DNA from: an uncultured bacterium | GTDB lineage: Bacteria; Hydrogenedentota; Hydrogenedentia; Hydrogenedentales; CAILVY01 | Length of the DNA stretch: 64,000 nt | Direction of reading: 5' to 3' | Assembly (NCBI GenBank): GCA_937951485.1 | Contig: CALEDJ010000004.1 | Span: 13,582 to 77,581, forward strand | In this document: one piece after another, positions 1 through 64,000 of the stretch | Layout of the letters: every line of letters begins with the position of its first letter | Numbering within the stretch: the stretch's first letter is position 1 | Position numbers and translations under genes: made by a program | Notes under the pieces: generated by a model | The model's database searches: none | What the model was told of the DNA's origin: nothing | The model's input: only the letters and a program-made list of their open reading frames with translations

Positions 1-82
1 TCAACTCGCCGCCCAGATAGCGCGACGGGCGTTCCACGCGGGGCAGGATTTCGCGGAGCAGATGCGCTTTCATGGCCATCAT
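1..82 (-). CDS. 5' fragment (runs off window) of probable TIGR03960-type radical SAM protein
   Basis: Not in ORF track. Manual translation from ATG at 82 gives MMAMKAHLLREILPRVERPSRYLGGEL, resembling the 'LPxVExPxRYxGGExN' N-terminus of this family. ATGA overlap with the amidohydrolase stop. Confidence 0.6.
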   Translation of the reverse strand, partial: MMAMKAHLLREILPRVERPSRYLGGEL

Positions 83-1410
83 GACGCCGCCCTTTCACCT
101 CCCCAAGCCGCGATTTTTCCATCATGATCGAACAGTTCCAGGGCGTTGCCGCGCATCAGACGCTGTATCAGTGTTTCCGCCTCGTCCATGGAAATCCACT
201 TTTCTTCCATTAACTCGGTGATTGCCTGTGCAATGCCCTTTCGCGCCACCGCCGCATGGCCGGGCACCAGTTCCACGGGCAGCACATCCGCGCCGAAGCA
301 CAACACTTTGTTCGCGGGAGCCGCCATCAGAAATTCCTTTAGAAAACGCACGCTTGCCTCAGGATTGATGATCCACGCCCAGCACATGTCCACCCAGGTG
401 TTCGGATAATGTTTGGCCAGCGCAATTACCTCGTCCTGATACGGATAATTGATGTGGAAGATGTCAAACCGCGCATCGCGGTGTTCCTGTGCGAGCAGAC
501 ACATGTCGCCGGCGTTGTGGCGCACGCGGTGCAACGGCATGCCGCCGTGTCCCGCGAAATAACCCAGATGCAGTTTGACCGGGAGGCGGTATTCCGTCGC
601 CTTGTGGATACAGTAATGCGCGAGGTGGTCCTGCAGCGCTTTGAGTTCCGCCGGGGAAACGCTTCCAGGCTTTTTGCGGTACCGTGCAAAAATCGGCGCC
701 GCTTCCGCGGCGCTCACCGGCGCGTAGTCCAGTCCCCGCGTGTAGGCGCTCTGGTTTTTTGTGGCGATGGCGCGCGGCCCGTAGGTCTTGAAGCACCAGT
801 CTATCACGCCGTGCCATTCTTTCAGCGTGTCCGCATCTTTCCCTGTCGCGTTTCGCACCGCCGTCAAATCAAGTCCGGAACCCAGCGCCACGGTGCTCAA
901 ATCCTGCATCAGCAGGTCGGGCATGTCGGTCTCCATGAAGACCGGCGTCTGCAGGCTGTTTACATGCGCGTATTCGACGTTGGCGACGTCCCGCAGAATT
1001 GACCGGTAATAGCCCGGCTTGACCGCTGCGCGGAGTTTTTCCGAAATGGCCTCCACATTGCCCGCGTGAATGTCTTCTTCGCCATAGAGCATCCGCACCG
1101 ATGCACGCACATGCCGGCCGTAGCCCGTCAATCGGACACGTTCATAATACGGCGCGATCAGCGCCCATTTGTCCTTCGGTTCCAGGTCATAGCCGAAGAC
1201 CCGCTTCAAGTCGGCCTCCGGCATGCCGGACACGATCAAATCCGAATCCGTGTAATGCGAGAACAGCATCCCGATATCCGAAGCGGGGATACCGCTTCCC
1301 CGTCGCTCCTCCAGCGCCGCCAGGCGCGTGGATTCCTCCCAGAGATGCGTGTGCGTGTCCACGAATGGCGTGTCATTGACCAACTTCCGGATGTCATTGT
1401 TGATATTCAT
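79..1410 (-). CDS. Amidohydrolase family protein (TIM-barrel metallohydrolase)
   Basis: DTHTH metal motif, KLHLG, FHINYP, WVDMCW, FGAD. Confidence 0.85.
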   Translation of the reverse strand: MNINNDIRKLVNDTPFVDTHTHLWEESTRLAALEERRGSGIPASDIGMLFSHYTDSDLIVSGMPEADLKRVFGYDLEPKDKWALIAPYYERVRLTGYGRHVRASVRMLYGEEDIHAGNVEAISEKLRAAVKPGYYRSILRDVANVEYAHVNSLQTPVFMETDMPDLLMQDLSTVALGSGLDLTAVRNATGKDADTLKEWHGVIDWCFKTYGPRAIATKNQSAYTRGLDYAPVSAAEAAPIFARYRKKPGSVSPAELKALQDHLAHYCIHKATEYRLPVKLHLGYFAGHGGMPLHRVRHNAGDMCLLAQEHRDARFDIFHINYPYQDEVIALAKHYPNTWVDMCWAWIINPEASVRFLKEFLMAAPANKVLCFGADVLPVELVPGHAAVARKGIAQAITELMEEKWISMDEAETLIQRLMRGNALELFDHDGKIAAWGGERAAS

Positions 1411-1470
1411 GGTCTTGAGCCTTTTCCACCGGATATTTGGATTCCGGAGAGTCTTCCCTTATTTTGGGAA

Positions 1471-2085
1471 TCATCTCTGGAATATCTTTTGCAATCTGGC
1501 AAAAGCGGGATCAACACACTGTTGAACGCTTGCCTGTTCAATTATTTTGGCGTAAATTGCGCTGGACCGTGGTTTTCTTCGTTCCCGCAGCACCGATTCC
1601 ACCGCCGCTTTGGGGTCGGGCGGCTTTACAGATTCTGTTGGCCACATCTTCTTTTCGTGAAGCCACTGCCGCACCGCTTCGTAACTTGAGTGCCCAAGCG
1701 CCTGCGCGGTATGGATGGAGTCTATCCATATCCAGGCTTCCAATTCCGGGTCTATGGCGATGACATCCGCTTCGCCTTCTCGCCAACCGCTATGACAGAG
1801 TTTTTCCCGCACATCGGACTCGATCCGGGCTGCGCCGGGAGAACCACTCCATTCCGCATCGAGCAGCATCAGTGCATGACGGTGCGTGCTTTGAAAGAGG
1901 CGCAAGAGTTCATGGCCGCGTACATACATGCCCGGATCGGCTTGGTTCGCCTTTATCAGGTCTTGCCTGCAGTCAAAATCAAAAGGGCCGCAATCAAGAG
2001 AGACGTGAACAGAGGCTTTTCGAAAAAATGCGTCCACCACCTTCTCCATATTGGTGTCCGCAACCAAGATGACGCAGTCCCTCAC
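1471..2085 (-). CDS. MAD4-like protein (MADS defence family; TOPRIM/DUF4276-like), last 4 residues cut off by TGA
   Basis: N-terminus MRDCVILVAD, CGPFDFD, DPG, LLDAEW, IDPELEAWIW. GTGA overlap with the upstream ATPase. Reads ...LQKIFQR*FPK* (second stop at 1459-1461). Confidence 0.7.
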   Translation of the reverse strand: MRDCVILVADTNMEKVVDAFFRKASVHVSLDCGPFDFDCRQDLIKANQADPGMYVRGHELLRLFQSTHRHALMLLDAEWSGSPGAARIESDVREKLCHSGWREGEADVIAIDPELEAWIWIDSIHTAQALGHSSYEAVRQWLHEKKMWPTESVKPPDPKAAVESVLRERRKPRSSAIYAKIIEQASVQQCVDPAFARLQKIFQR

Positions 2086-3350
2086 GACAATACCCCGGCG
2101 GCAAATAAATCGCCCAGGTCAATTCCGTGCTGCCAGTCCTTCAATTTGTGATGCGCATCTCCGCGCGCAACGGCTACTGCGCCGTTCTCAGCCTTTCTGA
2201 AGCAAAGCAACTGGTGCGGCTTGGCGCAACGTAGAATCACCGGCGAATGGGTCGCCAGAAAGACCTGTCTGCCATACACGCTTGAGAGGGATTGAAAAAC
2301 CGCCTCGATCGCCTGGGGATGGATGCCGTTTTCCGGCTCTTCCACCAGGATGGCTTGCGGGGTGTCCGGCGCGTAGGCGATCAGACTTAGGGCAATCAAC
2401 CGCAGGGTGCCTTCTGACAACGCCCAGGAAGGCGCTTCCAGTCCGGTATTGAAGCGCACGATAAGATACCGCGCCCGATTCTCCGGTCGTTCACTGGTGG
2501 TGATGGACTCCACGTCGGGCAGGACAGTGCGGATGTGGTCCAGCCACTCGGCGTAACGCGAGGCGTCTTTTTCCTGCAGTGCGTTTACCACCAATGGCAG
2601 ATTGGAGCCGTCCATGCGGAATGCACGGGAGGGTCCGGGAAGACAAGGGCTTCGCATCAGTTCGGCATTCAAGACAAGCCGCTCCACCCCTTCCATCAGA
2701 TACCCCTTGAACCAAGTCGCCGCCGGAAACTTTTTCTCGTCGTCGGGGAGATTGGCCAAAGTCGCCTTCGATGGCCCCAGTCGGAACAAGGTATTCCAGT
2801 CCGATGTTTCCGCCCTGAAATAGTCATTTCCTGTATCCGCCTTTTTGGAGAGTACCTTGCGCCAGCCGCCAGGTGTTTGCGCGCCGGGGGGCCGGCAGAC
2901 TCGGTCCGGCACCGCTGCAGGCATGGGAAAAAGAAAACTGTCTTTTCGCTCGGAAGGCAATGAATGACACAGCCAGAAAGTCTCGTTTTCGAGCCTCAAT
3001 TCAGGCGCGACCTTCAACGTGATTTCGTATCGGCAATATGAATAGCCGTTTGACAGGGATTTTCGGATTTTTTCGGGCAATTCCGCCATCAGGGCGATTT
3101 CGATTGACGCATCGGAGCGCATCCATGACAAATCAAGCGGGTCCACAGCACGCATGGGGACATCGAAACGATGGTCACCCTGAATTGACCGTTCCAAGCC
3201 TACATTGAGAATGTCTCTGAGCAATTTGATCGCATCAAAGAAGGTGCTTTTGCCGCTGCCGTTGGGTCCCACCATGACTTGGAATTCGCTCAGATTGACG
3301 TTGACATAGGAGAGCGCCCGATATCCCTTGATCTCGACTCGGCGCAACAT
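2082..3350 (-). CDS. AAA_21/ABC-type ATPase, MAD3-like
   Basis: Walker A GPNGSGKS, signature LSEGTLR, Walker B/D-loop ILVEEPENGIHP, H-loop ATHSP. ATG at 3350 lies 9 nt after SD AAGGAG (3360-3365), so it is preferred over the track's GTG at 3359. Confidence 0.85.
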   Translation of the reverse strand: MLRRVEIKGYRALSYVNVNLSEFQVMVGPNGSGKSTFFDAIKLLRDILNVGLERSIQGDHRFDVPMRAVDPLDLSWMRSDASIEIALMAELPEKIRKSLSNGYSYCRYEITLKVAPELRLENETFWLCHSLPSERKDSFLFPMPAAVPDRVCRPPGAQTPGGWRKVLSKKADTGNDYFRAETSDWNTLFRLGPSKATLANLPDDEKKFPAATWFKGYLMEGVERLVLNAELMRSPCLPGPSRAFRMDGSNLPLVVNALQEKDASRYAEWLDHIRTVLPDVESITTSERPENRARYLIVRFNTGLEAPSWALSEGTLRLIALSLIAYAPDTPQAILVEEPENGIHPQAIEAVFQSLSSVYGRQVFLATHSPVILRCAKPHQLLCFRKAENGAVAVARGDAHHKLKDWQHGIDLGDLFAAGVLS

Positions 3351-3355
3351 GGCGT

Positions 3356-4624
3356 TCACTCCTTGGATGTGGTCAAACCGGGCTGGGGACAGGCGTCTTG
3401 ACGCTTAGGATACTTCATGGCCACGTACTCCTCAAGCAGTTGCAGGAAGCGGGCGGCGATTTCCGCTTTGTCGCCGGAGAGGGTGTGGCGTTTTTCGCCG
3501 TCAATGAAGACCGGGCAGGCGGGTGCTTCGCCGTTGCCGGGCAGGCTGATGCCGATGTTCGCGGCCCTGGATTCGCCGGGACCGTTCACCACGCAGCCCA
3601 TCACCGCCACCTTGAGCGTCTCGACGCCCTCATGCTGCTGCCGCCAGACGGGCATGCGCGCGCGCACATATTCTTCGGTCTGCTGGGCGAGTTCCTGGAA
3701 GACGGTGCTGGTGGTGCGGCCGCAGCCCGGGCATGCGGTGATGCTCGGCGCGAATTGGCGCAGCCCCAGTGCCTGGAGCAGTTCCTGCGCGGCGCGCACC
3801 TCCTCGCGGCGGTCGCCGCCGGGCGCGGGCGTGAGCGACACGCGGACCGTGTCGCCGATGCCCTCGGCCAGCAGCACTCCCATGGCCGACGCCGACCAGA
3901 CCAGCCCCTTCGCTCCCATGCCCGCCTCGGTCAGGCCAAGGTGCAGCGGCTGGTGCGTCTGTGTGGACAATTTCCGGTACAGGTCAATCAGGTGCGTCGG
4001 CACGCTGGTCTTGCAGGACACCACGATCTGATTTTCGGTCAGGCCGCATTGCAGCGCCAGTTCCACCGATTGCAGCGCGGAGAGAATCATGCACTCGTTG
4101 GTGATTTCTTCGGAAGTTTTTCCCAATCCGCGCGCGGTGTTTTCATGCATTTTTTCCATGACCAGTTCCGGGTTGAGCGATCCCACGTTCACGCCGATTC
4201 GTACTGGTTTTCCCTGGTCCCTGGCGACGGAGCAGATGGTGGCGAACTGCGCATCACGCTGTTGTCCCTTGCCGACATTGCCGGGATTGATCCGGTATTT
4301 GTCGAGCGCCCGGGCGCAGTGCGGGTATTTTGTCAACAGGCGGTGTCCATTGTAGTGAAAATCGCCGATGATGGGTGTCTCGTGGCCGGCGTCGCGCACG
4401 CGCGCGACGATGTCCGGCACACACTCCGCCGCGCGCGGCGTGTTCACGGTGATGCGCACCAGTTCGGAACCCGCCTCCGCCAGCGCGATAATCTGCTGTG
4501 CCGTTGCCTCGGTGTCTTCGGTGTCGGTATTGGTCATTGATTGCACCACGACCGGTGCGCCGCCGCCGATTTGCACCCTGCCGACCATCACCGGGAAGGT
4601 CGTATGTCGTTGAATGAAAGCCAT
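3356..4624 (-). CDS. ispG: 4-hydroxy-3-methylbut-2-enyl diphosphate synthase
   Basis: VVVQSMTNTDT, IGDFHYN, RINPGNVG, HLGLTEAG, CPGCGRT, VAVMGCVVNGPGES. Start re-assigned to MAFIQ at 4624. Confidence 0.97.
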   Translation of the reverse strand: MAFIQRHTTFPVMVGRVQIGGGAPVVVQSMTNTDTEDTEATAQQIIALAEAGSELVRITVNTPRAAECVPDIVARVRDAGHETPIIGDFHYNGHRLLTKYPHCARALDKYRINPGNVGKGQQRDAQFATICSVARDQGKPVRIGVNVGSLNPELVMEKMHENTARGLGKTSEEITNECMILSALQSVELALQCGLTENQIVVSCKTSVPTHLIDLYRKLSTQTHQPLHLGLTEAGMGAKGLVWSASAMGVLLAEGIGDTVRVSLTPAPGGDRREEVRAAQELLQALGLRQFAPSITACPGCGRTTSTVFQELAQQTEEYVRARMPVWRQQHEGVETLKVAVMGCVVNGPGESRAANIGISLPGNGEAPACPVFIDGEKRHTLSGDKAEIAARFLQLLEEYVAMKYPKRQDACPQPGLTTSKE

Positions 4625-4690
4625 GGACGCTTTTTCCTGATTTGCGCAAGGAATGTGCTTCGAAATCCTGAATGGGGGGATTATACCCAA

Positions 4691-5131
4691 TCAGCCGCGT
4701 CGGGCTGGAATGGCAGGCGCCGCACTGCGGCAGGTGCTGTGACAAGGCGGAATGGGCGCCGCGGGCGTGTTCATGGAGATGCGTGCTGTCAGCACGGTCC
4801 TGGTCTCTTCACACTCGATTCTTGCAGCGGCGCAAGCCGAATCCGGACCGCACGCCTCCCGACCGGTCAGTACGCGCAGGGCGGCTTGAAGCCCCGCCAG
4901 ATGTTTTTTGTAAAGAAATGCCTCGCGGGAGTCTGCGGGGTTGATAAAGGTGGGGGATTCCGGCGACAACGCAAGCACCTCCTCCACAGAAAGTCCCCGG
5001 AGAGCATCCAGAAGAAAGGAGGCATCGCCCACGCCCCGGCCACAGTGCGCTTTGACATAGCGGTATTCCTCCAGATGTCCGTCTTCGGATACCGTCACCC
5101 GGAGGTATTCGTTCAGGTCATTGCACGGCAT
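4691..5131 (-). CDS. Hypothetical Cys-rich protein
   Basis: 146-aa ORF overlapping the PCD stop by 14 nt, co-oriented in an apparent operon; seven Cys; no family recognised. Confidence 0.6.
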   Translation of the reverse strand: MPCNDLNEYLRVTVSEDGHLEEYRYVKAHCGRGVGDASFLLDALRGLSVEEVLALSPESPTFINPADSREAFLYKKHLAGLQAALRVLTGREACGPDSACAAARIECEETRTVLTARISMNTPAAPIPPCHSTCRSAAPAIPARRG

Positions 5132-5477
5132 TTTCGTAGGCCTGTTCCACTTTTGCCGCCCAGATAAAATCGTTTTCGGTCAGCCCGTCCACTTTGTGTG
5201 TCCATATTTTGACGGCTGCCTTACCCCAGCACAAGTAAATATCCGGATGATGGTCCTCCTTTTCTGCGATATTCCCCACCGTGTTCACAAATGCCAGCGC
5301 GCTTTTGAAATCCGGGAAACGAAACTCCCGTTCCAGATGATGCCCGGCGACCAGTTGCCATGTTGAACCCAACTGCGCATGCAATGCCGCCAGCGCCTCC
5401 CCTTCCAGACGCGGCATTCCGTCGCGACACGGCACGCATTTTCGCGTGGCCAGCAGATCACATTCGTTTTCCGACAT
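5118..5477 (-). CDS. phhB: Pterin-4-alpha-carbinolamine dehydratase
   Basis: CVPC, F.DF..ALAFVN, AEKEDHHPDI, IWTH..DGLTENDFI.AAK. Start re-assigned to 5477. Confidence 0.92.
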   Translation of the reverse strand: MSENECDLLATRKCVPCRDGMPRLEGEALAALHAQLGSTWQLVAGHHLEREFRFPDFKSALAFVNTVGNIAEKEDHHPDIYLCWGKAAVKIWTHKVDGLTENDFIWAAKVEQAYENAVQ

Positions 5478-5806
5478 GGTTTTCCACTCCCTGTCATTCT
5501 TGTGCTGGGGCGTCATTGCTGGATTTCTGTTCACGAATCCCATTAATCCTCAAAACCGGTCAGCGCTGCGCTCTCAAGCAGCGTCAGGCGTACGGGAACG
5601 AACCCTGACCGGCAACATCTGAAACACCGCAGTGTGCATGTCTTATTCATGTTCTGATTGACACCGCTGCGATTAAGTTGACTTCCTTGCGTCGGCGGGC
5701 CAGACTATGGGCGGGTTTTGCGCGGTGTTTGAACCTGCACGCAAAGACTTTGGTGGGTGAACGCGGCAGGCAAGAGAAGTTGATTATGCAACCGGAGGGT
5801 ATGAAC

Positions 5807-6697
5807 ATGGATCGGAGAGGTTTCTTGAAAACTGCGGCGGTGGCGACTGCGGGCACGGCAATGGTGGGAATGGCGGCGCGCACCGGCGCCGAGGCAACGC
5901 AGTATGCCCCGTTACTCAAGGGCCTTCAACTGGGCCGGTTGCCGGCGGACAAACCCGATGCGGAGCGCTTTGCGCTGGCGAAGGAACTGGGTTTTGACGG
6001 CATCGAAGCGCCGCCGATGGAAGACCTGGAGGCGGCGAAGCGCCTGGGCGGGGCCGCACGGGCGGCGGGCGTACCCATCCATTCGGTTATTTACGGCGGC
6101 TGGCAGGCGCCCCTGTCGGACCCGAATCCGGCGGTGGTGGAAAAAGGCAAGGCGGGGCTGGAAAACGCTTTGCGCACCGCGCATGCCGTGGGGGCGGACA
6201 CTGTTCTGCTGGTGCCCGCCGTGGTGACCGAACAGGTGCGCTACGGGGAAGCATGGGAGCGGTCGCAGGAGAACATCCGCACGATGCTGCCGTTGGCCGA
6301 GTCGCTGGGGGTGGTCATCGCGGTCGAAAATGTCTGGAATAAGTTTCTGCTCAGCCCGCTCGAATTCGCCCAATATGTGGATGAATTCGACAGCCCGTGG
6401 CTGCGCGCCTATTTCGATGTGGCGAATGTCGTCATTTTCGGTTATCCGCAGGACTGGATTCGCACGCTGGGCAAGCGCATCTGCAAGGTGCACATCAAAG
6501 ATTTCAAGCGGGACGGCTACCAGTGGGTGAAACTGCCCTACGAGGGCGATGTGAACTTCCCCGAAGTGCGCAAGGCCCTCGACGAAATCGGATATTCCGG
6601 CTGGGGCACGGAAGAGTTCCCCGCCGGCGATACCGAGTATCTGCGCGAACTGTCGCGCCGCATGACACTGATTGGGCAGGGTGCGGCCAAACCCTGA
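5807..6697 (+). CDS. Tat-exported sugar phosphate isomerase/epimerase (xylose isomerase-like TIM barrel)
   Basis: MDRRGFLK twin-arginine signal; IAVENVWN, YFDVAN, VHIKD, EE motifs; SD GGAGG upstream. Confidence 0.88.
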   Translation: MDRRGFLKTAAVATAGTAMVGMAARTGAEATQYAPLLKGLQLGRLPADKPDAERFALAKELGFDGIEAPPMEDLEAAKRLGGAARAAGVPIHSVIYGGWQAPLSDPNPAVVEKGKAGLENALRTAHAVGADTVLLVPAVVTEQVRYGEAWERSQENIRTMLPLAESLGVVIAVENVWNKFLLSPLEFAQYVDEFDSPWLRAYFDVANVVIFGYPQDWIRTLGKRICKVHIKDFKRDGYQWVKLPYEGDVNFPEVRKALDEIGYSGWGTEEFPAGDTEYLRELSRRMTLIGQGAAKP

Positions 6698-6782
6698 AGC
6701 AATGCTTCCGGCGCGACAGCGGTGCGGGATGTCCAGTAGGGCGCATCTGCGGTATGCCGGTCAAGGAGGATGGGGCGGCGTT

Positions 6783-7739
6783 ATGACGACTGTGCGGGAT
6801 GCGCCGACATTGCGCGACCGGCTTGCCCCCGAGTTTGTGGCGCAACGGACCGCTTTGGAACAATATCAACCGCCCCGCGAGTTCGGCGTGTGGATGATGA
6901 TATTTCATCCCCGGTACCTGCCCATTCTGAGGTGGAGCCTGCGGGTTACGCTGAAATGTCTTGGCCTTTATGGACGCGGTGTGCGCAATGCACACGCCTT
7001 TGAGACGCGGGAAAACCGGGTGTCGCTTCGCAGACTGCCGGCGCCTTTCGCCGGATTCCGTATCCTGCATCTCAGCGATCTGCACCTGGATATCAAGCCG
7101 ACGATTACCGATGCTTTGATTGGGCATTTGCAGGGGCTGCAATACGACTGCTGCGTCATCACCGGCGATTTTCGGGAGGGACTGTGGACCGACCCGGACC
7201 GGGCGCTTGCCGAAACGGCGCGGTTGATGCCACATCTGCGCGGACCGGTCTATGTCGTGCCCGGCAACCACGATTCGCTGGAAATGGCCGAGGCGCTGGA
7301 GCGCATGGGCATGCGTGTTCTTATTAATGAACATGTCATCCTGAAACGCAATGGGGCGGCGGTCTGTCTGGCGGGGCTGGATGATACTCATTACTACCGC
7401 ACCCATGACTTGACGGCGGCGCTGCGCGGCGTGCCGGACGGCATGCCTGTCATCGCGCTCGCCCATTCCGGCGAAGTGTATCGGGAAGCGGCGGCGCATG
7501 GGGTGGACCTCCTGTTATGCGGCCACACGCACGGCGGGCAGATCTGCCTGCCGGGCGGCTTTCCCGTCATGCACCATGTCGAGCATCCGCGGGCGATGAG
7601 CCGGGGAGCATGGCGCTTCGACGAGATGCAGGGCTACACTTCGCCCGGCGTTGGCGCGAGCATTCTACCTGTGCGTTTCTTCTGCCCGCCGCAAGTCGTC
7701 ATTCACATACTGGAAGAATCAAAGACAGCGGCGGAATGA
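6783..7739 (+). CDS. Metallophosphoesterase (calcineurin-like)
   Basis: HLSDLH, ITGDF, PGNHD, LAHS, CGHTHGGQ; start uncertain. Confidence 0.9.
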   Translation: MTTVRDAPTLRDRLAPEFVAQRTALEQYQPPREFGVWMMIFHPRYLPILRWSLRVTLKCLGLYGRGVRNAHAFETRENRVSLRRLPAPFAGFRILHLSDLHLDIKPTITDALIGHLQGLQYDCCVITGDFREGLWTDPDRALAETARLMPHLRGPVYVVPGNHDSLEMAEALERMGMRVLINEHVILKRNGAAVCLAGLDDTHYYRTHDLTAALRGVPDGMPVIALAHSGEVYREAAAHGVDLLLCGHTHGGQICLPGGFPVMHHVEHPRAMSRGAWRFDEMQGYTSPGVGASILPVRFFCPPQVVIHILEESKTAAE

Positions 7740-7757
7740 CAGGCAGGACGTTTGGGT

Positions 7758-8042
7758 TCAGAACAGCCGCTGTATGTTGGATTCTTCCTCGAAAGGCGAA
7801 CGCGTTCGAGGCTCTTCCTTGGCGTCGGACTGGTGATAAAAACCAATCTCGATTTCTTCTTTGCCCGATTCAAACTCCTCTACGGAAATACTGCCGATGA
7901 TCTGCACCGGCAGTCTGGTGGCGATATTGACGAACGAAACACCTGTCCCCTGCGGCAGCATCGTTGGAGGCTGCTCGGATTTCCATTTCTTTGCGGGTCT
8001 TCCCCCTGACCACATTGTGATTACGAATACGCTTTTCATCAC
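7758..8042 (-). CDS. Small hypothetical protein
   Basis: 94-aa ORF 30 nt downstream of and co-oriented with the PilZ gene; beta-rich N-terminus, acidic tail. Confidence 0.55.
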   Translation of the reverse strand: MMKSVFVITMWSGGRPAKKWKSEQPPTMLPQGTGVSFVNIATRLPVQIIGSISVEEFESGKEEIEIGFYHQSDAKEEPRTRSPFEEESNIQRLF

Positions 8043-8072
8043 TCACATTCCAATTGGTTGCACGACTCTTTC

Positions 8073-8552
8073 CTACAATCCGATAGACTCGTCCAATTCC
8101 ATAAGAAACGCATGAATCCGCCGTCGGTCTCCGTTCTCAATGCTGATGAACTGCACCCCGGCAGCATAACCGTCATGTTCCTTCACAGCCTTGTTCCAGC
8201 GCACAACGCCTGAAGCGCGAATCTTCGAACCGTCCCGCAAAACGACGATCAGGTTCAATTTCTGGCCGATATCCAACTGTTGCCTGCTGAATATGGAACA
8301 TCCCTCGTCACTGAGGTCGAGCAGGCGCCCCTTCACGGGATGCTCGGATACCGTCCATTCGTCGGACCGGCCCCAGTTCTCGTGAATGCGCAAGGCGATA
8401 TGGACTTTGCAGGTATGCCGGATTGCACGTCGGCGCATATGGCGTTCTTCCCGCGATCTGTCCTCCTGCCGTCGCGCCTGTAATTGCTCCAGTAAATGGA
8501 CCATTTCCCGGTCCGCCTGGCGTCGAAGCATCTTTCGCCGTTCTGGAAACAT
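8073..8552 (-). CDS. PilZ domain protein (c-di-GMP receptor)
   Basis: RRAIR (RxxxR) and DLSDEG (DxSxxG); GGAGA SD upstream. Confidence 0.85.
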   Translation of the reverse strand: MFPERRKMLRRQADREMVHLLEQLQARRQEDRSREERHMRRRAIRHTCKVHIALRIHENWGRSDEWTVSEHPVKGRLLDLSDEGCSIFSRQQLDIGQKLNLIVVLRDGSKIRASGVVRWNKAVKEHDGYAAGVQFISIENGDRRRIHAFLMELDESIGL

Positions 8553-8631
8553 TGTCTCCGTCCCCTTTCGGGTTGTAACACTGAAGACATTTTGCAGTCA
8601 TCGCCGTGGCGGAGCAACTTCTTCCACCGCC

Positions 8632-9108
8632 TCACGGCGTTACGGGCTGAAACACCAGCCCAAAATTGGCCGCCACCAGCAGCAGAAAGATCAGAACGAG
8701 AATCGCGATGCCGCCAATCTGCAACACTTGACGCCAGAAGTACCCTGTCGGCACAAAGGCTGCCGGCAGCGTATGGCGGGGCGCCTTGAAAAACGGGTCC
8801 GGCTCCGGGAGCGGCACCGCCGCGAATTCCTCCGGATCATCGGGAATTCCGTCGTTCCGGACCAGGCGCATTTTCAGTTCTTGCGCTTCTCTGCAATCAT
8901 ATCGCGCCAGGATTCGGTCGCAAAGAACCACCGCCTCGATGGGACGGAACAATTTGGCCAGGCAGTGCGCCCGGGCAAGCATCAGTTGCCGCTGGCGGGG
9001 AAAATGACGCTCCAATTGATTCAGTATCTCCAGGGCCGCCGCATGTTTTCCCTCCAGATAAAGGCGGCCGGCCTCTTTGTACTTTTGTGCGGCTGTGTCG
9101 GGATTCAT
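8632..9108 (-). CDS. TPR-like protein with C-terminal transmembrane helix
   Basis: Helical TPR-like pattern (A..LY..GK...ALEIL..L...FP) and hydrophobic C-terminus. Confidence 0.6.
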   Translation of the reverse strand: MNPDTAAQKYKEAGRLYLEGKHAAALEILNQLERHFPRQRQLMLARAHCLAKLFRPIEAVVLCDRILARYDCREAQELKMRLVRNDGIPDDPEEFAAVPLPEPDPFFKAPRHTLPAAFVPTGYFWRQVLQIGGIAILVLIFLLLVAANFGLVFQPVTP

Positions 9109-9293
9109 CGCGTCCCGTATGCTCCCGTTGCCTTTTCCACGTCACCCAATCTAATTATATCCTGATAACTGGGCGGCGTATTACCCCTCTCTCGCAAACA
9201 GCATACGCGATTCCCCATAGTGCAAAGCAAGTTTCGTCGCTTGCAGGTCCGACGGGATATATGCCCCGGCCGCAATCGCTTCGCGGGCGGCGT

Positions 9294-9875
9294 TCAGGAC
9301 CGGTAATAATCCGGCTCGTTACCGGCTTTCCACTTGATATTGCAGCCAATGCTGGGTTTCTGGTTCGCCGACACCGGTTTCCCCGCCAGCACCGCATCCA
9401 ACGCTGCACGCAGGTCCGCGCCCGTCACCGGCTTACCGTTGCCGGGGCGTGCATCATCCAACTGTCCGCGATAGACCAGTTTGCGTTCCCCGTCAAAGAG
9501 GAAGAAATCCGGTGTGCAGGCCGCCCGGTAGGCTTTGGCCGTTTCCTGGGTGGCGTCGTACAGATACGGGAACGTATAACCCACGGTCCGCGCCTCCTCC
9601 GCCATCTTTTCGGGGCTGTCATCCGGATAATTTGCCACATCATTGGGCATGATGGCCACAATGCCCACCCCCTTTTGCTGGTATTCCCTTGCAATCGCGG
9701 CAATTTCGTGCCTCACCAGTTTCACGAAGGGACAGTGGTTGCAGATGAACATCACCAGCAACGCCTTTTTCCCATCGAAGTACTTCAGCGAGATGATTTT
9801 TCCCGTCGTGTCGGGCAGTGAAAAATCAGGCGCCGGGGTGCCCAGCGGCAGCATTGTTGACGGCGTCTCTGCCAT
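9294..9875 (-). CDS. Thioredoxin family protein (AhpC/TSA-like redoxin)
   Basis: FICNHCPFV, AACTPDFF, YRGQLD, PSIGCNIKWK. Confidence 0.93.
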   Translation of the reverse strand: MAETPSTMLPLGTPAPDFSLPDTTGKIISLKYFDGKKALLVMFICNHCPFVKLVRHEIAAIAREYQQKGVGIVAIMPNDVANYPDDSPEKMAEEARTVGYTFPYLYDATQETAKAYRAACTPDFFLFDGERKLVYRGQLDDARPGNGKPVTGADLRAALDAVLAGKPVSANQKPSIGCNIKWKAGNEPDYYRS

Positions 9876-9970
9876 AATCGTGATCTCCTTTTGTGATGGG
9901 TTTCAGCCCCGATTACAGGTAACACTCGGGGGAAAGAGGCAATTCCCGGGAACGCGCGAAGGGTTGAAAC

Positions 9971-10298
9971 GACGGCAAGGACAGCAAGGACGGCAAGGAC
10001 GCATGGAAGGAACAAAAGAAGCGACGACGAGAATATGGCTCTGCCTGGCGTTCTTTTTTTAACTTTTCTCCCCCGTTACACCGCTCCTGCGATGTAACGC
10101 ACCACCGCGACGCTCCTGCGTCGCGGGATGCGGCAACGCGTTTCTTTGGATTGCGTTGTTGCCTGGCGCAGAGCACCCCTCGTTGCACCGCAGGAACGGT
10201 GCAACGAGGGGATTTCACCTGTTTCCCGCATCGTCTATGTTGTCCCTTTTTTCCTTGCTGTCCTTGTTGTCCCTGCTGTCCCTTTTGTCCTTTTTGTT
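9971..10298. repeat. Composite intergenic element: inverted 9-mer arrays enclosing three hairpins
   Basis: GAC(A/G)GCAAG x3 at 9971-9997; reverse-complement 9-mers x5 at 10254-10298; hairpins at 10075-10098, 10104-10125 and 10176-10211. Confidence 0.75.
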
Positions 10299-10335
10299 TT
10301 TTCTGTCCTTTTCCTGTTCCCGCTCGCGCTTTGCT

Positions 10336-11178
10336 CTATTTCATCGCGTTCAGGTACTCATTGATGCGCTGGAGCCAGGTGCTGCCCAGGGTCAATTTCC
10401 GGTCGCCGCGCGGGGATGTGGTCGGCGCGATATTCAGGGCGTTTCGCGCCTCCGTCGTCAACGGACGGTAACTGAGTTCATAACTCTTCGCCTTGGCGTC
10501 GTCCCGGTTGCGAACGGCGAGTAGTTCGCCACGCTTTGCGCGGTTGGCGCGCACAGATTTCAGGAAGTCATGCGGGTCTGTTCCGTATTCATAGAGATAG
10601 ACCGGACCGTATTCGCCGGTGCCTACCCCCCCAATGATAAGGTCTGTGCCGGCGCGATAGTCCATCATCGCATCCAGCCAGTCGAAGGGCCAGCCGGCAT
10701 CATAGTCCCATGCGCCGAAAACGCGGCCCTCGGAGAATCCGTCATTATAGCCGTCGCTGAATCCGCCGTCGAGGTATTCAATGTGGACATCGTTGGCCAG
10801 AAACGACCGCCACCCTGGCTGAAAAGCCATGTCGTAGCCCTCACTGAAACCGATGGTAAAGGCGTAATCATATGCGACGAAATACCCGTCGTTGTACGCG
10901 TACCATACGCCGTCCCAATAGCCCGCGTCATAGTATGGGAAAGTCACATAGGGAATGCTCCCGCCGCTGTAGTAGATGGGTCCGGCGTCCACCGTGGCCA
11001 TACTGTCGTCGTAACCCTCCCAGTATTTTTCATCCACGGCAAAGCCATCTGCGAATCCCGCGTCATACTCCGCGTCGGGATCAGTCAAATAGGGGGGGCA
11101 CCCGGTCAATCCGAGGGTCGCCGCAAGCAGCATTGCCGACACCGCCATGCCGGCTCTCCAGCGTCGTATCGTTTTCAT
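10336..11178 (-). CDS. Lipoprotein with (Y/F)xxG(Y/F)xxG repeats
   Basis: Signal peptide ending in lipobox LTGC; repeated YDAGF, YWEGY, YDAGY, YNDGY, FSEGY, FSDGYNDGFSEG. Confidence 0.75.
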   Translation of the reverse strand: MKTIRRWRAGMAVSAMLLAATLGLTGCPPYLTDPDAEYDAGFADGFAVDEKYWEGYDDSMATVDAGPIYYSGGSIPYVTFPYYDAGYWDGVWYAYNDGYFVAYDYAFTIGFSEGYDMAFQPGWRSFLANDVHIEYLDGGFSDGYNDGFSEGRVFGAWDYDAGWPFDWLDAMMDYRAGTDLIIGGVGTGEYGPVYLYEYGTDPHDFLKSVRANRAKRGELLAVRNRDDAKAKSYELSYRPLTTEARNALNIAPTTSPRGDRKLTLGSTWLQRINEYLNAMK

Positions 11179-11349
11179 TGGTGCATTTCCTTCTGTGTTG
11201 GACGCAGCGTCGTGCCGCGTTGTTTCCCGTAAATACCGACGCGACAGGATATCGCGTCTTCTATAAGCAGCCCATCACTTGGATGTTTTCTCCCGGCTTT
11301 ATGGCCGTATGTAAGTTCCTGGAGCGATTTCATGGAAGTCATTCCTGTA

Positions 11350-13818
11350 TTACCGACCCCGAACGGCTCCGCCTGACGCACCACCCCGCACGCTCGGCGC
11401 GCTGCGGCCAACCGATGGCGCACTGATGGTCGGCGCGCTGCGGCCAACCGATGGCGCACTGATGGTCGGCGCGCTGCGGCCAACCGATGGCGCACTGATG
11501 CCTGGCGCGCTGCGGCCAACCGATGGCGCACTGATGCCTGGCGTGCTGCGGCCAACCGATGGCGCACTGATGCCTGGCGCGCTGCGGCCAACCGATGGCG
11601 CATTGATGACTGGTGTGCCTCGGCTGACTGACGGCGCGCTTTGTCGCACGCTTGGCGCGGGCGCACTGACGCTGGGCGCGCTGTGGGGGTCGCTGGGTGC
11701 TGGCGCGCTTTGTCGTACGCTTGGCGCGGGCGCACTGACGGCGGGCGCCCCGCGCGATGGCGCTGGATTCATGCTCGGCACACTTGGACGGCTGATTGCC
11801 GGCGGGCTTGCCGGTCGCGGGGTTGTCTGCGCCGGGCGTGAAGAAGGAGTCGGCTGATACGCTGCGCCGCGGCCCCGGATGCCCGGGGTGGCCTCAATAT
11901 CCCGCGAAGTGGGCGGCACTGTGGTGCGCGGCGCAGGCGAAAACGACCGCCCCTCAGTCGGCGTACCGCGCAAGGACGGCGCCTCGGTTCGCGGGGTGAC
12001 CGGTGCGCCGCGCTCCGGGCGGTTTTCCTGCTCCGCAGGGCCTGCAGGCGTCGCCGAACCGCGCGGCTGCGTTTGCGTGCGTATCGTCCCGCCGCCCGCA
12101 GCGTCCCCTCTTGTCGGGGCGGAAGCCGGTGCGCCGCTTGGCTCTGGCATTATCGGGCGCGCTTCCGAAGGAACCGCGCTTCCGCGTTTGGGACGCTCTT
12201 CCATTGACGCGCCCGAACGCGTCGGCGCGTCCGCCGGGGCCGCTCCTGACCGGACGCCGCGGCCCGCATCGCCGCGTGGCGTCGCCTCGCTTGCCGTCAT
12301 GGTGCGCCGCTCGATGCCCGGACCTAACTGCGGGTCGGCGCCCCTGATTTTCGGCGCTGCGCGCAGGGCATCCGCGGTGGTGCTTTCCATGCGCACATTA
12401 CGAACCTGGGCCATGCGACCCTGGGGGCTTAAGTCCGTCTTAAGGCCGCGCCCGCCAGTGCTCGCGACATGCGTGAAGCGGTCCCGCCCCAGCGATGATT
12501 CCAGCCGCTGCGCGCGGTGTTGTGCGGTCAGCGCTGTTTCATCCAGCGCAGCGGGGCCGCGAATGGCGCGGGGCGGATTGTAATTCCGGACCCGGTCCGG
12601 CGGCAGGGTGTAGGGGGTCCGCACGCGGTTGGGCGCGTTGATGTTGATGTTGATGTTCCAGATATTCACTTCGTGCGGGCGCTGGCGCACGTATGTGGCA
12701 ATGACAGGGGTGAGCGGGTAAACATATGCCGGACCGCGATAGAAGGCGCCGGCGTAAACATAGGAACTTACGCTGATGTCGAACATTACGCCACCCACGG
12801 TGAAGACTGCCGAATCCCGCACCACGATGGGACGGTGATAAAAGTCCACCGGCGCCCAGATGAAATAGTCGCCGCAGCGGATGGTGGCCGCCCACGCGGG
12901 ACTCCAGACGGGGTCATAAGCCCATATCCAGCCATAGGAGACGTGATAGCGCCACCGGCCATAGTGCGTCGTGATGTAGGAGAAGGGGTAACGGCCCACC
13001 CAGACATAGCCCGTGACCGGCACGTAACTCCAGTAGCCGTAGCGATAGGGCACATAATCCACCACCACCGTGGGCCGCCAGTAATGGCGATTGTCCACAT
13101 AGACCCATTCACCGTAGGGCGCCAAATCCACCACTCCGAGCGTTTGCGGCGCAAAACTCACCGATGTGGGTGCGCTCTTGAACCCTTCGGCCAGCAATTT
13201 CGCGCGTTCGCGGTTCCATACATCAAAGGCGTCCTCCACCGTGCGATCAAAAAACATGGGCGTAGACGGCAGCATCCCCGGATCAACCCAGACCCGCTGC
13301 CCGGTATTCACATACACCGCGCCGCCCGCATCGGTTCGCACGATAACCCGGCCCCATCTCACGCTCACGGTCGTTGCGCCCTGGTCCACCACATCCAGCC
13401 GCACCGCCGTGTCGCGTTCCACCTCCACCATGCAGGCCGGCGTCGCGAACACGAAGTCACCGCTGCTGCGGTTCATGCGCTGCACTTGGAATGAGCCATA
13501 CCAGCCCCGGACCAGCCCGCTGGGCGGCAGCCCGGCGATTTCCGCCCTGCTTCCGTCCGCCATCCGCAGGAACGTGCCGCCGGAAAACTCGATTTCCGCC
13601 GTCCCCCCCTGGTCCACCCACAGCGTATCGCCCTGAAGCACCATCGTGTTCAATGGCGCCTGACTCCATTCGGCATCATCCACGCCCCGGATCAGCGTGC
13701 CGCCGGCGTCAAAACTGACCCGCGCGTGCAACGGATGGTCCGAAGCCCAAGCCAATGGCGCAAGTCCAATCAGAAAAAGCACATAGGCTGTCTTTGCGAT
13801 GCTGCGTTGCGTGTTCAT
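11350..13818 (-). CDS. Secreted FecR-like/DUF6600-type protein with long Pro/Arg/Ser-rich tail
   Basis: Signal peptide; FecR-like segment (NTMVLQGDTLWVDQGGTAEIEF); LAPYGEW, PY..GYW, HYGRW, P.WSPAW motifs; start 13818 after GGAGGA. Confidence 0.75.
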   Translation of the reverse strand: MNTQRSIAKTAYVLFLIGLAPLAWASDHPLHARVSFDAGGTLIRGVDDAEWSQAPLNTMVLQGDTLWVDQGGTAEIEFSGGTFLRMADGSRAEIAGLPPSGLVRGWYGSFQVQRMNRSSGDFVFATPACMVEVERDTAVRLDVVDQGATTVSVRWGRVIVRTDAGGAVYVNTGQRVWVDPGMLPSTPMFFDRTVEDAFDVWNRERAKLLAEGFKSAPTSVSFAPQTLGVVDLAPYGEWVYVDNRHYWRPTVVVDYVPYRYGYWSYVPVTGYVWVGRYPFSYITTHYGRWRYHVSYGWIWAYDPVWSPAWAATIRCGDYFIWAPVDFYHRPIVVRDSAVFTVGGVMFDISVSSYVYAGAFYRGPAYVYPLTPVIATYVRQRPHEVNIWNINININAPNRVRTPYTLPPDRVRNYNPPRAIRGPAALDETALTAQHRAQRLESSLGRDRFTHVASTGGRGLKTDLSPQGRMAQVRNVRMESTTADALRAAPKIRGADPQLGPGIERRTMTASEATPRGDAGRGVRSGAAPADAPTRSGASMEERPKRGSAVPSEARPIMPEPSGAPASAPTRGDAAGGGTIRTQTQPRGSATPAGPAEQENRPERGAPVTPRTEAPSLRGTPTEGRSFSPAPRTTVPPTSRDIEATPGIRGRGAAYQPTPSSRPAQTTPRPASPPAISRPSVPSMNPAPSRGAPAVSAPAPSVRQSAPAPSDPHSAPSVSAPAPSVRQSAPSVSRGTPVINAPSVGRSAPGISAPSVGRSTPGISAPSVGRSAPGISAPSVGRSAPTISAPSVGRSAPTISAPSVGRSAPSVRGGASGGAVRGR
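11393..11608 (-). repeat. Coding tandem repeat, 6 x 36 bp (xSAPSVGRSAPx)
   Basis: Six near-identical 36-bp units visible in the DNA; boundaries approximate. Confidence 0.9.
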
Positions 13819-14119
13819 GCTCACATCCTCCATCACACAGGCGCTCCAAGTCGTGTGTTCTGCTTACCTTGACGAATTTCCGTGCAGTTGATTCACATCT
13901 GAAGGATGGCGGTGCCTGTGTTTTTTCCTGTTTGTCGCGGCAGTCGCCTTGATGTTCCGGGTCGGCCTTGCCTATAGTCATATCAGAACACGCGGAGACG
14001 CCACATGTGCGGCATCGGCGCTTTCATCACATGCAGGGCGGTATTGAAAAAGTCGGCCGGTTGCGGAAGGCCGCATCCGGCACGTGCCAACGAATCGCAA
14101 CCTGGAGAAAGACACAATC

Positions 14120-15361
14120 ATGGAAATCAGAACGCGCATTGAATTATCCACAATGATGTTTCTGCAGTTCTTCATTTGGGGCGCATGGGCCGTCACCATG
14201 GGAACTTATCTCAACGCCATCGGCTTCAGAGGGACAGACATCGGCAGCGCCTACAGCACCACGGCGTGGGCGGCGATTGTCTCGCCGTTTTTTGTGGGAA
14301 TGGTGGCTGATCGCTTTTTTTCGGCGGAGAAGGTGATGGGCGTCTTGCACTTGTTGGGGGCGGTGTTGATGTACTGGGCTTCGACGATCACGGAACCCGG
14401 CAAGTTTTTCTGGGTGTTGTTGGGCTATGCGCTGTGTTATATGCCCACGCTGGCGCTGGTGAACGCCATCGCATTCCATCAGATGAAAGACCCCGGCAAG
14501 GAGTTTCCCGGCATCCGGGTGCTGGGCACGCTGGGGTGGATCGTCGCCGGGCTGATTATCGGGTTCCTGAAAATCGAGCCGACCGCCATTCCGCTGAAAA
14601 TTGCGGCAGGGATGTCGCTCGCGATGGGGGTGTACTCATTTTTCCTGCCCAACACGCCGCCCAAAGGCAAAGGGAAAAAAGTCGCTGTGCGGGATGTATT
14701 GGGGTTGGACGCCCTCGGTCTGATGAAAGATCGCTCTTTTGCGGTCTTCGTGGCGTGTTCCCTGCTCATTTGCATTCCACTCGCTTTCTATTACAACTTC
14801 ACCAACTTGTTCCTGAATGAAAGCGGCGTGGCCAATGCCGCAGGAAAAATGACGATGGGCCAGATGTCGGAAGTTGTCTTTATGCTGGTGATGCCTTTCT
14901 TCTTCGTCCGTCTCGGCGTAAAGTATATGCTGCTCTGCGGCATGGTTGCCTGGGCCGCACGATATCTGCTCTTCGCCTTTGGCAATAACGAAGCGCTGGT
15001 CTTCATGTTTTACCTCGGAATTCTCCTGCATGGCATCTGCTACGATTTCTTCTTCGTGGTTGGGCAAATCTACGTGGACCGCGAAGCCCCGGAGGAAATC
15101 CGGGCCAATGCGCAGGGTTTCATCGCCTTGATTACGTATGGCGCGGGCATGGTGGTCGGCGCAAAGGTGTCAGGATTGATGGTGGATTTGTTCGCCGAAT
15201 ACGAATTGGTGGATGGCGTGGAAAAAGCGGTCGGCCACCAGTGGACGAATATCTGGGTGATTCCCGCAATCATGGCGGGGGTCGTCATTGTGTTTTTTGC
15301 ATTGCTCTTCCGTGACAAGCCGGCCCCGGAAAATGCCGCAGCAACAGCCGAAACGGAGTAA
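14120..15361 (+). CDS. MFS nucleoside:H+ symporter family (NupG/XapB-like)
   Basis: MMFLQFFIWGAW, VGMVADRFF, IRVLGTLGW, GQMSE, LHGICYDFFFV. Confidence 0.9.
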   Translation: MEIRTRIELSTMMFLQFFIWGAWAVTMGTYLNAIGFRGTDIGSAYSTTAWAAIVSPFFVGMVADRFFSAEKVMGVLHLLGAVLMYWASTITEPGKFFWVLLGYALCYMPTLALVNAIAFHQMKDPGKEFPGIRVLGTLGWIVAGLIIGFLKIEPTAIPLKIAAGMSLAMGVYSFFLPNTPPKGKGKKVAVRDVLGLDALGLMKDRSFAVFVACSLLICIPLAFYYNFTNLFLNESGVANAAGKMTMGQMSEVVFMLVMPFFFVRLGVKYMLLCGMVAWAARYLLFAFGNNEALVFMFYLGILLHGICYDFFFVVGQIYVDREAPEEIRANAQGFIALITYGAGMVVGAKVSGLMVDLFAEYELVDGVEKAVGHQWTNIWVIPAIMAGVVIVFFALLFRDKPAPENAAATAETE

Positions 15362-15516
15362 TATAGCGGCGGGGTGGGAAAATCACATCGAATTTCACCA
15401 TGCTTTGCTATGGAGATTTTCGGTCGGGGATGTGGCCCGGTCCCGCCTTCGCCCAAGGCTGCGGCGGACGCGCTGGCGACCGGCCACAACGGAGACGTGC
15501 ACCGAAAGGCGCTGAT

Positions 15517-18500
15517 GTGAAGAGAATCCGGAGTCAAGGACGCCGCCTGGCGATGCTGGGCGTGTTGGCGATCCTGTGCATGCCGGCGGCGATGGCGCAA
15601 CCGCCGGACGTCGCCGGGATTGTGTCTCCGGAACCCGGCGAACCGGACCTGAACCGCCCCGCCGTCGAGGAGCAGCGCAAGCGGTTCGCCGAAGCGGAAG
15701 GGATTGACGAGGCGCTCCGCAAGCGGATTGTGGAGTACTACGATGAAGCGCTGCGGCACCTGCAGGCGGCGGAGGATTGGCGGGCCAAGGGCGCGCATCT
15801 CGACGCTGCGCGCACTCGTGCGCCCAAGGAAATCGAGGCGCTCCAGAAACACCTGGAGACGTCCCCCCCCGATGAGCCGCTGGAGATTCCCGAAGACACC
15901 CCGCTCGCGGACCTGGAACGCCAACTCGCCTCGATGGAGACGCAGTTGCGAAGCATCCAGGCGGAATTTGACCAGCGCCTCAACGAACCCGCCCAGCGCG
16001 CCGACCGCCGCGCAGCCATCCCGGCATTGATCACGGCGGCACGGCAGCGCATCCAGGACTCACAGACCGAACTGGCGGCCTCGTCCCCCGCCGATGAAGC
16101 GCCGGAATTGACCGCGGCCCGCCGGCTCTCGCTCCGGGCGCGCATTGTCGCCGCTACAAACGAGATAGACGCCCTGGAACGCGAAGTGCAGTGCTATGAG
16201 GCGCGCAATCCTCTCCTTGCCCTGCTCCAGGAGGAAACCAAGAGACGCCTCACGATGGCGCAGCGGGACACAGAGATGCTCCGCGAGATTACGACCGCTC
16301 GGAGACGCGAGGAGGCGGCGCTGGCGGCGGAAGCCGCCCGGCTGAAACTCCAGGAAATCGAGGAGATCAACCCCGTAGTGCGCCGGCGCGCCGTGGAATT
16401 GGCCGAAAAAAATGCTGCATTTGCCGAATTGCGCACCGGGCCGGAGGGACTAACCCAGAAAATTGAAAGCAAAACCGCCAAATTAACCTCGGAGACCAAC
16501 CGGGTCAAGCAGTTGGAGGAAGAGTACAACCGCATCATCCAGCGGGTCAAGGCGGGCGGACTCAACAACGCCGTCGGCGTCATGTTACGCAAGCGCAAGG
16601 CGCAACTGCCGAATGTGCGCCGGATTCAACGGGAAATCCGGGACCGCCGCGTCGAAATCGCACAAATCCAACTGGCCCAGAGCGAACTGCGTGAACACCG
16701 TCTGAACCTGTCTGACGTGGAGCGGGAACTGAACGCCGCCATCCGTGCCCTGCCCGATCACTACACCGAAGAGGAACGCGAGCCTGTCCGCAAGGAAGTC
16801 GCCGACCTGGTTCAGAACCAGCGCACATTGATTGACGCGCTGCAACGCGACTACGACACCTACTTGAATGTGCTTTTTGAACTGAACATCTGCCAGGAAC
16901 AGTTGGCCGGGGTGACCCGCCAGTTCACGGCCTACATCAATGAAAACATCCTGTGGACCGGGGGAACCGCCGCCCCCAACCTGAGAACGATTCAGGAAGG
17001 CAATACGGCGCTGCGCTGGCTGACTTCACCCGAGGCTTGGCGGAATGTACCCGGCCTGATGATCGGTGATTTGGCAAACAATTTCCACATAAATGCCCCC
17101 ATCCTGGCGCTGCTTCTTGCCTGGTTGCTCTTCTGGCGCAAAATCCAGAACACTATCGAGACCCTCGGCGTAGAAGCCCGGAAAAAGAAGCATACCCGGT
17201 TTGTGCACTCCCTGGAAACGCTGGGGCTGACCTTTCTGGCTGGGGCTTCATGGCCCGCCTTCATCGCGTTTTTTGCATGGCGTCTATCGGTTGCTGCCGA
17301 AACGGTGGACCAGGCGCGCGCCACAGGCGCGGGCCTGCTGGCGGCGGCTTTCATGGGATTCTGTCTGGAAACCTTGCGGCAACTGCTGCGCAGCAACGGC
17401 CTCGCGGAAGCGCATCTGGGATGGCCGGGGAACCGGTTGGCATCGGCGCGACGTGTGTTTGTCATGTTGCTGTTTGTGTTGTTGCCTGCTTCATTCATCG
17501 TTTATACCTTTGAAAACCAGACAGAAGAATTCTGGAAAGATTCCGTGGGCCGGTTTGCGTTTGCGGCGGCCATGGTCGCCATTGCCGTGGCCCTGTACCG
17601 CCTGCTGGGCCTTGCGCGCGAGGATATCAAGGATATGCCTGGCGGTGGGGGGATGCTGGCGGAAAAACAAAAACTGCACCGGCCTATCCATCTGTTGCTG
17701 GCCGGACTTCCCGCCTGCCTCTCGCTGCTCGCCATGGGCGGTTACTATTTCACGGCCCTTCATCTGACTTACCGGTTTTTCTGGACCCTGCTCCTGATGC
17801 TGGCTGTTCTCATCGGTACAGGCATGACCCGCCGCTGGCTGGAACTCACCCGCCGCGCCATCGCCATCAAACAGGCGCAGGCATTGCGCGAGAGCATGAA
17901 GGCTGAAGAGGAAGGCGACGAAGTCCCCACCGAGGCTGAATTGCTTGACAGGCAACTGGACCTCGTGCGCGTGGATGCGCAGACGCAGAGTCTCGTGCGC
18001 ACTGTGGCGGGCATGGCTGTCCTCTTCGGCGCATGGTTTATCTGGGCGGATATCATACCCGCCTTCCGGGCGCTTGACAGCATCCGCTTGTGGGACATCA
18101 CTGTCGCCACCGAAGAAATTATTCAGGACGAGGCGGGGCAGACGGAAGTGATCATCCGGCAGAAACTCGATTCAATCACCGCTTCCGACGCGCTGCTTGC
18201 GCTTGTGATTCTGGCTATCGTCGCCCTGGCCGTGCGCCGCCTGCCCGCCCTGATAGAAATCATCCTGTTGCAACGGCTCCACATGGGTGCGGGGGAGCGT
18301 TATGCCTTTCTGGCCGTGTTCCGTTACGTGGTGATCGCACTGGGTGTCATTTTCGCCTTCAACACCATTGGCATCGGATGGTCCAATGTGCAATGGCTGG
18401 TCGCTGCGCTGGGACTCGGCCTGGGTTTCGGACTCCAGGAAATCTTCGCCAACTTCATTTCCGGGCTGATCATCCTCTTCGAACGCCCCATCCGTGTGGG

Positions 18501-19005
18501 TGATGTCGTCACCGTGGGCGGCGTCAGCGGGCGCGTCGCCCAAATCCGCACCCGCGCCACCATCATCACCGACTGGGACCGCAAGGAACTTGTCGTCCCC
18601 AACAAAGAATTCGTCACCGGCCAACTCGTCAATTGGACCCTTTCGGATAACATCATCCGAATAGTGATTCCCGTCGGCATTGCATACGGGTCCAACGCGA
18701 GACACGCCATGGAAATCCTGAGAAATCTGGCTGAAAAACACCCGGATGTCATGGCGGATCCGGCCCCGCAGGTGTTTTTCATTGGATTCGGGGATAGCGC
18801 GCTCAATTTCGAACTGCGCGTTTTCTCGCCGCAGATGGATGCCATGATGCGTGTTCGCCACGACCTGCACCTCGCCATTGACGACGCTTTTCGTGAAGCG
18901 GGCATCGAAATCGCCTTCCCGCAGCAGGATATCCATATCCGTTCCGGGCTGGAACCCCTTGCCAAAGCGCTCGAGCGGCCCCCCGCCGCGTCGCCAGGCG
19001 ACTGA
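15517..19005 (+). CDS. mscK: MscK-like mechanosensitive channel
   Basis: Signal peptide, long coiled-coil periplasmic region, multiple TMs, [29 protein letters not shown]. Start GTG 15517 uncertain. Confidence 0.88.
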   Translation: [1162 protein letters not shown]

Positions 19006-19228
19006 GTCGCCGGAGGCAAAGCCTTTTCCACCGAACCGTGCGATTGCCTTCTATTCTCGAGGGTCGCAGCCGTGCAGGGATTCATGTCGGTTCTCCTGTT
19101 CCTCGGAGAAAGCCGCCGGGAAACTTTTGGGTTCTAAAAAGGATTGAATATGGTGAATGTGGCGCGGTCATCCGGGGCCGAAAGCGGGACGGTGTCGCAA
19201 ACGGGAAGTGGCAGAAAGGCTGGGCAGT

Positions 19229-19465
19229 ATGATGATGGTACAGGGTGAGGGTGCGCGGTATATCGTGGAGCATCGCCGGACGCCGGACAATCAGTCCATG
19301 GGATTGTGGACCTTCAGCATTCAGGAACGCGATGTGTCATTTTGGGGGCGTTATCCCGAGGCCGAGTCCACCGCCAGGCAATATGCGGTGAAAAAGGGGC
19401 TGAATTCCGACGCCATTCGCTTTGTAGATGGCGCCAGTTTTCAATTCAAGAACCCCGGGAATTAA
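19229..19465 (+). CDS. Small hypothetical protein (78 aa)
   Basis: Protein-like composition from MMMVQGEG; fills the gap between mscK and the kinase. Confidence 0.45.
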   Translation: MMMVQGEGARYIVEHRRTPDNQSMGLWTFSIQERDVSFWGRYPEAESTARQYAVKKGLNSDAIRFVDGASFQFKNPGN

Positions 19466-19848
19466 GGTTTTTTCCCCGCCGATCTCTTCTCGGGGATGCG
19501 GGGGGCGCGTCCAAAAAACGCCCGTTCCAGCGCAGGGGGACGAACATTGAAAGGTGCTTGATCCCAGCGATGCCTCCAATGAATGTCCCGCAGCCCGCCG
19601 GGATGTTCAAAAATTTCCCTCTGACACCCGGATACATCTTTGCGCCTATCGCAGGGAGTTGACGCGCGATGCCGTTGAAGCGCATAATGGCATCTGGCAG
19701 GGCGTCGTATTCACGCAACAGTTGGACATATGTAATGATTGTTGCGTCGGGCGCGAAAGAGGGGATATGTTCTCGGCCGGGCAGCGGCCACGAGGTTCAC
19801 TGATGTTCATGGGGGATGCGCTGTGGCGCAACATAGGGCGCAGAGGGT

Positions 19849-22797
19849 GTGGGAAAAAAGAATAGAATTGAGACGCCGACAGACACGGTACGTGAACAAC
19901 AAAGTCTCTGGCCGGTGAATCCAGCGGCGCATGATCATGAGTCTTTGCAGCAGCGGATTCTTGCGTGCGCGGGCGACGCCATTCTCGTTTTTAGTCCTGA
20001 TGGGGGGACACTCAGCGCCAATCCTGCTGTTGAGCGTATCACCGGATACGCGACGGCGGACCTGCTTGCCGGAAAGATTCGATGGAACGACATTATCCGG
20101 GAGGAGGATCAGGACAGATTTGCAGTGTCCCGGCATACATGTCTGCAATCAGGCAAACAGGATTTGATTACGTATTGGATAACGGATGCGACCGGGCAGG
20201 CGCGTTGTCTGGAGCAGTTCAATGCGCCGCTTCACGACGATGCTGGGGCGCGTCTGGGCGTTGTCGGCACGGTTCGCGATATTACCCATCGCCAAAAGGC
20301 GGACGCACAACTGCCGGCGCCCCACGAGAGCCTGCATCTGGCGATCAGCGGCGCGAATCTCGGCATTTGGGACCTGGATATGCAGAGCGGCGCGGTGAAG
20401 TATAACCCGCGCCTGCTGGAGATGGTGCGGGGGCCAAATCCACAGGGTCGCGTGGATTTCAATGCATGGAAGAACAGCCTGCATCCCGAGGACAGCGCAG
20501 CGGTATTGGGGGCTTTCTTCGCGCATGCGAATGGGAAGGCGCCCATCTATGAAGCGGAATACCGGGCCCAATCCCCCAGCGGGGAGTGGCGCTGGATGCT
20601 GAGCCTGGGACACGTCGTGGAGCGGGATGCAACCGGCGCAGCGCTGCGCATGGTCGGCATTCATCTTGACATTACTGAACGCAAGCGGGCTGAGGCGGAA
20701 ACCGTGCGGACGGCGCAAGTCAACGCAGCCATGGTCGAACTCTGCGAAACGATGATCGCCGAGAAGGGACCTGATGAAGTCGGTCGCATATTGGCGCAAC
20801 ATGTGAAATCGCTGACGGGCAGCCCGGTGTGTCGTGTTGCTCAGATGCCTCCCCAGACAGGCGCTCCGGCGGATGCAGCCGATACGGATCGCGCCCTGCA
20901 ATTTGAGCGGCTGTGGCACCGCCTGCTTGCCTATCCCAAAGCGCTGATTGTCAATGAAATCATGACGGACCCGGCATTCGCGGGTATGAAGATGGAAAGC
21001 ACGCCCATACACCGTTTGGTCGCCGCACCCGCCTGTATTGGGGATACGGTGCTCGGCATGGTGGTCGCCGCCGACGCCGATCGCGATTACACGGAAGATG
21101 ACGCGCGGATTTTGGAACAATTTGCCCGGCTTTATGCTCTTTGTATTGATCGGTGTAACGCACTGCAAGCGTTGCGCCGTAATGAAGAGTTGTTCCGGGC
21201 GCAATACCGCAGCATCCCTCTGCCGACATTTACCTGGCAGTACCGGGATGGGGACTTCTTTCTCCTGGATTTGAATGACGCCGCCATGGAGGGCACGGTG
21301 GGACTGGGGCCGGTGATTCTCGGCAAGCGTATTCAGGACATTATTCCGGACCAACCGGCACCCTTGGCGTTATTGGAACGATGTCATGCCACCCAAGGCC
21401 CCGTTTCTCAGGAGATGCGGGTCGTGCATCCGTTCCTGGAAAGGAAACTCATCCTGAACTTCAGTTGCGCCTTCATCCAACCTGATCTTGTCCTGATGCA
21501 CGCGGAAGACATCACCAGGCGCAAGTGCGTGGAGGAGGCGCTGCGCCGCCGCGAGGCTATCATGGAAGCCGTTGCCAGAACCGCTGCATATTTTCTCCAC
21601 GCTGTGCCGTGGGAACAACAGACAAACCAGGCGATGGAGTGCCTGGGAATTGCCACACAGGTGAGCCGGGTCTATGTGTTTGAAAACCATCGCGACGCCG
21701 AGGGGGTCTTGTTCACCAGTCAGCGCTTTGAGTGGGTCGCAGAGGATGCCAAGCCGGAAATAGATAATCCGCGCCTGCAGAATTTCGCCTATGACGCCCA
21801 AGGGGCCGGCCGCATCCGCCGCATCCTGGAAGCCGGAAATGCGCTATACGGCAATGTATCACTGTTTCCGGCGGAAGAGCAGGCGTTTCTGACGCCCCAG
21901 GGCATTCTTTCCATCGTGCTCGTGCCTGTCTTTGTGGGCAGGGAATGGTGGGGATTTATCGGTTTCGACGATTGCCGCCAGGAGCGAACGTGGTCGCATG
22001 CGGAAATTGACGCCCTGCAGGCCGCCGCCGCGATTATAGGCGTGGCCATCCAGCGCAGGCGCGCCGAACTGCTCATTGCCGAACAGCGCCTGAAAATGAT
22101 CGCTTCCGCCAGGCTTTCCTCGCTGGGCGTCTTGGCCGCGGGCGTTGCCCATGAAGTCAATAATCCGCTTGCCGTCATTTCTCTTGCGACCGAACAAGTG
22201 GAAAACCAGGTGCAGGCGGGCCTCTCCGATCTGAACAAGATGCGCAATGCCGCCACGAAGATACGCCGGAACATCAAGCGCATTGAACGTATTGTCCAAG
22301 GGTTGCGTAGCCTTTCCCGCGACGACACAGATGCGCCGCTCGAGCGAAAGAATCTGCAAGAGATCGTTCAGGCCCCCTTGGACCTCTGCCGATCCCGCTA
22401 CGGGCGCGATGGCGTGAGTATTCTGTTTCGCGCCAATAGGGGGGGAATCCTGCTTGAATGCCGGCCCACCCAGATTGCACAAGTCATCATGAATCTTCTC
22501 AACAACGCCCATGACGCCGTAATGGATCAGGCGATACGATGGATTCGCATCGAGATGGACGACCTCGGCGAGATGGCGGAGGTGCGCATCACCGATAGCG
22601 GTCCGGGGGTGCCGCAAAATATTCGGGAACGCATCTTCGACCCGTTTTTCACCACCAAAGACATTGGAAAGGGGACAGGCATCGGGTTAAGCATCGCAAA
22701 GGCGATCGCCGAAAACCACCGCGGCGAATTGTTTTTGAATGGCGACGCGGAGAATACATGCTTTGTGTTGCGCCTGCCCAAAAGACAGGCGCCATAA
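19849..22797 (+). CDS. Cytoplasmic PAS/GAF sensor histidine kinase
   Basis: PAS/PAC and GAF-like segments, H-box AGVAHEVNNPL, N-box NLLNNAHDA, DSGPG, FFTTKDIGKGTGIGL; no TM or receiver domain seen. Confidence 0.92.
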   Translation: MGKKNRIETPTDTVREQQSLWPVNPAAHDHESLQQRILACAGDAILVFSPDGGTLSANPAVERITGYATADLLAGKIRWNDIIREEDQDRFAVSRHTCLQSGKQDLITYWITDATGQARCLEQFNAPLHDDAGARLGVVGTVRDITHRQKADAQLPAPHESLHLAISGANLGIWDLDMQSGAVKYNPRLLEMVRGPNPQGRVDFNAWKNSLHPEDSAAVLGAFFAHANGKAPIYEAEYRAQSPSGEWRWMLSLGHVVERDATGAALRMVGIHLDITERKRAEAETVRTAQVNAAMVELCETMIAEKGPDEVGRILAQHVKSLTGSPVCRVAQMPPQTGAPADAADTDRALQFERLWHRLLAYPKALIVNEIMTDPAFAGMKMESTPIHRLVAAPACIGDTVLGMVVAADADRDYTEDDARILEQFARLYALCIDRCNALQALRRNEELFRAQYRSIPLPTFTWQYRDGDFFLLDLNDAAMEGTVGLGPVILGKRIQDIIPDQPAPLALLERCHATQGPVSQEMRVVHPFLERKLILNFSCAFIQPDLVLMHAEDITRRKCVEEALRRREAIMEAVARTAAYFLHAVPWEQQTNQAMECLGIATQVSRVYVFENHRDAEGVLFTSQRFEWVAEDAKPEIDNPRLQNFAYDAQGAGRIRRILEAGNALYGNVSLFPAEEQAFLTPQGILSIVLVPVFVGREWWGFIGFDDCRQERTWSHAEIDALQAAAAIIGVAIQRRRAELLIAEQRLKMIASARLSSLGVLAAGVAHEVNNPLAVISLATEQVENQVQAGLSDLNKMRNAATKIRRNIKRIERIVQGLRSLSRDDTDAPLERKNLQEIVQAPLDLCRSRYGRDGVSILFRANRGGILLECRPTQIAQVIMNLLNNAHDAVMDQAIRWIRIEMDDLGEMAEVRITDSGPGVPQNIRERIFDPFFTTKDIGKGTGIGLSIAKAIAENHRGELFLNGDAENTCFVLRLPKRQAP

Positions 22798-23012
22798 GGC
22801 CGAAGGCGGGCGAATATCCGAGAATCGTTATTGTCTTATTTGTATGTATTACCCTCTGCTGCGAACGATGCAGTAGAATCGGCGCGTTTCCTCAGGTGGG
22901 CGGCGATACGACACGCCAAGGTTCGGGTTTGCGTCCATCACCGAGGCGCGACGCCGGCCTCACGTGGGGAGAGAAAATTCAGCCTGTGTAGAAGTGGGAG
23001 GAAAGCAACGCC

Positions 23013-24320
23013 ATGAAGAAGAGCACGGTGCAGATAACGGGTCCGGGTGGTCTGCGGCATGTGCATGCGATTGTGCTTGGCGGCGGTCGCGGGGTGCGTC
23101 TGTATCCCCTTACAAAATTGCGCGCCAAGCCCGCCGTGCCGCTGTGCGGCCGCTACCGGCTTATTGACATTCCCTTGAGCAATTGCATTCATTCCGGCAT
23201 CAACCAGATTGCGGTGCTCACCCAATTCAACAGCCACTCGCTTAACCGCCACATTTCAAACACCTACAAATTCGACGACTTCAGCGGCGGACATGTCACG
23301 ATCCTTGCGGCGGAGCAAACCAACGAAACCGGTGACTGGTTTCAGGGCACTGCCGATGCGGTCCGGAAGCATCTGAATCACCTGCGGGGCCGCGAAACCG
23401 AGCACTACCTGGTGCTCTCCGGCGACCAACTCTATCGTATGGACTACCGCACCCTGCTCGCCACCCACATGAGCAAGAATGCCGACGTTACGGTATCGGC
23501 GCTGCCGGTCAGCCGCGAAGCGGCGCAGGCTTTCGGCATCATGCGCGTGCAGCGCGACGGGCGCATCCGCAGTTTTGTGGAAAAGCCCGCCGACCCCGCC
23601 ATACTTAATGGACTGAAAACGCCGGAGGGGCTTTTCAAGGAATTCGGCATTGAAGCGGCCGGAAAGCCTTATCTCGCGTCCATGGGCATTTATGCATTTC
23701 GCGCCGAGGTGCTTGAAGAACTGCTGCTGCGAAATCCGGAATGGATTGATTTCGGCAAGCAACTCATCCCCAATGCCCTGAAAACGCACCACGTCTATGC
23801 GCACATGTTTTCTGGATTCTGGGAAGACATCGGAACGGTAAGATCCTATTTCGACGTAAGCATGGCGATGACCACGCCGAATCCGCCCTTCGAGTTGCAC
23901 GATCCTGATCACCAAATCTACACGCACGCACGCGCCCTGCCCGGGGTGCGCATCCACGACGCGCGAATCAAGAACGCGATCGTCTGCAGCGGCAGCCGCA
24001 TTCACCGCGCCACGATCTCCGACGCCATTGTCGGCATCCGGAGCATCGTCAATGAGGGCGCGGTAATTGAACGCAGTATCGTTCTCGGCGCGGATTATTT
24101 TGAGACGGAAACCTCGCGTGGAGAGCATCCCATCGGCATCGGCGCAGGCGCAAGAATCCGACAGGCAATCATTGACCACAATGCGCGCATCGGCAGGAAA
24201 GTCATCATTCGCGGTTCGGATCGCCTCAAGGATTGCGAGGGCGAGGGCTACTCCATCCGTGACGGCATCGTCGTGGTGCACAAGGACGCCGTCATCCCGG
24301 ACGGCGCGGTTATCGGGTAG
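23013..24320 (+). CDS. glgC: Glucose-1-phosphate adenylyltransferase
   Basis: GGGRG.RLYPLT..RAKPAVP, WFQGTADAV, FVEKP, ASMGIY, WEDIGT. Confidence 0.96.
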   Translation: MKKSTVQITGPGGLRHVHAIVLGGGRGVRLYPLTKLRAKPAVPLCGRYRLIDIPLSNCIHSGINQIAVLTQFNSHSLNRHISNTYKFDDFSGGHVTILAAEQTNETGDWFQGTADAVRKHLNHLRGRETEHYLVLSGDQLYRMDYRTLLATHMSKNADVTVSALPVSREAAQAFGIMRVQRDGRIRSFVEKPADPAILNGLKTPEGLFKEFGIEAAGKPYLASMGIYAFRAEVLEELLLRNPEWIDFGKQLIPNALKTHHVYAHMFSGFWEDIGTVRSYFDVSMAMTTPNPPFELHDPDHQIYTHARALPGVRIHDARIKNAIVCSGSRIHRATISDAIVGIRSIVNEGAVIERSIVLGADYFETETSRGEHPIGIGAGARIRQAIIDHNARIGRKVIIRGSDRLKDCEGEGYSIRDGIVVVHKDAVIPDGAVIG

Positions 24321-24347
24321 CGGCATTCAACCCACAGGATACTCCAC

Positions 24348-25754
24348 GTGGCAAACGAGTACGGGAAAAACCGGGAATTCACCTGGGGCGAGGGGCTGGC
24401 GTTCTGCCTGGCCTACGTCGGCGTCCAGTTGTGCAGCGAAGTCATCAACCAGTGGGGCACCTACTTCTATTCGCCCTCGGAGGGCGTGGGGCGGACCATT
24501 TTCGTCCACATCGGCATGGTCAAGTACATCTTCATCATCGGCACGATGTGGGACGCGCTGATCGGTCCTGTCGTCGGCATCTTCTCCGACAAGACCTCCA
24601 CTCAGCCGGGGCGCCTGCGCCGCCTGCTCGCTCCCATCCGCGGTCGCCGCCGCCCTTTCATCTTTTTCGGTTCCATCTTCATGGTCTTCACGTCCATCGC
24701 CTTCTGGTACCCGCCGGTGCAAGGCAATTCCCCGCTCAACCTCTACTATGGCATTGTCATGTTGTGCCTGCACTGGTCCTTTTTCACCATCACCACCATG
24801 CCGCTCTTCGCGCTGGGTCCGGAGGTGGCGCGTTCCGAAGAAGCCCGCGTGAAACTCGGCACATGGATCGCCGTCGGGCTGGTGGCGGGACTGGCCGTTG
24901 CCAACGGCCTGTCCGGATTATTCATCGAGTGGCTTTCCACCGCCCCGGAAGGACAACCCACTTCTCCCGACGCGTATCGCCGTCTCTCAGCGATCTACGC
25001 TGTCATTTCGCTCATTCTCTTCCAACTGCCGGTCTGGCTGGTGCGCGAGCGCTACGACTCTGAGGCGGCAGCCCAAAAACATGAACCGATTTTTGAGGGT
25101 TTTGTGGACGCCGCGCGCAATGTGCCTTTTGTGATCTATTTTACCGGACTGTTCATGTTCAACGTGGGGTTTCTCGCGGCGCAACGCGCGTTGCCTTACT
25201 GGGCGGAACTTGGCCTTGAAGGCGGCGAGGCGACCGTTACGCTGCTGTTGCTGCCGTTCATTGTCACCGCACTTGCTTCCTATGCGGCCATTCCCGGTCT
25301 TGCCAGAAGGCTGCGATGCAAATGGATGATCATTATCGCTTTTATGATCATTGTTACAGGACTTCCCTGGATGTACGTCCTCGGCGTGCTCGATATCACC
25401 CCCCAGGCAAAAACCATCCTTGGCGCCGCACTCTTCGCGTATTGCGGCATCGGTCAGGGCATCATGTATGTCATGGCCACGCCGATGATGGGTGAAATCA
25501 TTGATTACGACGAACAGTACTCCGGACAGCGCCGCGAGGCGCTTTACAACGGCCTCGTCGGCGTGGCCATGAAGGCCGCCATGGCGGGGTCGGTATTCAT
25601 CGCCAGCCAGTCCATGGACCTGTGGGGCAACTCCCCCGAAAGGCCCTTCGGTGTCTTTTATGTCGGTCCCATCGCAGGTGTTTTCGCGATCATCGGCCTC
25701 GCAGTCATGCTCTTCTACCCCGTCCTCAATGTCGCCAGGACAAAACCGGAGTAG
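24348..25754 (+). CDS. MFS transporter, glycoside-pentoside-hexuronide (MFS_2) family
   Basis: WDALIGPVVGIFSD, GRRRPFI, EIIDYDEQYSGQRREALY; about 12 hydrophobic segments. Confidence 0.85.
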   Translation: MANEYGKNREFTWGEGLAFCLAYVGVQLCSEVINQWGTYFYSPSEGVGRTIFVHIGMVKYIFIIGTMWDALIGPVVGIFSDKTSTQPGRLRRLLAPIRGRRRPFIFFGSIFMVFTSIAFWYPPVQGNSPLNLYYGIVMLCLHWSFFTITTMPLFALGPEVARSEEARVKLGTWIAVGLVAGLAVANGLSGLFIEWLSTAPEGQPTSPDAYRRLSAIYAVISLILFQLPVWLVRERYDSEAAAQKHEPIFEGFVDAARNVPFVIYFTGLFMFNVGFLAAQRALPYWAELGLEGGEATVTLLLLPFIVTALASYAAIPGLARRLRCKWMIIIAFMIIVTGLPWMYVLGVLDITPQAKTILGAALFAYCGIGQGIMYVMATPMMGEIIDYDEQYSGQRREALYNGLVGVAMKAAMAGSVFIASQSMDLWGNSPERPFGVFYVGPIAGVFAIIGLAVMLFYPVLNVARTKPE

Positions 25755-25766
25755 CGCAAGCAGTCC

Positions 25767-25787
25767 GAATGCGGAATGCGGAATGCA
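25767..25787 (+). repeat. Heptamer tandem repeat GAATGCG x2 plus GAATGCA
   Basis: Directly visible just downstream of the MFS stop. Confidence 0.6.
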
Positions 25788-25895
25788 GATGGAAGAGATG
25801 GGGATTCAAGGAAAAAATGTCAATACTATGAACAAAGAACAGAAGGCAAGATAAAGGGAGTGGCACGAAAGCCGAAGCGAACTATCAGATGAGGA

Positions 25896-25952
25896 TGCGG
25901 CAAGATGCCGCATTTACATTGACGAGAAAGTGGACGCGGCATCTTGCCGCGT
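25896..25952. repeat. Inverted pair of REP-like palindromes (CGCGGCATCTTGCCGCG family)
   Basis: TGCGGCAAGATGCCGCA at 25896-25912 and ACGCGGCATCTTGCCGCGT at 25934-25952. Confidence 0.75.
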
Positions 25953-26062
25953 TTCTCGCATGCGGATTCCTTGCAATTTTCAGCCATGTCCGGCAGAATA
26001 GTGCGCTTGTGGTTCATAAGGGGGTTGTGTCGTGCTCGATGCCTTGACGCCCTGCGGGCAGG

Positions 26063-26818
26063 ATGTCTGGGTGTGGCAATGCGTATGCAGAAGAAGATGA
26101 GGCTGGGCGAAAGGTCTTGACCTCAAACAGCGGAGCGAGAGGCGCATTGAGTCTTCACGCAATCCAGAAGCGCGCGTTGATTTTGATCGTCGCATTGATA
26201 CTGCTGATGGCAGCCTGCGGTTGCGGCCGGCTCCGCCCCATGATGCCGGTGGCGTTCGACACGCTGGTGCCCCCTCCTCCCCTGGAAGTGGAAGACCTTG
26301 AGTTCATTTGCCCTGAATGGGAGGTTGAATGGGGGTGGGAGCAAGAGGGGATGTATTTCGGCGCGATGGATGCCGCGTCGGCCGTGCCGGGCATATGGCC
26401 GGTGGACCACCAGGACATGACGATTATCTCGCATTTCGGCGTGCGCCGGGGGGCGCATCGGGGCGGGGGCCGTCCTCATATGGGTTTGGACATCAAAGCG
26501 CCGGCAAATACGCCGGTGTTGGCCACTGCTGATGGCCGGGTAAAGGCGTGCCGCACAGAACGGCGTTACGGCAAGATGGTTCTTATTGAACATGACCACG
26601 GCTACGAAACGGTCTACGCGCATCTCAACGCGATCCTGGTGAAGCCGGGGCAACAGGTGACCCAAGGTGAACTCATCGGCAAAGTCGGCCGCACCGGAAA
26701 TGCCACCACCGCCCATCTGCATTATGAAGTGATTGCCAACGGCCAACACAAAAACCCCAAAGACTATCTGCCCGGCCCGAGGCTGCTGCTCGCCGGGGGC
26801 GCATCCGGCGAACCATAA
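26063..26818 (+). CDS. M23 family metallopeptidase, probable lipoprotein
   Basis: HMGLDIKAP, V.ATADG, YAHL, T..HLHYEV; LMAAC lipobox-like. True start probably downstream of 26063. Confidence 0.88.
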   Translation: MSGCGNAYAEEDEAGRKVLTSNSGARGALSLHAIQKRALILIVALILLMAACGCGRLRPMMPVAFDTLVPPPPLEVEDLEFICPEWEVEWGWEQEGMYFGAMDAASAVPGIWPVDHQDMTIISHFGVRRGAHRGGGRPHMGLDIKAPANTPVLATADGRVKACRTERRYGKMVLIEHDHGYETVYAHLNAILVKPGQQVTQGELIGKVGRTGNATTAHLHYEVIANGQHKNPKDYLPGPRLLLAGGASGEP

Positions 26819-26871
26819 ATCGGGCAATCCAAATCCCGTCACCGGGTACGCCATTTCAAGGACGCGACAAG

Positions 26872-26963
26872 GTTACATTTCAGCGGAGTGGCGTGCAACG
26901 GGGGATGTAAAAGGCCATATAGTGCGCCCCTGCGATCTATGCTATTCCGCTGAAATGTTACGC
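26872..26963. repeat. Intergenic hairpin containing a copy of a 63-bp dispersed repeat
   Basis: 16-bp inverted repeat 26872-26887 / 26946-26961 (1 mismatch). 26901-26963 aligns ungapped to 47049-47111 at 50/63 by manual count. Confidence 0.75.
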
Positions 26964-27021
26964 AACAAGCATTCTCGAAATGGACGTCTATGGCGGCCGC
27001 GCTACCGAAAATACCTGCTGT

Positions 27022-27855
27022 TCAGGGGCGTTCGCCGCGCGCGAGCCGCGCGTTGATGGCGTCAATGATTGCCGGGCAATCGGAGATGCTGTCTACTACA
27101 TAATGCGCGCCGGTCTGGGCCATACGCGCACAGGCGCGATCGCGCCGCTGCGCGATCAGCGCGGGATCGGTCGCCGGAATTTCGGCCTTGTTCAGGCCCA
27201 TTTCATTGCCGGTCATGGCGAGGCCGACGGTCCACATGCCGGCGTTCAGTCCTTCCTCGATATCCGGTAGTGTATCGCCGATTTTAACGATTGCCTCCAT
27301 GGGAAAGATGCGCAGGCGCTTTGCGTTTTCCAGGCACATCCACGGCTCCGGTCGCCCTGCAGGCACTTCCGTCGCGCAGACCGTCGCGTCGGGCACATAG
27401 CCCCGGGCCGCCGCCTCGCGTTGCAGGATATCCATCATCTCCGAGGTATAGCCCGTGGTGGAGCCGATCTTCAGACCGCGCGCCCGGAACGCCTCCAGCG
27501 CTTCCAGCGTGCCGGGGATCAGATCGGCGTAGCGCGCCAGGCAGTCCAGTTGCAGCGGCACGAACTGCGCGAACATCGCATCCACATCCTCCTCGGTCGG
27601 CGGTCTTCCGTGCGCCGCCTCCCAGCGTCGCCGCACCGCTTCGATCTGTGTGATTTTCTGGATATGCACGCGCTTGTGCGCGCCCATCGGCACCCGCGCC
27701 TCCTCCATCGAGATTTCCACCCCCGCGCGCTTGAAGACTTCAACAAAAACCACGGCAGGCGCATAACAGCCGTAATCCATCGTGGTTCCCGCCCAATCCA
27801 GAATAACGCCCTGCAATGGACCGCAATAACGCCGTGAATACACAAAATCCATCAT
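27022..27855 (-). CDS. phnX: Phosphonoacetaldehyde hydrolase (phosphonatase)
   Basis: ILDWAGTTMDYG, PMG..K..HI Schiff-base Lys, GSTTGY, GRPEPWM, KIGDT..DIEEGLNAGMWT. Confidence 0.93.
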   Translation of the reverse strand: MMDFVYSRRYCGPLQGVILDWAGTTMDYGCYAPAVVFVEVFKRAGVEISMEEARVPMGAHKRVHIQKITQIEAVRRRWEAAHGRPPTEEDVDAMFAQFVPLQLDCLARYADLIPGTLEALEAFRARGLKIGSTTGYTSEMMDILQREAAARGYVPDATVCATEVPAGRPEPWMCLENAKRLRIFPMEAIVKIGDTLPDIEEGLNAGMWTVGLAMTGNEMGLNKAEIPATDPALIAQRRDRACARMAQTGAHYVVDSISDCPAIIDAINARLARGERP

Positions 27856-28133
27856 ATGCCCTTTCCAGCGAAATATTGTTTCAAACGGGAAATACATTCA
27901 CCCGACAGCGGCGCATGTATGCGATTCGACAATTGGCGTGCATACTATACCCCAACGGCGCGGCGTCTGCGCAAATCCGCCGCGCTTTTAATCGGACGGA
28001 GGCGCTGTTGACCCTGTGCTTGACAATGCGCCGCTGCGCGGCAAGAATGGAATCGCGGAAGGTTGTCCGCTTGCGCGATACGGGGACGCGTGTGCTGACG
28101 CTGACCTCAACGTTGCGGACAAGGGAGTATTGC

Positions 28134-29057
28134 ATGGGCAAGCCGGATGTAACCGTGCTGACGGTGCTTCGCGAGGGACTCGATGATGTTGTCACCTGGT
28201 TGGCGCATCTGGAACAGCAGACCTTTCCGGCGGCGTGCTTTGAAGTGCTGGTGGTGGACGGCTGCGGCGCGCACCCATGTTGCGAAATTGTTCGGCGTTA
28301 CGCGGAAGCCGCCCCCATGCCCATCCGCTGTGTGCGGCAGGAAAGCGGCGGATTGGCGGAAGCGCGTAATCTGGGGCTGCGGGAGGCGCAAGGGCGGTGG
28401 ATACTCTTTCTCGATCCTGATCTGCTCGCCGGCCCCGGGCTGGTGCAGGCGCATGCCGCAGCACAGGAACGGGCCGGCGGCGCGGCCTGCGTGGTCGGCC
28501 GCATCACGCGGCATCCACAATTGCCTGAAGGCGCGCTTACGCGATGGTTTCTGCCGGAAGCCTGGCCGCATTTGCTTGAAAACGCGCATCCGGATTTTCT
28601 GGATTGCCCGGCCCATAATCTGAGTCTGCCGCGACGCCCTGTACTGGATATGGGCGCCTTCGCCGGTGGCTTCGGAAATTCCGGCTTTGACGACCTCGAA
28701 TTGGCATGGCGGCTGGAACAGCGCGGCATCGCGCAGTGCTTCGCCCAGGATGCGCCTGGCTACGTCTGGCGCAACGTACCGTTCGAGGTGGAATATCGGC
28801 GGCAATATGAGCGGGGCTATGCGTTGCCCGCGCTCATGGCCGCGACAGACCCGCAGCGCGTGCGGCGGCGCTTTCCTGTCGCCGGGAATCCGTTTCAACG
28901 TCTCGCGGACATCCTGGTCATGCCCTATTATCTTCGCGCATGCCTTCAGGCGGAAGAGGATGTGCGCATTATCGGCGCGATCTTCCGCCGCACATTGCGC
29001 CATGCCTTCCGTATGGGGTTTCACGACGCCCAAAAAGGCCGGGAACGAAAGTATTGA
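28134..29057 (+). CDS. Glycosyltransferase family 2
   Basis: FEVLVVD, G.A.ARNLGL, ILFLDPD, GFDDLELAWRL; start after AAGGGAG. Confidence 0.85.
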   Translation: MGKPDVTVLTVLREGLDDVVTWLAHLEQQTFPAACFEVLVVDGCGAHPCCEIVRRYAEAAPMPIRCVRQESGGLAEARNLGLREAQGRWILFLDPDLLAGPGLVQAHAAAQERAGGAACVVGRITRHPQLPEGALTRWFLPEAWPHLLENAHPDFLDCPAHNLSLPRRPVLDMGAFAGGFGNSGFDDLELAWRLEQRGIAQCFAQDAPGYVWRNVPFEVEYRRQYERGYALPALMAATDPQRVRRRFPVAGNPFQRLADILVMPYYLRACLQAEEDVRIIGAIFRRTLRHAFRMGFHDAQKGRERKY

Positions 29058-29088
29058 ATGCGCAGTGCCGTACTTCGATCGCCGGGGG

Positions 29089-30399
29089 TCACCGGCCAAG
29101 CAGATGTTTGGCAAGGCGCTTGGCGAAGGCGATGATGGTGAGCACGGTGGGCCGGCAGAGGGCTTCGGGGAAAACGCTCGCGTCGCACACATAGAGGCCC
29201 TCTTTCTGGGTCTGAAGATTCTCGTCGAGCATGGTCCCGATCCGGACGGTGCCGCTTGGGTGGGTGCCGCGCTGGGGGGTGGTAAAGATGTGGTCGGGGT
29301 TTGCCCCGGCCTGGGTGAGGATGCGGGTGCAGAGTTCGATGGCGCGGGCGGTCCGGCGGACTTCGTTCTCGGAGAAGGGTTTGCTGATGGCGCCGTTGAG
29401 GAAGACGCCGCCGGAGATTTCATCCTTGAGTTTAATCATGATGCCGAGCATGTTGCGCCATTTGGGCCAGTAAAACGGGTACCGCAGTCCTTTCAGCGTC
29501 ATGATCAGGGGAAACAGCAGCCAGGGGTCCATGAGGGTGCTGAGCATATACCCGTCTTCAAGGTTTTCCCAGTACCACGTCATTGGCGGCTCCTTGCCGA
29601 TGCCTCGCGCGTTACGGAAGCCATAGACCATGATGGTCGTGTCCATGGTCATGCCGATGCCCGCATCGGTGAGACCGGACTTCTGGAGGATACGCGGCGT
29701 ACCGATACCGCCCGCGGCGAGGATGACGGTGTTGGCGCGCGCGCGGAAGGGCCTGCCCTCCATGTTCCCCATCACGCCGACGCATCGGTCACCATCGAAA
29801 AGCACTTGCTCGACGCGTGCACGGGTGTGGAGGGTCGCCCCGTGCGATACGGCCTCATCGGCGAACTCGGCGGCGTTCCACTTCGCGCCGCAGCGGCATC
29901 CGAGCATGCACGCGGCCCCGCAGCGGAACTGCGGCGACCGCGCGGGATTCATGAACTTCATCGTCGGCTGCCAGTCATAACCCAGGTTCCGGGCGGCGGT
30001 CGCCAGTTGGGTCGAGGCTTCCCCGGCAAGGCTTTCGGGCAACGGCGCGATACGTAATTCCTCGATGGTCGCGTCCACTTCGGGCGTCAGATCAATACCG
30101 TACTTGTCTCGCATCCAGTCGGGCGGGCGCGCGGCGCAGCCGCAGTACATGCTCGTCGCGCCACCCAGCATCATAGGCCGCACGATGTTGAGTCCTTCCC
30201 GCGTGAACAGGAGGCTTGCGCGATCGCAATAGATCAACGGACCGAGATACGTGCCGTAACAGGCGCGGCCGCGATGGTCTGCGCCGTGTTCGAAAAGCAG
30301 CACCGATTTGCCGTTGCGGGCCAATTCCCGGGCCAGCGTCGAACCGCCCGGCCCCGTGCCGACGATAATATATTCCGCCGATAGGTCTGTCGCAAGCAT
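29089..30399 (-). CDS. GMC family oxidoreductase (FAD)
   Basis: IIVGTGPGG, LGGATSMY, VILAAGGIGTPRIL, HPSGT, LYVCDASVFP, PTVLTI.A. Confidence 0.88.
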   Translation of the reverse strand: MLATDLSAEYIIVGTGPGGSTLARELARNGKSVLLFEHGADHRGRACYGTYLGPLIYCDRASLLFTREGLNIVRPMMLGGATSMYCGCAARPPDWMRDKYGIDLTPEVDATIEELRIAPLPESLAGEASTQLATAARNLGYDWQPTMKFMNPARSPQFRCGAACMLGCRCGAKWNAAEFADEAVSHGATLHTRARVEQVLFDGDRCVGVMGNMEGRPFRARANTVILAAGGIGTPRILQKSGLTDAGIGMTMDTTIMVYGFRNARGIGKEPPMTWYWENLEDGYMLSTLMDPWLLFPLIMTLKGLRYPFYWPKWRNMLGIMIKLKDEISGGVFLNGAISKPFSENEVRRTARAIELCTRILTQAGANPDHIFTTPQRGTHPSGTVRIGTMLDENLQTQKEGLYVCDASVFPEALCRPTVLTIIAFAKRLAKHLLGR

Positions 30400-30487
30400 G
30401 CCAGTGGCCTCCCGGGTTGGGTGGATTATGCGGTTCCGAGGGTTATGGTACTTCCTTCCGGGGTGATATTGCATCATTAATCGAAAA

Positions 30488-30609
30488 GACAGCAGGGACA
30501 GAAGGGCAAAAAGGGACAAGGGGACGGCAAGGACAACAAAAAGAAGGGGGTTTTTAGTGTTGGCGTCTGATCTGTCTGATCTGTCTGATTTGTCCGATCT
30601 GTCCGACTG
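30488..30609. repeat. Two adjacent 9-mer tandem arrays (GACAGCAAG-like; GTCYGATCT)
   Basis: About six GACxxxAxG units at 30488-30540 and five GTCYGATCT-like units at 30565-30609. Confidence 0.75.
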
Positions 30610-30753
30610 GTTCGACCCCTCCCCGGCGCAGGCGGAACGCCTGCGCCATGTCGCCCCTGCCGCTCGCCGGGTTTATCGGAACGGGTCATTGTGCTACCGT
30701 ATCGGGAAACGCGGACGCGGGAGATGCCGCGTCCGACCAGGGAGGAGGAACAT

Positions 30754-31986
30754 ATGCGCATCACGGCCATTGAACTCTACCATGTGTCAGTGCCATTGCC
30801 CGAGACCTTCTGGCCGACGTGGATTCCGGGCTACCCGCAGACGCACAACCGGTTTACGCTGGTGAAACTGGTCACCGATGACGGCATCGAGGGGTTTTCG
30901 GCGGGATCGGCGATGGGACGCGAACGCCAGGGACTGGGTGAACTGATGGGCGGCTATCTGCTTGGCACCGATCCCACGGACATTGACCGTGTGCAGGACC
31001 TGCTCAAGCAGGCCGGATTCCTGGGTTGGCGCAACTACTGGATTGAACCAGCCTGCTGGGACATCATGGGCAAGGCGGCGGGCAAGCCGGTTTATGAACT
31101 CCTGGGCGGCGCGGCGCGCCCGATTGACGTGTACTGCTCGACGGGCGAGATGCATGAACCGCGGAAGCGGGTGGAGGAACTGCTCGCCATGCGCGATCGC
31201 GGTTTCAAGACCGCGAAACTGCGGGTGAAGAACCGCGAACTCAAGGACGATATCCGGCATCTGGAGGTGGTGGCGCAGGGCATGGGGGACAAAATGGTCC
31301 TCGGCGTGGACGCGAACCAGGGCTGGCTGGTGTCCATTGTGGACCGGATTCCCGCGTGGGACCTCGACCGCGCCAAAGAGTTCGCGATCGCCTGCCACGC
31401 CAACGGGTATCAATGGCTGGAAGAACCACTCGACTCGCGCGATTACGACGGAAACGCCGCGCTCAAGCGCGTGTCGCCGGTGCGCATCAGCGGCGCGGAA
31501 CTCAATTACGGCTGGGATGAAATCAAGATCATGTTCGAGAAAGACTGTTTTCACGTGTACCAGCCGGACGCCACCTTCGCGGGCGGCATCGCCCAGGTGC
31601 GCAAGGTGCTTGACGCCTGTAGGCGGCACCAGCGGGAATTCTCCCCGCACACCTGGACCAATGGCATCGGCTTCTATGTGAATTGGAACATGGTGCTGGC
31701 GGACAAGGAAAACACGTTGCCGCTGGAGTATCCGCTGGAGGAACCGTCGTGGGTGCCGGAAGCGCGCGAGGGCGTCATCGCGCCGATTCTGCCGGATAAG
31801 AATGGCGTGCTCGCGCCGTTCACCCGGCCCGGCTTGGGTTTCGAGATTGAGCCGCGTTTGTTGCGCAAATACGGCAAGCGCTTTTTCCGGCTGACCGAAA
31901 CCGGCCTGAAAATCCGCGTCATCAAGGAGAAAGGATTGCGGCTCGCGCTGGGCATCAAGAAACGCAAGGAAAGCGGGAGGACGTAG
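30754..31986 (+). CDS. Mandelate racemase/muconate lactonizing enzyme family (enolase superfamily)
   Basis: WDIMGK..GKPVYELLGG, AKLRV, VDANQG, WLEEP, GAE, YQPD, SPHT; SD GGAGGAGG. Confidence 0.9.
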   Translation: MRITAIELYHVSVPLPETFWPTWIPGYPQTHNRFTLVKLVTDDGIEGFSAGSAMGRERQGLGELMGGYLLGTDPTDIDRVQDLLKQAGFLGWRNYWIEPACWDIMGKAAGKPVYELLGGAARPIDVYCSTGEMHEPRKRVEELLAMRDRGFKTAKLRVKNRELKDDIRHLEVVAQGMGDKMVLGVDANQGWLVSIVDRIPAWDLDRAKEFAIACHANGYQWLEEPLDSRDYDGNAALKRVSPVRISGAELNYGWDEIKIMFEKDCFHVYQPDATFAGGIAQVRKVLDACRRHQREFSPHTWTNGIGFYVNWNMVLADKENTLPLEYPLEEPSWVPEAREGVIAPILPDKNGVLAPFTRPGLGFEIEPRLLRKYGKRFFRLTETGLKIRVIKEKGLRLALGIKKRKESGRT

Positions 31987-31989
31987 GGC

Positions 31990-33096
31990 GTGGACCGGCC
32001 GCTGCTTGCGCAGTATCCCGCGCTGAAGTCAGGGATCCCCCACGTCGCGCTGGCGGAGTTGCCGACGCCGGTGCAGCGCATGGAACGTCTGGAGCGCGCG
32101 CTGGGCGGAGACGCGCCTGCGCTGTTCATCAAGCGCGATGACCTGAGCAACCCCGTTTATGGCGGCAACAAGGTGCGTAAACTGGAGTTTCTGCTGGCGC
32201 GGGCGCTGCAAAGAAAGTACCCGTCCGTGCTCACCTTCGGCGCGGCGGGGTCAAATCATGCGCTCGCCACGGCGATTTTTGCGCAACAACTGGGATTGCG
32301 ATGCATCTCCGTGCTGGTGCCGCAGCCGAACGCAGGGTATGTGCGCCGCAACCTGTTAATGCACCACTGCGGGGGCGCCGAACTACATCATTATTCCGGT
32401 ATGCTCGGCGCGGCGGCGGGGACCATCGCGACGCTGATCCGGCATTGGCGGCGCACGCGGCGTTTTCCCTACCTGATTCCGCCGGGCGGGTCATCGCCCG
32501 TGGGCGTCCTGGGCTTCGTCAATGCGGGTTTTGAACTGAATGAGCAGATTGCGGCGGGCCTGTTGCCGGAACCGGACGTTATCTATGTGGCGTCGGGCAC
32601 CATGGGCACGGCGGTGGGGCTGGCGCTCGGCCTGTGCGCGGCGGGATTGCGAACGCGGGTGATGGCCGTGCGCGTCACCGATGCCATCTTCACGTCCATC
32701 CCCAAAGCGCGGCGACTCTTCGATAAGACCCGACGTCTCTTGCGTCGCGCGGCGCCGGATTTTCCCCCATGCCCCTTTCCATCGGCGACATTTCAGTTCC
32801 GCCACGAGTTCTTTGGTCGCGCCTATGCCCTCTATACCGAAGAAGGGATGCGCGCGGTGCGCCTTTTGGGCGACACGGAAGGCGTTTCCATCGAAGGCAC
32901 TTACACCGGCAAGACACTGGCCGCGCTGATCGCCGATACGACAGCGGGGATTTTACGCGGTCAAACGGTCCTTTTCTGGAACACGTACAATGCGCGCGAT
33001 TTCACCTCCGACATCGCGGGGATGGACTACCACGCCCTGCCCCCCGCTTTCCATCGCTATTTCGAGGAAGATGTCCAGCCCCTCGACCGCGAATGA
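31990..33096 (+). CDS. PLP-dependent D-cysteine desulfhydrase/ACC deaminase family enzyme
   Basis: IKRDD, GGNKVRKLEF, GSNHA, IPPGGSS, ASGTMGT, EGTYTGK. Confidence 0.88.
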   Translation: MDRPLLAQYPALKSGIPHVALAELPTPVQRMERLERALGGDAPALFIKRDDLSNPVYGGNKVRKLEFLLARALQRKYPSVLTFGAAGSNHALATAIFAQQLGLRCISVLVPQPNAGYVRRNLLMHHCGGAELHHYSGMLGAAAGTIATLIRHWRRTRRFPYLIPPGGSSPVGVLGFVNAGFELNEQIAAGLLPEPDVIYVASGTMGTAVGLALGLCAAGLRTRVMAVRVTDAIFTSIPKARRLFDKTRRLLRRAAPDFPPCPFPSATFQFRHEFFGRAYALYTEEGMRAVRLLGDTEGVSIEGTYTGKTLAALIADTTAGILRGQTVLFWNTYNARDFTSDIAGMDYHALPPAFHRYFEEDVQPLDRE

Positions 33097-33107
33097 TTCC
33101 AAAAAAT

Positions 33108-34541
33108 CTACTCCACCGCTGATGGTATTCGTCGGGGCCGGAAGACGAGATCACCTTCCCTTTCGCTGCGCCCCCGGATGCCGCCGTCATCTTTGCCATT
33201 GGGCCCGACGCTGTAGAGGATATAGGAATCCTCTTCCCGACGGTACCGCATGGGGTGCAGATCAAAGGGGTCTTCGGGTACGGAGGTGATATATGCCGGG
33301 ACCAGCGAGTCCAACAGGTCCGGTGGGGCGCCATGCGCCAGTTCGTAGCGGGCGACGGCGGTGGCGGTCGCCGCCTGTAACAGCCGGGCCTTTTCGGTGG
33401 CAATGCTCTCGGGCGCGCGCACGAGCGAAGGGATGATTGCCTTGGACAGGTGGGGGATCAGGGTGGGTTGCAGCGCCATTTCGCCGATGCGATCAAAGAT
33501 GCGGGCGGCTTCAGGGTATGGGAGGGTGCTTGCGCGGATTAGTTCATCAAAGAAGGCAAGGCACTGATTGGCTTCCCGGTTGAACCAGCCCGTTGCCCTC
33601 AGCGTTTGCATTAACGTGTACGTACTCCCTGGAACAATGTCGTCAAGAACTGTCCGGCCGCTAATAAGGGCGGGGTCGCGGTACAACGCTGTCATGAAGA
33701 CCCGCTCAGCAGCAAGCGCGTTTCGCAGTGACAATGGATAATGCGCTTCGTCAAAAGCATGCTGCAGTTGTTTCAGTTGTGCTTCGGTGTATTTCACCAT
33801 CCCCATCGTGTCGCTCAGCGCATCCACCATGATCTTGCTGCATGCGATACGAACCAGTTGCGAAATGAGGATGGGTTCGTGCCGCAGGGGACGTGAAACG
33901 GTGATGCCGGCCATGATCGCCGCGCAGGCATCGTCCCGGCGCCCGTCATGCGCCGCAAGCAGCGCTTCTGCACGGAAAATCCAGGCAATATTTCGAATCC
34001 CCGCCAGATGTGGCAGTTCCAAAGCATATCCTTTTGAGTAATCAGTCGGAAATCTGCCAGGCGACAGGGCGGCCGCCTGATGGATCATCGCCAGGACACC
34101 CGGAATGGCGGAGACCAACTCGCGCACCGTATTCCAATCTTCCGAAGACAACGGTTCATCCTTGCTGCATTTGTCCAGTATCCTGCCGACTTCGGCGAGG
34201 GCGGATTGCTTCGGTGCGAGCGCCGCAAGTGCCGTCTGATAACAATCCACGGCGGTTCGACTTTCAGGCGAGGGCCTCTCGTCCGTTGTCAGCGCCGCAT
34301 GCGCGGATGACTCCTCAATCTGCCAATCCTGCAATTCCTCCAGCGTTGTGGGAAATCCGCCGGCGCGCAGGGCCGCGAAGCGCGCCTCGAGATGGCGGTC
34401 GGAGATCACGCGAATTGCCGCCACAAGCACAATGGGCGCCGAGAACAGAATAATGACACCCAACGCGATCCTATACTGTCGTCGTGTCCACGGTTTGCGA
34501 TGCGTAGGCTTGCGCGGATTGCTCTGTTGCTGTGCACTCAT
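33108..34541 (-). CDS. Membrane-anchored hypothetical protein with GspG-like C-terminal motif
   Basis: N-terminal TM; C-terminal L..LVP.YI..VP.DPF...PM.Y......LYSVGPNGKDDGG; start MSAQQ at 34541. Confidence 0.65.
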   Translation of the reverse strand: MSAQQQSNPRKPTHRKPWTRRQYRIALGVIILFSAPIVLVAAIRVISDRHLEARFAALRAGGFPTTLEELQDWQIEESSAHAALTTDERPSPESRTAVDCYQTALAALAPKQSALAEVGRILDKCSKDEPLSSEDWNTVRELVSAIPGVLAMIHQAAALSPGRFPTDYSKGYALELPHLAGIRNIAWIFRAEALLAAHDGRRDDACAAIMAGITVSRPLRHEPILISQLVRIACSKIMVDALSDTMGMVKYTEAQLKQLQHAFDEAHYPLSLRNALAAERVFMTALYRDPALISGRTVLDDIVPGSTYTLMQTLRATGWFNREANQCLAFFDELIRASTLPYPEAARIFDRIGEMALQPTLIPHLSKAIIPSLVRAPESIATEKARLLQAATATAVARYELAHGAPPDLLDSLVPAYITSVPEDPFDLHPMRYRREEDSYILYSVGPNGKDDGGIRGRSEREGDLVFRPRRIPSAVE

Positions 34542-34593
34542 GGCATAATCGCCCTCTGCGTATAAAGAGAATGGCCGGTCCGGCGCGGAGCGA

Positions 34594-35508
34594 TCACGTG
34601 GTTGGAGATTTTTCGGCAGGGGAACCGAACGTGACCCGTTCCAGCAGCGCCGCCAGCGCGACGCGATGCATGGCCACGCGGGTGTCAAGGGGGAGCCGGG
34701 ATGGGGTTTCAAAGAGAAACGCCTGGGGGCAGCCTTCCAGCCGGAAATAGTTGCTCATGCTCAATTGCCGTGCCATCCTGGCGAGCCGCAGCGACCAGAG
34801 CGGACAGGTGATGACGCCGTCGCGCGCGCGGAATATTTTGGAGACCCGGCCATTGTGGATGGGATGGCCGGCGTCGCGCACGGCGGCGATGATGTGCCGG
34901 CATAGCGCGGCGTCCGGATGCGCCAACCGATAGAAATAGAAGCCCCCGACATGGCTGTCCTCATGCAGGTCCACCATGAGGTCGTAGGCGTTCCGGCGGC
35001 GCAGGTCGCGCATAATCGCCGATTCCCGCGCATGGAACGAGGCGAAATCACGGTTCAGGTCGCGGTTGTCGGCGTTGCGCCGCCGCCGGTGAATCCAGCC
35101 CCAGGGGTTCACGAGCGGGACGATATCGAAGGTGATGCCAGGATAGCGGTCCGGATTCTGGGAAAGCGCCTCGGCGAATTGCAGCAGGCATTCCACACCG
35201 GCTGGTTCATTGCCATGCACCCCCGCACTCAGGAGCACGCGGCATTGCACCGGATTCTCGGGTGTGAATGAAAACATCTGGATGGGCCACGCGCCATCGT
35301 CCGTGTGCACGTCGCCGATCATGTGTATCGTAATCTTGTCAGATTTCGCGGCCACGGCGTCCATGCGGTCTTGCAGCGCATCGAAGGACCGGGCCGCCTG
35401 TGGCTTTCCGGCGGTACTCCGCGAAACCGAGACGCGCCAGTATACGACGCCCCCCGCCGCGGCCAGCAACACCGCGCAGACGATACAAATCAAAATCGCC
35501 TTTTTCAT
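34594..35508 (-). CDS. M14 zinc carboxypeptidase / succinylglutamate desuccinylase family, exported
   Basis: SAGVHGNEPAG, NPWG, RDLNRDF, VDLHE; N-terminal signal or anchor. Confidence 0.85.
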   Translation of the reverse strand: MKKAILICIVCAVLLAAAGGVVYWRVSVSRSTAGKPQAARSFDALQDRMDAVAAKSDKITIHMIGDVHTDDGAWPIQMFSFTPENPVQCRVLLSAGVHGNEPAGVECLLQFAEALSQNPDRYPGITFDIVPLVNPWGWIHRRRRNADNRDLNRDFASFHARESAIMRDLRRRNAYDLMVDLHEDSHVGGFYFYRLAHPDAALCRHIIAAVRDAGHPIHNGRVSKIFRARDGVITCPLWSLRLARMARQLSMSNYFRLEGCPQAFLFETPSRLPLDTRVAMHRVALAALLERVTFGSPAEKSPTT

Positions 35509-35601
35509 TCCGGTGACTCCTGGGAGACGTCTCTGTTTCCTGCACAATTACAAAATACAGTATCATTTCAGCCAATTGAAGCAATCACTGCGCATAACTC
35601 T

Positions 35602-35761
35602 GTCATTGCGAGCGAAGCGAAGCGCAGCGCGGCAATCTGGATACGCAGTCCGCCTCAAATTGCTTGTATGTTCCTGTTGCGGCGTATTTGCGTAATGAAA
35701 GTCGTCACAGCAGCAGTTTTCTTCGCTCGGCGGCGCTTTGCGCCGCATCACACGCAATGAC
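35602..35761. repeat. Palindromic element with GTCATTGCG...CGCAATGAC termini
   Basis: GTCATTGCGAGCGAAGCG...GGCAATCT at 35602-35638; CGCAATGAC at 35753-35761. Confidence 0.65.
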
Positions 35762-35832
35762 GAAAAGAAAGTGTTGATTCCACAGGTTACGCCAGTCGGC
35801 CAAAAAATGTTACCAAAGGCATCCATTGGTTC

Positions 35833-35860
35833 TTGACAGGTTGCGGTGCAATTATAATGT
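35833..35860 (+). promoter_or_regulatory. Putative sigma70 promoter of the FAD oxidoreductase
   Basis: TTGACA 35833-35838; TATAAT 35853-35858 (14-nt spacer) or TAATGT 35855-35860 (16-nt spacer). Confidence 0.5.
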
Positions 35861-36027
35861 AATCATCCCCAATGGAATAACATTGCCCGGCGCGAGTGTT
35901 CGTACTGCCAACGCGGGGATGCAGGGGGAATCCAGTAATGCGAGAGCATGTGCGGGTAAAACACAAATGATGATCCGTCGCATCGCAGGAGCGGTGCAAT
36001 GAGAGCGATGAATTCAAGGAGTATCGC

Positions 36028-37404
36028 ATGACCCTGTTGGGAACGACGGCGCGGCCGCTTCGCGTTGCGATTGTCGGTAGCGGGCCGAGCGGTTTTTATG
36101 CTGCGGACGCATTGTTGAAGGCGGAACCGGTATGTACGGTGGACATGTTCGAGCGCCAGCCCACGCCATATGGGCTGGTGCGCAGCGGCGTCGCACCGGA
36201 TAACATGAAAATCAAGAACGTCACAAAGACCTTCGAGAAAATCGCCGCGCATGAAAGGTTCCGCTTTTTCGGCAATGTGGAGGTCGGGGTGACGGCGCCG
36301 GTGCATGTGCTGCGCCGGCACTATGACGCCATCATCTTCGCCTGCGGCACCGAAACCAATCTTCGGCTGGGCATCCCCGGCGAAGACCTGCCGGGATGCC
36401 ATACGGCCACATCGTTTGTCGGCTGGTATAACGGCCATCCCGTTTATCGGAACTTTCATTTCGATTTGAGCCGGGAAATTGCCGTGGTTGTTGGCGTGGG
36501 CAACGTCGCGGTGGATGTGGCCCGCATCCTCTCTCGAACGGTGGACGAGTTGAAACATACGGATATCAGCCAGGATGCGCTTGACGCACTGGCGGAAAGC
36601 AGGGTGCGCGAAATCCATATCATCGGACGCCGCGGCCCTGCGCAGGCCAAGTTCAAGGAGAACGAGATTCGGGAATTGGGCCGCCTTGCCGACTGTGATT
36701 GCATCATGGACCCGGCGGATCTGGCGTTGAATCCGGAGAGTTGTCAAGAAGCCGCCGCGCCGAGTGTCGCCAGGATCCTGGGCATCCTCGAAACCTTCTC
36801 GCGTCACACGCCCGCCAAGCGACGCAAGGTGGTATTGCGCTTTCTGCTCAGCCCGGTGAAAATCACCGGCGATGCGCGGGTGGAATCCATCATTCTGGAA
36901 AAGAACATGCTGCGGGGCGAACCGTTCCGGCAGGAGGCGAAGGGCACCGGAGAGGTGGTTGAACAGCCCTGCGGCCTGGTTTTCGCCAGTATCGGCTACC
37001 GCGCCATGCCCATGCCCGGCGTGCCGTTCGATGCGCGGCGCGGCATCATTCCTAACGAGGACGGTCGGGTGCTGGAAGACGGACGGCCCGTCCCCGGGCT
37101 GTATGCCGCCGGATGGATCAAGCGCGGCCCCACCGGCCTGATTGGCACCAACAAGCCCGACAGCGCCGAGACGGTCCAGAAAATCCTCGAAGACCTGCCG
37201 AACCTGCCGCCCTGTGAGGCGCCCGGCCCCGACGCCATGCCGCAATGGCTTGCCGCGCGCGGTATCCGCGCCGTGAGTTTTGCAGACTGGCTCAAGATTG
37301 ACGCCGTGGAAATCGAACGCGGCAAACCCCGCCGCAAACCCCGCGAAAAACTGTCCAAAGTCTCTCAGATGCTCGCTGTGATTGAGGAGTCGCCGGACCA
37401 ATGA
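36028..37404 (+). CDS. Ferredoxin-NADP+ reductase, adrenodoxin reductase/FprA type
   Basis: GSGPSGFYAA, PYGLVR.GVAPD, GVGNVAVDVAR, GRRGP, GWIKRGPTG.IGTNK. Confidence 0.92.
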   Translation: MTLLGTTARPLRVAIVGSGPSGFYAADALLKAEPVCTVDMFERQPTPYGLVRSGVAPDNMKIKNVTKTFEKIAAHERFRFFGNVEVGVTAPVHVLRRHYDAIIFACGTETNLRLGIPGEDLPGCHTATSFVGWYNGHPVYRNFHFDLSREIAVVVGVGNVAVDVARILSRTVDELKHTDISQDALDALAESRVREIHIIGRRGPAQAKFKENEIRELGRLADCDCIMDPADLALNPESCQEAAAPSVARILGILETFSRHTPAKRRKVVLRFLLSPVKITGDARVESIILEKNMLRGEPFRQEAKGTGEVVEQPCGLVFASIGYRAMPMPGVPFDARRGIIPNEDGRVLEDGRPVPGLYAAGWIKRGPTGLIGTNKPDSAETVQKILEDLPNLPPCEAPGPDAMPQWLAARGIRAVSFADWLKIDAVEIERGKPRRKPREKLSKVSQMLAVIEESPDQ

Positions 37405-37452
37405 ACCCGCCAATCGCAACACGATTGGGGCGCTGTGAAAAACCTCTCTCGA

Positions 37453-37715
37453 TCAATCCAACGGCGGAACAGGCTGCAATGCTTCATGGGATTGCGCGCG
37501 TCCCCGATTCTCGAGGAATTCCGCTGTATGCAAGGCAGTCCACTCCGTCACAAGTTCCAAAACGCGAGGTGGCAGTTTTCCATCAGGGAGACCTGCCCGT
37601 TGAATATCAATAGCGGCTCTTGTCTCACCATATATACAGCGTGGAAATGCGGCGGATTATGGTCATCGTGAAACATTTTGATTACAGTGCCAAAAAAGCG
37701 GCTGATTTCAGGCAT
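37453..37715 (-). pseudogene. DUF4160 toxin-family gene, frameshifted
   Basis: MPEISRFFGTVIKMFHDDHNPPHFHAVY. Removing 2 nt from the ATATATA run (37630-37636) restores YGETRAAIDIQRAGLPDGKLPPRVLELVTEWTALHTAEFLENRGRAQSHEALQPVPPLD*. Confidence 0.85.
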
Positions 37716-37992
37716 GGGCTTTCTCGGCGGCGGATAATGGGCCAGTTTCCTCAGCGCGTTTACCAGTAACTTTACCGTACAAGGCATCGGGGCATAAGCC
37801 AATATCATCCCCCCAGGGCAACTCACCGTCAACCTCTATTCGAGGGGACAAAAAAGCGGTTTTATCCAACCAAAACCTGAAAATGCCCTTGCCAGCCAGG
37901 TGAGCCACATCAACCATGCCTTGCACGCCGTCATCGGAGCGGAGCGAAAACGTGTAATCAGGATGCGCGACCACTTCAATGATCTTGCGCAT
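37708..37992 (-). CDS. DUF2442 antitoxin-family protein
   Basis: I.EV.A..DY...L..DDG..G.VD..HL.GKGIF, WGDDI.LCPDALY; 8-nt overlap with the DUF4160 start. Confidence 0.8.
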   Translation of the reverse strand: MRKIIEVVAHPDYTFSLRSDDGVQGMVDVAHLAGKGIFRFWLDKTAFLSPRIEVDGELPWGDDIGLCPDALYGKVTGKRAEETGPLSAAEKAHA

Positions 37993-38094
37993 AATGCGCT
38001 GCTCCGAATTGGGCTTATTCATTCCGTAACAAAACAGGATGACATTCTTTGATCGCGCCGTTCACATATTGCGAAGGGCTTACTGCATAACCGT

Positions 38095-38523
38095 TCAATG
38101 GGCGAGACGCAGATTGCTCTCTTTGAGGCGCCTGCTGAGCGTGCCGATGATGTTGAAGAGCATGCGGATGGCGACGCGCTTCGTCATCAGGTGTTCAAAG
38201 GTGGTTTCATTCAGGACGAAGAGGCGGCAGTCTTCCAGGGCGATCACGGTGGCGCTGCGCGGTTCCTTGTTGACAAGCGCCATTTCGCCGAAACTGTCGC
38301 CGGGGAGGATCGTGGCGATGCACTGCTGTCCCTCGAAGACACCGACCTTCCCCCCAAGGACAACGTACATCTGATTGCCCTCGGTGCCCTTGTAGAAAAT
38401 CACTTCGCCTTTGGCGCAGTTCATGGTCAAGCCCTTGGAAAAGATTTTGACCATATCCTCCGGTGTCAAGCCCTTGAACAGGTCCACTTTCTCAAGGTAT
38501 TTCTGAATTTTCGCCATGTCCAT
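38095..38523 (-). CDS. Stand-alone cyclic nucleotide-binding domain protein
   Basis: GEVIFYKG..G..MYVVL.G.V, GDSFGEMALV..EPRSATV; no HTH follows. Confidence 0.9.
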   Translation of the reverse strand: MDMAKIQKYLEKVDLFKGLTPEDMVKIFSKGLTMNCAKGEVIFYKGTEGNQMYVVLGGKVGVFEGQQCIATILPGDSFGEMALVNKEPRSATVIALEDCRLFVLNETTFEHLMTKRVAIRMLFNIIGTLSRRLKESNLRLAH

Positions 38524-38572
38524 GATGTGACCCTCAACGCGCCGGCGCCGCAACTCCCGGAAACTTTCGCGG

Positions 38573-39403
38573 TTACAGCATGTAAATGAACCGGCTGCAA
38601 TTGTTACAGGTATGGATGTGCTCCGTATCCTGTTTCACTTTTTGCGCGAGTTGTGACGGCATTTTCATGAAACACCCCTGGCAGGTATCTCCTTCCACAG
38701 GCACGACGGCGGGCGGACGGCTTTTCATCAGGCGGTCGTAGTGTTTGAGGATGCGGGGGTCCACCAGCGTGCGGATGTTTTCGATACGCTCTTTGAGTTG
38801 TTTCTTGCCCGTGCGGGCGGTTTCGTACATTTCCTGGCAGAGTTGCAGCCGCGCAAGCAGGATCAGGTCCGCGTGCGCGTCCTTTGTTTTCAGCAAATCC
38901 GGGCTGGCCTTCAGGTCCCGCGCAAAAGCGTCCTCCGGTTCCACCAGCGATTCGGCCATGTTCTCGATGGCCAGGAACATCTCGTTCGCCCCCTCTGCAT
39001 CCAGGATGGATTTCCTGTTCGCCTCGTCGCGGAGCAGTTTGGCAAGCGTCGCCACAAAATTCAGATAGGTGGTCTGCTGCGTGGGCGGATAACATATCAA
39101 GAAAATCAGGTACACGGGACGTTTGTCCACAGCGTTGTATTCCAATCCCTCCGGAACGCGCCCCACGGCGCAAATCAGGCCCTTGAGTCCCGACACCCGC
39201 GCGTGCGGCACCGCGATGCCATGCCCGATGCCTGTGCTTTCCGTGGTTTCCCGCGCCATGATCTGATCGAGTGCCGGCCCGACATTCTTCAGTTTCTTGC
39301 GATCAAACAGCAGGTGCGTCAGTTCCTTGAGCGCATCCGGTTTGTTGTTGGCCTTAAGACTGGGCACAACGCAGTTCTCGGCGATGAACTTGCTGACCAT
39401 CAT
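38573..39403 (-). CDS. PTS EIIA (PtsN-like) domain fused to C4-type zinc ribbon
   Basis: RE..ESTGIGHGIAVPHAR with the phospho-His; C-terminal CQGCFM...CNNCSRFIY; start 39403 after GAGGAGG. Confidence 0.85.
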   Translation of the reverse strand: MMVSKFIAENCVVPSLKANNKPDALKELTHLLFDRKKLKNVGPALDQIMARETTESTGIGHGIAVPHARVSGLKGLICAVGRVPEGLEYNAVDKRPVYLIFLICYPPTQQTTYLNFVATLAKLLRDEANRKSILDAEGANEMFLAIENMAESLVEPEDAFARDLKASPDLLKTKDAHADLILLARLQLCQEMYETARTGKKQLKERIENIRTLVDPRILKHYDRLMKSRPPAVVPVEGDTCQGCFMKMPSQLAQKVKQDTEHIHTCNNCSRFIYML

Positions 39404-39595
39404 GGGCGCAAAATCCTCCTCACGGACAAACACAATTCCCTGCGTCAATCCGCATTTTCAAGATCACTACAGGATAAATGAACAACGCGGAGGGCGTTTT
39501 CGCGCCGATCCGGCGAAAAAAGGACCCGCTTCCTCTGCATTATCATTCGTCCTCATCTTAGCACGATGCCGGGGAGCGTTGCCAATTTGGGGCGA

Positions 39596-39808
39596 TTAAA
39601 GCACTGCTTCCTCGGCCGCTTCATACCAGATGGAGATGACGATGATCGGCTCCTGGTTGCGTCCGTCGTGATGTCGGTCTGAACCGAACGACTGCTGGAT
39701 GTGCAGCGGCTTTACGCCATGCCGCTTCATCCACTCGTTGATGTGGGTGTCCATCTGGTGCAGACCGTCAATCGTCGCCTTCCCTAGAAACGTCTGTACC
39801 TTTATCAT
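39596..39808 (-). CDS. Small hypothetical protein (70 aa)
   Basis: MIKVQTFLGKATIDGLHQMDTHINEWM...IVISIWYE; GGGAG SD; co-oriented between aroE and the EIIA fusion. Confidence 0.65.
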   Translation of the reverse strand: MIKVQTFLGKATIDGLHQMDTHINEWMKRHGVKPLHIQQSFGSDRHHDGRNQEPIIVISIWYEAAEEAVL

Positions 39809-39861
39809 GCGCCCGTCTCCCTTGGATTGGTCGTCCTGAAAATTGTCCCTTGCTCTGTCAC

Positions 39862-40749
39862 TTATGATGCCCTTTCGGCATGTTGCAGTTCCGCGAGAAG
39901 CGCCGCGCGCATGATATCCGTCGGCGCGGCGCACTCCGTCCAGCATTCAAATTGCAGCGCCGCCTGGTGCAACAGCATTTCCAGGCCGCGAATGACGGTG
40001 CAGCCCGCCGCCTCCGCGTCGCAAACCAGCCGGGTGTTCATCGGGCGATACACCATGTCAAAAACCACATGCTCCGGTCGCAACCACTCCGGCGGCACAC
40101 AGGACTCTCCTTCGCCGTGACCATGCATGCCCAGCGGCGTTCCGTGAATGATGACATCATGCTCGGCCAGCGCCCGCGCCAGATCGCCGCAGAGGTCGCC
40201 CGTCGCCACGTTGTCCGGGGCTACGGCGCGCAAATCCGCCGCCAACGCCTCCACCCGCGACCGGGTCCGGCCAAGAATGCTGATGCGCCCCGGCGCGCCG
40301 CGCTCCGCCATGGCAAACGCCACCGCCCGCACCGCGCCGCCCGCCCCAAGAAACAGGATGCGCCGTCCCTCCAGCGCGACCCCTGCTTCATCGAAGGCGC
40401 GCAGCGTGCCCAGCCCGTCTGTAATTGTTCCCCGCAGGCGGCCGCTTTCATTGACGATTGTATTCACACAGCCCACGCGCGCCGCCAACGGGTCCACCAC
40501 ATCCACATGCGCCATCGCCGCCACCTTGTGCGGTATCGTAACGCTCAGACCCCGAAAACCGTCCATCGCCCGCATTCCCGCCAGACATGCGCCGACATCT
40601 TCCACCCGGAACGCCACATACACATAATTCAGACCCGTCGCCGCAAAAGCCGCGTTGTGCATCGCCGGTGACAGGGAATGCGCCACCGGATTACCGATGA
40701 CCCCGCATACCCTCGTTTCAGCATTGATCTTCACTGAATTTCCATTCAT
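39862..40749 (-). CDS. aroE: Shikimate dehydrogenase
   Basis: G.PV.HSLSP.MHN, SVTIPHK, NT, TDG.G, GAGGA, GTPLGM, DMVY.P..T, GLEML..QA. Start 40749 or GTG 40734. Confidence 0.95.
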   Translation of the reverse strand: MNGNSVKINAETRVCGVIGNPVAHSLSPAMHNAAFAATGLNYVYVAFRVEDVGACLAGMRAMDGFRGLSVTIPHKVAAMAHVDVVDPLAARVGCVNTIVNESGRLRGTITDGLGTLRAFDEAGVALEGRRILFLGAGGAVRAVAFAMAERGAPGRISILGRTRSRVEALAADLRAVAPDNVATGDLCGDLARALAEHDVIIHGTPLGMHGHGEGESCVPPEWLRPEHVVFDMVYRPMNTRLVCDAEAAGCTVIRGLEMLLHQAALQFECWTECAAPTDIMRAALLAELQHAERAS

Positions 40750-40860
40750 TTCATTAATCGTATCTTCAGGGGCAGTATAGCCCACCACCCATTTTTCCGC
40801 AAGTGCCGCATTGGTCGAAAAAATGCCAAGAATCCCCCCAATTGCAATTATGCCCCCATA

Positions 40861-41208
40861 TCAACCCGGCGGCCATGCCATGGACCGTCCCCCAATGACA
40901 TGCAAATGCAGATGATAAATGGTCTGCAACCCATGATGTCCGCAGTTGATGACGCAACGGTACCCATCGTCTGAAAGCCCCTCCTGACGCGCAATCTCGT
41001 GGGCTGCGTGAAACAGGCGCGCCACTACCTCGACATCTTTTCCGTCCGCGTCAACGATTCGTGGAATATGTTTTCGCGGAATGACCAGCACATGCGTTGG
41101 CGCGATGGGTTTGATATCCCGGAAGGCATAGACCATATCGTCGGAATAAACCGCCACCGACGGCTCAATCCCGGAGATGATGTTGCAGAACACACAGTTT
41201 CCTTGCAT
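40861..41208 (-). CDS. HIT (histidine triad) nucleotide-binding protein, copy 2
   Basis: CVFC, DI.P.AP.HVLVIP..H, HLHLH.IGG..M.WPPG. Confidence 0.93.
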   Translation of the reverse strand: MQGNCVFCNIISGIEPSVAVYSDDMVYAFRDIKPIAPTHVLVIPRKHIPRIVDADGKDVEVVARLFHAAHEIARQEGLSDDGYRCVINCGHHGLQTIYHLHLHVIGGRSMAWPPG

Positions 41209-41258
41209 CGTGTCACCACTCCTCGGAATCCCGCCTTCCATACGTTCGCGGCAATGGG

Positions 41259-41606
41259 TCAGCCCGGCGGCCAGCCCATTGCCCGTCCCCCCAGCAGGTG
41301 CAGGTGAACATGGAAAACCAGTTGTCCAGCGCCCTCGCCGCAGTTGATGACCATGCGAAACCCCGTCTCCTGCAAGCCTTCCTGCGCCGCCACCTTGTTC
41401 GCCGTGAGAATGAGCTTCCCCGCCAGGCCGGCGTCCGCCGCTGTCAGATCGCAAATACGCGCCACGTGCCGCCTTGGAATGACCAGAATGTGTTTTGGGG
41501 CGGCCGGTTGGATGTCCAGGAACGCATAAAATTCGTCATCCGAATATATTTCCGTGGATGGAATCTCTCGCGCGGCTATCCTGCAAAACAGGCACTCATC
41601 CACCAT
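41259..41606 (-). CDS. HIT (histidine triad) nucleotide-binding protein, copy 1
   Basis: CLFC, DI.P.AP.HILVIP..H, GQ.VFHVHLHLLGGR.MGWPPG; SD GGAGG. Confidence 0.94.
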   Translation of the reverse strand: MVDECLFCRIAAREIPSTEIYSDDEFYAFLDIQPAAPKHILVIPRRHVARICDLTAADAGLAGKLILTANKVAAQEGLQETGFRMVINCGEGAGQLVFHVHLHLLGGRAMGWPPG

Positions 41607-41740
41607 GGCGTTCTCCTCCATCTCGCACGAAAGCCTTTGGACCTGACCTCGCCTTCGTCATATCCTTCGACCCTGATTGTAGCCCAACGACCCACTCCGA
41701 CACAACGCGCCTCGTCCAAACCAGAATGCCCACGCAGGGA

Positions 41741-41798
41741 ACGCGACATCCTGCCGCGCTTGTTTTTTCGTCCATGCAGACACGGCATCCTGCCGCGT
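41741..41798. repeat. Two REP-like palindromes (CGGCATCCTGCCGCG family)
   Basis: ACGCGACATCCTGCCGCGC at 41741-41759; ACACGGCATCCTGCCGCGT at 41780-41798; same family as 25896-25952. Confidence 0.65.
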
Positions 41799-41827
41799 TC
41801 TTTACGGGCGGAACTGGTCTATCAGGT

Positions 41828-41857
41828 TTGACCCGTTCCCCGATCCCGTGCTATGAT
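41828..41857 (+). promoter_or_regulatory. Putative tRNA promoter
   Basis: TTGACC (41828-41833), 18-nt spacer, TATGAT (41852-41857) with extended TGn. Confidence 0.6.
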
Positions 41858-41871
41858 TCTGTCCAGCGGAT

Positions 41872-41948
41872 GGGCGATTAGCTCAGTTGGTTAGAGCGCC
41901 GTCTTCACACGGCGGAGGTCACTGGTTCGAGCCCAGTATCGCCCACCA
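41872..41948 (+). tRNA. tRNA-Val (anticodon CAC), CCA encoded
   Basis: Acceptor stem GGGCGAT/ATCGCCC, D-arm AGCTCAGTTGGTTAGAGC, anticodon stem CCGTC/GGCGG with loop TTCACAC, T-loop GGTTCGAG. Confidence 0.96.
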
Positions 41949-42051
41949 TTCCGACGTCTGTATCCATAAATGGCATCCACGATGGGTTCCTGCCTTTTAC
42001 CCGCCATTCCGCCGGGGCGAAATGTACCGAAACCGGTTCATGCCCGAGATG

Positions 42052-45000
42052 TCATGTCTTTGTGAAGTGTTGCAGCATCCGGTCGTTGAGGCGACGGGCT
42101 TGGAGCATGAAGGCCTCAAGGCGGGCCTCGATGAGTTGGGGGAAAAGGTTGCCGTCGGTTTCAATGGCCAGGAAGGGGAGTTTTTGATTGGGGGGCAGCA
42201 TGTTGAGGAATTCGTTGGGAAGGGGGCTTTTCCCGTTGAATGGCATGTCGCTGTTGTGAATGGCGCGCACGGATTCGGCGGTGAGGCGTTCGCCGAGGAT
42301 GGATTCGGCAACGCGGGAAGGCATGCACCCGAAGGGTCCTATCAGGATGACGCCGCAGGAGGGGTGCATCATTTCGTGCAGGGCGGATCCGACGGTCAGA
42401 ATGGCTTCGCCGGTTAACCGGGGGGAAATGAATCGTCCGCCGGCTTCCATCACGGGCGCGACGTTTGCCTCTTCCCAGAAGAAAAGGTTGCACGCGCGCA
42501 GCCGTTTGCGCACGGCGGCGTCCATGTATCCCTTGAGCCAGTGGCGAATCCAGAACCCGAGCCCGCGCGCATCGCTTTCGATGTTGTTTCGGGTCAACCA
42601 ATCGAGGTACTTGATCCATTCGCCCGTCTTGGAGGTTCGAACAATAAAGCCTTTTTCGGCGAGGCGTTCGACAAGGTTCTGGAGGGAAATGGGGTCGTTT
42701 CGGACGTAAATCTCGCCCACCAGGGAGATTTTGGGCATTTCGGCATAGGGCCGTTTCAATTCGATCGCGCCGAGGCGCCGCGCACTGGCGGCAACCCGTT
42801 TGAGAAACGCGGGCCAGGACAGGCCAATGGCGTCCAGAATCGCCTGATGCTCTTCTTCGAACACGCGAAGCCCTGCCTGTGGGTCCACGGCGCCCGCGAG
42901 AATGGTCGCCCATATTTCGTCGAAGAGGTCACCGGTCACAATGGCGCGCCAGGCATTCAAGGCGAACCGCTCGCCGAGTCCTCCATAGCCGTTCGCGGTG
43001 GTCAGCGAAAGCACGGCGAGGTCCTCGATGCACTGCTTTCTGATCATCTTCTTCGAGAAAACATGGTACTGGCCGAAGCGGCAGGGGCCGTCGGTGCTGG
43101 GCATGAAGTATGCCGTGACCTCCCCGGGTTCGCGCGTTTTCAGATAGCGCATCAGCGACCCGATGGTGGTCTGAAGGGGCAGGCATTCCTTGCAGGTGGA
43201 GTTGGCGCGGCCGAGTTTCAATGCCTCTTCGTTTGCCGGCGGCAACACCTCGGCGCGCACGCCCGACCGGGCGAAGGCTTTGGCCAGAAATACGGTCCCG
43301 TAGCGCGACATCGCGGGCAGAAGCACCTTCACGCGGGGGTGCTGGAGCGGGAGCCATTCGCCGCCGCTGGTGCGGACGCCCGCCGTGCGCCCCCGATATT
43401 CAATCAAGGCGGGGCGAAAACCGTTGTCTCCCGGGGAAGGCGTCATGGTTCCGCGCTGACGATAACATGCCACCACATCGAGGAATGCCTCGATGCGGGT
43501 TTCCAAACCTGCGTCGGCGGTGTGGCTGTCGAGTTCGAGCGTGAGGGACGGTTTGCGCCCCATGATTTCTCGGAAGTAACCCGTGAGAAAGGAGTCCGGC
43601 CCGCAGGAAAAATTGCTGATGTAAACGCCGAACAACTGCGGGTGTCGCGCAACATACTGTGCGGCGCGGAGAATCATCCGCCCCGTGCCCCAATACATAT
43701 TGTGCTCTTCATCGAGTTGTTCGTTTTCTGCGGGAAGCATGTCATGGGGAAGAATCAGCAGTCCGCGCGTGGCGAACTTGTTTGGAATGCCTTTGTTGGC
43801 TTCCGGCGCAAAACTGTTGTATGCCCTGCCAAACAGCACAATGGCCATGGCTTCCGGGTCTCTGCGCAACGTGGCGAGCGCCTGCTTTCCCAGCGTCGCA
43901 AGTTCGGATTGAAACCGCTCCTGTGCCGCCACCGCGGATTGAAAGGCTTGATCGAACCGTCGCGAATCAACGCCCAATGCGGCGGCGAGTTCGCGAAAGG
44001 CCTCCTTACCGGCGGCGAATCCGCCGGTGAAATCGAAATAAGGCGAGAGGGTCTGGGCGGAATCCAGTTCCGGGAAGGCGGTGCGCAGATAATACGGCTC
44101 GCCCTGCACAAACACGCATGTACACGAGTTCTCCCGGCCGCTGTCGGAGGGTATTCCCCGGATATGCGGCAGGAAGATGTAATCGGGCCGCATCGCGACG
44201 AGGGCCGCGGCGAATCCGTGGGCCAACTCGACGGGATAACAAAAAGCCGCGCCTTGTCGGTCGGTTCCGGCGGGGTTGATTTCACTGGGAACCACCAGTC
44301 GGAATCCGAGATCGCGGAAGAACCTGTTGAACAACGGGAAATAGGTGTTGGTCAGGAATGAACGGTTCATCCCGACGGTGGGGCGATTCTCCTCTCCGGT
44401 ATCCGCAGCCATTTCCGCAAATACGCGGCGTTGTCTTTCCACAACCAGATTCAATCCCGCGGTATTCACTGTGCGGTGGTGAACCAGGTTGTCGAAGCGG
44501 TTGCAGATGCCGCCGAAGGGATAGACCTTGCCGTCAATCTCGATGCGGGCGATGAGGCATTTCCGGTCGCAATGCTCGGCGCCGCCGGCGCAGACAAACG
44601 GGTCGCGGCGGAGGGCCTCGCGGGCGGCGAGCGCCTCAAGGTCAAAACGCCGGGGCGCGAGCAGCCCGCGTTCCATGCGGTGTTCGACTTCGAGCGCCAC
44701 CCCGAAGGCCCCCATCAGGCCCGGTTCCGGGGGCACGACAATGGCGCCGCCGACCAACGCCGCCATGGCGGCGGGCACCGCCCGGTTGTAACATACCCCG
44801 CCCTGCATGAACACGGTGCCGCCGACCGGCCGGTTGCCTTTGACGCGATTGAGGTAGTTCATGCAAATCGAATACACCAATCCGGCCACGATGTCCGGAA
44901 CCGGGATACCTTCCTGCACCGCGATCTTGATGTCGGAACTGATAAAGGCGGCGCACTGGTCGTTGAAATTCGGCGGCCGCCGGCCGGCGTAGGCCATGTC

Positions 45001-46428
45001 TGCAATCGCCGTCACGTCGAGGCAGAGACTTTCTTTGGCCGACTCTTCGAGGAACGACCCGGTCCCGGCGCTGCACGCCTCGTTCATGGCGTAATCGCTC
45101 GGTACGCTGTTGGTGAGACAGGTGTACTTGGCGTCCTGCCCGCCGATCTCGAAGATGGTGTCCACATTGGGATCAAAGTGGACCGCAGCGGTCGCATGGG
45201 CGATGATCTCGTTGATGATGCCGTCCGTCATCGCGTGCAGCCCGGCAATCTGGCGGCCGGACCCCGTCACGCCCAGTCCCTCGATTTCAATCGGGACCGA
45301 TATCTGGTCCGCCAGCGCGCGATAGACCCGCCGCGAGGCCCCCACCGGGTCGCCGTTGGTGCGCAGGTATTCGGACGCGAGGATGGCTTTGTCCGAGCGG
45401 CGCATGACCACGCCTTTCGTGGTGGTGGACCCGACATCCAGCCCCACGATGACGCGGTCGCCCGGCGCGGCAACGCCGCGTGGATGCTCCTTAAAGCAAA
45501 CCCGATCGCGGAATTCGGACAAAGGCCGCAGGAACGAAAAGCCCGATACCCCATTCCGGAAGAACGCATCGCCGAGATTCAGTGGCGGCGTCTCATGTTC
45601 GAGCGCCCAGATCGCCGCGCCGAGCGCCTCGAAATACGGCGCCGCCATCGGGATATGGAGGTCTTCGATCTCGCGACGCAGGTACGCGACCATGGACCGG
45701 TTTGCGGCGGCCCCGCCAATCAGCACGACCGATGTCTTCGGTAATCGCGCCAGTAATTCGAGAATCTTGCCCGCCATCATCATGGACAGCCCCGCCACCA
45801 CCTCCGGCTTGGGGATGCCCTTGTTCAGCGCGTGCGTGCAATCGCTCTTGCAGAAAACCGAGCATCGTCCAGAAACCTTGTGCGGATGCTCCGGCAGGGA
45901 CATCTCGGCCACTTCGTCCAGCGTCACATTCATCCGACGCAGTTGCTGAAGAAAAAACTCGCCCGTGCCCGCGGCGCACTTGTTGCCCGTGTACACGGCC
46001 TGAATGCGACCCGCGTTGTCCAGATGATAGGCCATGAACGTCTCGCCGCCCGCCGATACCACCACACGGTAGGGATGGCCCGGCGCAAACACGTGCGCCA
46101 TCGCCCGTTCCACCGCCTCCGGCTCCGAAATCGTCGCAAAGGCCAGCCGCTCGCGGAACTTCCTCCCCGTCACCGCCACCCGCAGTCCCGCCACCCCCTC
46201 CGCCGCATCCAGCATGGCCTTCAGGCGGGACTCCGGGTCGCCCTCATGCGCCTCGGACCGCGCCCACGTGATTTGCGGACCGGACGCGCCGACATGCACC
46301 CGCACCATGCCAATGGTGGATGCGCCTACGCAAATGCCGATGGCGGCATCGGCCCTCGCGCCGGGTGCGCGATTGGAATGCTGCCTGTCCGTGAAAAAAA
46401 CCGCGCTTTCAGAATCCAGTTCCGCCAC
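42052..46428 (-). CDS. Multidomain acyl-CoA dehydratase activase-like protein (two ASKHA/[4Fe-4S] activase domains plus DUF2229-like C-terminal domains)
   Basis: GICVGAST, GNKCAAGTG, GLDVGSTTTK, EIGGQDAK, MNEACSAGTG, FSCGPDSF, GPCRFGQY, PFGCMP. Start uncertain (track gives 46569). Confidence 0.88.
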   Translation of the reverse strand: MAELDSESAVFFTDRQHSNRAPGARADAAIGICVGASTIGMVRVHVGASGPQITWARSEAHEGDPESRLKAMLDAAEGVAGLRVAVTGRKFRERLAFATISEPEAVERAMAHVFAPGHPYRVVVSAGGETFMAYHLDNAGRIQAVYTGNKCAAGTGEFFLQQLRRMNVTLDEVAEMSLPEHPHKVSGRCSVFCKSDCTHALNKGIPKPEVVAGLSMMMAGKILELLARLPKTSVVLIGGAAANRSMVAYLRREIEDLHIPMAAPYFEALGAAIWALEHETPPLNLGDAFFRNGVSGFSFLRPLSEFRDRVCFKEHPRGVAAPGDRVIVGLDVGSTTTKGVVMRRSDKAILASEYLRTNGDPVGASRRVYRALADQISVPIEIEGLGVTGSGRQIAGLHAMTDGIINEIIAHATAAVHFDPNVDTIFEIGGQDAKYTCLTNSVPSDYAMNEACSAGTGSFLEESAKESLCLDVTAIADMAYAGRRPPNFNDQCAAFISSDIKIAVQEGIPVPDIVAGLVYSICMNYLNRVKGNRPVGGTVFMQGGVCYNRAVPAAMAALVGGAIVVPPEPGLMGAFGVALEVEHRMERGLLAPRRFDLEALAAREALRRDPFVCAGGAEHCDRKCLIARIEIDGKVYPFGGICNRFDNLVHHRTVNTAGLNLVVERQRRVFAEMAADTGEENRPTVGMNRSFLTNTYFPLFNRFFRDLGFRLVVPSEINPAGTDRQGAAFCYPVELAHGFAAALVAMRPDYIFLPHIRGIPSDSGRENSCTCVFVQGEPYYLRTAFPELDSAQTLSPYFDFTGGFAAGKEAFRELAAALGVDSRRFDQAFQSAVAAQERFQSELATLGKQALATLRRDPEAMAIVLFGRAYNSFAPEANKGIPNKFATRGLLILPHDMLPAENEQLDEEHNMYWGTGRMILRAAQYVARHPQLFGVYISNFSCGPDSFLTGYFREIMGRKPSLTLELDSHTADAGLETRIEAFLDVVACYRQRGTMTPSPGDNGFRPALIEYRGRTAGVRTSGGEWLPLQHPRVKVLLPAMSRYGTVFLAKAFARSGVRAEVLPPANEEALKLGRANSTCKECLPLQTTIGSLMRYLKTREPGEVTAYFMPSTDGPCRFGQYHVFSKKMIRKQCIEDLAVLSLTTANGYGGLGERFALNAWRAIVTGDLFDEIWATILAGAVDPQAGLRVFEEEHQAILDAIGLSWPAFLKRVAASARRLGAIELKRPYAEMPKISLVGEIYVRNDPISLQNLVERLAEKGFIVRTSKTGEWIKYLDWLTRNNIESDARGLGFWIRHWLKGYMDAAVRKRLRACNLFFWEEANVAPVMEAGGRFISPRLTGEAILTVGSALHEMMHPSCGVILIGPFGCMPSRVAESILGERLTAESVRAIHNSDMPFNGKSPLPNEFLNMLPPNQKLPFLAIETDGNLFPQLIEARLEAFMLQARRLNDRMLQHFTKT

Positions 46429-46842
46429 AGTGCTTGACCGCCTGATCAGGGTCGTCACCCGATAAGCCCAAGTCCCGACCCCTGGTATATGCCGTGCATG
46501 TTGATCGGCCTGTTCCGGGGAGGCCCCTCCCCGCCGCAACGACCGGCGTTCATCCTTCCGCTGCCCCACGCCCCGCCGTTCATCCTGCCCATGCGCCGAA
46601 TCATGGACTCATGGCAGCAGGGAGGCGTCGTCGCACACGGGCCGTCATTGCAAGCCCTCTTATTGTATCATGTCTAACGTTCCGGCGTCCATCCCCTGTG
46701 GCGCAATTCGGCCACGATGCACTCTTCTTTGTTGGTTGAGTCCGCGCTTACGCCGATGCGTCTTTTCCTGACGTGATGTTGGGTTCTTTTGCTTTTTCGT
46801 TATCTTATGGCCGAGTGGCGTGTAACGGGGAATGTCGTGTTT

Positions 46843-47111
46843 TTTTACATCCCCCGGCGCTTCGCGCCACCCCCTTCCAAGGGGGATTTTTGGAGGAAGT
46901 TTCGGGATAATGAGGTATTTATGAGCAAAAGTATCTTCCTTAAGCCTGCAAGTCACCTGTGAGCATTGCAGGGAAGTCCCCCTTTGAAGGGGGTGGCGCG
47001 CAGCGCCGGGGGAAGTCCCCCTTTTGAATGCGATGGCGCGCAGCGCCGGGGGATGTAAAAGACCAAATAGTGCGCCACGACAATTCATGCCATTCCGCTA
47101 AAGCATTACGC
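46843..47111. repeat. Cluster of three REP-like units CCCCCTT.GAAGGGGGTGGCGCG.AGCGCCGGGGGATGT plus the 63-bp dispersed repeat
   Basis: Copies at 46843-46886 (minus), 46977-47013 and 47016-47060 (plus); extension to 47111 matches 26901-26963. Confidence 0.8.
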
Positions 47112-47118
47112 TTTTTCT

Positions 47119-47454
47119 TTATCCGGGGAAGTGGTACTTCGCCGAACGAAATCCTGTGCGGCGGCATGGGCCGTGCCTTTCCACGCCGGTTACGACGCGG
47201 ATACCCGCTGCGGCCAATGTCCGGAAGGCCTTGGGACCGCAGTGGCCGGTGATGACGACGGACGCGCCCAGCCGCGATGCGTTTTCGGCGGCCTGAATCC
47301 CCGCGCCCTGCGCCGCATCCCGGTGCCGTGCGTTGTCATGCGTCTGAAATGCGCCTGTGTCGGTGTCAAACGCGATGAAGTATTTGGCGCGTCCGAATCG
47401 CGGGTCCGTCTTTTTGTCGAAAGACGGACCCGATGCGCTTATCGCGATACTCAT
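47119..47454 (-). CDS. NifB/NifX family Fe-Mo cluster-binding domain protein, C-terminus possibly scrambled by indels
   Basis: IAISA.G......DPRFGRAKYF, GAGIQAA, VITGHCGPKAF..L.AAGI; SD GGAGG. Confidence 0.8.
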   Translation of the reverse strand: MSIAISASGPSFDKKTDPRFGRAKYFIAFDTDTGAFQTHDNARHRDAAQGAGIQAAENASRLGASVVITGHCGPKAFRTLAAAGIRVVTGVERHGPCRRTGFRSAKYHFPG

Positions 47455-47478
47455 GCTTTCCTCCGATGGAAGTTGATG

Positions 47479-47796
47479 CTATTTCCCGGATGTCGCGCCG
47501 CGGATCGCGTCCAGCCGCGCTTTGATTGCGTCGAGTTGGGCCTGAAGTTGCGTCGCCTGGTTTTCCAGGATGCGTTGTTCGGCCTCGGGCGCAGCCGCAA
47601 GGGGCGTCCCGCCCCGGCGTATCCAGCCCGGCACGCCTGTCGCCCTAAAACAATTCCGGCGACCCCGGCCACGGCCGAAAAAGCCCATCCCCGGTGCGGG
47701 GTTGGCGCATCCCGCTGTGGCATATCCTGCGCAGAAGCCCAAGCCGCGGTCGGTTCTCGGTATTCCCATGGGTCTTGTTCCATTGCCTCTTGGCAT
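47479..47796 (-). CDS. DUF5320 family protein (degenerate)
   Basis: MPRGNGT.PMG, GRG.GFCAGY...G..NP, GRGRGRRN.F.ATG.PGW.R, C-terminal coiled coil. Confidence 0.75.
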   Translation of the reverse strand: MPRGNGTRPMGIPRTDRGLGFCAGYATAGCANPAPGMGFFGRGRGRRNCFRATGVPGWIRRGGTPLAAAPEAEQRILENQATQLQAQLDAIKARLDAIRGATSGK

Positions 47797-48101
47797 GAAT
47801 TTCCTCGCTTTCTTGAGCAGGTCACCCTGATTTCTACAGCGCGCCTTTTTTTCCTGCGCAGTCCTTTCGGCCTGCATCGTCTGGCTTAGTGTTGTCCTCT
47901 GCCCTGCCCGCGACCTTTCGCACCGCCCCCGCAGCCACGTCCGCCGCGCTCCCGCCTCACCCGCCGCAATGTCGCTTATTGTCACAGCCTGGCCGCTTCC
48001 GGGATGGGGTTCAAGCGGCGCGCCATATAGAAATGCTGTGACTTTTTTTGCATTCATAGCCAAATATATCATCTATGGATGTCTTGTTTTCGATAAAAAC
48101 T

Positions 48102-48197
48102 GTCGGACAGATCAGACATATAGGACGGATCGGACCCGTCGGAGGGGTTGGACAAGACAGAGGGGTTGGACAAGGCGGAGTGGCTGGACAAGGCGGA
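48102..48197 (+). repeat. GTCGGACAGATCAGAC motif followed by 3 x 18-bp tandem repeat
   Basis: 48102-48117 is a 15/16 match to the reverse complement of the 30592-30607 array unit; GGAGGGGTTGGACAAGRC-like units x3 from 48141. Confidence 0.65.
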
Positions 48198-48479
48198 GGC
48201 TTCAGACAATTGGATCAATGCCTGTTCAGATGTCAATCACATGATGTCGTTTTGGTGGACAGATTGTAATTTTCTTGCGCGCGAGATCAATTCGCATGGG
48301 GGCGCATTCGGGAAAGCGGTGCAGGGGCAAGCGCAGGGCTGATATTACTCACGGATCTTTCACTATCAATATTTTGTGGTCGTTTGAACGATTGATACCA
48401 TATCTAGGGCATATCGAGAATCCTTCATAAGTCTTTGTCGCGTCAGGAGAAATGGCGGCAGGAGGCCGAAAAAAATAAC

Positions 48480-48524
48480 TTGACAAAGTGGGACATTGGT
48501 GGTAAGTTATGGGTAATTTAGGGT
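48480..48524 (+). promoter_or_regulatory. dcw (mraZ) promoter with MraZ-box array
   Basis: TTGACA 48480-48485, N17, TAAGTT 48503-48508; GTGGGA/GTGGTA/ATGGGT/TAGGGT at 48488/48499/48509/48519. Confidence 0.75.
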
Positions 48525-48553
48525 TAGAAATTAGTTAAATCATGGGGATTGCG

Positions 48554-49036
48554 ATGTACTACGGGGAGTCGCAAGCGTCGCTTGACGACAAAGGCCGTTT
48601 GAATGTGCCGATGCAATTTCGGTCCATCATGGATATCCATGACCATGATGTCTGGTACATGACGCGGGGTTTTGACGGGGCGATTTTTGTTTTTGAGAAG
48701 GAGAACTGGCAGCGGCTGGTACAGCAAAGCGGGGGGCATTTGCCGCTGGAACCGCGGATGCTCGATTTTCGACGCTTGTTCCTGGGCGGGGTGGCGAAAG
48801 TGAAGCGGGATAACCAGGGGCGGCTGCCGGTACCGGCGCATCTGCGCGAGTATGCGGGGATTGACCGGGAGGCGGTGGTGCTGGGGGTGGAGGATCACCT
48901 GGAGTTGTGGAGCAAGGAGGGCTGGCGGGCTTTTCAGGACCGTCAGGCGGAAAGATACAAGGCAATGGCGGCCGAACTCTTTGGGCCGGGTTTGGGCGCG
49001 GCCGCCGCAACCAAGGGAGAAGTGCAGGGTGCTTAA
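48554..49036 (+). CDS. mraZ: Division/cell wall cluster transcriptional repressor
   Basis: LDDKGRL.VP..FR, D.QGRL..P..LREYAGI, VVLGV.DHLELW. Confidence 0.95.
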   Translation: MYYGESQASLDDKGRLNVPMQFRSIMDIHDHDVWYMTRGFDGAIFVFEKENWQRLVQQSGGHLPLEPRMLDFRRLFLGGVAKVKRDNQGRLPVPAHLREYAGIDREAVVLGVEDHLELWSKEGWRAFQDRQAERYKAMAAELFGPGLGAAAATKGEVQGA

Positions 49037-49376
49037 GATCGATCGCTTGGAGTCCGGCGCGGTAACGGTGCTGCGCCTCGAAGGGGACATTGACGAGGAC
49101 GGAATGAATCAGTTGCGGCTGGCGCTGACGTACTGCCTTCAGGACCAGCGCTGCCGGCTGGTGGTGAACCTCGAATCAGTCAACTTCGTAAGTTACATGG
49201 GGCTGGGGGTGCTGGTGGAGCGGCTGCGCCAGGCGCGTGCGTGCAACGGTGACCTCAAGTTGACGGGTATCAACGTTTATACTGATCGCCTGTTCCGGAT
49301 GGCGGGGGTCAGCAAGGTCTTCGAAATCTACAAGACCGAGAACCAGGCCATCCAGACCTACCGCGAAGCGGCCTGA
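49029..49376 (+). CDS. STAS domain protein (anti-sigma antagonist-like)
   Basis: GTG start overlapping the mraZ stop by 8 nt; LRLEGDID, LVVNLESVNFVSYMGLGVLV, GDLKL, F.IY.TE..A. Confidence 0.85.
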   Translation: MLKIDRLESGAVTVLRLEGDIDEDGMNQLRLALTYCLQDQRCRLVVNLESVNFVSYMGLGVLVERLRQARACNGDLKLTGINVYTDRLFRMAGVSKVFEIYKTENQAIQTYREAA

Positions 49377-49423
49377 TCCGGCCATTTCTCAGCGGGCCGC
49401 GGCGCGGCTGGCGGAGGAACGCC

Positions 49424-50365
49424 ATGGAGAACGGCGCACAGGCGCACGTGCCCGTGCTGGCAGAGACTGCGCTGGAATGGCTTGAAGTGAAGCCGGACGG
49501 CGTGTACGTGGATTGTACCGCCGGGGCGGGCGGCCACGCGGTGATGATTGCGGCGCGTCTGACCGCAGGCGGTCGCCTGCTCGCGATAGACCGCGACCCC
49601 ATGGCGGCGGAACTGGCGGCGGAACGACTGCGGGAATATGCCTGCGCCACCGTGGCGCGGGGCAATTACGGGAACTTGCAGGAAATCCTGACGGCGGCGG
49701 GGCTGGCGGCGGTGGATGGCATTCTCATCGATGCCGGACTTTCCAGCATGCAGTTGAATACGCCTTCACGGGGTTTCTCCTTTCAGGAGTCGGGACCGCT
49801 CGACATGCGCATGAACCCCGAACAGGGCGAGACCGCCGCTGCTTATCTGGCGCGCGTGACGGAGACGGAACTGACCGGGGTCCTGCGCCAATACGGCGAT
49901 GTCGGCCCGGCCCGGCGCATCGCGCGGGCGATTCTGCGCCGCCGGGCGGCGGACGCCCTCAAGAGCACGGACGATCTGGCCGACGCGGTGCGTGAAGCGC
50001 TGGAGTTTGTGCGCGGTGTCCCGGAGGAGATTCGGACGGTGTTTCAGGCGATTCGTATCGTGGTGAACGACGAATTGGGTCATCTGGAGCGCGGATTGCG
50101 CCAGGCCGTGGCCGCGCTGCGGCCCGGCGGACGCCTCGTGGTGATTTCCTTTCATTCCGGTGAAGACCGCGTGGTGAAGGGCGTGCTTCGCGAGGCATCG
50201 CGCGCCCGGCGGACGCTGCGGGAGGATGGACGAACATTGTCGGTGCGGCCGCCAGAGGTGCGCATCCTGACGCCCAGGCCGGTGCTTCCCGATGCCGACG
50301 AGATCGCGCGTAATCCACGGGCAAAGAGCGCGCGGTTGCGGGTCGCGGAACGCCTGGCGGAATAG
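49424..50365 (+). CDS. rsmH: 16S rRNA m4C1402 methyltransferase
   Basis: HVPVL, DCTAGAGGH, D.G.SSMQL, RGFSF, PLDMRM, FQAIRI.VN.EL, VISFHSGEDR.VK, NPRA.SA.LR. Confidence 0.97.
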   Translation: MENGAQAHVPVLAETALEWLEVKPDGVYVDCTAGAGGHAVMIAARLTAGGRLLAIDRDPMAAELAAERLREYACATVARGNYGNLQEILTAAGLAAVDGILIDAGLSSMQLNTPSRGFSFQESGPLDMRMNPEQGETAAAYLARVTETELTGVLRQYGDVGPARRIARAILRRRAADALKSTDDLADAVREALEFVRGVPEEIRTVFQAIRIVVNDELGHLERGLRQAVAALRPGGRLVVISFHSGEDRVVKGVLREASRARRTLREDGRTLSVRPPEVRILTPRPVLPDADEIARNPRAKSARLRVAERLAE

Positions 50366-50377
50366 GGAGAAGAGGTC

Positions 50378-51169
50378 ATGCACAAAATCAATCGTCGGGA
50401 ACAGCGGCGCGCATTGTATGGGTGGGTTCCATACGCGCCGCTTGTCGCCGTGGTGTTTGGTGTCCTGTTTTGCGACGCATGGCTCAACATCCAGACGCGC
50501 CGGACGGATTATGAGTTGGGACGGCTGAACCGGCGGATGCGGGAATTGCGGGCGGAATTGGATGCGCTGCGCGGGGAGCAGGCCGAACGCGAAGGCATCG
50601 GCCTGCTGGGGGACAAAGCGGCAGCGCTGGGGCTTGTGGAACCGGAACCCCGGCAGGTTATGCGCATAACCTATGATAAGCGCAGTGTCGTTCCACGCGA
50701 ACAGGCGCCGATGACCATCGCGCACCTGAATGCATCGGAAGACCGGCGGGATGCTGGACGCCAGGATCATCGGACTGCCACGATTCTACTTGATGCGCCG
50801 AAAATCTCTTCTCCCCATTCGGATGCGGCAGTCCAGGAGACGGCTGCGCCTGCGTTTCGTTTAACGCGCGCTCCGATGTCTCTGAGTCAGCGGGAATGCC
50901 TCAGCCCGGAGGGCGAATCACTCTTGCCGGACGTCATGGCCGCAATCAATCAGGCAAGGGCGGAGGTCCGGCCGGAACCTCCTATTCCCCCTGATGCGTC
51001 GCTTGATGTATTGGGCGTGGCGTTATCCCGCGAATCTATGGCGCAAAGCCCGCCGACGAATCCGCCTCATCATGACAGCCCGGCGGAAGACATCGTGCTG
51101 GCACCGCTGTTGGCGGATTTGGATCAGGAACTGAAAAAGGAATGGAAACTGTTAAACGCTTCGCTGTGA
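50378..51169 (+). CDS. ftsL: FtsL-like cell division protein with long C-terminal extension
   Basis: Position between rsmH and ftsI; TM, coiled coil, A..LGL.EP motif; ~170-aa Pro/Ala-rich tail. Confidence 0.7.
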   Translation: MHKINRREQRRALYGWVPYAPLVAVVFGVLFCDAWLNIQTRRTDYELGRLNRRMRELRAELDALRGEQAEREGIGLLGDKAAALGLVEPEPRQVMRITYDKRSVVPREQAPMTIAHLNASEDRRDAGRQDHRTATILLDAPKISSPHSDAAVQETAAPAFRLTRAPMSLSQRECLSPEGESLLPDVMAAINQARAEVRPEPPIPPDASLDVLGVALSRESMAQSPPTNPPHHDSPAEDIVLAPLLADLDQELKKEWKLLNASL

Positions 51170-51235
51170 TCAGGCGCATCACGCGCCGCAACCGGCGTCG
51201 AGGGTAAAGATGCAACAGCGTCACATAAGGGGTGG

Positions 51236-53458
51236 ATGGTGAAACGGGACAGACGCGGCGCGGCGGCGGCTGAACGCTACGGCGGCGCGCCGGAAAAAGA
51301 AATGCGCAAGCGGATGCGGATATTGCTTGTCGGCTTCCTGGTGGTATTCTCCATTGTCGCGGCGCGTTTGTGTCAACTGCATTTGAATCCCCGCCTGGAA
51401 TTGACCGCCGAGGAACAATTCCACATCGGCCAGGTGGAATTGCGCGAACCGCGCGGCGAAATCTTTGATCGCAACGGCCTCCTGCTGGCGACGGACCGCC
51501 TTGCCCCCTCGCTGTGGGCAGACCCCCGCAAGGTGTCGGACCCGCACCGCCTGGCGGCGCTGATTCGGGAACGGATCGGCGCCGTCCCTGAGGATTTGGA
51601 AGAACGTCTGGGCAAATGCGACGCATCGGGCAATCCGCGGAAATTTGTCTGGGTCAAACGGTGGATCAGTGATGTGCCCGAATCGGTGTTTACCTCACTG
51701 GTGGAGGACAGCCACGGCGCGCTGGCCATTCAGCACGAGCCGGTGCGATATTACCCTCATCGCGACACTGCGGCGCATCTGCTGGGCTTTGTGAACCGCT
51801 CCGGCGAAGCCTCCGAAGGATTGGAACTGCTCTTTGACAATCACCTGCGGAGTGTGCCGGGACGCTACACCGCCCGCAAGGATGTGAACCGGCGGCTCCT
51901 GGATTCGCTCACCCTCGAATACACGCCGCCGAAGGGGGGCGACGCCGTGCAGTTGACGCTGGATACGGAAATCCAGCATGCCCTGGAGCGCGCGCTCGAC
52001 GCGCGTATCGAAGAGACCAGGGCGTCTCGCGGGATGGGCCTCATTATGAATCCGTATTCCGGGGCCATTCTGGCGCTTGCGACCCGGCCCGCCTTCGACC
52101 CCAACCAATACGACCAGTTTCCGGCGGAATTGCGCAAGAACAGCGCATTAATAGACGTGTTCGAGCCGGGTTCGGCGTTCAAGATTGTGGCGGCGGCCGC
52201 GGCGCTGGAACATCGCCTCATCACGACGGACACGTTGATTGACTGTGAGAACGGATCATTCAATCCCTACGGCCACCGTATCCGTGATGTGAAAAAGATG
52301 GGCGTGGTGCCTTTTTCCCGCGCCTTCGAGCAATCCAGCAACATCGCCATCATCAAAGTCGGGGCGATGCTGGGTCCGGAGCGCATGGAGGAATGGATAG
52401 TTCGCTTCGGTTTCGGCGCGCGCACGTGTCCGGATTTTCAGGTGGAAAGCGCCGGGATTTTCCGCCCGCGCAGGCAGTGGTCACGGCTGACCATGGGGTC
52501 TTTGCCGATGGGCCAGGAACTCGCTGTGACCATGCCGCAACTCGCCCGCGCGTTTGCGGTTATCGCCAATGGCGGCTATCTGGTGGAACCGTATTTCGTC
52601 GAGCGCGCCGTATCTCGCACGGGCGAGATCACCTATCAGCGGCGGCCCCCGGCGCGCCAGCGTATTCTCTCGCCGGAGACCGTGGACACCATGCGTGATC
52701 TGTGCCATCAGGTCGTGGCGCACGGTACGGGGCGGCATGCCGCCATTCCGGAATATCGGGCCGGCGGCAAGACCGGCACGGCACAGATGGCGCGCAAGGA
52801 CGGCCGGGGCTATGACCCGGACCGGGTGACGGCGATCTTCGCGGGCTTTGCGCCTGTGATGAATCCCCAAATTGTAGCGGTCTTCGTAATCCAGGAGCCG
52901 ATGGTGCGCCCGCATTACGGCGGCGTCATCTGCGGGCCTCTGTTCAAGAGCGTTGTGCGTGACGCGCTGATCCGCCTGCATGTGCCGGAGGATCCCATGG
53001 AAAAGGCTCCCGTCAAGAAGGACGGGAAGAAGTCCGGCCTGACAATGGCGTCCTCCAGCACCCCGCATGGCGCTCCGAACGACACGGGAGCACATGCAAA
53101 CGATGTGATCTGGGAAGACGCGGATACAGTGGCGGAAAGGGCGGAACTGGAAGCGTTCGCCCAGTCGCTTGACGCCATGATGCAGCCTTTGGACACGCTG
53201 CGTCTGGTTGCAGCGCCCGCAGATGCAACCAATTTCTCCAGCGCGGTATTACCCGATTTTACCGGGATGACCAAGCGCGAGGCGCTGGATGCGCTGCGGC
53301 GGCTCGGTGTCGCGTGGGACCAACAAGGCAGCGGTTGGGTGGTTGCCCAAGACCCGCCGCCGGGAACCCCGGTACCTGAAGTGGCCTATTGCGCGCTTGA
53401 ATTCTCAAACGTTCGGACGGAAATCCTTGAGAAAGATGACAAGAAAAGAACTTCTTGA
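51236..53458 (+). CDS. ftsI: Class B penicillin-binding protein with PASTA domain
   Basis: RGEIFDRNG, EPGSAFK (SxxK), SSN, KTGT, terminal PASTA-like PDFTG....EA. Confidence 0.93.
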   Translation: MVKRDRRGAAAAERYGGAPEKEMRKRMRILLVGFLVVFSIVAARLCQLHLNPRLELTAEEQFHIGQVELREPRGEIFDRNGLLLATDRLAPSLWADPRKVSDPHRLAALIRERIGAVPEDLEERLGKCDASGNPRKFVWVKRWISDVPESVFTSLVEDSHGALAIQHEPVRYYPHRDTAAHLLGFVNRSGEASEGLELLFDNHLRSVPGRYTARKDVNRRLLDSLTLEYTPPKGGDAVQLTLDTEIQHALERALDARIEETRASRGMGLIMNPYSGAILALATRPAFDPNQYDQFPAELRKNSALIDVFEPGSAFKIVAAAAALEHRLITTDTLIDCENGSFNPYGHRIRDVKKMGVVPFSRAFEQSSNIAIIKVGAMLGPERMEEWIVRFGFGARTCPDFQVESAGIFRPRRQWSRLTMGSLPMGQELAVTMPQLARAFAVIANGGYLVEPYFVERAVSRTGEITYQRRPPARQRILSPETVDTMRDLCHQVVAHGTGRHAAIPEYRAGGKTGTAQMARKDGRGYDPDRVTAIFAGFAPVMNPQIVAVFVIQEPMVRPHYGGVICGPLFKSVVRDALIRLHVPEDPMEKAPVKKDGKKSGLTMASSSTPHGAPNDTGAHANDVIWEDADTVAERAELEAFAQSLDAMMQPLDTLRLVAAPADATNFSSAVLPDFTGMTKREALDALRRLGVAWDQQGSGWVVAQDPPPGTPVPEVAYCALEFSNVRTEILEKDDKKRTS

Positions 53459-54902
53459 TCTGATTGGATGCCCCCAGGATGGCGGCCGGGAGTTTACAAT
53501 CACCGCTGTGACAGAGGACTCCCGGCGTGTGTGCCGGGGCGCGCTTTTTGTGGCTGTACGCGGGGCGCATGCGGATGGGCACGACCATGCCGAAAAAGCG
53601 GTCAAAGCGGGCGCAACCGCAATTCTCGGCGACCGGGAGGGCATAAAGGAACTACATGGGGTCCCTTATGTTCGTTTTGCAACGCCGCGCCGCGCGGCGG
53701 GCATTATCGCGCATGCGCTGTCGGGAAACCCCACGCGTGACATGACAGTCATCGGGATCACAGGCACGAACGGCAAGTCGAGCACCGCGTATCTGACCCA
53801 GGCGGTGCTTCAGCAGGCAGGGCATCCCACGGCGAATTTCGGCACCCTGGGCTATGAGATCGCCGGCGCGATGCACAACGCGCCCCATACCACGCCGTTC
53901 GGCGAGGAACTCGCCTTGCTTTTCATGCAGGCGCGCGACGCCGGGCATACCCATGTGGTCATGGAGGTCAGTTCGCACGCATTGGACCAGGACCGCGTGG
54001 CGGGCATTCACTTCACGGCGGGCGCATTCACCAATCTCAGCCAGGATCATCTGGATTATCACCAGGACATGGAACACTACCTTCGTGCGAAACTCAGGTT
54101 TTTTGAACTTGTCGAAGGCGCGGGTTGTTTCACCGTGGTGAACGCGGATGATCCGGTTGCGCCTCATTTTGTTGACGCCTCACGGGGAAGGTGCATCACT
54201 TTCGGGAATGCGGGGGACTGCCGCGCCGCGCACATCCGACCGGAAGTCGCCTCCACGCGCTTCACGTTGCACACGCCCTGGGGCAGCACTCCCGTAACAC
54301 TGCGGCTGGCAGGCCGCCACAATGTGTGGAACGCGCTGTGCGCCGCGGCGATCACGGGCGGGCTGGGCATCCCTCTGGATGCCATCGCAGAGGGACTGGG
54401 CGCCCTGACGCGCGTGCCCGGACGTTTTGAGGCGGTGGACGCCGGGCAGGATTTTCACGTCATCGTGGATTACGCACACACGGAAGACGGTCTGCGCAAT
54501 GTGCTGGAGGCGGCGCGCGCACTTTGCCGGGGCCGCATCATCACCGTATTTGGCTGTGGCGGCGACCGCGACAAAGGCAAACGCCCCAAGATGGGCGCGA
54601 CGGCTGCGCGTCTCTCGGATTTCTGCGTGGTCACCAGCGACAACCCACGCACGGAAGACCCGCATCGCATCCTGCTTGACATTGAAGTCGGCCTGCAGCG
54701 GGAAGGCAAGCGCAAGAACGAGGACTATCTGGTGATTGAAAGCCGGGAAGAGGCCATTCGCGCGGCCATTGGCATGGCGCGTGCGGGTGACCTGGTGATG
54801 ATCGCGGGCAAAGGCCATGAAACCTATCAGATCGCAGGAGACCAGCGGATTCCCTTCGATGACCGGGAAGCGGCGCGCGCAATTCTGACGGAACGGCGGT
54901 GA
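53436..54902 (+). CDS. murE: UDP-MurNAc-dipeptide--amino acid ligase
   Basis: GITGTNGKSS, HTTP, MEVSSH, FTNLSQDHLD, VDYAH, FGCGGDRD, DNPR (meso-DAP-type motif), AGKGHE. Confidence 0.97.
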   Translation: MTRKELLDLIGCPQDGGREFTITAVTEDSRRVCRGALFVAVRGAHADGHDHAEKAVKAGATAILGDREGIKELHGVPYVRFATPRRAAGIIAHALSGNPTRDMTVIGITGTNGKSSTAYLTQAVLQQAGHPTANFGTLGYEIAGAMHNAPHTTPFGEELALLFMQARDAGHTHVVMEVSSHALDQDRVAGIHFTAGAFTNLSQDHLDYHQDMEHYLRAKLRFFELVEGAGCFTVVNADDPVAPHFVDASRGRCITFGNAGDCRAAHIRPEVASTRFTLHTPWGSTPVTLRLAGRHNVWNALCAAAITGGLGIPLDAIAEGLGALTRVPGRFEAVDAGQDFHVIVDYAHTEDGLRNVLEAARALCRGRIITVFGCGGDRDKGKRPKMGATAARLSDFCVVTSDNPRTEDPHRILLDIEVGLQREGKRKNEDYLVIESREEAIRAAIGMARAGDLVMIAGKGHETYQIAGDQRIPFDDREAARAILTERR

Positions 54903-56266
54903 GCATGGGATGGCGCTGCACATTGCGGGAACTGGCGGACGCCATCGGCGCGGAATTCCCTGACTGTGCGGATCCGGAGACAGCGTTCAGCGGCGTGTCC
55001 ACCGACACGCGGACCCTGCGTCCAGGCGAGGTTTTCTTTGCGTTGCGCGGAGATCGCTTCGACGGCAACCGTTTCGTGGACGAGGCGATCCAGAAAGGCG
55101 CGGCGGCGGCGGTCTGCATGGAAAGGGGCGGATCGGGGCCGCGCCTGCTTGTGGATGATGCGTTGGGGGCATTGCAGCGTTTCGCTGCCTGGCATCGGGC
55201 GCAGTGGCATATCCCGGTCATCGCCATCACGGGTTCCTGCGGCAAGACTACGACCAAGGACTTGATCGCGGCCTTGCTGTCCTCAAAATATGCCGTGGTG
55301 AAAACCGAAGGCAACCTGAACAACGAGATTGGCTGTCCGCTTTCCCTGTTGCGCCTGGATGATCACGCGCAGGCGGCCGTGATTGAGATGGGCGCCAATC
55401 ATATGGGGGAGATCGCGTCGCTGTGCCGCATCGCGCGGCCCACGGAATCGGCAGTGACGATGGTGGCGCCCGCCCACTTGGAGGGCTTTGGGAGTATCGA
55501 GGGCGTGGCCCGCGCCAAGGGCGAAATCGCCGAAGGGCTTCCGGCCGATGGATGCTTTTACGTCAATGCCGATGATCCCTGGTGCCGATGGATCGGCGAC
55601 CGGTTCCCCGGCGAGAAGGTTTTTTTCGGGCGCGCCGGCGATGTCGTGTTGAAACGTTGTGCGCCGGACGCTTCCGGTGAGATGGTACTGGATGTGGCGC
55701 CGGTGGGCGCGTTGCGGTTGCCGTTGCCCGCACCGACCCATGCGGCCAATGCACTGTTGGCAATTGCCGTGGGATTGCGACACGGCATTGCGGAATTTGA
55801 AGGGCCGTTGCGCGAGGCGTGCCGCGCATCGGTGCGTTTCCGCACGCTGCGCGTGGGACCGTTGCAGGTTCTTGACGACAGTTATAACGCCAATCCGGCC
55901 AGCATGGCGGCGGCGCTCGAGGCGCTGGCGTTGCGGGCGCGTGGCGGCAGGCGCATTGCGGCGCTCGGCGCGATGCTGGAATTGGGCGGGGAAGCCGCCT
56001 TGTGGCACCGACAGGTCGGCGAGACCGCCGCGCGCCAAGGGGTGACGCATCTCTTTGCACGGGGGCCGAACGCCCGTGATATGATTGAAGGCGCGCGCGC
56101 CGCCGGCGTTCCCCATGCGGAATGCATCGAAGAACACGACGCCATCGCCCGGGTTGTGCGCGAACTTGCGGAACCGGGTGATTCCCTTCTGGTCAAAGGG
56201 TCGCGCGGCATGCGCATGGAGCGCGTCATCGAGTGTCTGCGCGCCCTTTACGGAGAATCAACATGA
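54899..56266 (+). CDS. murF: UDP-MurNAc-tripeptide--D-Ala-D-Ala ligase
   Basis: AITGSCGKTTTK, GNLNNEIG, EMGANH.GEI, DDSYNANP.SM, G.MLELG, KGSRGM. Confidence 0.96.
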   Translation: MSMGWRCTLRELADAIGAEFPDCADPETAFSGVSTDTRTLRPGEVFFALRGDRFDGNRFVDEAIQKGAAAAVCMERGGSGPRLLVDDALGALQRFAAWHRAQWHIPVIAITGSCGKTTTKDLIAALLSSKYAVVKTEGNLNNEIGCPLSLLRLDDHAQAAVIEMGANHMGEIASLCRIARPTESAVTMVAPAHLEGFGSIEGVARAKGEIAEGLPADGCFYVNADDPWCRWIGDRFPGEKVFFGRAGDVVLKRCAPDASGEMVLDVAPVGALRLPLPAPTHAANALLAIAVGLRHGIAEFEGPLREACRASVRFRTLRVGPLQVLDDSYNANPASMAAALEALALRARGGRRIAALGAMLELGGEAALWHRQVGETAARQGVTHLFARGPNARDMIEGARAAGVPHAECIEEHDAIARVVRELAEPGDSLLVKGSRGMRMERVIECLRALYGEST

Positions 56267-56327
56267 CGCGGCGGCATTATTACATCCTTCGCAGAAGCCA
56301 TGCGGCGCGCCGTCGAAAGGACAATCC

Positions 56328-57812
56328 ATGCTGTATTACCTCGCGCTGACATTGAAACCATATATCGGCGCGATGAACGTACTCACCTATCACACCGTGC
56401 GCGCCGGCGGCGCGGCGATTACAGGATTCCTGTTCTGTCTGCTTTTCGGCCCCGCCATCATCCGCGTTCTGCGCGAGTTCAAGATCGGCCAGATCATCAA
56501 GAAGGACCACGTGGCCGACTTGCATGCCCTGCACAAAAGCAAGGCGGGCACGCCCACCATGGGCGGGACGATGATTCTGCTCTCGACGGTCTTGTCGCTG
56601 CTCTTGTGGGGTCGGTTGAACAACCGGCTCTTATGGTTGGCGATCATGGTGCTGCTGCTGCTCGGTGCGGTGGGATTCATTGACGATTACATCAAACTGA
56701 AGCGCAAACACAACGACGGACTCAGCGCGCGCGCCAAGTTCGCCGGTCAGATTATCACCGGACTGATCCTTGGCCTGTATCTGATCGGCAACCCAATCAC
56801 CGTAAGCGCCACCTACCTCTATCCCCGCGATGTCACGGACTGGCAGGCGCTCTCGAAAGCGTTCCTGACGGCAATTCAATCCGATGCCCCGTCGCCGGTG
56901 CGCGCGATTTGGCTGCACATGCCGCTTGAGGCGCGGCAGAAAACGGCCGAGGCCGCCCCGCACGCGGTGGAATCGCAGGAAGCGCGCCGGGAATTGCTGC
57001 AGGGGTTGAACAGCGTGCTGGGCCAACGCCGGCTTTATGACCCCAATCTGTGGCCGGACGAGATGCTGACGCCGGAAGCCCGGGCGCTGATCGCGCGAGA
57101 CCCGCAAACCCTGGGCGATCTGGAGGTGGTTCGTCTGGACCGCCTGCTGGTTGAGGCGGCGCTGCCGGAGGCCGTCGCCCACAGCGTGCCCAACCTCCAC
57201 ACCAAGGTGGGTATTCCCGGTTTCAAGGATACCTACCTCCCCCTGGGGCCGATCTACGTGTTGTTTGTTATCCTTATCATCGTGGCGGTGTCCAATGCGG
57301 TGAACCTCACCGACGGATTGGATGGCCTGGCGGGGGGCGCGTCGGTGATCTCCATCCTGACCTATGCAGGCATCGCCTACGTGGTGAGCCGCGCCGACTG
57401 GTCGCAGTATCTTTTTGTCACCTATGTGCCCGAAGCGAGCGAATTGTTCGTTTTTGGCGGGGTGCTGCTGGGTGCGGGCTTGGGTTTTCTGTGGTTCAAT
57501 GCGCATCCCGCGGAGATCTTCATGGGCGACACGGGATCGCTTTCACTGGGCGGTGCGATCGCGGCGCTGGCCATTCTCACCAAGCAGGAATTGCTGCTCC
57601 CGCTGGTGGCGGGGCTTTTCGCCTTGGAAGCCGCCAGTGTAGTGATTCAGGTGGCTTCTTTCAAACTGACGGGCAAACGGGTATTTCGCATGGCCCCCCT
57701 TCATCATCATTTTGAGTTGATGGGCTGGTCGGAAACCAAGGTGACCATGCGCTTCTGGATTATCGCGCTGCTTCTGGCGCTCATGAGTTTCAGCACGCTT
57801 AAACTCAGATGA
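56328..57812 (+). CDS. mraY: Phospho-N-acetylmuramoyl-pentapeptide transferase with ~134-aa insertion
   Basis: K.GTPTMGG, GFIDDY.K, SNAVNLTDGLDGLA, FMGDTGSL.LGG, FRMAPLHHHFE; start 56328 after AAAGGA. Confidence 0.96.
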   Translation: MLYYLALTLKPYIGAMNVLTYHTVRAGGAAITGFLFCLLFGPAIIRVLREFKIGQIIKKDHVADLHALHKSKAGTPTMGGTMILLSTVLSLLLWGRLNNRLLWLAIMVLLLLGAVGFIDDYIKLKRKHNDGLSARAKFAGQIITGLILGLYLIGNPITVSATYLYPRDVTDWQALSKAFLTAIQSDAPSPVRAIWLHMPLEARQKTAEAAPHAVESQEARRELLQGLNSVLGQRRLYDPNLWPDEMLTPEARALIARDPQTLGDLEVVRLDRLLVEAALPEAVAHSVPNLHTKVGIPGFKDTYLPLGPIYVLFVILIIVAVSNAVNLTDGLDGLAGGASVISILTYAGIAYVVSRADWSQYLFVTYVPEASELFVFGGVLLGAGLGFLWFNAHPAEIFMGDTGSLSLGGAIAALAILTKQELLLPLVAGLFALEAASVVIQVASFKLTGKRVFRMAPLHHHFELMGWSETKVTMRFWIIALLLALMSFSTLKLR

Positions 57813-57827
57813 AACAGGCGGGGACAG

Positions 57828-59189
57828 GTGGAACTTCGCGGAAAAGACGTCGTGATCGCGGGCATGGGGCGCTCGGCGGTGGGCGCGGCAAAACTGTTGC
57901 AGGCGCGCGGCGCGCGCCCTTTTGTGAGCGACAGCAATCATGGGCCGTTTCTGGATGCCCATCGCGCCGCGCTGGATGCCTTGGGCGTCGCCTATGAATG
58001 CGGCGGCCACACCATGAGCCGCTTCGAGGAGGCGGATCTCGTGGTGCTCAGCCCCGGCGTGCCCCCCGCGATTGCACCCGTGGCGCAGGCGCGCGCGCGC
58101 GCCGTGCCGGTCCTGGGGGAACTGGAACTGGCCTGGCGGTTCTGCCAGTCATGTGTGATTGCGGTGACCGGCACCAACGGCAAGACCACAACGACGGAAC
58201 TGCTGTACGCCATGGTCGCCGCCTGCGGGCGCAGCGTGGCGCTGGCTGGAAACAACGACACGCCCCTGTCGCTGGCGGTGTTGGAGACCCCCCCCCCGGA
58301 ATTCATTGTCCTGGAAGTCAGCAGTTATCAACTGGAAAGCGTTGAGATGTTTCACCCGTGGATTGCGGCGGTGCTGAATCTCACCCCGGATCACTTGGGT
58401 CGTCATGGCACGATGGATGAATACGCCGCGATGAAAGCGCGGATTTTCGCTCGCCAGACAAGCGGCGATATTGCTGTTGTGAACCGGGACGATCCCTGGA
58501 CGACGGCGATGCCTGTCCCACCGGGTGTGCGGCGCATGGGGTTCAGCCTGACGGAGCGTATTACAGACGGCTGTTGGACGGACGGCGCAAACATATGCCA
58601 TGGCGACGAAAGAGTGGCGGCGCTTGCCGATAATCCGTTGCCGGGACGACACAATCTGGCCAATGTGCTTGCGGCGTTGACGATGATGCGTGCGGGCGGT
58701 TTCGATTGGAAAGGAGTACTGACAGGGTTGCGTCAGTTCCGGGGGGTGGAGCATCGCATTGAGCATGTGCTCACGCGCGATGGCGTGGACTACTACAACG
58801 ATTCCAAGTCCACGAATGTGGACAGTCTTCGGGTCGCGCTGGAGAGTTTCGACCGGCCTGTCGTGCTGATTGCCGGCGGACGGGGCAAAGGCGCGGATTA
58901 CCGCGTACTGCGGCCCCTGATCATGCGCAAGGTGAAACATATGGTCACGCTGGGTGAAGATGCGCCGTTGCTCGAAGCGGCCTTCAGCGACCTTGTGCCC
59001 GCCCTACGCGCCGAAAGCATGGCTGAGGCGGTGGCGCGCGCGCGCGCGGCGGCTTCTCCCGGCGACGTGGTGTTGCTCTCGCCGGCCTGCGCCAGTTTCG
59101 ATATGTACGCCAATTTTGAGGAACGCGGCCGCGATTTCAAGCAGTGTGTAAGAACCCTGCTCGCGGCAAGAAGGGAAGTGTCAGCATGA
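57828..59189 (+). CDS. murD: UDP-MurNAc-L-Ala--D-Glu ligase
   Basis: SPGV, AVTGTNGKTTT, LEVSSYQLE, NLTPDHL.RH, HRIE, YNDSKSTN, SPACASFD...NFEERG. Confidence 0.97.
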   Translation: MELRGKDVVIAGMGRSAVGAAKLLQARGARPFVSDSNHGPFLDAHRAALDALGVAYECGGHTMSRFEEADLVVLSPGVPPAIAPVAQARARAVPVLGELELAWRFCQSCVIAVTGTNGKTTTTELLYAMVAACGRSVALAGNNDTPLSLAVLETPPPEFIVLEVSSYQLESVEMFHPWIAAVLNLTPDHLGRHGTMDEYAAMKARIFARQTSGDIAVVNRDDPWTTAMPVPPGVRRMGFSLTERITDGCWTDGANICHGDERVAALADNPLPGRHNLANVLAALTMMRAGGFDWKGVLTGLRQFRGVEHRIEHVLTRDGVDYYNDSKSTNVDSLRVALESFDRPVVLIAGGRGKGADYRVLRPLIMRKVKHMVTLGEDAPLLEAAFSDLVPALRAESMAEAVARARAAASPGDVVLLSPACASFDMYANFEERGRDFKQCVRTLLAARREVSA

Positions 59190-60298
59190 AATACGACACA
59201 TGCGCCCTGATGCTTGCTGTCCTGGCGCTCGTGCTGCTGGGCGTGCTGATGGTGTTCAGCGCGAGCGCCGTCGGAGGCGCCTCCGGCGGACTGCTGAACC
59301 GGCAAATTGCTTTTGCCACGGCGGGACTCGCCGCGCTGCTGCTGTTGTCGCGTTTCGATTACCACCGGTTTGCGGACCCTGTTGTGTATGTCACGCTCGT
59401 AGTATTCTCTTTTGCGCTGTTGTGCCTGGTGCTGGTGCCGGGGTTGGGGGTAGAAGTGGACGGCGCGCGCCGGTGGCTGCAAATCAAGTGGTTCCGATTT
59501 CAGCCTTCGGAACTGGCGAAATTCGCCCTGATAGTGCATCTCGCGGTGAAAATGACCGAAAACAGCGACGAAATCCGGCGTTTCTGGCGTGGTTTCATGC
59601 CGCCTATTGCCATTGCAGGTTCTTTTTCGGCGCTGGTGTTGCTGGAACGCGATCTCGGTGTGCCCGCGATGATGATGGCCACGGCATGGCTGATGATGTG
59701 CGTGGCCGGCGTGCGATGGCGGTATTTGCTCCTCAGTGCGGCGCCGATTGCGGCGCTGGGCGGCCTGTTGGTCGTCTTTGCGCCGCACCGCCTGATCCGC
59801 CTGCTGGCCTTCATCAATCCGTGGGAGTACCGCAGCGGGGCGGGATGGCAACTGATCCAGTCCTATTCGGCGTTTGCGCGGGGCGGCGTGTGGGGACAGG
59901 GCATGGGCGCGGGCGAACAGAAATTGGGCTATCTGCCCGCGGCCCACACCGATTTTATTTTCCCGGTCGTGGGCGAGGAATTGGGGTTGGTCGGCACCCT
60001 CTCCGTCGTGGCGCTCTTTGTTCTGCTGACTTGGATGTCGTACAGGATCGCCGTCAACGCCATGGATCATTTCGGAGCGTTGCTTGCCGCCGGCATCGGC
60101 ATCATGATCTCGTTTCAGGCCGCGTTCATTATGGCGGTGACCACGGGTCTCCTGCCCACCAAGGGGTTGCCGCTGCCGTTCATCAGTTATGGCGGCACCT
60201 CGCTCATCATATTCATGGGGATGGTCGGTGTGCTCATGAACATCGGGGCGCATGCCGTCGCCGCGGGCGCCCGCAAACCCCTGATGGCGACATCCTGA
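59186..60298 (+). CDS. ftsW: SEDS family peptidoglycan polymerase FtsW
   Basis: GARRW, FQPSELAK, GG..G.G.G...QK..YLP.AHTDFIF....EE.G, LPTKG.PLPFISYGG. Confidence 0.93.
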   Translation: MKYDTCALMLAVLALVLLGVLMVFSASAVGGASGGLLNRQIAFATAGLAALLLLSRFDYHRFADPVVYVTLVVFSFALLCLVLVPGLGVEVDGARRWLQIKWFRFQPSELAKFALIVHLAVKMTENSDEIRRFWRGFMPPIAIAGSFSALVLLERDLGVPAMMMATAWLMMCVAGVRWRYLLLSAAPIAALGGLLVVFAPHRLIRLLAFINPWEYRSGAGWQLIQSYSAFARGGVWGQGMGAGEQKLGYLPAAHTDFIFPVVGEELGLVGTLSVVALFVLLTWMSYRIAVNAMDHFGALLAAGIGIMISFQAAFIMAVTTGLLPTKGLPLPFISYGGTSLIIFMGMVGVLMNIGAHAVAAGARKPLMATS

Positions 60299-60407
60299 AG
60301 GGCATCCGAAACGATTGCCGGTACAGCCGGATTCCATCCTGGCGGGACAGTGCATCGGACCGTCCGGCGGCAAGGGAAAAGGGGGATCCAGCGGGATGCT
60401 GAAAGAT

Positions 60408-61073
60408 TTATCCCGAAGCCTGGCGCACGGGCACGATGAAATAGAGGATGGCGACAAAGTGTGTGATACTGCCGGCGAGCACAAAAAGGTGCCATATGGC
60501 ATGATGGTACGGCAGGCGTTGCCAGGCATAGAAGATTATGCCGGCAGTGTATGCGACCCCGCCAACGGCCATGAGCGCCAGCGCGGCAGGCGGCACCATC
60601 GCAAGCGCAGGCTTGATCGTCGCGATTACAGCCCAACCCATGGCTACATAGAGTACGACTGACAGGGTCTCCCAGCGTTCCATGCACAACACCTTGAGCA
60701 GGCACCCCGCTGCCGCCAATCCCCACAACACGCCGAAAAGAGACCATCCGATCGGACCCCGCATGGATACAAGCAGAAAGGGGGTATAGGTGCCGGCGAT
60801 GAGCAGATAGATGGCGCAATGATCGAAAATCCGCATCACCCGCTTTGCCTTTGGGTGCGGAATGGCATGATAAAGCGTCGAACTCACGTACACAGCCATA
60901 AGCGTTGCGCCGAAAATGCCGACGCTCACGATGCGCCACGGATCGCCGCCGATAGAGGCCAAGACAACCATCAATGTCAATGCGATGACACTCAGGATCA
61001 CGCCTACTGCATGTGTGCTTGCGTTGGCGATTTCCTCGCCCGGGGTATACTTGAATTCCCGAATACTTTTCAT
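60408..61073 (-). CDS. Hemolysin III / PAQR family membrane protein
   Basis: EEIANASTH, SSTLYH, DHCAIYLLIAGTYTP, HAIWHLFVLAG. Confidence 0.93.
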   Translation of the reverse strand: MKSIREFKYTPGEEIANASTHAVGVILSVIALTLMVVLASIGGDPWRIVSVGIFGATLMAVYVSSTLYHAIPHPKAKRVMRIFDHCAIYLLIAGTYTPFLLVSMRGPIGWSLFGVLWGLAAAGCLLKVLCMERWETLSVVLYVAMGWAVIATIKPALAMVPPAALALMAVGGVAYTAGIIFYAWQRLPYHHAIWHLFVLAGSITHFVAILYFIVPVRQASG

Positions 61074-61467
61074 GACTTTCTTCAAGGGTTGTCGCTGATA
61101 TCCCATAAACAATCCCGCAACGGACCTTATGCCCGATGCGAGTAATCGGCGCGCAGTCTATCACATCCGCATCCACTAAGAAAGTTTATCTCCTGTTTTT
61201 TGTGAATCGCCGCCGAAGACGGTGGGGGACTCGCAATGAGGTGCTATCCGAAGTGGTTGGTTCGGTCGGCTAAGACTTTACCGATATGATTCTTCCCCCG
61301 CGCACACGAAAAACGCTCGCGGCGGATATTCGGGATTTTTTGGGGTGCGGATATCAAGAATATCCTTTTCGCGACTGCCCCACACGAGTGAGTGGTTTGA
61401 CTGATGAGTCGTGAATTTCGTATATTGGTTCGCGTGAGGAGATGTCATTGATTCCAATGAGCAGGAG

Positions 61468-62769
61468 ATGCTGGCAGTGTCTCAAGTGGCGAGGGATTCC
61501 AAACGCGAGCGCCTGGACGATTACAGCCGGGCAGCGGTGCTTGTAGCGGATGATCAGGAGAGCATCACGCTTCTGGCGGAGCAGGTGGTGCACGCCCGGA
61601 TCGGCTGTACGGTGTATACCGCACACACCGGTGATGAGGCAGTGGCGCAACTTGAAAAAACGCCGATTGACGTGTTTGTGACGGATATGCGCATGCCGGG
61701 AATGCACGGCCTGGAACTCATCCGACATGTGCGCTCGCGTTTCCCGGAGACGGGTATCATTGTCATCACGGGCTATCCTGAGGATTTCCCCTATGTAGAT
61801 GTCGTGAATGCGGGCGCGGACGATTTCATACGCAAACCTTTTCCTCACGGCGAGTTGGAAGCGAAATTGATTCGTCTGCTGCGCGAACGGCAGGCGGTGC
61901 GCGAACGCGCCTTTGCAGAGAGCAAATACCGCAGTTTATTTGAACTCAGCGCAGAGGGCATGGTCCTTCTTGACGGGGAAAGTCATGTTATCCTCGATGC
62001 AAACCGGGCATTCCACGCCGTGTTGGGCGTCGAGGCGGGGATGCTTCAGGGCAAGGCGCTTGGGGATCTCCTGGCGGCCTCGGACAGAATGCGCATGGAA
62101 CAATGGCTATTGGTCTGTTCGCGACGCGGCGGCGGCACCATTGCTGATATTGCACTTGCGCCGGAACCCGGTGCGCCGGAAATGCGAATGGACATCACCG
62201 CGTCCTTCATTGACGCCGATATAGGGCATATTGTTTTTCTCACCTTCAAGGATGTGACCGAAAAGCGGAAGGTGGAACAACAATTGGCCGATGCGGCCCA
62301 GCGTGATTCACTGACCGGACTTTTCAACAAGCGTGCTTTCGAGAACCGGATCGCCGGGGCACTGGTCCGCGCTGAAAAAGCAAATAAACCGGTCTGCCTG
62401 CTGATGATTGATCTGGACCATTTCAAGCAGTGCAACGACACGCTCGGGCATCAGGCAGGTGATCGGCTGCTGGCCGAACTGGGGCAAGTCATCCGCAAGA
62501 GCATTCGGGAATCCATGCACGACGAGGGGTTTCGTTACGGAGGAGACGAATTCAGCGTCATTCTGCAAGAAACCACTCTGGACGGCGGCGTGCTGGTCGC
62601 GCAGCGATTGCAAAGCGAGTACGACCATGTCGAACGGCATGGAACAACGTTGAGTATCGGCATTGCCGAATGTCGGGGCGAACTGACCCCGGATGCATTT
62701 GTCCGCAAGGCGGATGCCGCGCTTTATCTGGCCAAAAATTCCGGCAGAAACGCCATCCGCACGGCATGA
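61468..62769 (+). CDS. REC-PAS-GGDEF diguanylate cyclase
   Basis: VADD, TDMRMPG, FIRKP; PAS; DSLTGLFN, DLDHFK..ND..GH..GD, RYGGDEF. Confidence 0.93.
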   Translation: MLAVSQVARDSKRERLDDYSRAAVLVADDQESITLLAEQVVHARIGCTVYTAHTGDEAVAQLEKTPIDVFVTDMRMPGMHGLELIRHVRSRFPETGIIVITGYPEDFPYVDVVNAGADDFIRKPFPHGELEAKLIRLLRERQAVRERAFAESKYRSLFELSAEGMVLLDGESHVILDANRAFHAVLGVEAGMLQGKALGDLLAASDRMRMEQWLLVCSRRGGGTIADIALAPEPGAPEMRMDITASFIDADIGHIVFLTFKDVTEKRKVEQQLADAAQRDSLTGLFNKRAFENRIAGALVRAEKANKPVCLLMIDLDHFKQCNDTLGHQAGDRLLAELGQVIRKSIRESMHDEGFRYGGDEFSVILQETTLDGGVLVAQRLQSEYDHVERHGTTLSIGIAECRGELTPDAFVRKADAALYLAKNSGRNAIRTA

Positions 62770-62955
62770 TCGCCATCGTATCAGGGGCGGCCCGGGCGTA
62801 AATCCGTCGGATTGTCCAGCGACTGTGGGGGGAGCAACTGAGGAAGAGAAGGGGGGCAGCGTCGGACGAGTCGGACTGGCGGGTTCCAGACCTGGCGATT
62901 GCGTTATGTTTGTGAGCGGGATGCCAAGGCAGGGTTCGCGGACGGGACGGCCGCG

Positions 62956-63951
62956 CTACGTTTGAGACAGCACCGCAGCGATGGCGTCCAATCCCACCTC
63001 ATGCAGATGTCCGTTGGACGCAAACACGCCGGTATTGGCGGACAGGGTTCGTCCGCGTGAGAAATCCAGCGGTTTGCCCTGCAAATCCGTAATCCTCCCG
63101 CCCGCTTCTTCCAGGATAATGGCGCCTGCCGCCTGGTCCCAGATTTTCTCCTTGTAATCCGGCGCGTTGGGAGAAAGCATGCGAAAAAGCATTTCGCCGC
63201 CGCCCGCCGCCAGCACGGCATACTTTGCCTGGCTGTCCATCAACACCGGTTCCGTCGTGACGCCAAGCCTGGTGCACACTGCTTCGATCTGGTCTGTATT
63301 CGTATGGCCGGACTCATAGGACCGAAGGATGCGCGCCTGTGCAGGGTTCACGCAGTCCGACACGCGCAGCGGCTGAAGCGGCGCAACGGTGCCTAGGGAC
63401 GTCCGCCAAGCGCCTTCGCCACGCCGGGCAACGGCCAGCACTCCCGGGCCGCTGATTTCCGGCAGGCACTGGTCGCCCAGATTCGGACACCCCAGCACGC
63501 CCAGCACGACTGCGCCATTCTCTACCAGCGCCAGCGCGACGGCATACTGTCCGCCGCGCAGATAACCTTTTGTGCCGTCAACCGGGTCCAGGGTCCAGAA
63601 ACGGCTGCCAGGGTCGCCAGCGCCGTGGTCAATCCATGCGCATACTTTCTCCGGCGTGGCGTCATCCACCGATTGACGCAGAAAATCGGTCACCAGTTCC
63701 AGCATTTGCGCGCCCTCCGGATGCCGCAGCATCTCCGACCGCTCCTCTGCGACAAGCGTCGTCTCCGAAAAGCGCGCGCCGATCTCCCGCCCTACGTATG
63801 CCTGAACACAGAAATCCGCGACAGTCACCGGCGAGAGGTCGCTTTTCGCCATGCCGCGCACCATCATACCGCGTTGTATCCGCCGGCAAATCGCCGACGC
63901 CTCGCGCACCACAGAAAGCGCAAATGCCGGTTCCGGTCGGAAAAAATCCAT
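62956..63951 (-). CDS. 3'(2'),5'-bisphosphate nucleotidase, HAL2/SAL1-like (inositol monophosphatase superfamily)
   Basis: K.D.SPVTVADF, AEE, WTLDPVDGTKG..RG.QYAVALAL, DSQAKY, EKIWDQAAG....EEAGG..TD. Confidence 0.92.
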   Translation of the reverse strand: MDFFRPEPAFALSVVREASAICRRIQRGMMVRGMAKSDLSPVTVADFCVQAYVGREIGARFSETTLVAEERSEMLRHPEGAQMLELVTDFLRQSVDDATPEKVCAWIDHGAGDPGSRFWTLDPVDGTKGYLRGGQYAVALALVENGAVVLGVLGCPNLGDQCLPEISGPGVLAVARRGEGAWRTSLGTVAPLQPLRVSDCVNPAQARILRSYESGHTNTDQIEAVCTRLGVTTEPVLMDSQAKYAVLAAGGGEMLFRMLSPNAPDYKEKIWDQAAGAIILEEAGGRITDLQGKPLDFSRGRTLSANTGVFASNGHLHEVGLDAIAAVLSQT

Positions 63952-64000
63952 CGTTCCATGCTCCTTTAAGGGTCAATTTGTGGGTTAGAGTGCACCGGGC

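What the first reader, a model, noticed from the sequence alone, without database searches (positions are those of the whole stretch)
1459..3350. Stand-alone mad3-mad4-like ATPase/effector pair: candidate minimal two-gene defence module
Seen: an intact ABC-type ATPase and a MAD4-like gene overlap by 4 nt and sit between ispG and an amidohydrolase. Sampled lines are more AT-rich than ispG (25/60 GC at 3181-3240 versus 49/60 at 3781-3840). No methyltransferase, specificity subunit, kinase or other mad gene flanks them. Knowledge: MAD3 and MAD4 are components of the 8-gene Methylation-Associated Defence System, and ATPase-sensor plus TOPRIM-like effector pairs (PARIS AriA/AriB, OLD-like) work as two-gene anti-phage systems. 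Inference: mad3-mad4 may be an autonomous sensor-effector unit that MADS co-opted. The ATPase SD lies in ispG's last codons, so the cassette would be expressed from a housekeeping operon.
Basis: partly seen in the sequence, partly recalled or inferred. Interest (0 to 1): 0.75.

Follow-up and report, generated by a model that had tools for sequence, protein, structure and literature searches.

The report
Stand-alone MAD3–MAD4 ATPase/effector gene cassette
Two overlapping genes, usually known as parts of the eight-gene MADS anti-phage system, sit here alone as a 1.9-kb insertion between two housekeeping genes, and they belong to a separate lineage of such lone pairs, so this is probably a self-contained sensor-plus-effector module whose effector is slightly truncated in this genome.

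Summary
On the minus strand lie ispG (3356-4624), a MAD3-family ABC ATPase (2082-3350), a MAD4-family protein (1471-2085, GTGA overlap with mad3) and an amidohydrolase (79-1410). Both proteins pass NCBIfam's curated cut-offs. No other MADS gene was found in the 64-kb window or in 10 kb beyond its left edge.

A relative whose ispG is 88% identical has ispG directly followed by the amidohydrolase. The pair is therefore a ~1.9-kb, low-GC insertion that also rewrote ispG's last codons and supplies the AAGGAG for mad3.

Among 80 related genomic loci, 48 are full MADS operons and at least 17 are intact lone pairs. In the ATPase tree the window falls in a 31-member group with no MADS-embedded member (bootstrap 94/100). 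These pairs share no third gene and mostly sit among housekeeping genes.

The ATPase model resembles OLD and PtuA ATPases. The MAD4 model is confident but matches no solved TOPRIM.

This copy has TGA at an invariant Trp, four codons before the normal end; a 99.97%-identical contig has TGG.

The autonomy reading is supported. A defence function remains an inference. The architecture is already known (PARIS, HEC-01, "MADS3-4").

The parts
3356..3407 (-). Remodelled 3' end of ispG. It encodes a 16-codon tail (KRQDACPQPGLTTSKE) and a TGA stop that have no counterpart in the relative L088. It contains the AAGGAG Shine-Dalgarno (3359-3364) for mad3. This is the left edge of the insertion.
   Evidence: Nucleotide homology to L088 stops at window 3408. 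Sequence read.
2082..3350 (-). MAD3-family OLD-like ABC ATPase of 422 aa with an ATG start at 3350. Proposed role: sensor and regulator.
   Evidence: NCBIfam MAD3 477.6 bits against a cut-off of 420. PADLOC HEC-01A 1.9e-46, mad3 6e-33, AriA 1e-29. AlphaFold pLDDT 90.6. Foldseek top hit is Thermus OLD 6p74 at E 7e-12, followed by PtuA and SMC/Rad50 heads.
1471..2085 (-). MAD4-family small alpha/beta protein of 204 aa with a GTG start that overlaps the mad3 stop (GTGA). Proposed role: effector. It ends at a TGA (1471-1473) that replaces an invariant Trp.
   Evidence: NCBIfam MAD4 242 bits against a cut-off of 160. PADLOC mad4 1.9e-12, HEC-01B 2e-4. Invariant residues D10, D42, D50, D76, E116 and the K154-P155 / P158-K159 motif are present. 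Model pLDDT 92.6.
1459..1470 (-). Codons cut off the original MAD4 end (FPK plus TAA). In L001 the frame reads ...FQRWFPK*.
   Evidence: TGG in L001. (W205 and F206 invariant).
1411..1458 (-). 48-nt spacer between the original mad4 stop and the amidohydrolase start. This is the right edge of the insertion.
   Evidence: Homology to L088 resumes at window 1380. No flanking repeats longer than 7 nt.
3356..4624 (-). ispG (GcpE), the upstream housekeeping gene that probably supplies transcription.
   Evidence: Pfam GcpE 3.6e-109 and NCBIfam 427 bits.
79..1410 (-). Amidohydro_2 gene, the downstream flank. In relatives it directly follows ispG.
   Evidence: In L088, ispG is followed after 51 nt by the amidohydrolase and then a radical SAM gene.

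Best explanation
What it is. This is a horizontally acquired, self-contained two-gene cassette of the MAD3/MAD4 families. It belongs to a lineage that lives on its own, outside MADS operons. It inserted between ispG and an amidohydrolase in a probable Hydrogenedentota chromosome. It is most likely transcribed by read-through from ispG. The two genes appear translationally coupled: the mad3 SD lies in ispG's last codons, and mad3 and mad4 overlap by GTGA.

Proposed mechanism (inferred by analogy, not shown). The OLD/PtuA-like ABC ATPase MAD3 acts as an ATP-dependent sensor that holds or licenses the small acidic-site protein MAD4. On a trigger, such as an infection cue or loss of a cellular guard, MAD4 is released or activated and cuts nucleic acid, stopping the cell or the invader. 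This is how PARIS AriA/AriB works, and it is what was proposed for HEC-01. MADS would then use the same pair as its toxic executor arm under methylation control.

This copy. The effector lacks its invariant C-terminal Trp-Phe because of a TGG-to-TGA change. It may therefore be weakened or inactive.

Shown here: family membership, absence of other MADS genes nearby, insertion polymorphism, a separate lone-pair lineage, the ATPase fold and the nonsense codon.

Inferred: complex formation, nuclease activity, the trigger and the defence phenotype.
For: - Family membership.
- No MAD1, 2, 5, 6 or 7 in the window or in L001.
- Empty site in L088 (ispG 88% aa, 81% nt): homology to the window breaks at 3408 and 1380.
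- Low GC and GC3.
- Of 80 loci from species genomes, 48 are MADS operons in the order MAD1-2-3-4-5-6-7. At least 17 are lone pairs with 3 kb or more on both sides, and both proteins are full length in them.
- The NJ tree of MAD3 gives a 31-taxon split containing the window and no MADS-embedded locus, with bootstrap 94/100. The concatenated tree gives 76/100.
- The window's MAD3 is 45% identical to that group and 35% identical to MADS-embedded MAD3.
- The lone pairs share no third gene.
- The closest MAD3 relatives are also lone pairs between housekeeping genes, for example purB-pair-pyrF.
- ATPase fold: OLD 6p74 at E 7e-12, then PtuA. By sequence: OLD, PtuA, AriA, GajA.
- MAD4 has conserved acidic residues at strand ends.
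- Lone-pair MAD4s hit HEC-01B in register at up to 1.3e-8.
- Literature: mad5 can be deleted only if mad2 or mad3 is also deleted, and MAD3/4 are accessory in the MADS detection model (bioRxiv 10.1101/2023.03.30.534895). DUF4276/Mad4 is assigned to the Toprim superfamily (PMC12065111). 'MADS3-4' is listed with ABC ATPase plus TOPRIM systems (PMC11464382).
Against: - No functional data exist for any lone MAD3-MAD4 pair.
- The closest tested analogue, HEC-01, gave no protection against the phages tried in E. coli (bioRxiv 10.1101/2024.01.29.577857).
- Most lone pairs sit among housekeeping genes, not in defence islands.
- The family is almost absent from plasmids (2 distant hits in 72,556 records) and from phage genomes. 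PARIS, by contrast, is often carried by mobile elements.
- The MAD4 model has no significant match to any solved TOPRIM.
- Pfam DUF4276 does not hit the window protein.
- In MADS both mad3 and mad4 are needed for the system's defence, so they need not act alone there.
- The MAD4-only tree does not resolve the split (5/100).
- This copy carries a nonsense codon at an invariant residue.
- Only the 80 loci most similar to the window's MAD4, out of 484, were examined.
Confidence: 0.6

Rival explanations
1. The pair has a non-defence cellular role. It would be an ABC ATPase plus small nuclease-like protein working in DNA repair, RNA processing or cell-cycle control, and only its relatives were recruited into MADS.
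For: - The neighbours of lone pairs are mostly housekeeping genes, and the pairs are often co-directional and tightly packed with them.
- The family is absent from phages and nearly absent from plasmids.
- HEC-01 showed no defence (bioRxiv 10.1101/2024.01.29.577857).
- An archaeal OLD-family ATPase acts in cell-cycle progression (abstract of PMC12796447, seen).
Against: - The pair is present or absent between close relatives at the same site.
- Its composition is atypical for the host.
- Only 484 of 185,579 species genomes carry a relative, and these are scattered over many phyla.
- About a fifth of the lone-pair loci have restriction-modification or GmrSD neighbours.
Confidence: 0.15
2. The pair is a selfish toxin-antitoxin-like addiction cassette with MAD4 as toxin and MAD3 as its keeper. 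It persists by post-segregational killing and gives the host no defence benefit.
For: - The two genes overlap and carry no partner.
- The ATPase matches Pfam AAA_21, which is described as 'putative AbiEii toxin, Type IV TA system'.
- AriA is deposited in the PDB as 'AriA antitoxin'.
- A nonsense mutation in the putative toxin is the kind of change that relieves toxicity.
Against: - The family is rare on plasmids, where addiction modules thrive.
- Addiction and abortive infection are not exclusive, so this rival overlaps the main explanation.
- No toxicity data exist.
Confidence: 0.12
3. The pair is a remnant of a decayed eight-gene MADS operon.
For: - Five lone pairs (L011, L051, L052, L057, L073) sit inside the MADS clade, so loss of the other genes does happen.
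- Broken copies exist elsewhere: MAD4 is split in L095, and L028 has a short MAD3.
Against: - The window's ATPase groups with the lone-pair lineage at 94/100.
- The insertion is exactly the two genes at an otherwise empty site.
- There is no trace of other MADS genes in 74 kb.
Confidence: 0.04
4. In this particular genome the cassette is functionally dead or attenuated, whatever the family does, because MAD4 is cut at the invariant Trp205.
For: - TGA in the window against TGG in a 99.97%-identical contig.
- W205 and F206 are invariant in 28 homologues and conserved in at least 90% of sequences in both clades.
Against: - Only four residues are lost, and all candidate catalytic residues remain.
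- The single base could be an assembly error or a minor population variant.
- The ATPase is untouched.
Confidence: 0.35

Closest known systems
MADS (Methylation-Associated Defence System, mad1-8; Maestri et al., bioRxiv 10.1101/2023.03.30.534895 / Cell Host Microbe 2024)
   Same: Both proteins pass the NCBIfam MAD3 and MAD4 equivalog cut-offs. The gene order (mad3 then mad4) and the overlapping stop/start are the same as in MADS operons.
   Different: There is no MAD1, MAD2 methyltransferase, MAD5 specificity subunit, MAD6 kinase or MAD7. MAD6-8 are mandatory in the published detection model. The window's ATPase belongs to a separate lineage, 35% identical to MADS-embedded MAD3. Without a methyltransferase there can be no methylation-based discrimination of self from non-self.
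HEC-01 (Hma-embedded candidate 01: ABC ATPase + TOPRIM-like protein; Payne et al., bioRxiv 10.1101/2024.01.29.577857; PADLOC-DB)
   Same: It is also a two-gene ABC ATPase plus small (~215 aa) effector. The window ATPase's best PADLOC hit is HEC-01A (1.9e-46). Lone-pair MAD4s align in register to HEC-01B at 1.3e-8 to 3e-4.
   Different: The small protein is closer to mad4 (1.9e-12) than to HEC-01B (2e-4). The pair is not embedded in an Hma system or any other defence system here. HEC-01 itself showed no defence in the published assay.
PARIS (AriA ABC ATPase + AriB DUF4435 TOPRIM nuclease; PMC11464382)
   Same: It is a two-gene sensor ATPase plus separate small effector. AriA is detectable by sequence (PADLOC 1e-29; PDB 8ux9 5.6e-8). 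It serves as the mechanistic template for the proposal made here.
   Different: The effector is not DUF4435: no Pfam or PADLOC AriB hit was found. The ATPase (422 aa) has a beta-rich insert, not AriA's coiled-coil inserts. The pair is chromosomal among housekeeping genes and not on satellites or prophages.
[quoted passage not shown]
   Same: These give the closest solved folds for the ATPase: Thermus OLD 6p74 at E 7e-12, then PtuA. By sequence: 6p74 at 7e-14, PtuA at 1.8e-12, GajA at 2e-6.
   Different: In OLD and GajA the TOPRIM is fused to the ATPase, and PtuA pairs with an HNH nuclease. Here the partner is a separate MAD4-family protein with no significant structural match.
RloA/RloB and DUF4276 pairs (Toprim superfamily per PMC12065111)
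   Same: The best, non-significant, structural neighbour of the MAD4 model is a phage RloB-like protein of the same length (E 0.024, TM 0.36). DUF4276 is the commonest weak Pfam hit among MAD4 homologues (6 of 49).
   Different: All these matches fall below the significance thresholds. The window protein itself has no Pfam hit.

Membership tests
MADS (complete system) | MAD6, MAD7 and MAD8 present within about 10 genes (mandatory in the published MacSyFinder model) | tested here: not met
   HMMs built from 39-44 operon copies of MAD6 and MAD7 hit nothing in the window or L001. MAD8 had no model of its own here, but no large unexplained co-directional gene follows the pair.
MADS (complete system) | MAD2 methyltransferase and MAD5 specificity subunit adjacent to mad3-mad4 | tested here: not met
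   There are no hits. The flanking genes are ispG and an amidohydrolase.
MAD3 protein family (NCBIfam NF047739) | Whole-protein score at or above the curated cut-off of 420 bits | tested here: met
   477.6 bits, residues 4-424 against model positions 1-427.
MAD4 protein family (NCBIfam NF047734) | Whole-protein score at or above the curated cut-off of 160 bits | tested here: met
   242 bits, residues 2-203 against model positions 1-202 of 206. The last four model positions are missing because of the TGA.
HEC-01 (PADLOC candidate system) | Adjacent HEC-01A ATPase and HEC-01B TOPRIM-like protein by PADLOC HMMs | tested here: inconclusive
   HEC-01A hits at 1.9e-46. HEC-01B hits only at 2e-4 and is outscored by mad4 at 1.9e-12.
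PARIS | AriB effector with a DUF4435 TOPRIM domain next to AriA | tested here: not met
   The small protein has no DUF4435 or AriB hit. Only the ATPase shows AriA similarity.
OLD-family ABC ATPase (fold level) | ABC ATPase head with Walker A, signature motif, Walker B and H-loop, and OLD-like structure | tested here: met
   The motifs are invariant in 43 homologues. Foldseek gives 6p74 at E 7e-12. hmmsearch against PDB sequences gives 6p74 at 7e-14.
Pfam DUF4276 (PF14103) | Match at the Pfam gathering threshold | tested here: not met
   The window protein has no hit at E up to 1. Six of 49 homologues hit weakly, with best E 0.0028.
TOPRIM fold / nuclease | Four-stranded alpha/beta core with conserved Glu after strand 1 and DxD after strand 3, and structural similarity to solved TOPRIMs | tested here: inconclusive
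   The model (pLDDT 92.6) has strand-helix repeats. Invariant D10 follows strand 1, D76 ends strand 3, and E114/E116 follow strand 4. Foldseek found no PDB match at E 0.001 or better. The best BFVD hit is RloB-like at E 0.024. The Toprim assignment rests on PMC12065111.
Anti-phage defence system (functional class) | Reduces phage infection when expressed | not testable with these tools
   This needs an experiment.

The most novel reading that the evidence does not exclude
Lone MAD3-MAD4 pairs would be a distinct, widespread two-gene immune or abortive module of environmental bacteria that current defence finders do not call. It would insert seamlessly into housekeeping operons and borrow their transcription. 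It would also be the ancestral unit from which MADS took its toxic executor arm. If so, the 'restriction' step of MADS, still unknown, would be carried out by an OLD-like ATPase licensing MAD4.
Probability: 0.35. Interest if true: 0.65.

Novelty: new variant of a known kind. Interest (0 to 1): 0.48.

Why it matters
How MADS restricts DNA is not known (PMC12904381 lists its restriction mechanism as unknown). If MAD3-MAD4 works alone, it gives a two-protein handle on the executor step of an eight-gene system.

It would also add a family to the ABC-ATPase plus small-nuclease group (PARIS, HEC-01, OLD-like).

There is a practical consequence for annotation. NCBIfam equivalog models will label such lone pairs 'methylation-associated defense system' proteins in genomes that have no MADS. 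PADLOC-type and MacSyFinder-type rules will report no system at all.

The placement inside housekeeping operons, far from defence islands, also means that guilt-by-association searches would miss this lineage.

Tried and rejected
- Sequence profile of MAD4 against PDB sequences: only a spurious G-protein hit at E 0.96.
- Foldseek of the MAD4 model against the PDB and BFVD: nothing at E 0.001 or better. The TOPRIM claim could not be confirmed.
The 204-aa window form was modelled instead.
- Exact-sequence look-up of the 204-aa MAD4: failed. Gene callers had used the internal ATG at codon 13. The homologue alignment shows that the GTG start is the right one.
One contig is long (L092), and it too carries a lone pair.
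- Search for a conserved third gene among lone pairs: only antisense shadow ORFs were shared.
- Search for target-site duplications or terminal repeats at the insertion edges: only chance 7-mers.
- Promoter and terminator scan: nothing on the gene strand between ispG and the amidohydrolase. Counts did not exceed those in shuffles.
- Plasmid hit H1 (Geoalkalibacter): a different ATPase with no MAD4 partner.
- Outgroup rooting of the MAD3 tree: the outgroup was not monophyletic in 49 of 100 replicates. The 'MADS derived from lone pairs' direction is therefore only suggestive.
- MADS-remnant reading: rejected on the phylogeny and the empty-site evidence.
Full report
**What is there**

Four co-directional genes lie on the minus strand at the left end of the window:
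- ispG, 3356-4624.
- A 422-aa ABC-type ATPase, 2082-3350.
- A 204-aa protein, 1471-2085.
- An Amidohydro_2 gene, 79-1410.

The ATPase scores 477.6 bits on NCBIfam's MAD3 equivalog model (cut-off 420). The small protein scores 242 bits on the MAD4 model (cut-off 160). Both matches are end to end.

In PADLOC-DB the ATPase's best hits are HEC-01A (1.9e-46), then mad3 (6e-33) and AriA (1e-29). The small protein hits mad4 (1.9e-12) and, weakly, HEC-01B (2e-4). Pfam sees AAA_21/AAA_15 in the ATPase and nothing in the small protein.

The mad4 GTG start overlaps the mad3 TGA stop as GTGA at 2082-2085. The mad3 ATG lies 5 nt after ispG's stop. AAGGAG, which forms ispG's last two sense codons (3359-3364), sits 8 nt upstream of that ATG. 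No promoter-like or terminator-like site lies on this strand between ispG and the amidohydrolase, although such scans are weak evidence.

The automatic gene call for MAD4 starts at an internal ATG (192 aa, P0001). The homologue alignment shows the GTG start is the right one, because the conserved MRDCV...AD motif, including invariant D10, lies upstream of that ATG.

**The stop codon**

A contig from another sample (L001, Logan ERR9287890) carries the same locus. It differs at one base in 3605: TGG where the window has TGA at 1471-1473. The intact protein ends ...FQRWFPK. The Trp and Phe are invariant in 28 homologues, and conserved in at least 90% of sequences in both clades defined below.

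This genome's MAD4 therefore lacks an invariant C-terminal motif, although every candidate catalytic residue remains. Whether this reflects relief of toxicity, drift or an assembly error cannot be decided here.

**Is the rest of MADS nearby?**

I fetched 80 loci encoding MAD4 relatives from species-representative genomes. In total, 484 of 185,579 genomes had a relative. I clustered their ORFs and named the recurrent neighbours with NCBIfam. The canonical operon is MAD1, MAD2 methyltransferase, MAD3, MAD4, MAD5 specificity subunit, MAD6 kinase and MAD7.

HMMs built from these clusters found only MAD3 (496 bits) and MAD4 (276 bits) in the six-frame translation of the whole 64-kb window and of L001. 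L001 adds 10 kb beyond the window's left edge. That stretch holds a radical SAM gene, a GH42-like gene, a ComF-like gene, ArsP, a HAD hydrolase and LptF/G.

The rest of the window is ordinary chromosome: a dcw cell-wall cluster, a mechanosensitive channel, a PAS/GAF histidine kinase and one tRNA-Val. The remainder of the genome could not be searched.

**The pair is an insertion**

The nearest named ispG homologues are from Candidatus Hydrogenedentes/-ota, at 72-78% identity.

A contig whose ispG is 88% identical in protein and 81% in DNA (L088) has ispG, a 51-nt gap, the same 443-aa amidohydrolase and the same 863-aa radical SAM gene, with no mad genes. A second contig, L089, shows the same junction.

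Nucleotide homology to the window stops at 3408 and resumes at 1380. About 1.93 kb is therefore extra in the window. The extra DNA consists of:
- a new 16-codon tail and stop for ispG, which carries the SD;
- mad3;
- mad4;
- a 48-nt spacer.

The pair's GC is 0.553 against a window median of 0.60, the 1.4th percentile of same-sized windows. GC3 is 0.57 and 0.66 against 0.72-0.79 in the neighbours. No flanking repeats or recombinase gene were found.

**Lone pairs are a lineage, not debris**

Of the 80 loci:
- 48 carry other MADS genes.
- 17 have only the pair, with at least 3 kb on both sides and full-length scores for both proteins.
- 15 are too short to call, though none of them shows an adjacent MAD2 or MAD5.

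A neighbour-joining tree of concatenated MAD3+MAD4 separates a group containing the window, in which no locus has MADS genes, from a group containing all MADS operons.

With three more close relatives added, the MAD3 tree gives a 31-taxon split free of MADS-embedded loci with bootstrap 94/100. The concatenated tree gives 76/100 for that exact split. It gives 100/100 for some MADS-free split of 15 or more taxa that includes the window. MAD4 alone is too short to resolve the split (5/100).

The window's MAD3 is 45% identical on average to the lone-pair group and 35% to MADS-embedded MAD3. Its MAD4 is about equally distant from both groups, at 40% and 43%. The ATPase has diverged with context while the small protein has not.

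Five lone pairs (L011, L051, L052, L057, L073) sit inside the MADS clade and look like secondary losses.

Rooting with distant ATPases places the MADS clade in a nested position in every replicate where the outgroup held together. That was only 51 of 100 replicates, so the direction 'MADS recruited a lone pair' is suggestive only.

**Context of lone pairs**

No third gene is shared among the lone pairs.

The three genes on either side of 22 lone pairs are mostly housekeeping: ThiC, IspH/LytB, isocitrate/isopropylmalate dehydrogenase, SAM synthetase and topoisomerase. A minority are defence-type genes: type II/III methyltransferases, GmrSD and ResIII.

The closest MAD3 relatives in metagenomes (53-59% identity) show the same picture. 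One pair lies between purB and pyrF. Another lies in a glyS ... YgjP, pair, glyoxalase ... ksgA-pdxA-surA-lptD region. A third lies between a peptidase gene and a glycosyltransferase gene. One further long metagenome contig (L092) also carries a lone pair.

The family is nearly absent from plasmids (2 distant hits in 72,556 records) and from phage genomes (23-25% identity only).

**Structures**

The MAD3 model (pLDDT 90.6) matches the Thermus OLD nuclease ATPase (6p74, E 7e-12). Next come PtuA of Septu and retron systems, then SMC/Rad50/RecN heads. The sequence profile search agrees: 6p74 at 7e-14, PtuA at 1.8e-12, AriA at 5.6e-8 and GajA at 2e-6.

The MAD4 model is confident (pLDDT 92.6). It has an alpha/beta core with invariant acidic residues at the strand ends: D10, D76 and E114/E116.

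However, Foldseek finds no PDB match at E 0.001 or better. Its best viral match is an RloB-like protein of equal length at E 0.024. Pfam DUF4276 hits only 6 of 49 homologues, with best E 0.0028. Lone-pair MAD4s align in register to PADLOC HEC-01B at 1.3e-8 to 3e-4, better than a canonical MADS MAD4 does (0.008).

The published assignment of DUF4276/Mad4 to the Toprim superfamily (PMC12065111) is therefore neither confirmed nor contradicted here.

**What is already known**

The MADS preprint treats MAD6-8 as mandatory and MAD3/4 as accessory, 'not reliably detected in all systems'. It reports that mad5 could be deleted only together with mad2 or mad3, which points to MAD3 as part of the toxic arm (bioRxiv 10.1101/2023.03.30.534895).

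HEC-01 is a published two-gene ABC-ATPase plus TOPRIM candidate. It gave no protection against the phages tried (bioRxiv 10.1101/2024.01.29.577857).

The PARIS paper lists 'MADS3-4' among ABC ATPase plus TOPRIM systems (PMC11464382).

A 2026 survey describes OLD-ABC plus nuclease dyads as back-up effectors recruited by BREX-like systems (PMC12839542).

I found no paper describing a separate lone-pair MAD3-MAD4 lineage, but the library is incomplete.

**Verdict**

The autonomy of the pair is well supported by four lines of evidence: absence of partners, the empty site in a relative, the number and intactness of lone pairs, and a separate ATPase lineage.

The mechanism I commit to is a PARIS/HEC-01-like ATPase-licensed effector that stops the cell or an invader. 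It is an analogy with moderate probability.

The main rival is a cellular, non-defence role. It is suggested by the housekeeping contexts and the absence from mobile elements.

This particular copy may be impaired by the nonsense codon.

It is a new variant of a known kind, of moderate interest.

Noticed in passing
window 9971-10271: The intergenic region is bracketed by a 20-nt inverted repeat (GACGGCAAGGACAGCAAGGA / TCCTTGCTGTCCTTGTTGTC, 90% complementary, 261 nt apart). It has purine-rich short repeats on one side and pyrimidine-rich ones on the other. A perfect 15-bp hairpin lies at 10176-10211. There is no Rfam family at gathering score. It could be a structured RNA or a small repeat element.
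   Followed up: partly
window 1471-2085 (codon 13, ATG): Public gene calls for MAD4 (192 aa here, 196 aa in L001) start at an internal ATG. They drop the first strand and the invariant Asp10. The GTG at 2085 is the start supported by all homologues.
   Followed up: yes
L011, L051, L052, L057, L073: These five lone MAD3-MAD4 pairs sit phylogenetically inside the MADS-embedded clade. They are apparent secondary losses of the other MADS genes and are distinct from the main lone-pair lineage.
   Followed up: partly
L095 2119-2810; L028 9372-10004 and 16165-17778: Decayed relatives exist. In L095, MAD4 is split over two frames. In L028 (Nodosilinea) there is a short MAD3 fragment with MAD6/MAD7 remnants, one of them on the opposite strand.
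   Followed up: no
L018 11987-16195 (and cluster c8 in 39 loci): The 'MAD6' gene in these operons is about 1400 aa, but the NCBIfam MAD6 model (612 positions) covers only the N-terminal part. The protein also matches Ser/Thr kinase models and BREX PglW (6e-63), which underlines the kinship between MADS and BREX.
   Followed up: no
window 11400-12000: The GC content of this stretch rises to 0.71-0.72. It lies inside an 828-aa ORF (11350-13836, minus strand) that carries a DUF6600 domain. This is well above the window mean of 0.60.
   Followed up: no
window 51236-60000; 41872-41948: A cell-division and cell-wall (dcw) cluster (PBP transpeptidase, Mur ligases, MraY-like glycosyltransferase) and a single tRNA-Val(CAC) are present. 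This supports an ordinary chromosomal setting with no defence island in view.
   Followed up: partly

Follow-up and report, generated by a model that had tools for sequence, protein, structure and literature searches.

The 64-kb stretch of Hydrogenedentota DNA analysed here (the window) carries a dcw cluster in whose head a gene for a single-domain STAS protein is lodged between mraZ and rsmH. These three genes are tightly packed on the same strand, behind a promoter with MraZ-type boxes. The features of the locus are the following:

48480..48527, plus strand: dcw promoter with MraZ-operator-like boxes, as read from the sequence (putative MraZ binding)
48554..49036, plus strand: mraZ, 160 aa, ATG at 48554 (PF02381, 8.8e-26; TIGR00242, 1e-24)
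49013..49019, plus strand: Shine-Dalgarno-like AAGGGAG for the STAS gene, within the mraZ 3′ end and 9 nt ahead of the GTG
49029..49376, plus strand: STAS gene, single-domain, SpoIIAA/RsbV class, 115 aa, GTG start, TGA stop (PF01740, TIGR00377)
49191..49202, plus strand: codons S55-Y56-M57-G58 of the STAS gene, equivalent to D57-S58(P)-S59-G60 of SpoIIAA
49368..49373, plus strand: codons Ala114-Ala115 (GCG GCC), then TGA; ssrA-like, putative ClpXP degron
49424..50365, plus strand: rsmH, 16S rRNA m4C1402 methyltransferase (PF01795, 8.9e-90; TIGR00006, 6.1e-87)
50378..51169, plus strand: ftsL-like gene, 263 aa, N-terminal transmembrane segment and coiled coil; position conserved in related loci
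51236..60298, plus strand: rest of the dcw cluster, ftsI to ftsW, the last genes of the cluster in the window (Pfam), namely
51236-53458, plus strand: ftsI with PASTA (Pfam)
53289-54902, plus strand: murE ORF (Pfam; mechanical ORF start, true start probably further downstream)
54899-56266, plus strand: murF (Pfam)
56085-57812, plus strand: mraY ORF (Pfam; mechanical ORF start, true start probably further downstream)
57828-59189, plus strand: murD (Pfam)
59144-60298, plus strand: ftsW (Pfam)

The promoter is made up of a TTGACA (48480-48485) and a −10 region reading TAAGTT. Its boxes, GTGG at 48488 and 48499 followed by the degenerate ATGG at 48509 and AGGG at 48520, recur with a period of 10-11 nt and overlap the −10 region, and TRF finds an 11-nt period at 48501-48524. 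GTGG boxes with this period in a dcw promoter are read as MraZ-type (PMC12957436). The combination of TTGACA-N17-TA[AG]NTT with GTGG[TG] repeats is found 5′ of mraZ in most of about 65 related loci. Since the N-terminus MY[YF]GE is conserved (63 loci), mraZ is taken to start at 48554, an alternative ATG at 48542 being less likely. Its TAA stop (49034-49036) leaves an overlap with the STAS gene of exactly 8 nt, so that the original prediction of a 115-aa STAS gene overlapping mraZ and separating it from rsmH was accurate. In orthologous MraZ tails, matching ..EG.. or ..KGG.. codons occupy the Shine-Dalgarno-like site. There is no terminator-like site between mraZ, the STAS gene and rsmH, the Rfam search over 46400-50500 gave a single chance-level match, and the read-archive matches to the sequence are DNA metagenome runs only. 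Further downstream, the ftsL-like ORF weakly matches NF053549 (FtsL_Actino, 1.2e-07), under the cut-off of that profile. Encoded on the same strand, with no terminator and at a position conserved across species, the STAS gene is by its layout a member of the dcw operon, putatively co-transcribed with mraZ and rsmH.

Family, fold and spread of the STAS protein

The protein matches PF01740 (1.3e-16, 60.7 bits; cut-off 22.6) and TIGR00377, “anti-sigma factor antagonist” (3.6e-20, 71.9 bits; cut-off 53.45), and falls under the cut-off of the spore_II_AA equivalog TIGR02886 (55.6 bits against 114.75). Its AlphaFold2 model (pLDDT 95.9; five strands and four helices) has the canonical STAS fold, with the G-D-x-D loop kept. 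The best Foldseek match is SpoIIAA in its complex with SpoIIAB (1th8_B; TM 0.89, rmsd 1.4 Å, 28% identity), the TM to RsbV is 0.81, and the closest structures are those of SpoIIAA with SpoIIAB, RsbV with RsbW and RsfB with UsfX. Conservation is strongest on the protein-binding face, that is, in the β2-α1 loop and α2. With SpoIIAA and RsbV the protein shares fold and size, an ungapped alignment, a G-D/E-x-D loop and the “GxGxL” motif of α2. It differs from them in missing the TIGR02886 cut-off, in that none of its orthologues has a phosphorylatable Ser or Thr at the N-terminus of α2 (D-S-[ST]-G in SpoIIAA), in the lack of a co-encoded kinase or anti-sigma factor, PP2C phosphatase and sigma factor, in its place between mraZ and rsmH, and in its invariant C-terminal Ala-Ala. 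MlaB, the STAS subunit of the MlaFEDB transporter, is likewise a small non-switching STAS binder of a non-sigma partner, but the score with its profile NF033618 is 17.5 (cut-off 90), the structural similarity is weaker (TM 0.55-0.67) and no mla genes lie near the STAS gene. On sequence grounds, the gene is real and strongly conserved, and its product is a single-domain protein of the SpoIIAA/RsbV class.

At least 129 close homologues were found (54-100% identity; 107-135 aa, most of them 114-118). Seventy-one genome loci were retrieved, 66 of them with an upstream flank, and the order mraZ-STAS-rsmH is kept in 65 of these 66 species-level genomes; rsmH comes next in every locus with a downstream flank. 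The only locus without an upstream mraZ (L022), which has a different N-terminal 18 aa and lies on a contig of 1.3x coverage, was taken as a rearrangement or misassembly. In an independent metagenome sample chosen by RsmH similarity alone, the STAS gene stands between mraZ and rsmH in all 12 loci with a close RsmH and in 1 of the 51 with a distant one, which agrees with the lineage-restricted dcw member originally proposed. In flanking genes, gene order and MraZ-box promoter the locus matches the canonical dcw head of other bacteria (mraZ-rsmH-ftsL-ftsI), but here an extra conserved gene splits mraZ and rsmH, which abut in 37 of the 51 distant-RsmH, non-Hydrogenedentota loci. The same gene order recurs in six divergent loci (L072, L073, L075, L076, L078 and L079), and one divergent unclassified lineage keeps it with an RsmH only 37% identical. 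Mean identity to the orthologue in the window is 60% for the STAS protein and for MurE, 59% for RsmH, 53% for MraZ, 51% for the PBP and 35% for FtsL. Conserved synteny and the number of homologues put the feature far beyond chance, and the gene order across these genomes makes the STAS gene a fixed dcw member not only in Hydrogenedentota but also in one or more other deep, unclassified lineages. A full-text literature search yielded nothing relevant on STAS with mraZ, dcw with an anti-sigma antagonist or Hydrogenedentes with mraZ, and in a review of STAS-only proteins there is no mention of cell division or of a Tyr variant.

In the main clade the STAS gene begins within the 3′ end of mraZ (47 of 66 loci). 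In a second lineage it is to rsmH that the gene is coupled, overlapping it by 4 nt in L076 and L079 and ending 5 nt ahead of it in L078; such overlaps therefore do not point to MraZ in particular, and translational coupling was rejected as decisive evidence that MraZ is the partner. Two further loci, L071 (24% identity, Bacteroidota) and L077 (canonical NSSG, beside secDF), were set aside as unrelated generic STAS genes. A phage origin was considered on account of P0182, a protein 40% identical and ending in AA within a phage-like gene set (L074); the lead was dropped, and scans of IMG/VR found no viral relatives of the STAS protein. In another high-GC lineage (L126, L133, L140 and L146), the place between mraZ and rsmH is taken by a different ORF, likewise conserved and about 68 aa long.

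The phosphoacceptor column and the C-terminus

The gapless alignment to SpoIIAA first proposed, in which D-S-S becomes S-Y-M, is borne out: both the HMM profile and MAFFT align the protein to SpoIIAA of B. subtilis and G. stearothermophilus without gaps through the phospho-site, f-v-s-y-l-g-v-G in the profile facing F-M-D-S-S-G-L-G. This pairs S55 with D57, Y56 with the phosphorylated Ser58, M57 with S59 and G58 with G60. According to DSSP of the model, helix α2 (residues 56-71) begins with Y56 and has S55 as its N-cap. Is it then the tyrosine that matters? In the main clade the column holds Y, F, W or C, with Tyr in at least 90% of sequences and replacements by Phe (L017, L023, L034), Trp (L039) and Cys (L062) in operons that are otherwise intact, and in the divergent dcw-linked clades it holds N, Q, I, V, A or M. 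No mraZ-linked orthologue, whether from the main clade or from the divergent ones, has Ser or Thr there. Because Ser and Thr never occur and the residues vary, loss of the switch would be the family trait and Tyr incidental, its hydroxyl being dispensable given the replacements listed. To judge from the alignments, the STAS protein is not switchable at the canonical Ser, as had been anticipated, whereas the companion idea of a Tyr-modified regulator does not survive the natural substitutions. The survey of synteny and motif that had been proposed shows the mraZ-STAS-rsmH order to be kept, and in these alignments SYMG is a clade trait, not a family trait.

The neighbouring position 55 is Ser in 67 of the 68 main-clade orthologues and Thr in the other, never Asp or Asn, which leaves room for a shifted phosphosite in the main clade. 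The divergent dcw-linked clades have D or N in that column (IDQVSAG, IDIISIG, INAVGFG, INATGLG). Unrelated single-domain STAS proteins, too, often have a Tyr at the phosphoacceptor position, for example in INYLSIG, VNYMTVG and VDYAGMG.

The most conserved special feature of the family, absent from the original prediction, is the invariant C-terminal Ala-Ala. All 68 main-clade STAS genes end in Ala-Ala-stop, and since every one of the four Ala codons and three stop codons is used to this end, selection acts on the protein. The divergent dcw-linked clades end in AA, or in VA in one clade. The tails follow the pattern [YF]-[RQA]-[EKQL]-A-A, with ..FKLAA, ..RLVA and ..YAAA in divergent clades. The ClpXP consensus is [LFYW][LAR]LAA, with a critical Ala-Ala at its end (PMC10862746; PMC7652416), although Ala-Ala alone is insufficient and short tags work poorly (PMC10862746). 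Measured against it, the aromatic residue at −5 and the R, Q or A at −4 fit, but E, K or Q at −3 do not, the common Glu standing where ClpX prefers Leu; some clades have L or V there. By analogy with described degrons (PMC7652416, PMC10862746, PMC7142297), the C-terminus is ssrA/ClpXP-degron-like and the protein is probably degraded by proteolysis.

Neighbourhood, proposed mechanism and alternatives

About 60 ORFs spread over the entire window were scanned with Pfam, and none matched a single-domain GHKL (RsbW-type) anti-sigma kinase, a PP2C/SpoIIE phosphatase or a sigma factor, in line with the earlier reading that neither such a kinase nor a sigma factor is nearby; the sole HATPase_c domain in the window belongs to a PAS-GAF-HisKA sensor histidine kinase (19849-22797). 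Nor is there a GHKL anti-sigma kinase or sigma factor among the called genes of L072-L079, or an anti-sigma or sigma gene within flanks of 2.5-6 kb on each side in about 100 related loci. The insertion is shared with many genomes, its orthologues are without DSSG, and no canonical anti-sigma factor is linked to it, so that none of the three refuting conditions set for the original proposal holds. A response-regulator-PAS-GGDEF gene (61468-62769) is not part of the conserved block, nor is it conserved among related loci. Among the nearest relatives outside dcw clusters is P0138, a zf-HC2 anti-sigma domain (PF13490, 25.5 bits; cut-off 22.2) fused to a STAS domain of the ISYMGVG type, and L070/P0142 has an N-terminal extension with H-x3-C-x2-C. 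These fused paralogues have neither the Ala-Ala tail nor the dcw context, and may therefore work differently.

Other STAS proteins work outside the textbook scheme. RsfA of M. tuberculosis is redox-controlled, not phosphorylated, and pairs with the anti-sigma factor UsfX. SypA of V. fischeri and RbaV of R. capsulatus are active when unphosphorylated, their targets being unknown (PMC8256260). Like the present protein, the three are single-domain STAS proteins whose output departs from the sigma-release cycle or whose target is unknown, but SypA and RbaV keep the Ser and a cognate kinase, and none of the three is a dcw operon member or has a known conserved terminal degron. For the C-terminus, CtrA-type Ala-Ala degrons follow the same logic as the degron of Streptomyces SigmaAntA. 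The latter is an orphan ECF sigma factor, a regulator without its usual protein antagonist, under ClpXP control via a C-terminal Ala-Ala kept in 67 of 71 orthologues (PMC7142297). The resemblance lies in the loss of the usual post-translational antagonist or switch together with an Ala-Ala-COOH in nearly all orthologues; the difference is that SigmaAntA and CtrA belong to sigma factor and response regulator families, and that degradation of the STAS protein is proposed by analogy with them.

With moderate confidence, the protein is best explained as a STAS binder that works independently of phosphorylation and whose amount depends on the MraZ-controlled promoter and probably also on proteolysis. 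The protein would not be toggled by phosphorylation but would act as a stoichiometric binder, through the usual STAS face (the β2-α1 loop, the N-terminus of α2, and α3), and its activity would be set by its amount. Synthesis would follow the MraZ-autoregulated transcription of dcw, often with translational coupling to mraZ, and removal would depend on an ssrA-like C-terminal degron read by ClpXP. With synthesis set by MraZ and removal by ClpXP, the level would track current dcw expression, tying the activity of the partner to the division programme. The first candidate for its partner would be one of the operon neighbours, MraZ or RsmH, ahead of an anti-sigma-type protein encoded elsewhere and, last, a component of the divisome.

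How do the alternatives compare? A classical anti-anti-sigma factor, binding an unlinked anti-sigma factor of the GHKL (RsbW/SpoIIAB) or zinc-finger (ZAS) type, would differ from the amount-controlled binder solely in naming the class of partner; as it could not be phosphorylated it would be a constitutive antagonist, switching a sigma regulon on in proportion to dcw expression. The closest structures, all of them complexes with anti-sigma factors, the conserved G-[DES]-x-[DE] loop and α2 helix, the zf-HC2-STAS fusion and the cysteine-containing extension of L070/P0142 all speak for such a factor, but partner-switch modules of this kind are usually co-encoded, and the searches of the window and of the flanks of about 100 loci, together with paralogues devoid of the Ala-Ala tail and dcw context, make it unlikely. 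If phosphorylation did persist, it could have moved by one residue, with an unlinked Ser/Thr kinase acting on the S55 N-cap in the main clade, where Ser or Thr is kept to the exclusion of Asp and Asn although these are equally good N-caps, and Asp the canonical one. This is improbable given that Ser is common as an N-cap, that the divergent dcw-linked clades have D or N there and no conserved Ser or Thr nearby, that the window holds no kinase of this system or PP2C, and that the bulky residue 56 occupies the position which, in SpoIIAA-SpoIIAB, goes into the active site of the kinase. A regulatory role of Tyr56 itself, by Tyr phosphorylation or another modification, would account for the prevalence of Tyr in the main clade exactly at the phosphoacceptor position; the Phe, Trp and Cys of that same clade, the six other residues of the divergent clades and the frequency of Tyr in unrelated STAS proteins leave it next to no credibility.

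STAS domains that bind nucleotides or anions are reported in two papers (PMC8256260; PMC5613929), a precedent for a domain that would sense a small ligand or nucleotide (GTP/ATP, c-di-GMP, fatty acid) and report the metabolic state to the division operon. The GGDEF gene in the window might be called in its favour, but that gene's position and lack of conservation, the absence of any identified ligand-binding motif in the STAS protein and the concentration of conservation on the protein-binding face render a sensor highly improbable. A more serious contender, though still on the unlikely side, concerns the tail: the Ala-Ala could be a partner-binding or fold-stabilising element instead of a degron, in a STAS protein that is stable and constitutively active. 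It sits at the end of the predicted helix α4 (residues 104-114; pLDDT about 82 in this last block), so that little free tail would be available, and the suboptimal Glu at −3 and the insufficiency of Ala-Ala alone point the same way. Against this, the last two residues are invariant while −3 to −5 vary and the tail changes in length (..RERAA, ..EVAA, ..NPAAA, ..YAAA), a pattern more readily explained by recognition of a free Ala-Ala-COOH than by packing of the helix, and the VA, LVA and LAA variants are ssrA-like.

Implications for the dcw cluster and for STAS proteins

To our knowledge, neither the control of MraZ activity nor the pairing of MraZ with a 16S rRNA methyltransferase has been explained so far. 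Gene order by itself suggests that the STAS protein may have a division-related role. A bolder conjecture, quite speculative, is that regulators of the MraZ/RsmH pair, differing from lineage to lineage, are encoded in the gap between the two genes, and that the occupant in Hydrogenedentota and a second deep lineage, the switchless, ClpXP-timed STAS protein, binds MraZ directly as an anti-repressor, or else divisome partners without any RsbW. Such an anti-repressor would be comparable to AbbA acting on AbrB or SinI on SinR, these being AbrB-fold regulators. If this were true, dcw transcription would time itself, and the ORF of about 68 aa found at the same place in the other high-GC lineage would have solved the same problem independently.

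A third gene between mraZ and rsmH, conserved throughout the phylum and beyond it to a degree like that of MurE, points to an unrecognised component of this module and offers a testable protein, for which the pipeline label “anti-sigma B factor antagonist” is probably misleading. It would show cleanly, in a natural case, how a STAS partner-switch protein has moved from phospho-control to control by amount and proteolysis, and such a conversion would widen the known repertoire of STAS-domain-only proteins.

A STAS gene fixed between mraZ and rsmH

The dcw cluster of the window opens with mraZ and rsmH separated by a gene for a small STAS protein, and it is laid out as follows:

48480-48485, forward strand: perfect TTGACA -35 element upstream of mraZ (sequence)
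48488 and 48499, forward strand: GTGG boxes, with degenerate boxes at 48509 and 48520; period of 10-11 nt, overlapping the -10 region
48554-49036, forward strand: mraZ (ORF list and sequence; PF02381, 8.8e-26)
49013-49019, forward strand: Shine-Dalgarno-like AAGGGAG, 9 nt upstream of the STAS GTG
49029-49376, forward strand: STAS gene, 115 aa, GTG start and TGA stop (ORF list and sequence)
49034-49036, forward strand: mraZ stop codon TAA (sequence)
49424-50365, forward strand: rsmH (PF01795, 8.9e-90)
50378-51169, forward strand: ftsL-like gene (ORF list)
Downstream of the ftsL-like gene, forward strand, in this order: ftsI (with PASTA domain), murE, murF, mraY, murD
59144-60298, forward strand: ftsW, end of the dcw cluster in the window

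An upstream ATG at 48542 is a possible alternative start for mraZ; 48554 was retained because the N-terminus MY[YF]GE is kept in 63 related loci. Given the position of the mraZ TAA, the two genes overlap by exactly 8 nt. After ftsW the cluster halts, with no murG, murC or ftsQAZ in the window; beyond it come HlyIII and an inositol monophosphatase, both on the minus strand, with a response-regulator-PAS-GGDEF gene (61468-62769) between them. Just upstream of the operon, in divergent orientation, lies a very large CoA-enzyme-activase-type gene (BcrAD_BadFG and DUF2229, 1505 aa; 42052-46569, minus strand), separated from it by small Nitro_FeMo-Co (47119-47454) and DUF5320 (47479-48072) genes. Three copies of a GC-rich, REP-like palindromic unit of ~40 nt, one inverted and two direct, stand between the activase gene and this pair (46838-47065). 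Two tandem repeats, one of 9 nt x 3.7 (48103-48135) and one of 18 nt x 3.3 (48140-48199, unit CGGAGGGGTTGGACAAGG), lie in the intergenic stretch that precedes the dcw promoter.

Is the gene merely a local insertion? A protein search returned at least 129 close homologues (54-100% identity; 107-135 aa, most of them 114-118 aa), those named belonging to Candidatus Hydrogenedentes/Hydrogenedentota. One genome per GTDB species was then scanned, yielding 71 loci ascertained through STAS, in which gene order was read by tblastn with the window's six dcw proteins. Wherever flanks are present the order is mraZ-STAS-rsmH-ftsL-ftsI-murE, with rsmH immediately 3' of STAS in every informative locus and mraZ immediately 5' in 65 of 66; the sole locus without mraZ upstream (L022) has a divergent N-terminus and comes from a 1.3x-coverage contig. 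Because this sample was ascertained through STAS itself, a second was drawn from metagenome contigs picked by RsmH. All 12 loci with a close RsmH (at least 53% identity to the window's, and more than 450 nt of upstream sequence) read mraZ-STAS-rsmH, so that the placement described in the original prediction extends beyond this genome in both samples. Among 51 loci of other lineages with a distant RsmH (47% identity or less), a single one carries a STAS gene (L099, whose STAS belongs to the same family but to a divergent clade of low GC), and in 37 mraZ directly abuts rsmH. On average STAS is 60% identical to the window's protein; the corresponding values are MurE 60%, RsmH 59%, MraZ 53%, PBP 51% and FtsL 35%. 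By this measure the STAS protein is conserved as well as the operon's enzymes. Its gene belongs to the operon as a fixed component and is no isolated insertion.

In another high-GC lineage, whose RsmH is 43-44% identical to the window's, an unlike conserved ORF of ~68 aa occupies the slot (L126 ~2260-2466; L133 2255-2464; L140 ~1760-1964; L146 ~2255-2463). It follows the pattern MVRKA..EV[R]RLQ.RLE..RG.AY..VEFS[DE]DVRGLL.RLEAGATLS.YVH and matches no Pfam family; a further locus, L154, has a 677-nt gap at the junction. Different lineages may repeatedly use the mraZ-rsmH junction to house small proteins of their own.

Most related loci carry TTGACA-N17-TA[AG]NTT and three or four GTGG[TG] boxes upstream of mraZ, and the arrangement at 48480-48527 agrees with published MraZ boxes. 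No terminator-like site was found between mraZ, STAS and rsmH. In 47 of 66 loci STAS begins within the 3' end of mraZ. In a second lineage the tight join is instead with rsmH: STAS runs 4 nt into it in L076 and L079 and stops 5 nt short of it in L078. The overlap is therefore a mark of a compact operon and singles out no one partner.

A STAS fold that has lost its phosphoacceptor

The 115-aa protein scores above cut-off for STAS (PF01740, 1.3e-16) and for TIGR00377, "anti-sigma factor antagonist" (3.6e-20), and below the SpoIIAA equivalog cut-off. Its AlphaFold2 model, built on a 33-sequence alignment, has a pLDDT of 95.9 and the expected secondary structure (beta1 3-9, beta2 12-21, alpha1 23-38, beta3 43-54, alpha2 56-71, beta4 75-79, alpha3 83-92, beta5 99-101, alpha4 104-114). 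The top PDB match is Geobacillus stearothermophilus SpoIIAA in its complexes with SpoIIAB (TM 0.89, rmsd 1.4 A, 28% identity), followed by TM1442, RsbV with RsbW, and RsfB with UsfX. By score and fold, it is a member of the STAS/anti-sigma-antagonist superfamily. MlaB and the SLC26 STAS domains are clearly remoter, and an identity as MlaB was rejected.

Across the phospho-site the family profile aligns with SpoIIAA ungapped (f-v-s-y-l-g-v-G against F-M-D-S-S-G-L-G), and MAFFT agrees: S55 falls on D57, Y56 on the phosphorylated Ser58, M57 on S59 and G58 on G60. In the predicted model alpha2 begins at Y56, with S55 as its N-cap. The overlap, the split gene pair and the ungapped alignment had all been described correctly from the sequence, as ORFs, family scans and both alignments confirm.

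Divergent relatives were sought twice, exhaustively with an HMM against 1.84 billion representatives and then by a word-indexed search. Context look-ups place far more divergent STAS proteins of ~115 aa in the same slot: P0141 (L072; mreBCD upstream, RsmH 56% identical to the window's), P0270 (L073) and P0273 (L075), of 36-37% GC and with clade members named Hydrogenedentes, and the second lineage, P0274 (L076), L078 and L079, with rplM-rpsI upstream, an RsmH only 37% identical and closest named relatives called merely "[bacterium]".

Residues at the four site positions in the joint alignment with SpoIIAA
SpoIIAA: DSSG
Main clade, the close orthologues (window, P0060): SYMG, SFMG
P0141 clade: SNKC
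P0270 clade: DQVS
P0273 / P0278 clade: DIIS, DVLS
Second lineage (P0274, P0275, L078, L079): NAVG, NMTG, NATG

Main-clade members with a residue other than Tyr have Phe (L017, L023, L034), Trp (L039) or Cys (L062), and in one member Thr stands in for S55. No mraZ-linked member has Ser or Thr at the phosphoacceptor column, where Tyr is one occupant among many; we conclude that the canonical phospho-switch was already lost in the ancestor of the dcw-linked family. Regulation through a modified Tyr, as had been proposed, does not survive this variety of residues and is no conserved mechanism. The phospho-site could possibly have shifted to Ser55; since divergent clades have D or N at that column, such a site would be restricted to the main clade.

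Tyr is also found at this column in many unrelated single-domain STAS proteins (for example P0184, P0185, P0199, P0232 and P0268; motifs such as INYLSIG, VNYMTVG, LNYAGIG and VDYAGMG), suggesting a widespread "Tyr-type" class that is presumably non-phosphorylatable and apparently undescribed. Helix alpha1 contains a cysteine, Cys36, with at least 90% conservation among main-clade sequences (family alignment A1); the P0141 and P0270 clades have it too, those of P0273 and P0274 do not. A redox role has been reported for M. tuberculosis RsfA.

Among ~60 ORFs spanning the whole window, Pfam scans detected neither a single-domain GHKL Ser-kinase nor a PP2C or sigma factor, the sole HATPase_c belonging to a PAS-GAF-HisKA sensor kinase 26 kb distant; the earlier statement that no anti-sigma kinase or sigma factor lies nearby is borne out. 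Nor are there partner-switch genes among the called genes of the divergent loci L072-L079. Whereas a canonical partner-switching antagonist has a phospho-Ser and a linked kinase/anti-sigma factor, phosphatase and sigma factor, the window's protein has none of these, and so fails the defining features of the type.

A conserved Ala-Ala terminus

The most conserved special feature of the family is its C-terminus, with Ala-Ala directly before the stop codon in each of the 68 main-clade genes. The first Ala is encoded by GCG (45), GCC (17), GCA (3) or GCT (3), the second by GCC (31), GCG (24), GCA (9) or GCT (4), and the stop is TAG (30), TGA (19) or TAA (19); such variety means that selection acts on the protein, not on DNA or an overlapping signal. 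The distance to rsmH varies from overlap to ~245 nt, and Ala-Ala is kept through changes in tail length (..RERAA, ..EVAA, ..NPAAA, ..YAAA, ..SLAA, ..RVAA). Only one low-GC clade has Val-Ala instead (..RMVA, ..RKVA, ..RLVA), and its sister ends in ..FKLAA or ..FKRAA.

In ssrA-class ClpXP degrons a free Ala-Ala-COOH is the critical determinant (PMC7652416; PMC10862746), although by itself insufficient, the preferred context being [LFYW]-[LAR]-L-A-A (PMC10862746). The STAS tail, [YF]-[RQA]-[EKQL]-A-A, agrees except at -3, and it terminates a helix in the AlphaFold2 model. SigmaAntA, an orphan regulator lacking the usual antagonist and controlled by ClpXP, has Ala-Ala in 67 of 71 orthologues (PMC7142297), a direct precedent for the logic of a switchless STAS protein with Ala-Ala, whose own degradation we only infer. 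We give removal by ClpXP, taken alone, a little under an even chance of being correct.

A possible regulator set by its amount

How might a STAS protein without a switch be controlled? It would act as a stoichiometric binder through its conserved canonical face, formed by the G19-D20-x-D22 loop, alpha3 residues N82, R87, R90 and M91, and a stretch of alpha2, G58-x-G60-V-L-V-E-R-L-R, that hardly varies within the main clade. Since a non-phosphorylatable STAS protein is expected to bind constitutively, regulation by amount would naturally take the place of the lost switch, with abundance, and hence activity, determined by synthesis from a putatively MraZ-autoregulated promoter and by putative removal through ClpXP. 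Overall, we consider it an even call that this is an abundance-controlled, phosphorylation-independent, division-linked regulator.

The conserved slot suggests MraZ or RsmH as its partner, while the structural class and the nearest non-dcw relatives suggest an unlinked anti-sigma-type protein; a divisome protein is also possible. Among these relatives, P0138 (182 aa) joins a zf-HC2 anti-sigma domain with a STAS of the ISYMGVG type; P0142 (L070 577-1254) has an H-x3-C-x2-C N-terminal extension before its STAS, P0145 (267 aa) combines STAS with an Mrr_cat restriction-endonuclease domain, and none of the three ends in Ala-Ala. A separate homologue, P0182 (L074 4001-4351; 40% identical to the window protein, tail ..WRAAA), sits outside any dcw cluster among a row of phage-like genes (RNA_ligase, DUF5131, N6_N4_Mtase, MT-A70). 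This may be the host regulator copied onto a mobile element; scans of IMG/VR gave no relatives.

Non-canonical STAS-only proteins are already known (PMC8256260). Full-text literature searches turned up no account of one that belongs to a dcw operon, of one defined by absence of the acceptor throughout its family, or of one ending in a conserved degron. The significance of the finding is tempered by uncultured hosts and a purely inferential function; the STAS gene nonetheless splits one of the most conserved gene pairs of bacteria, across the whole phylum and beyond.
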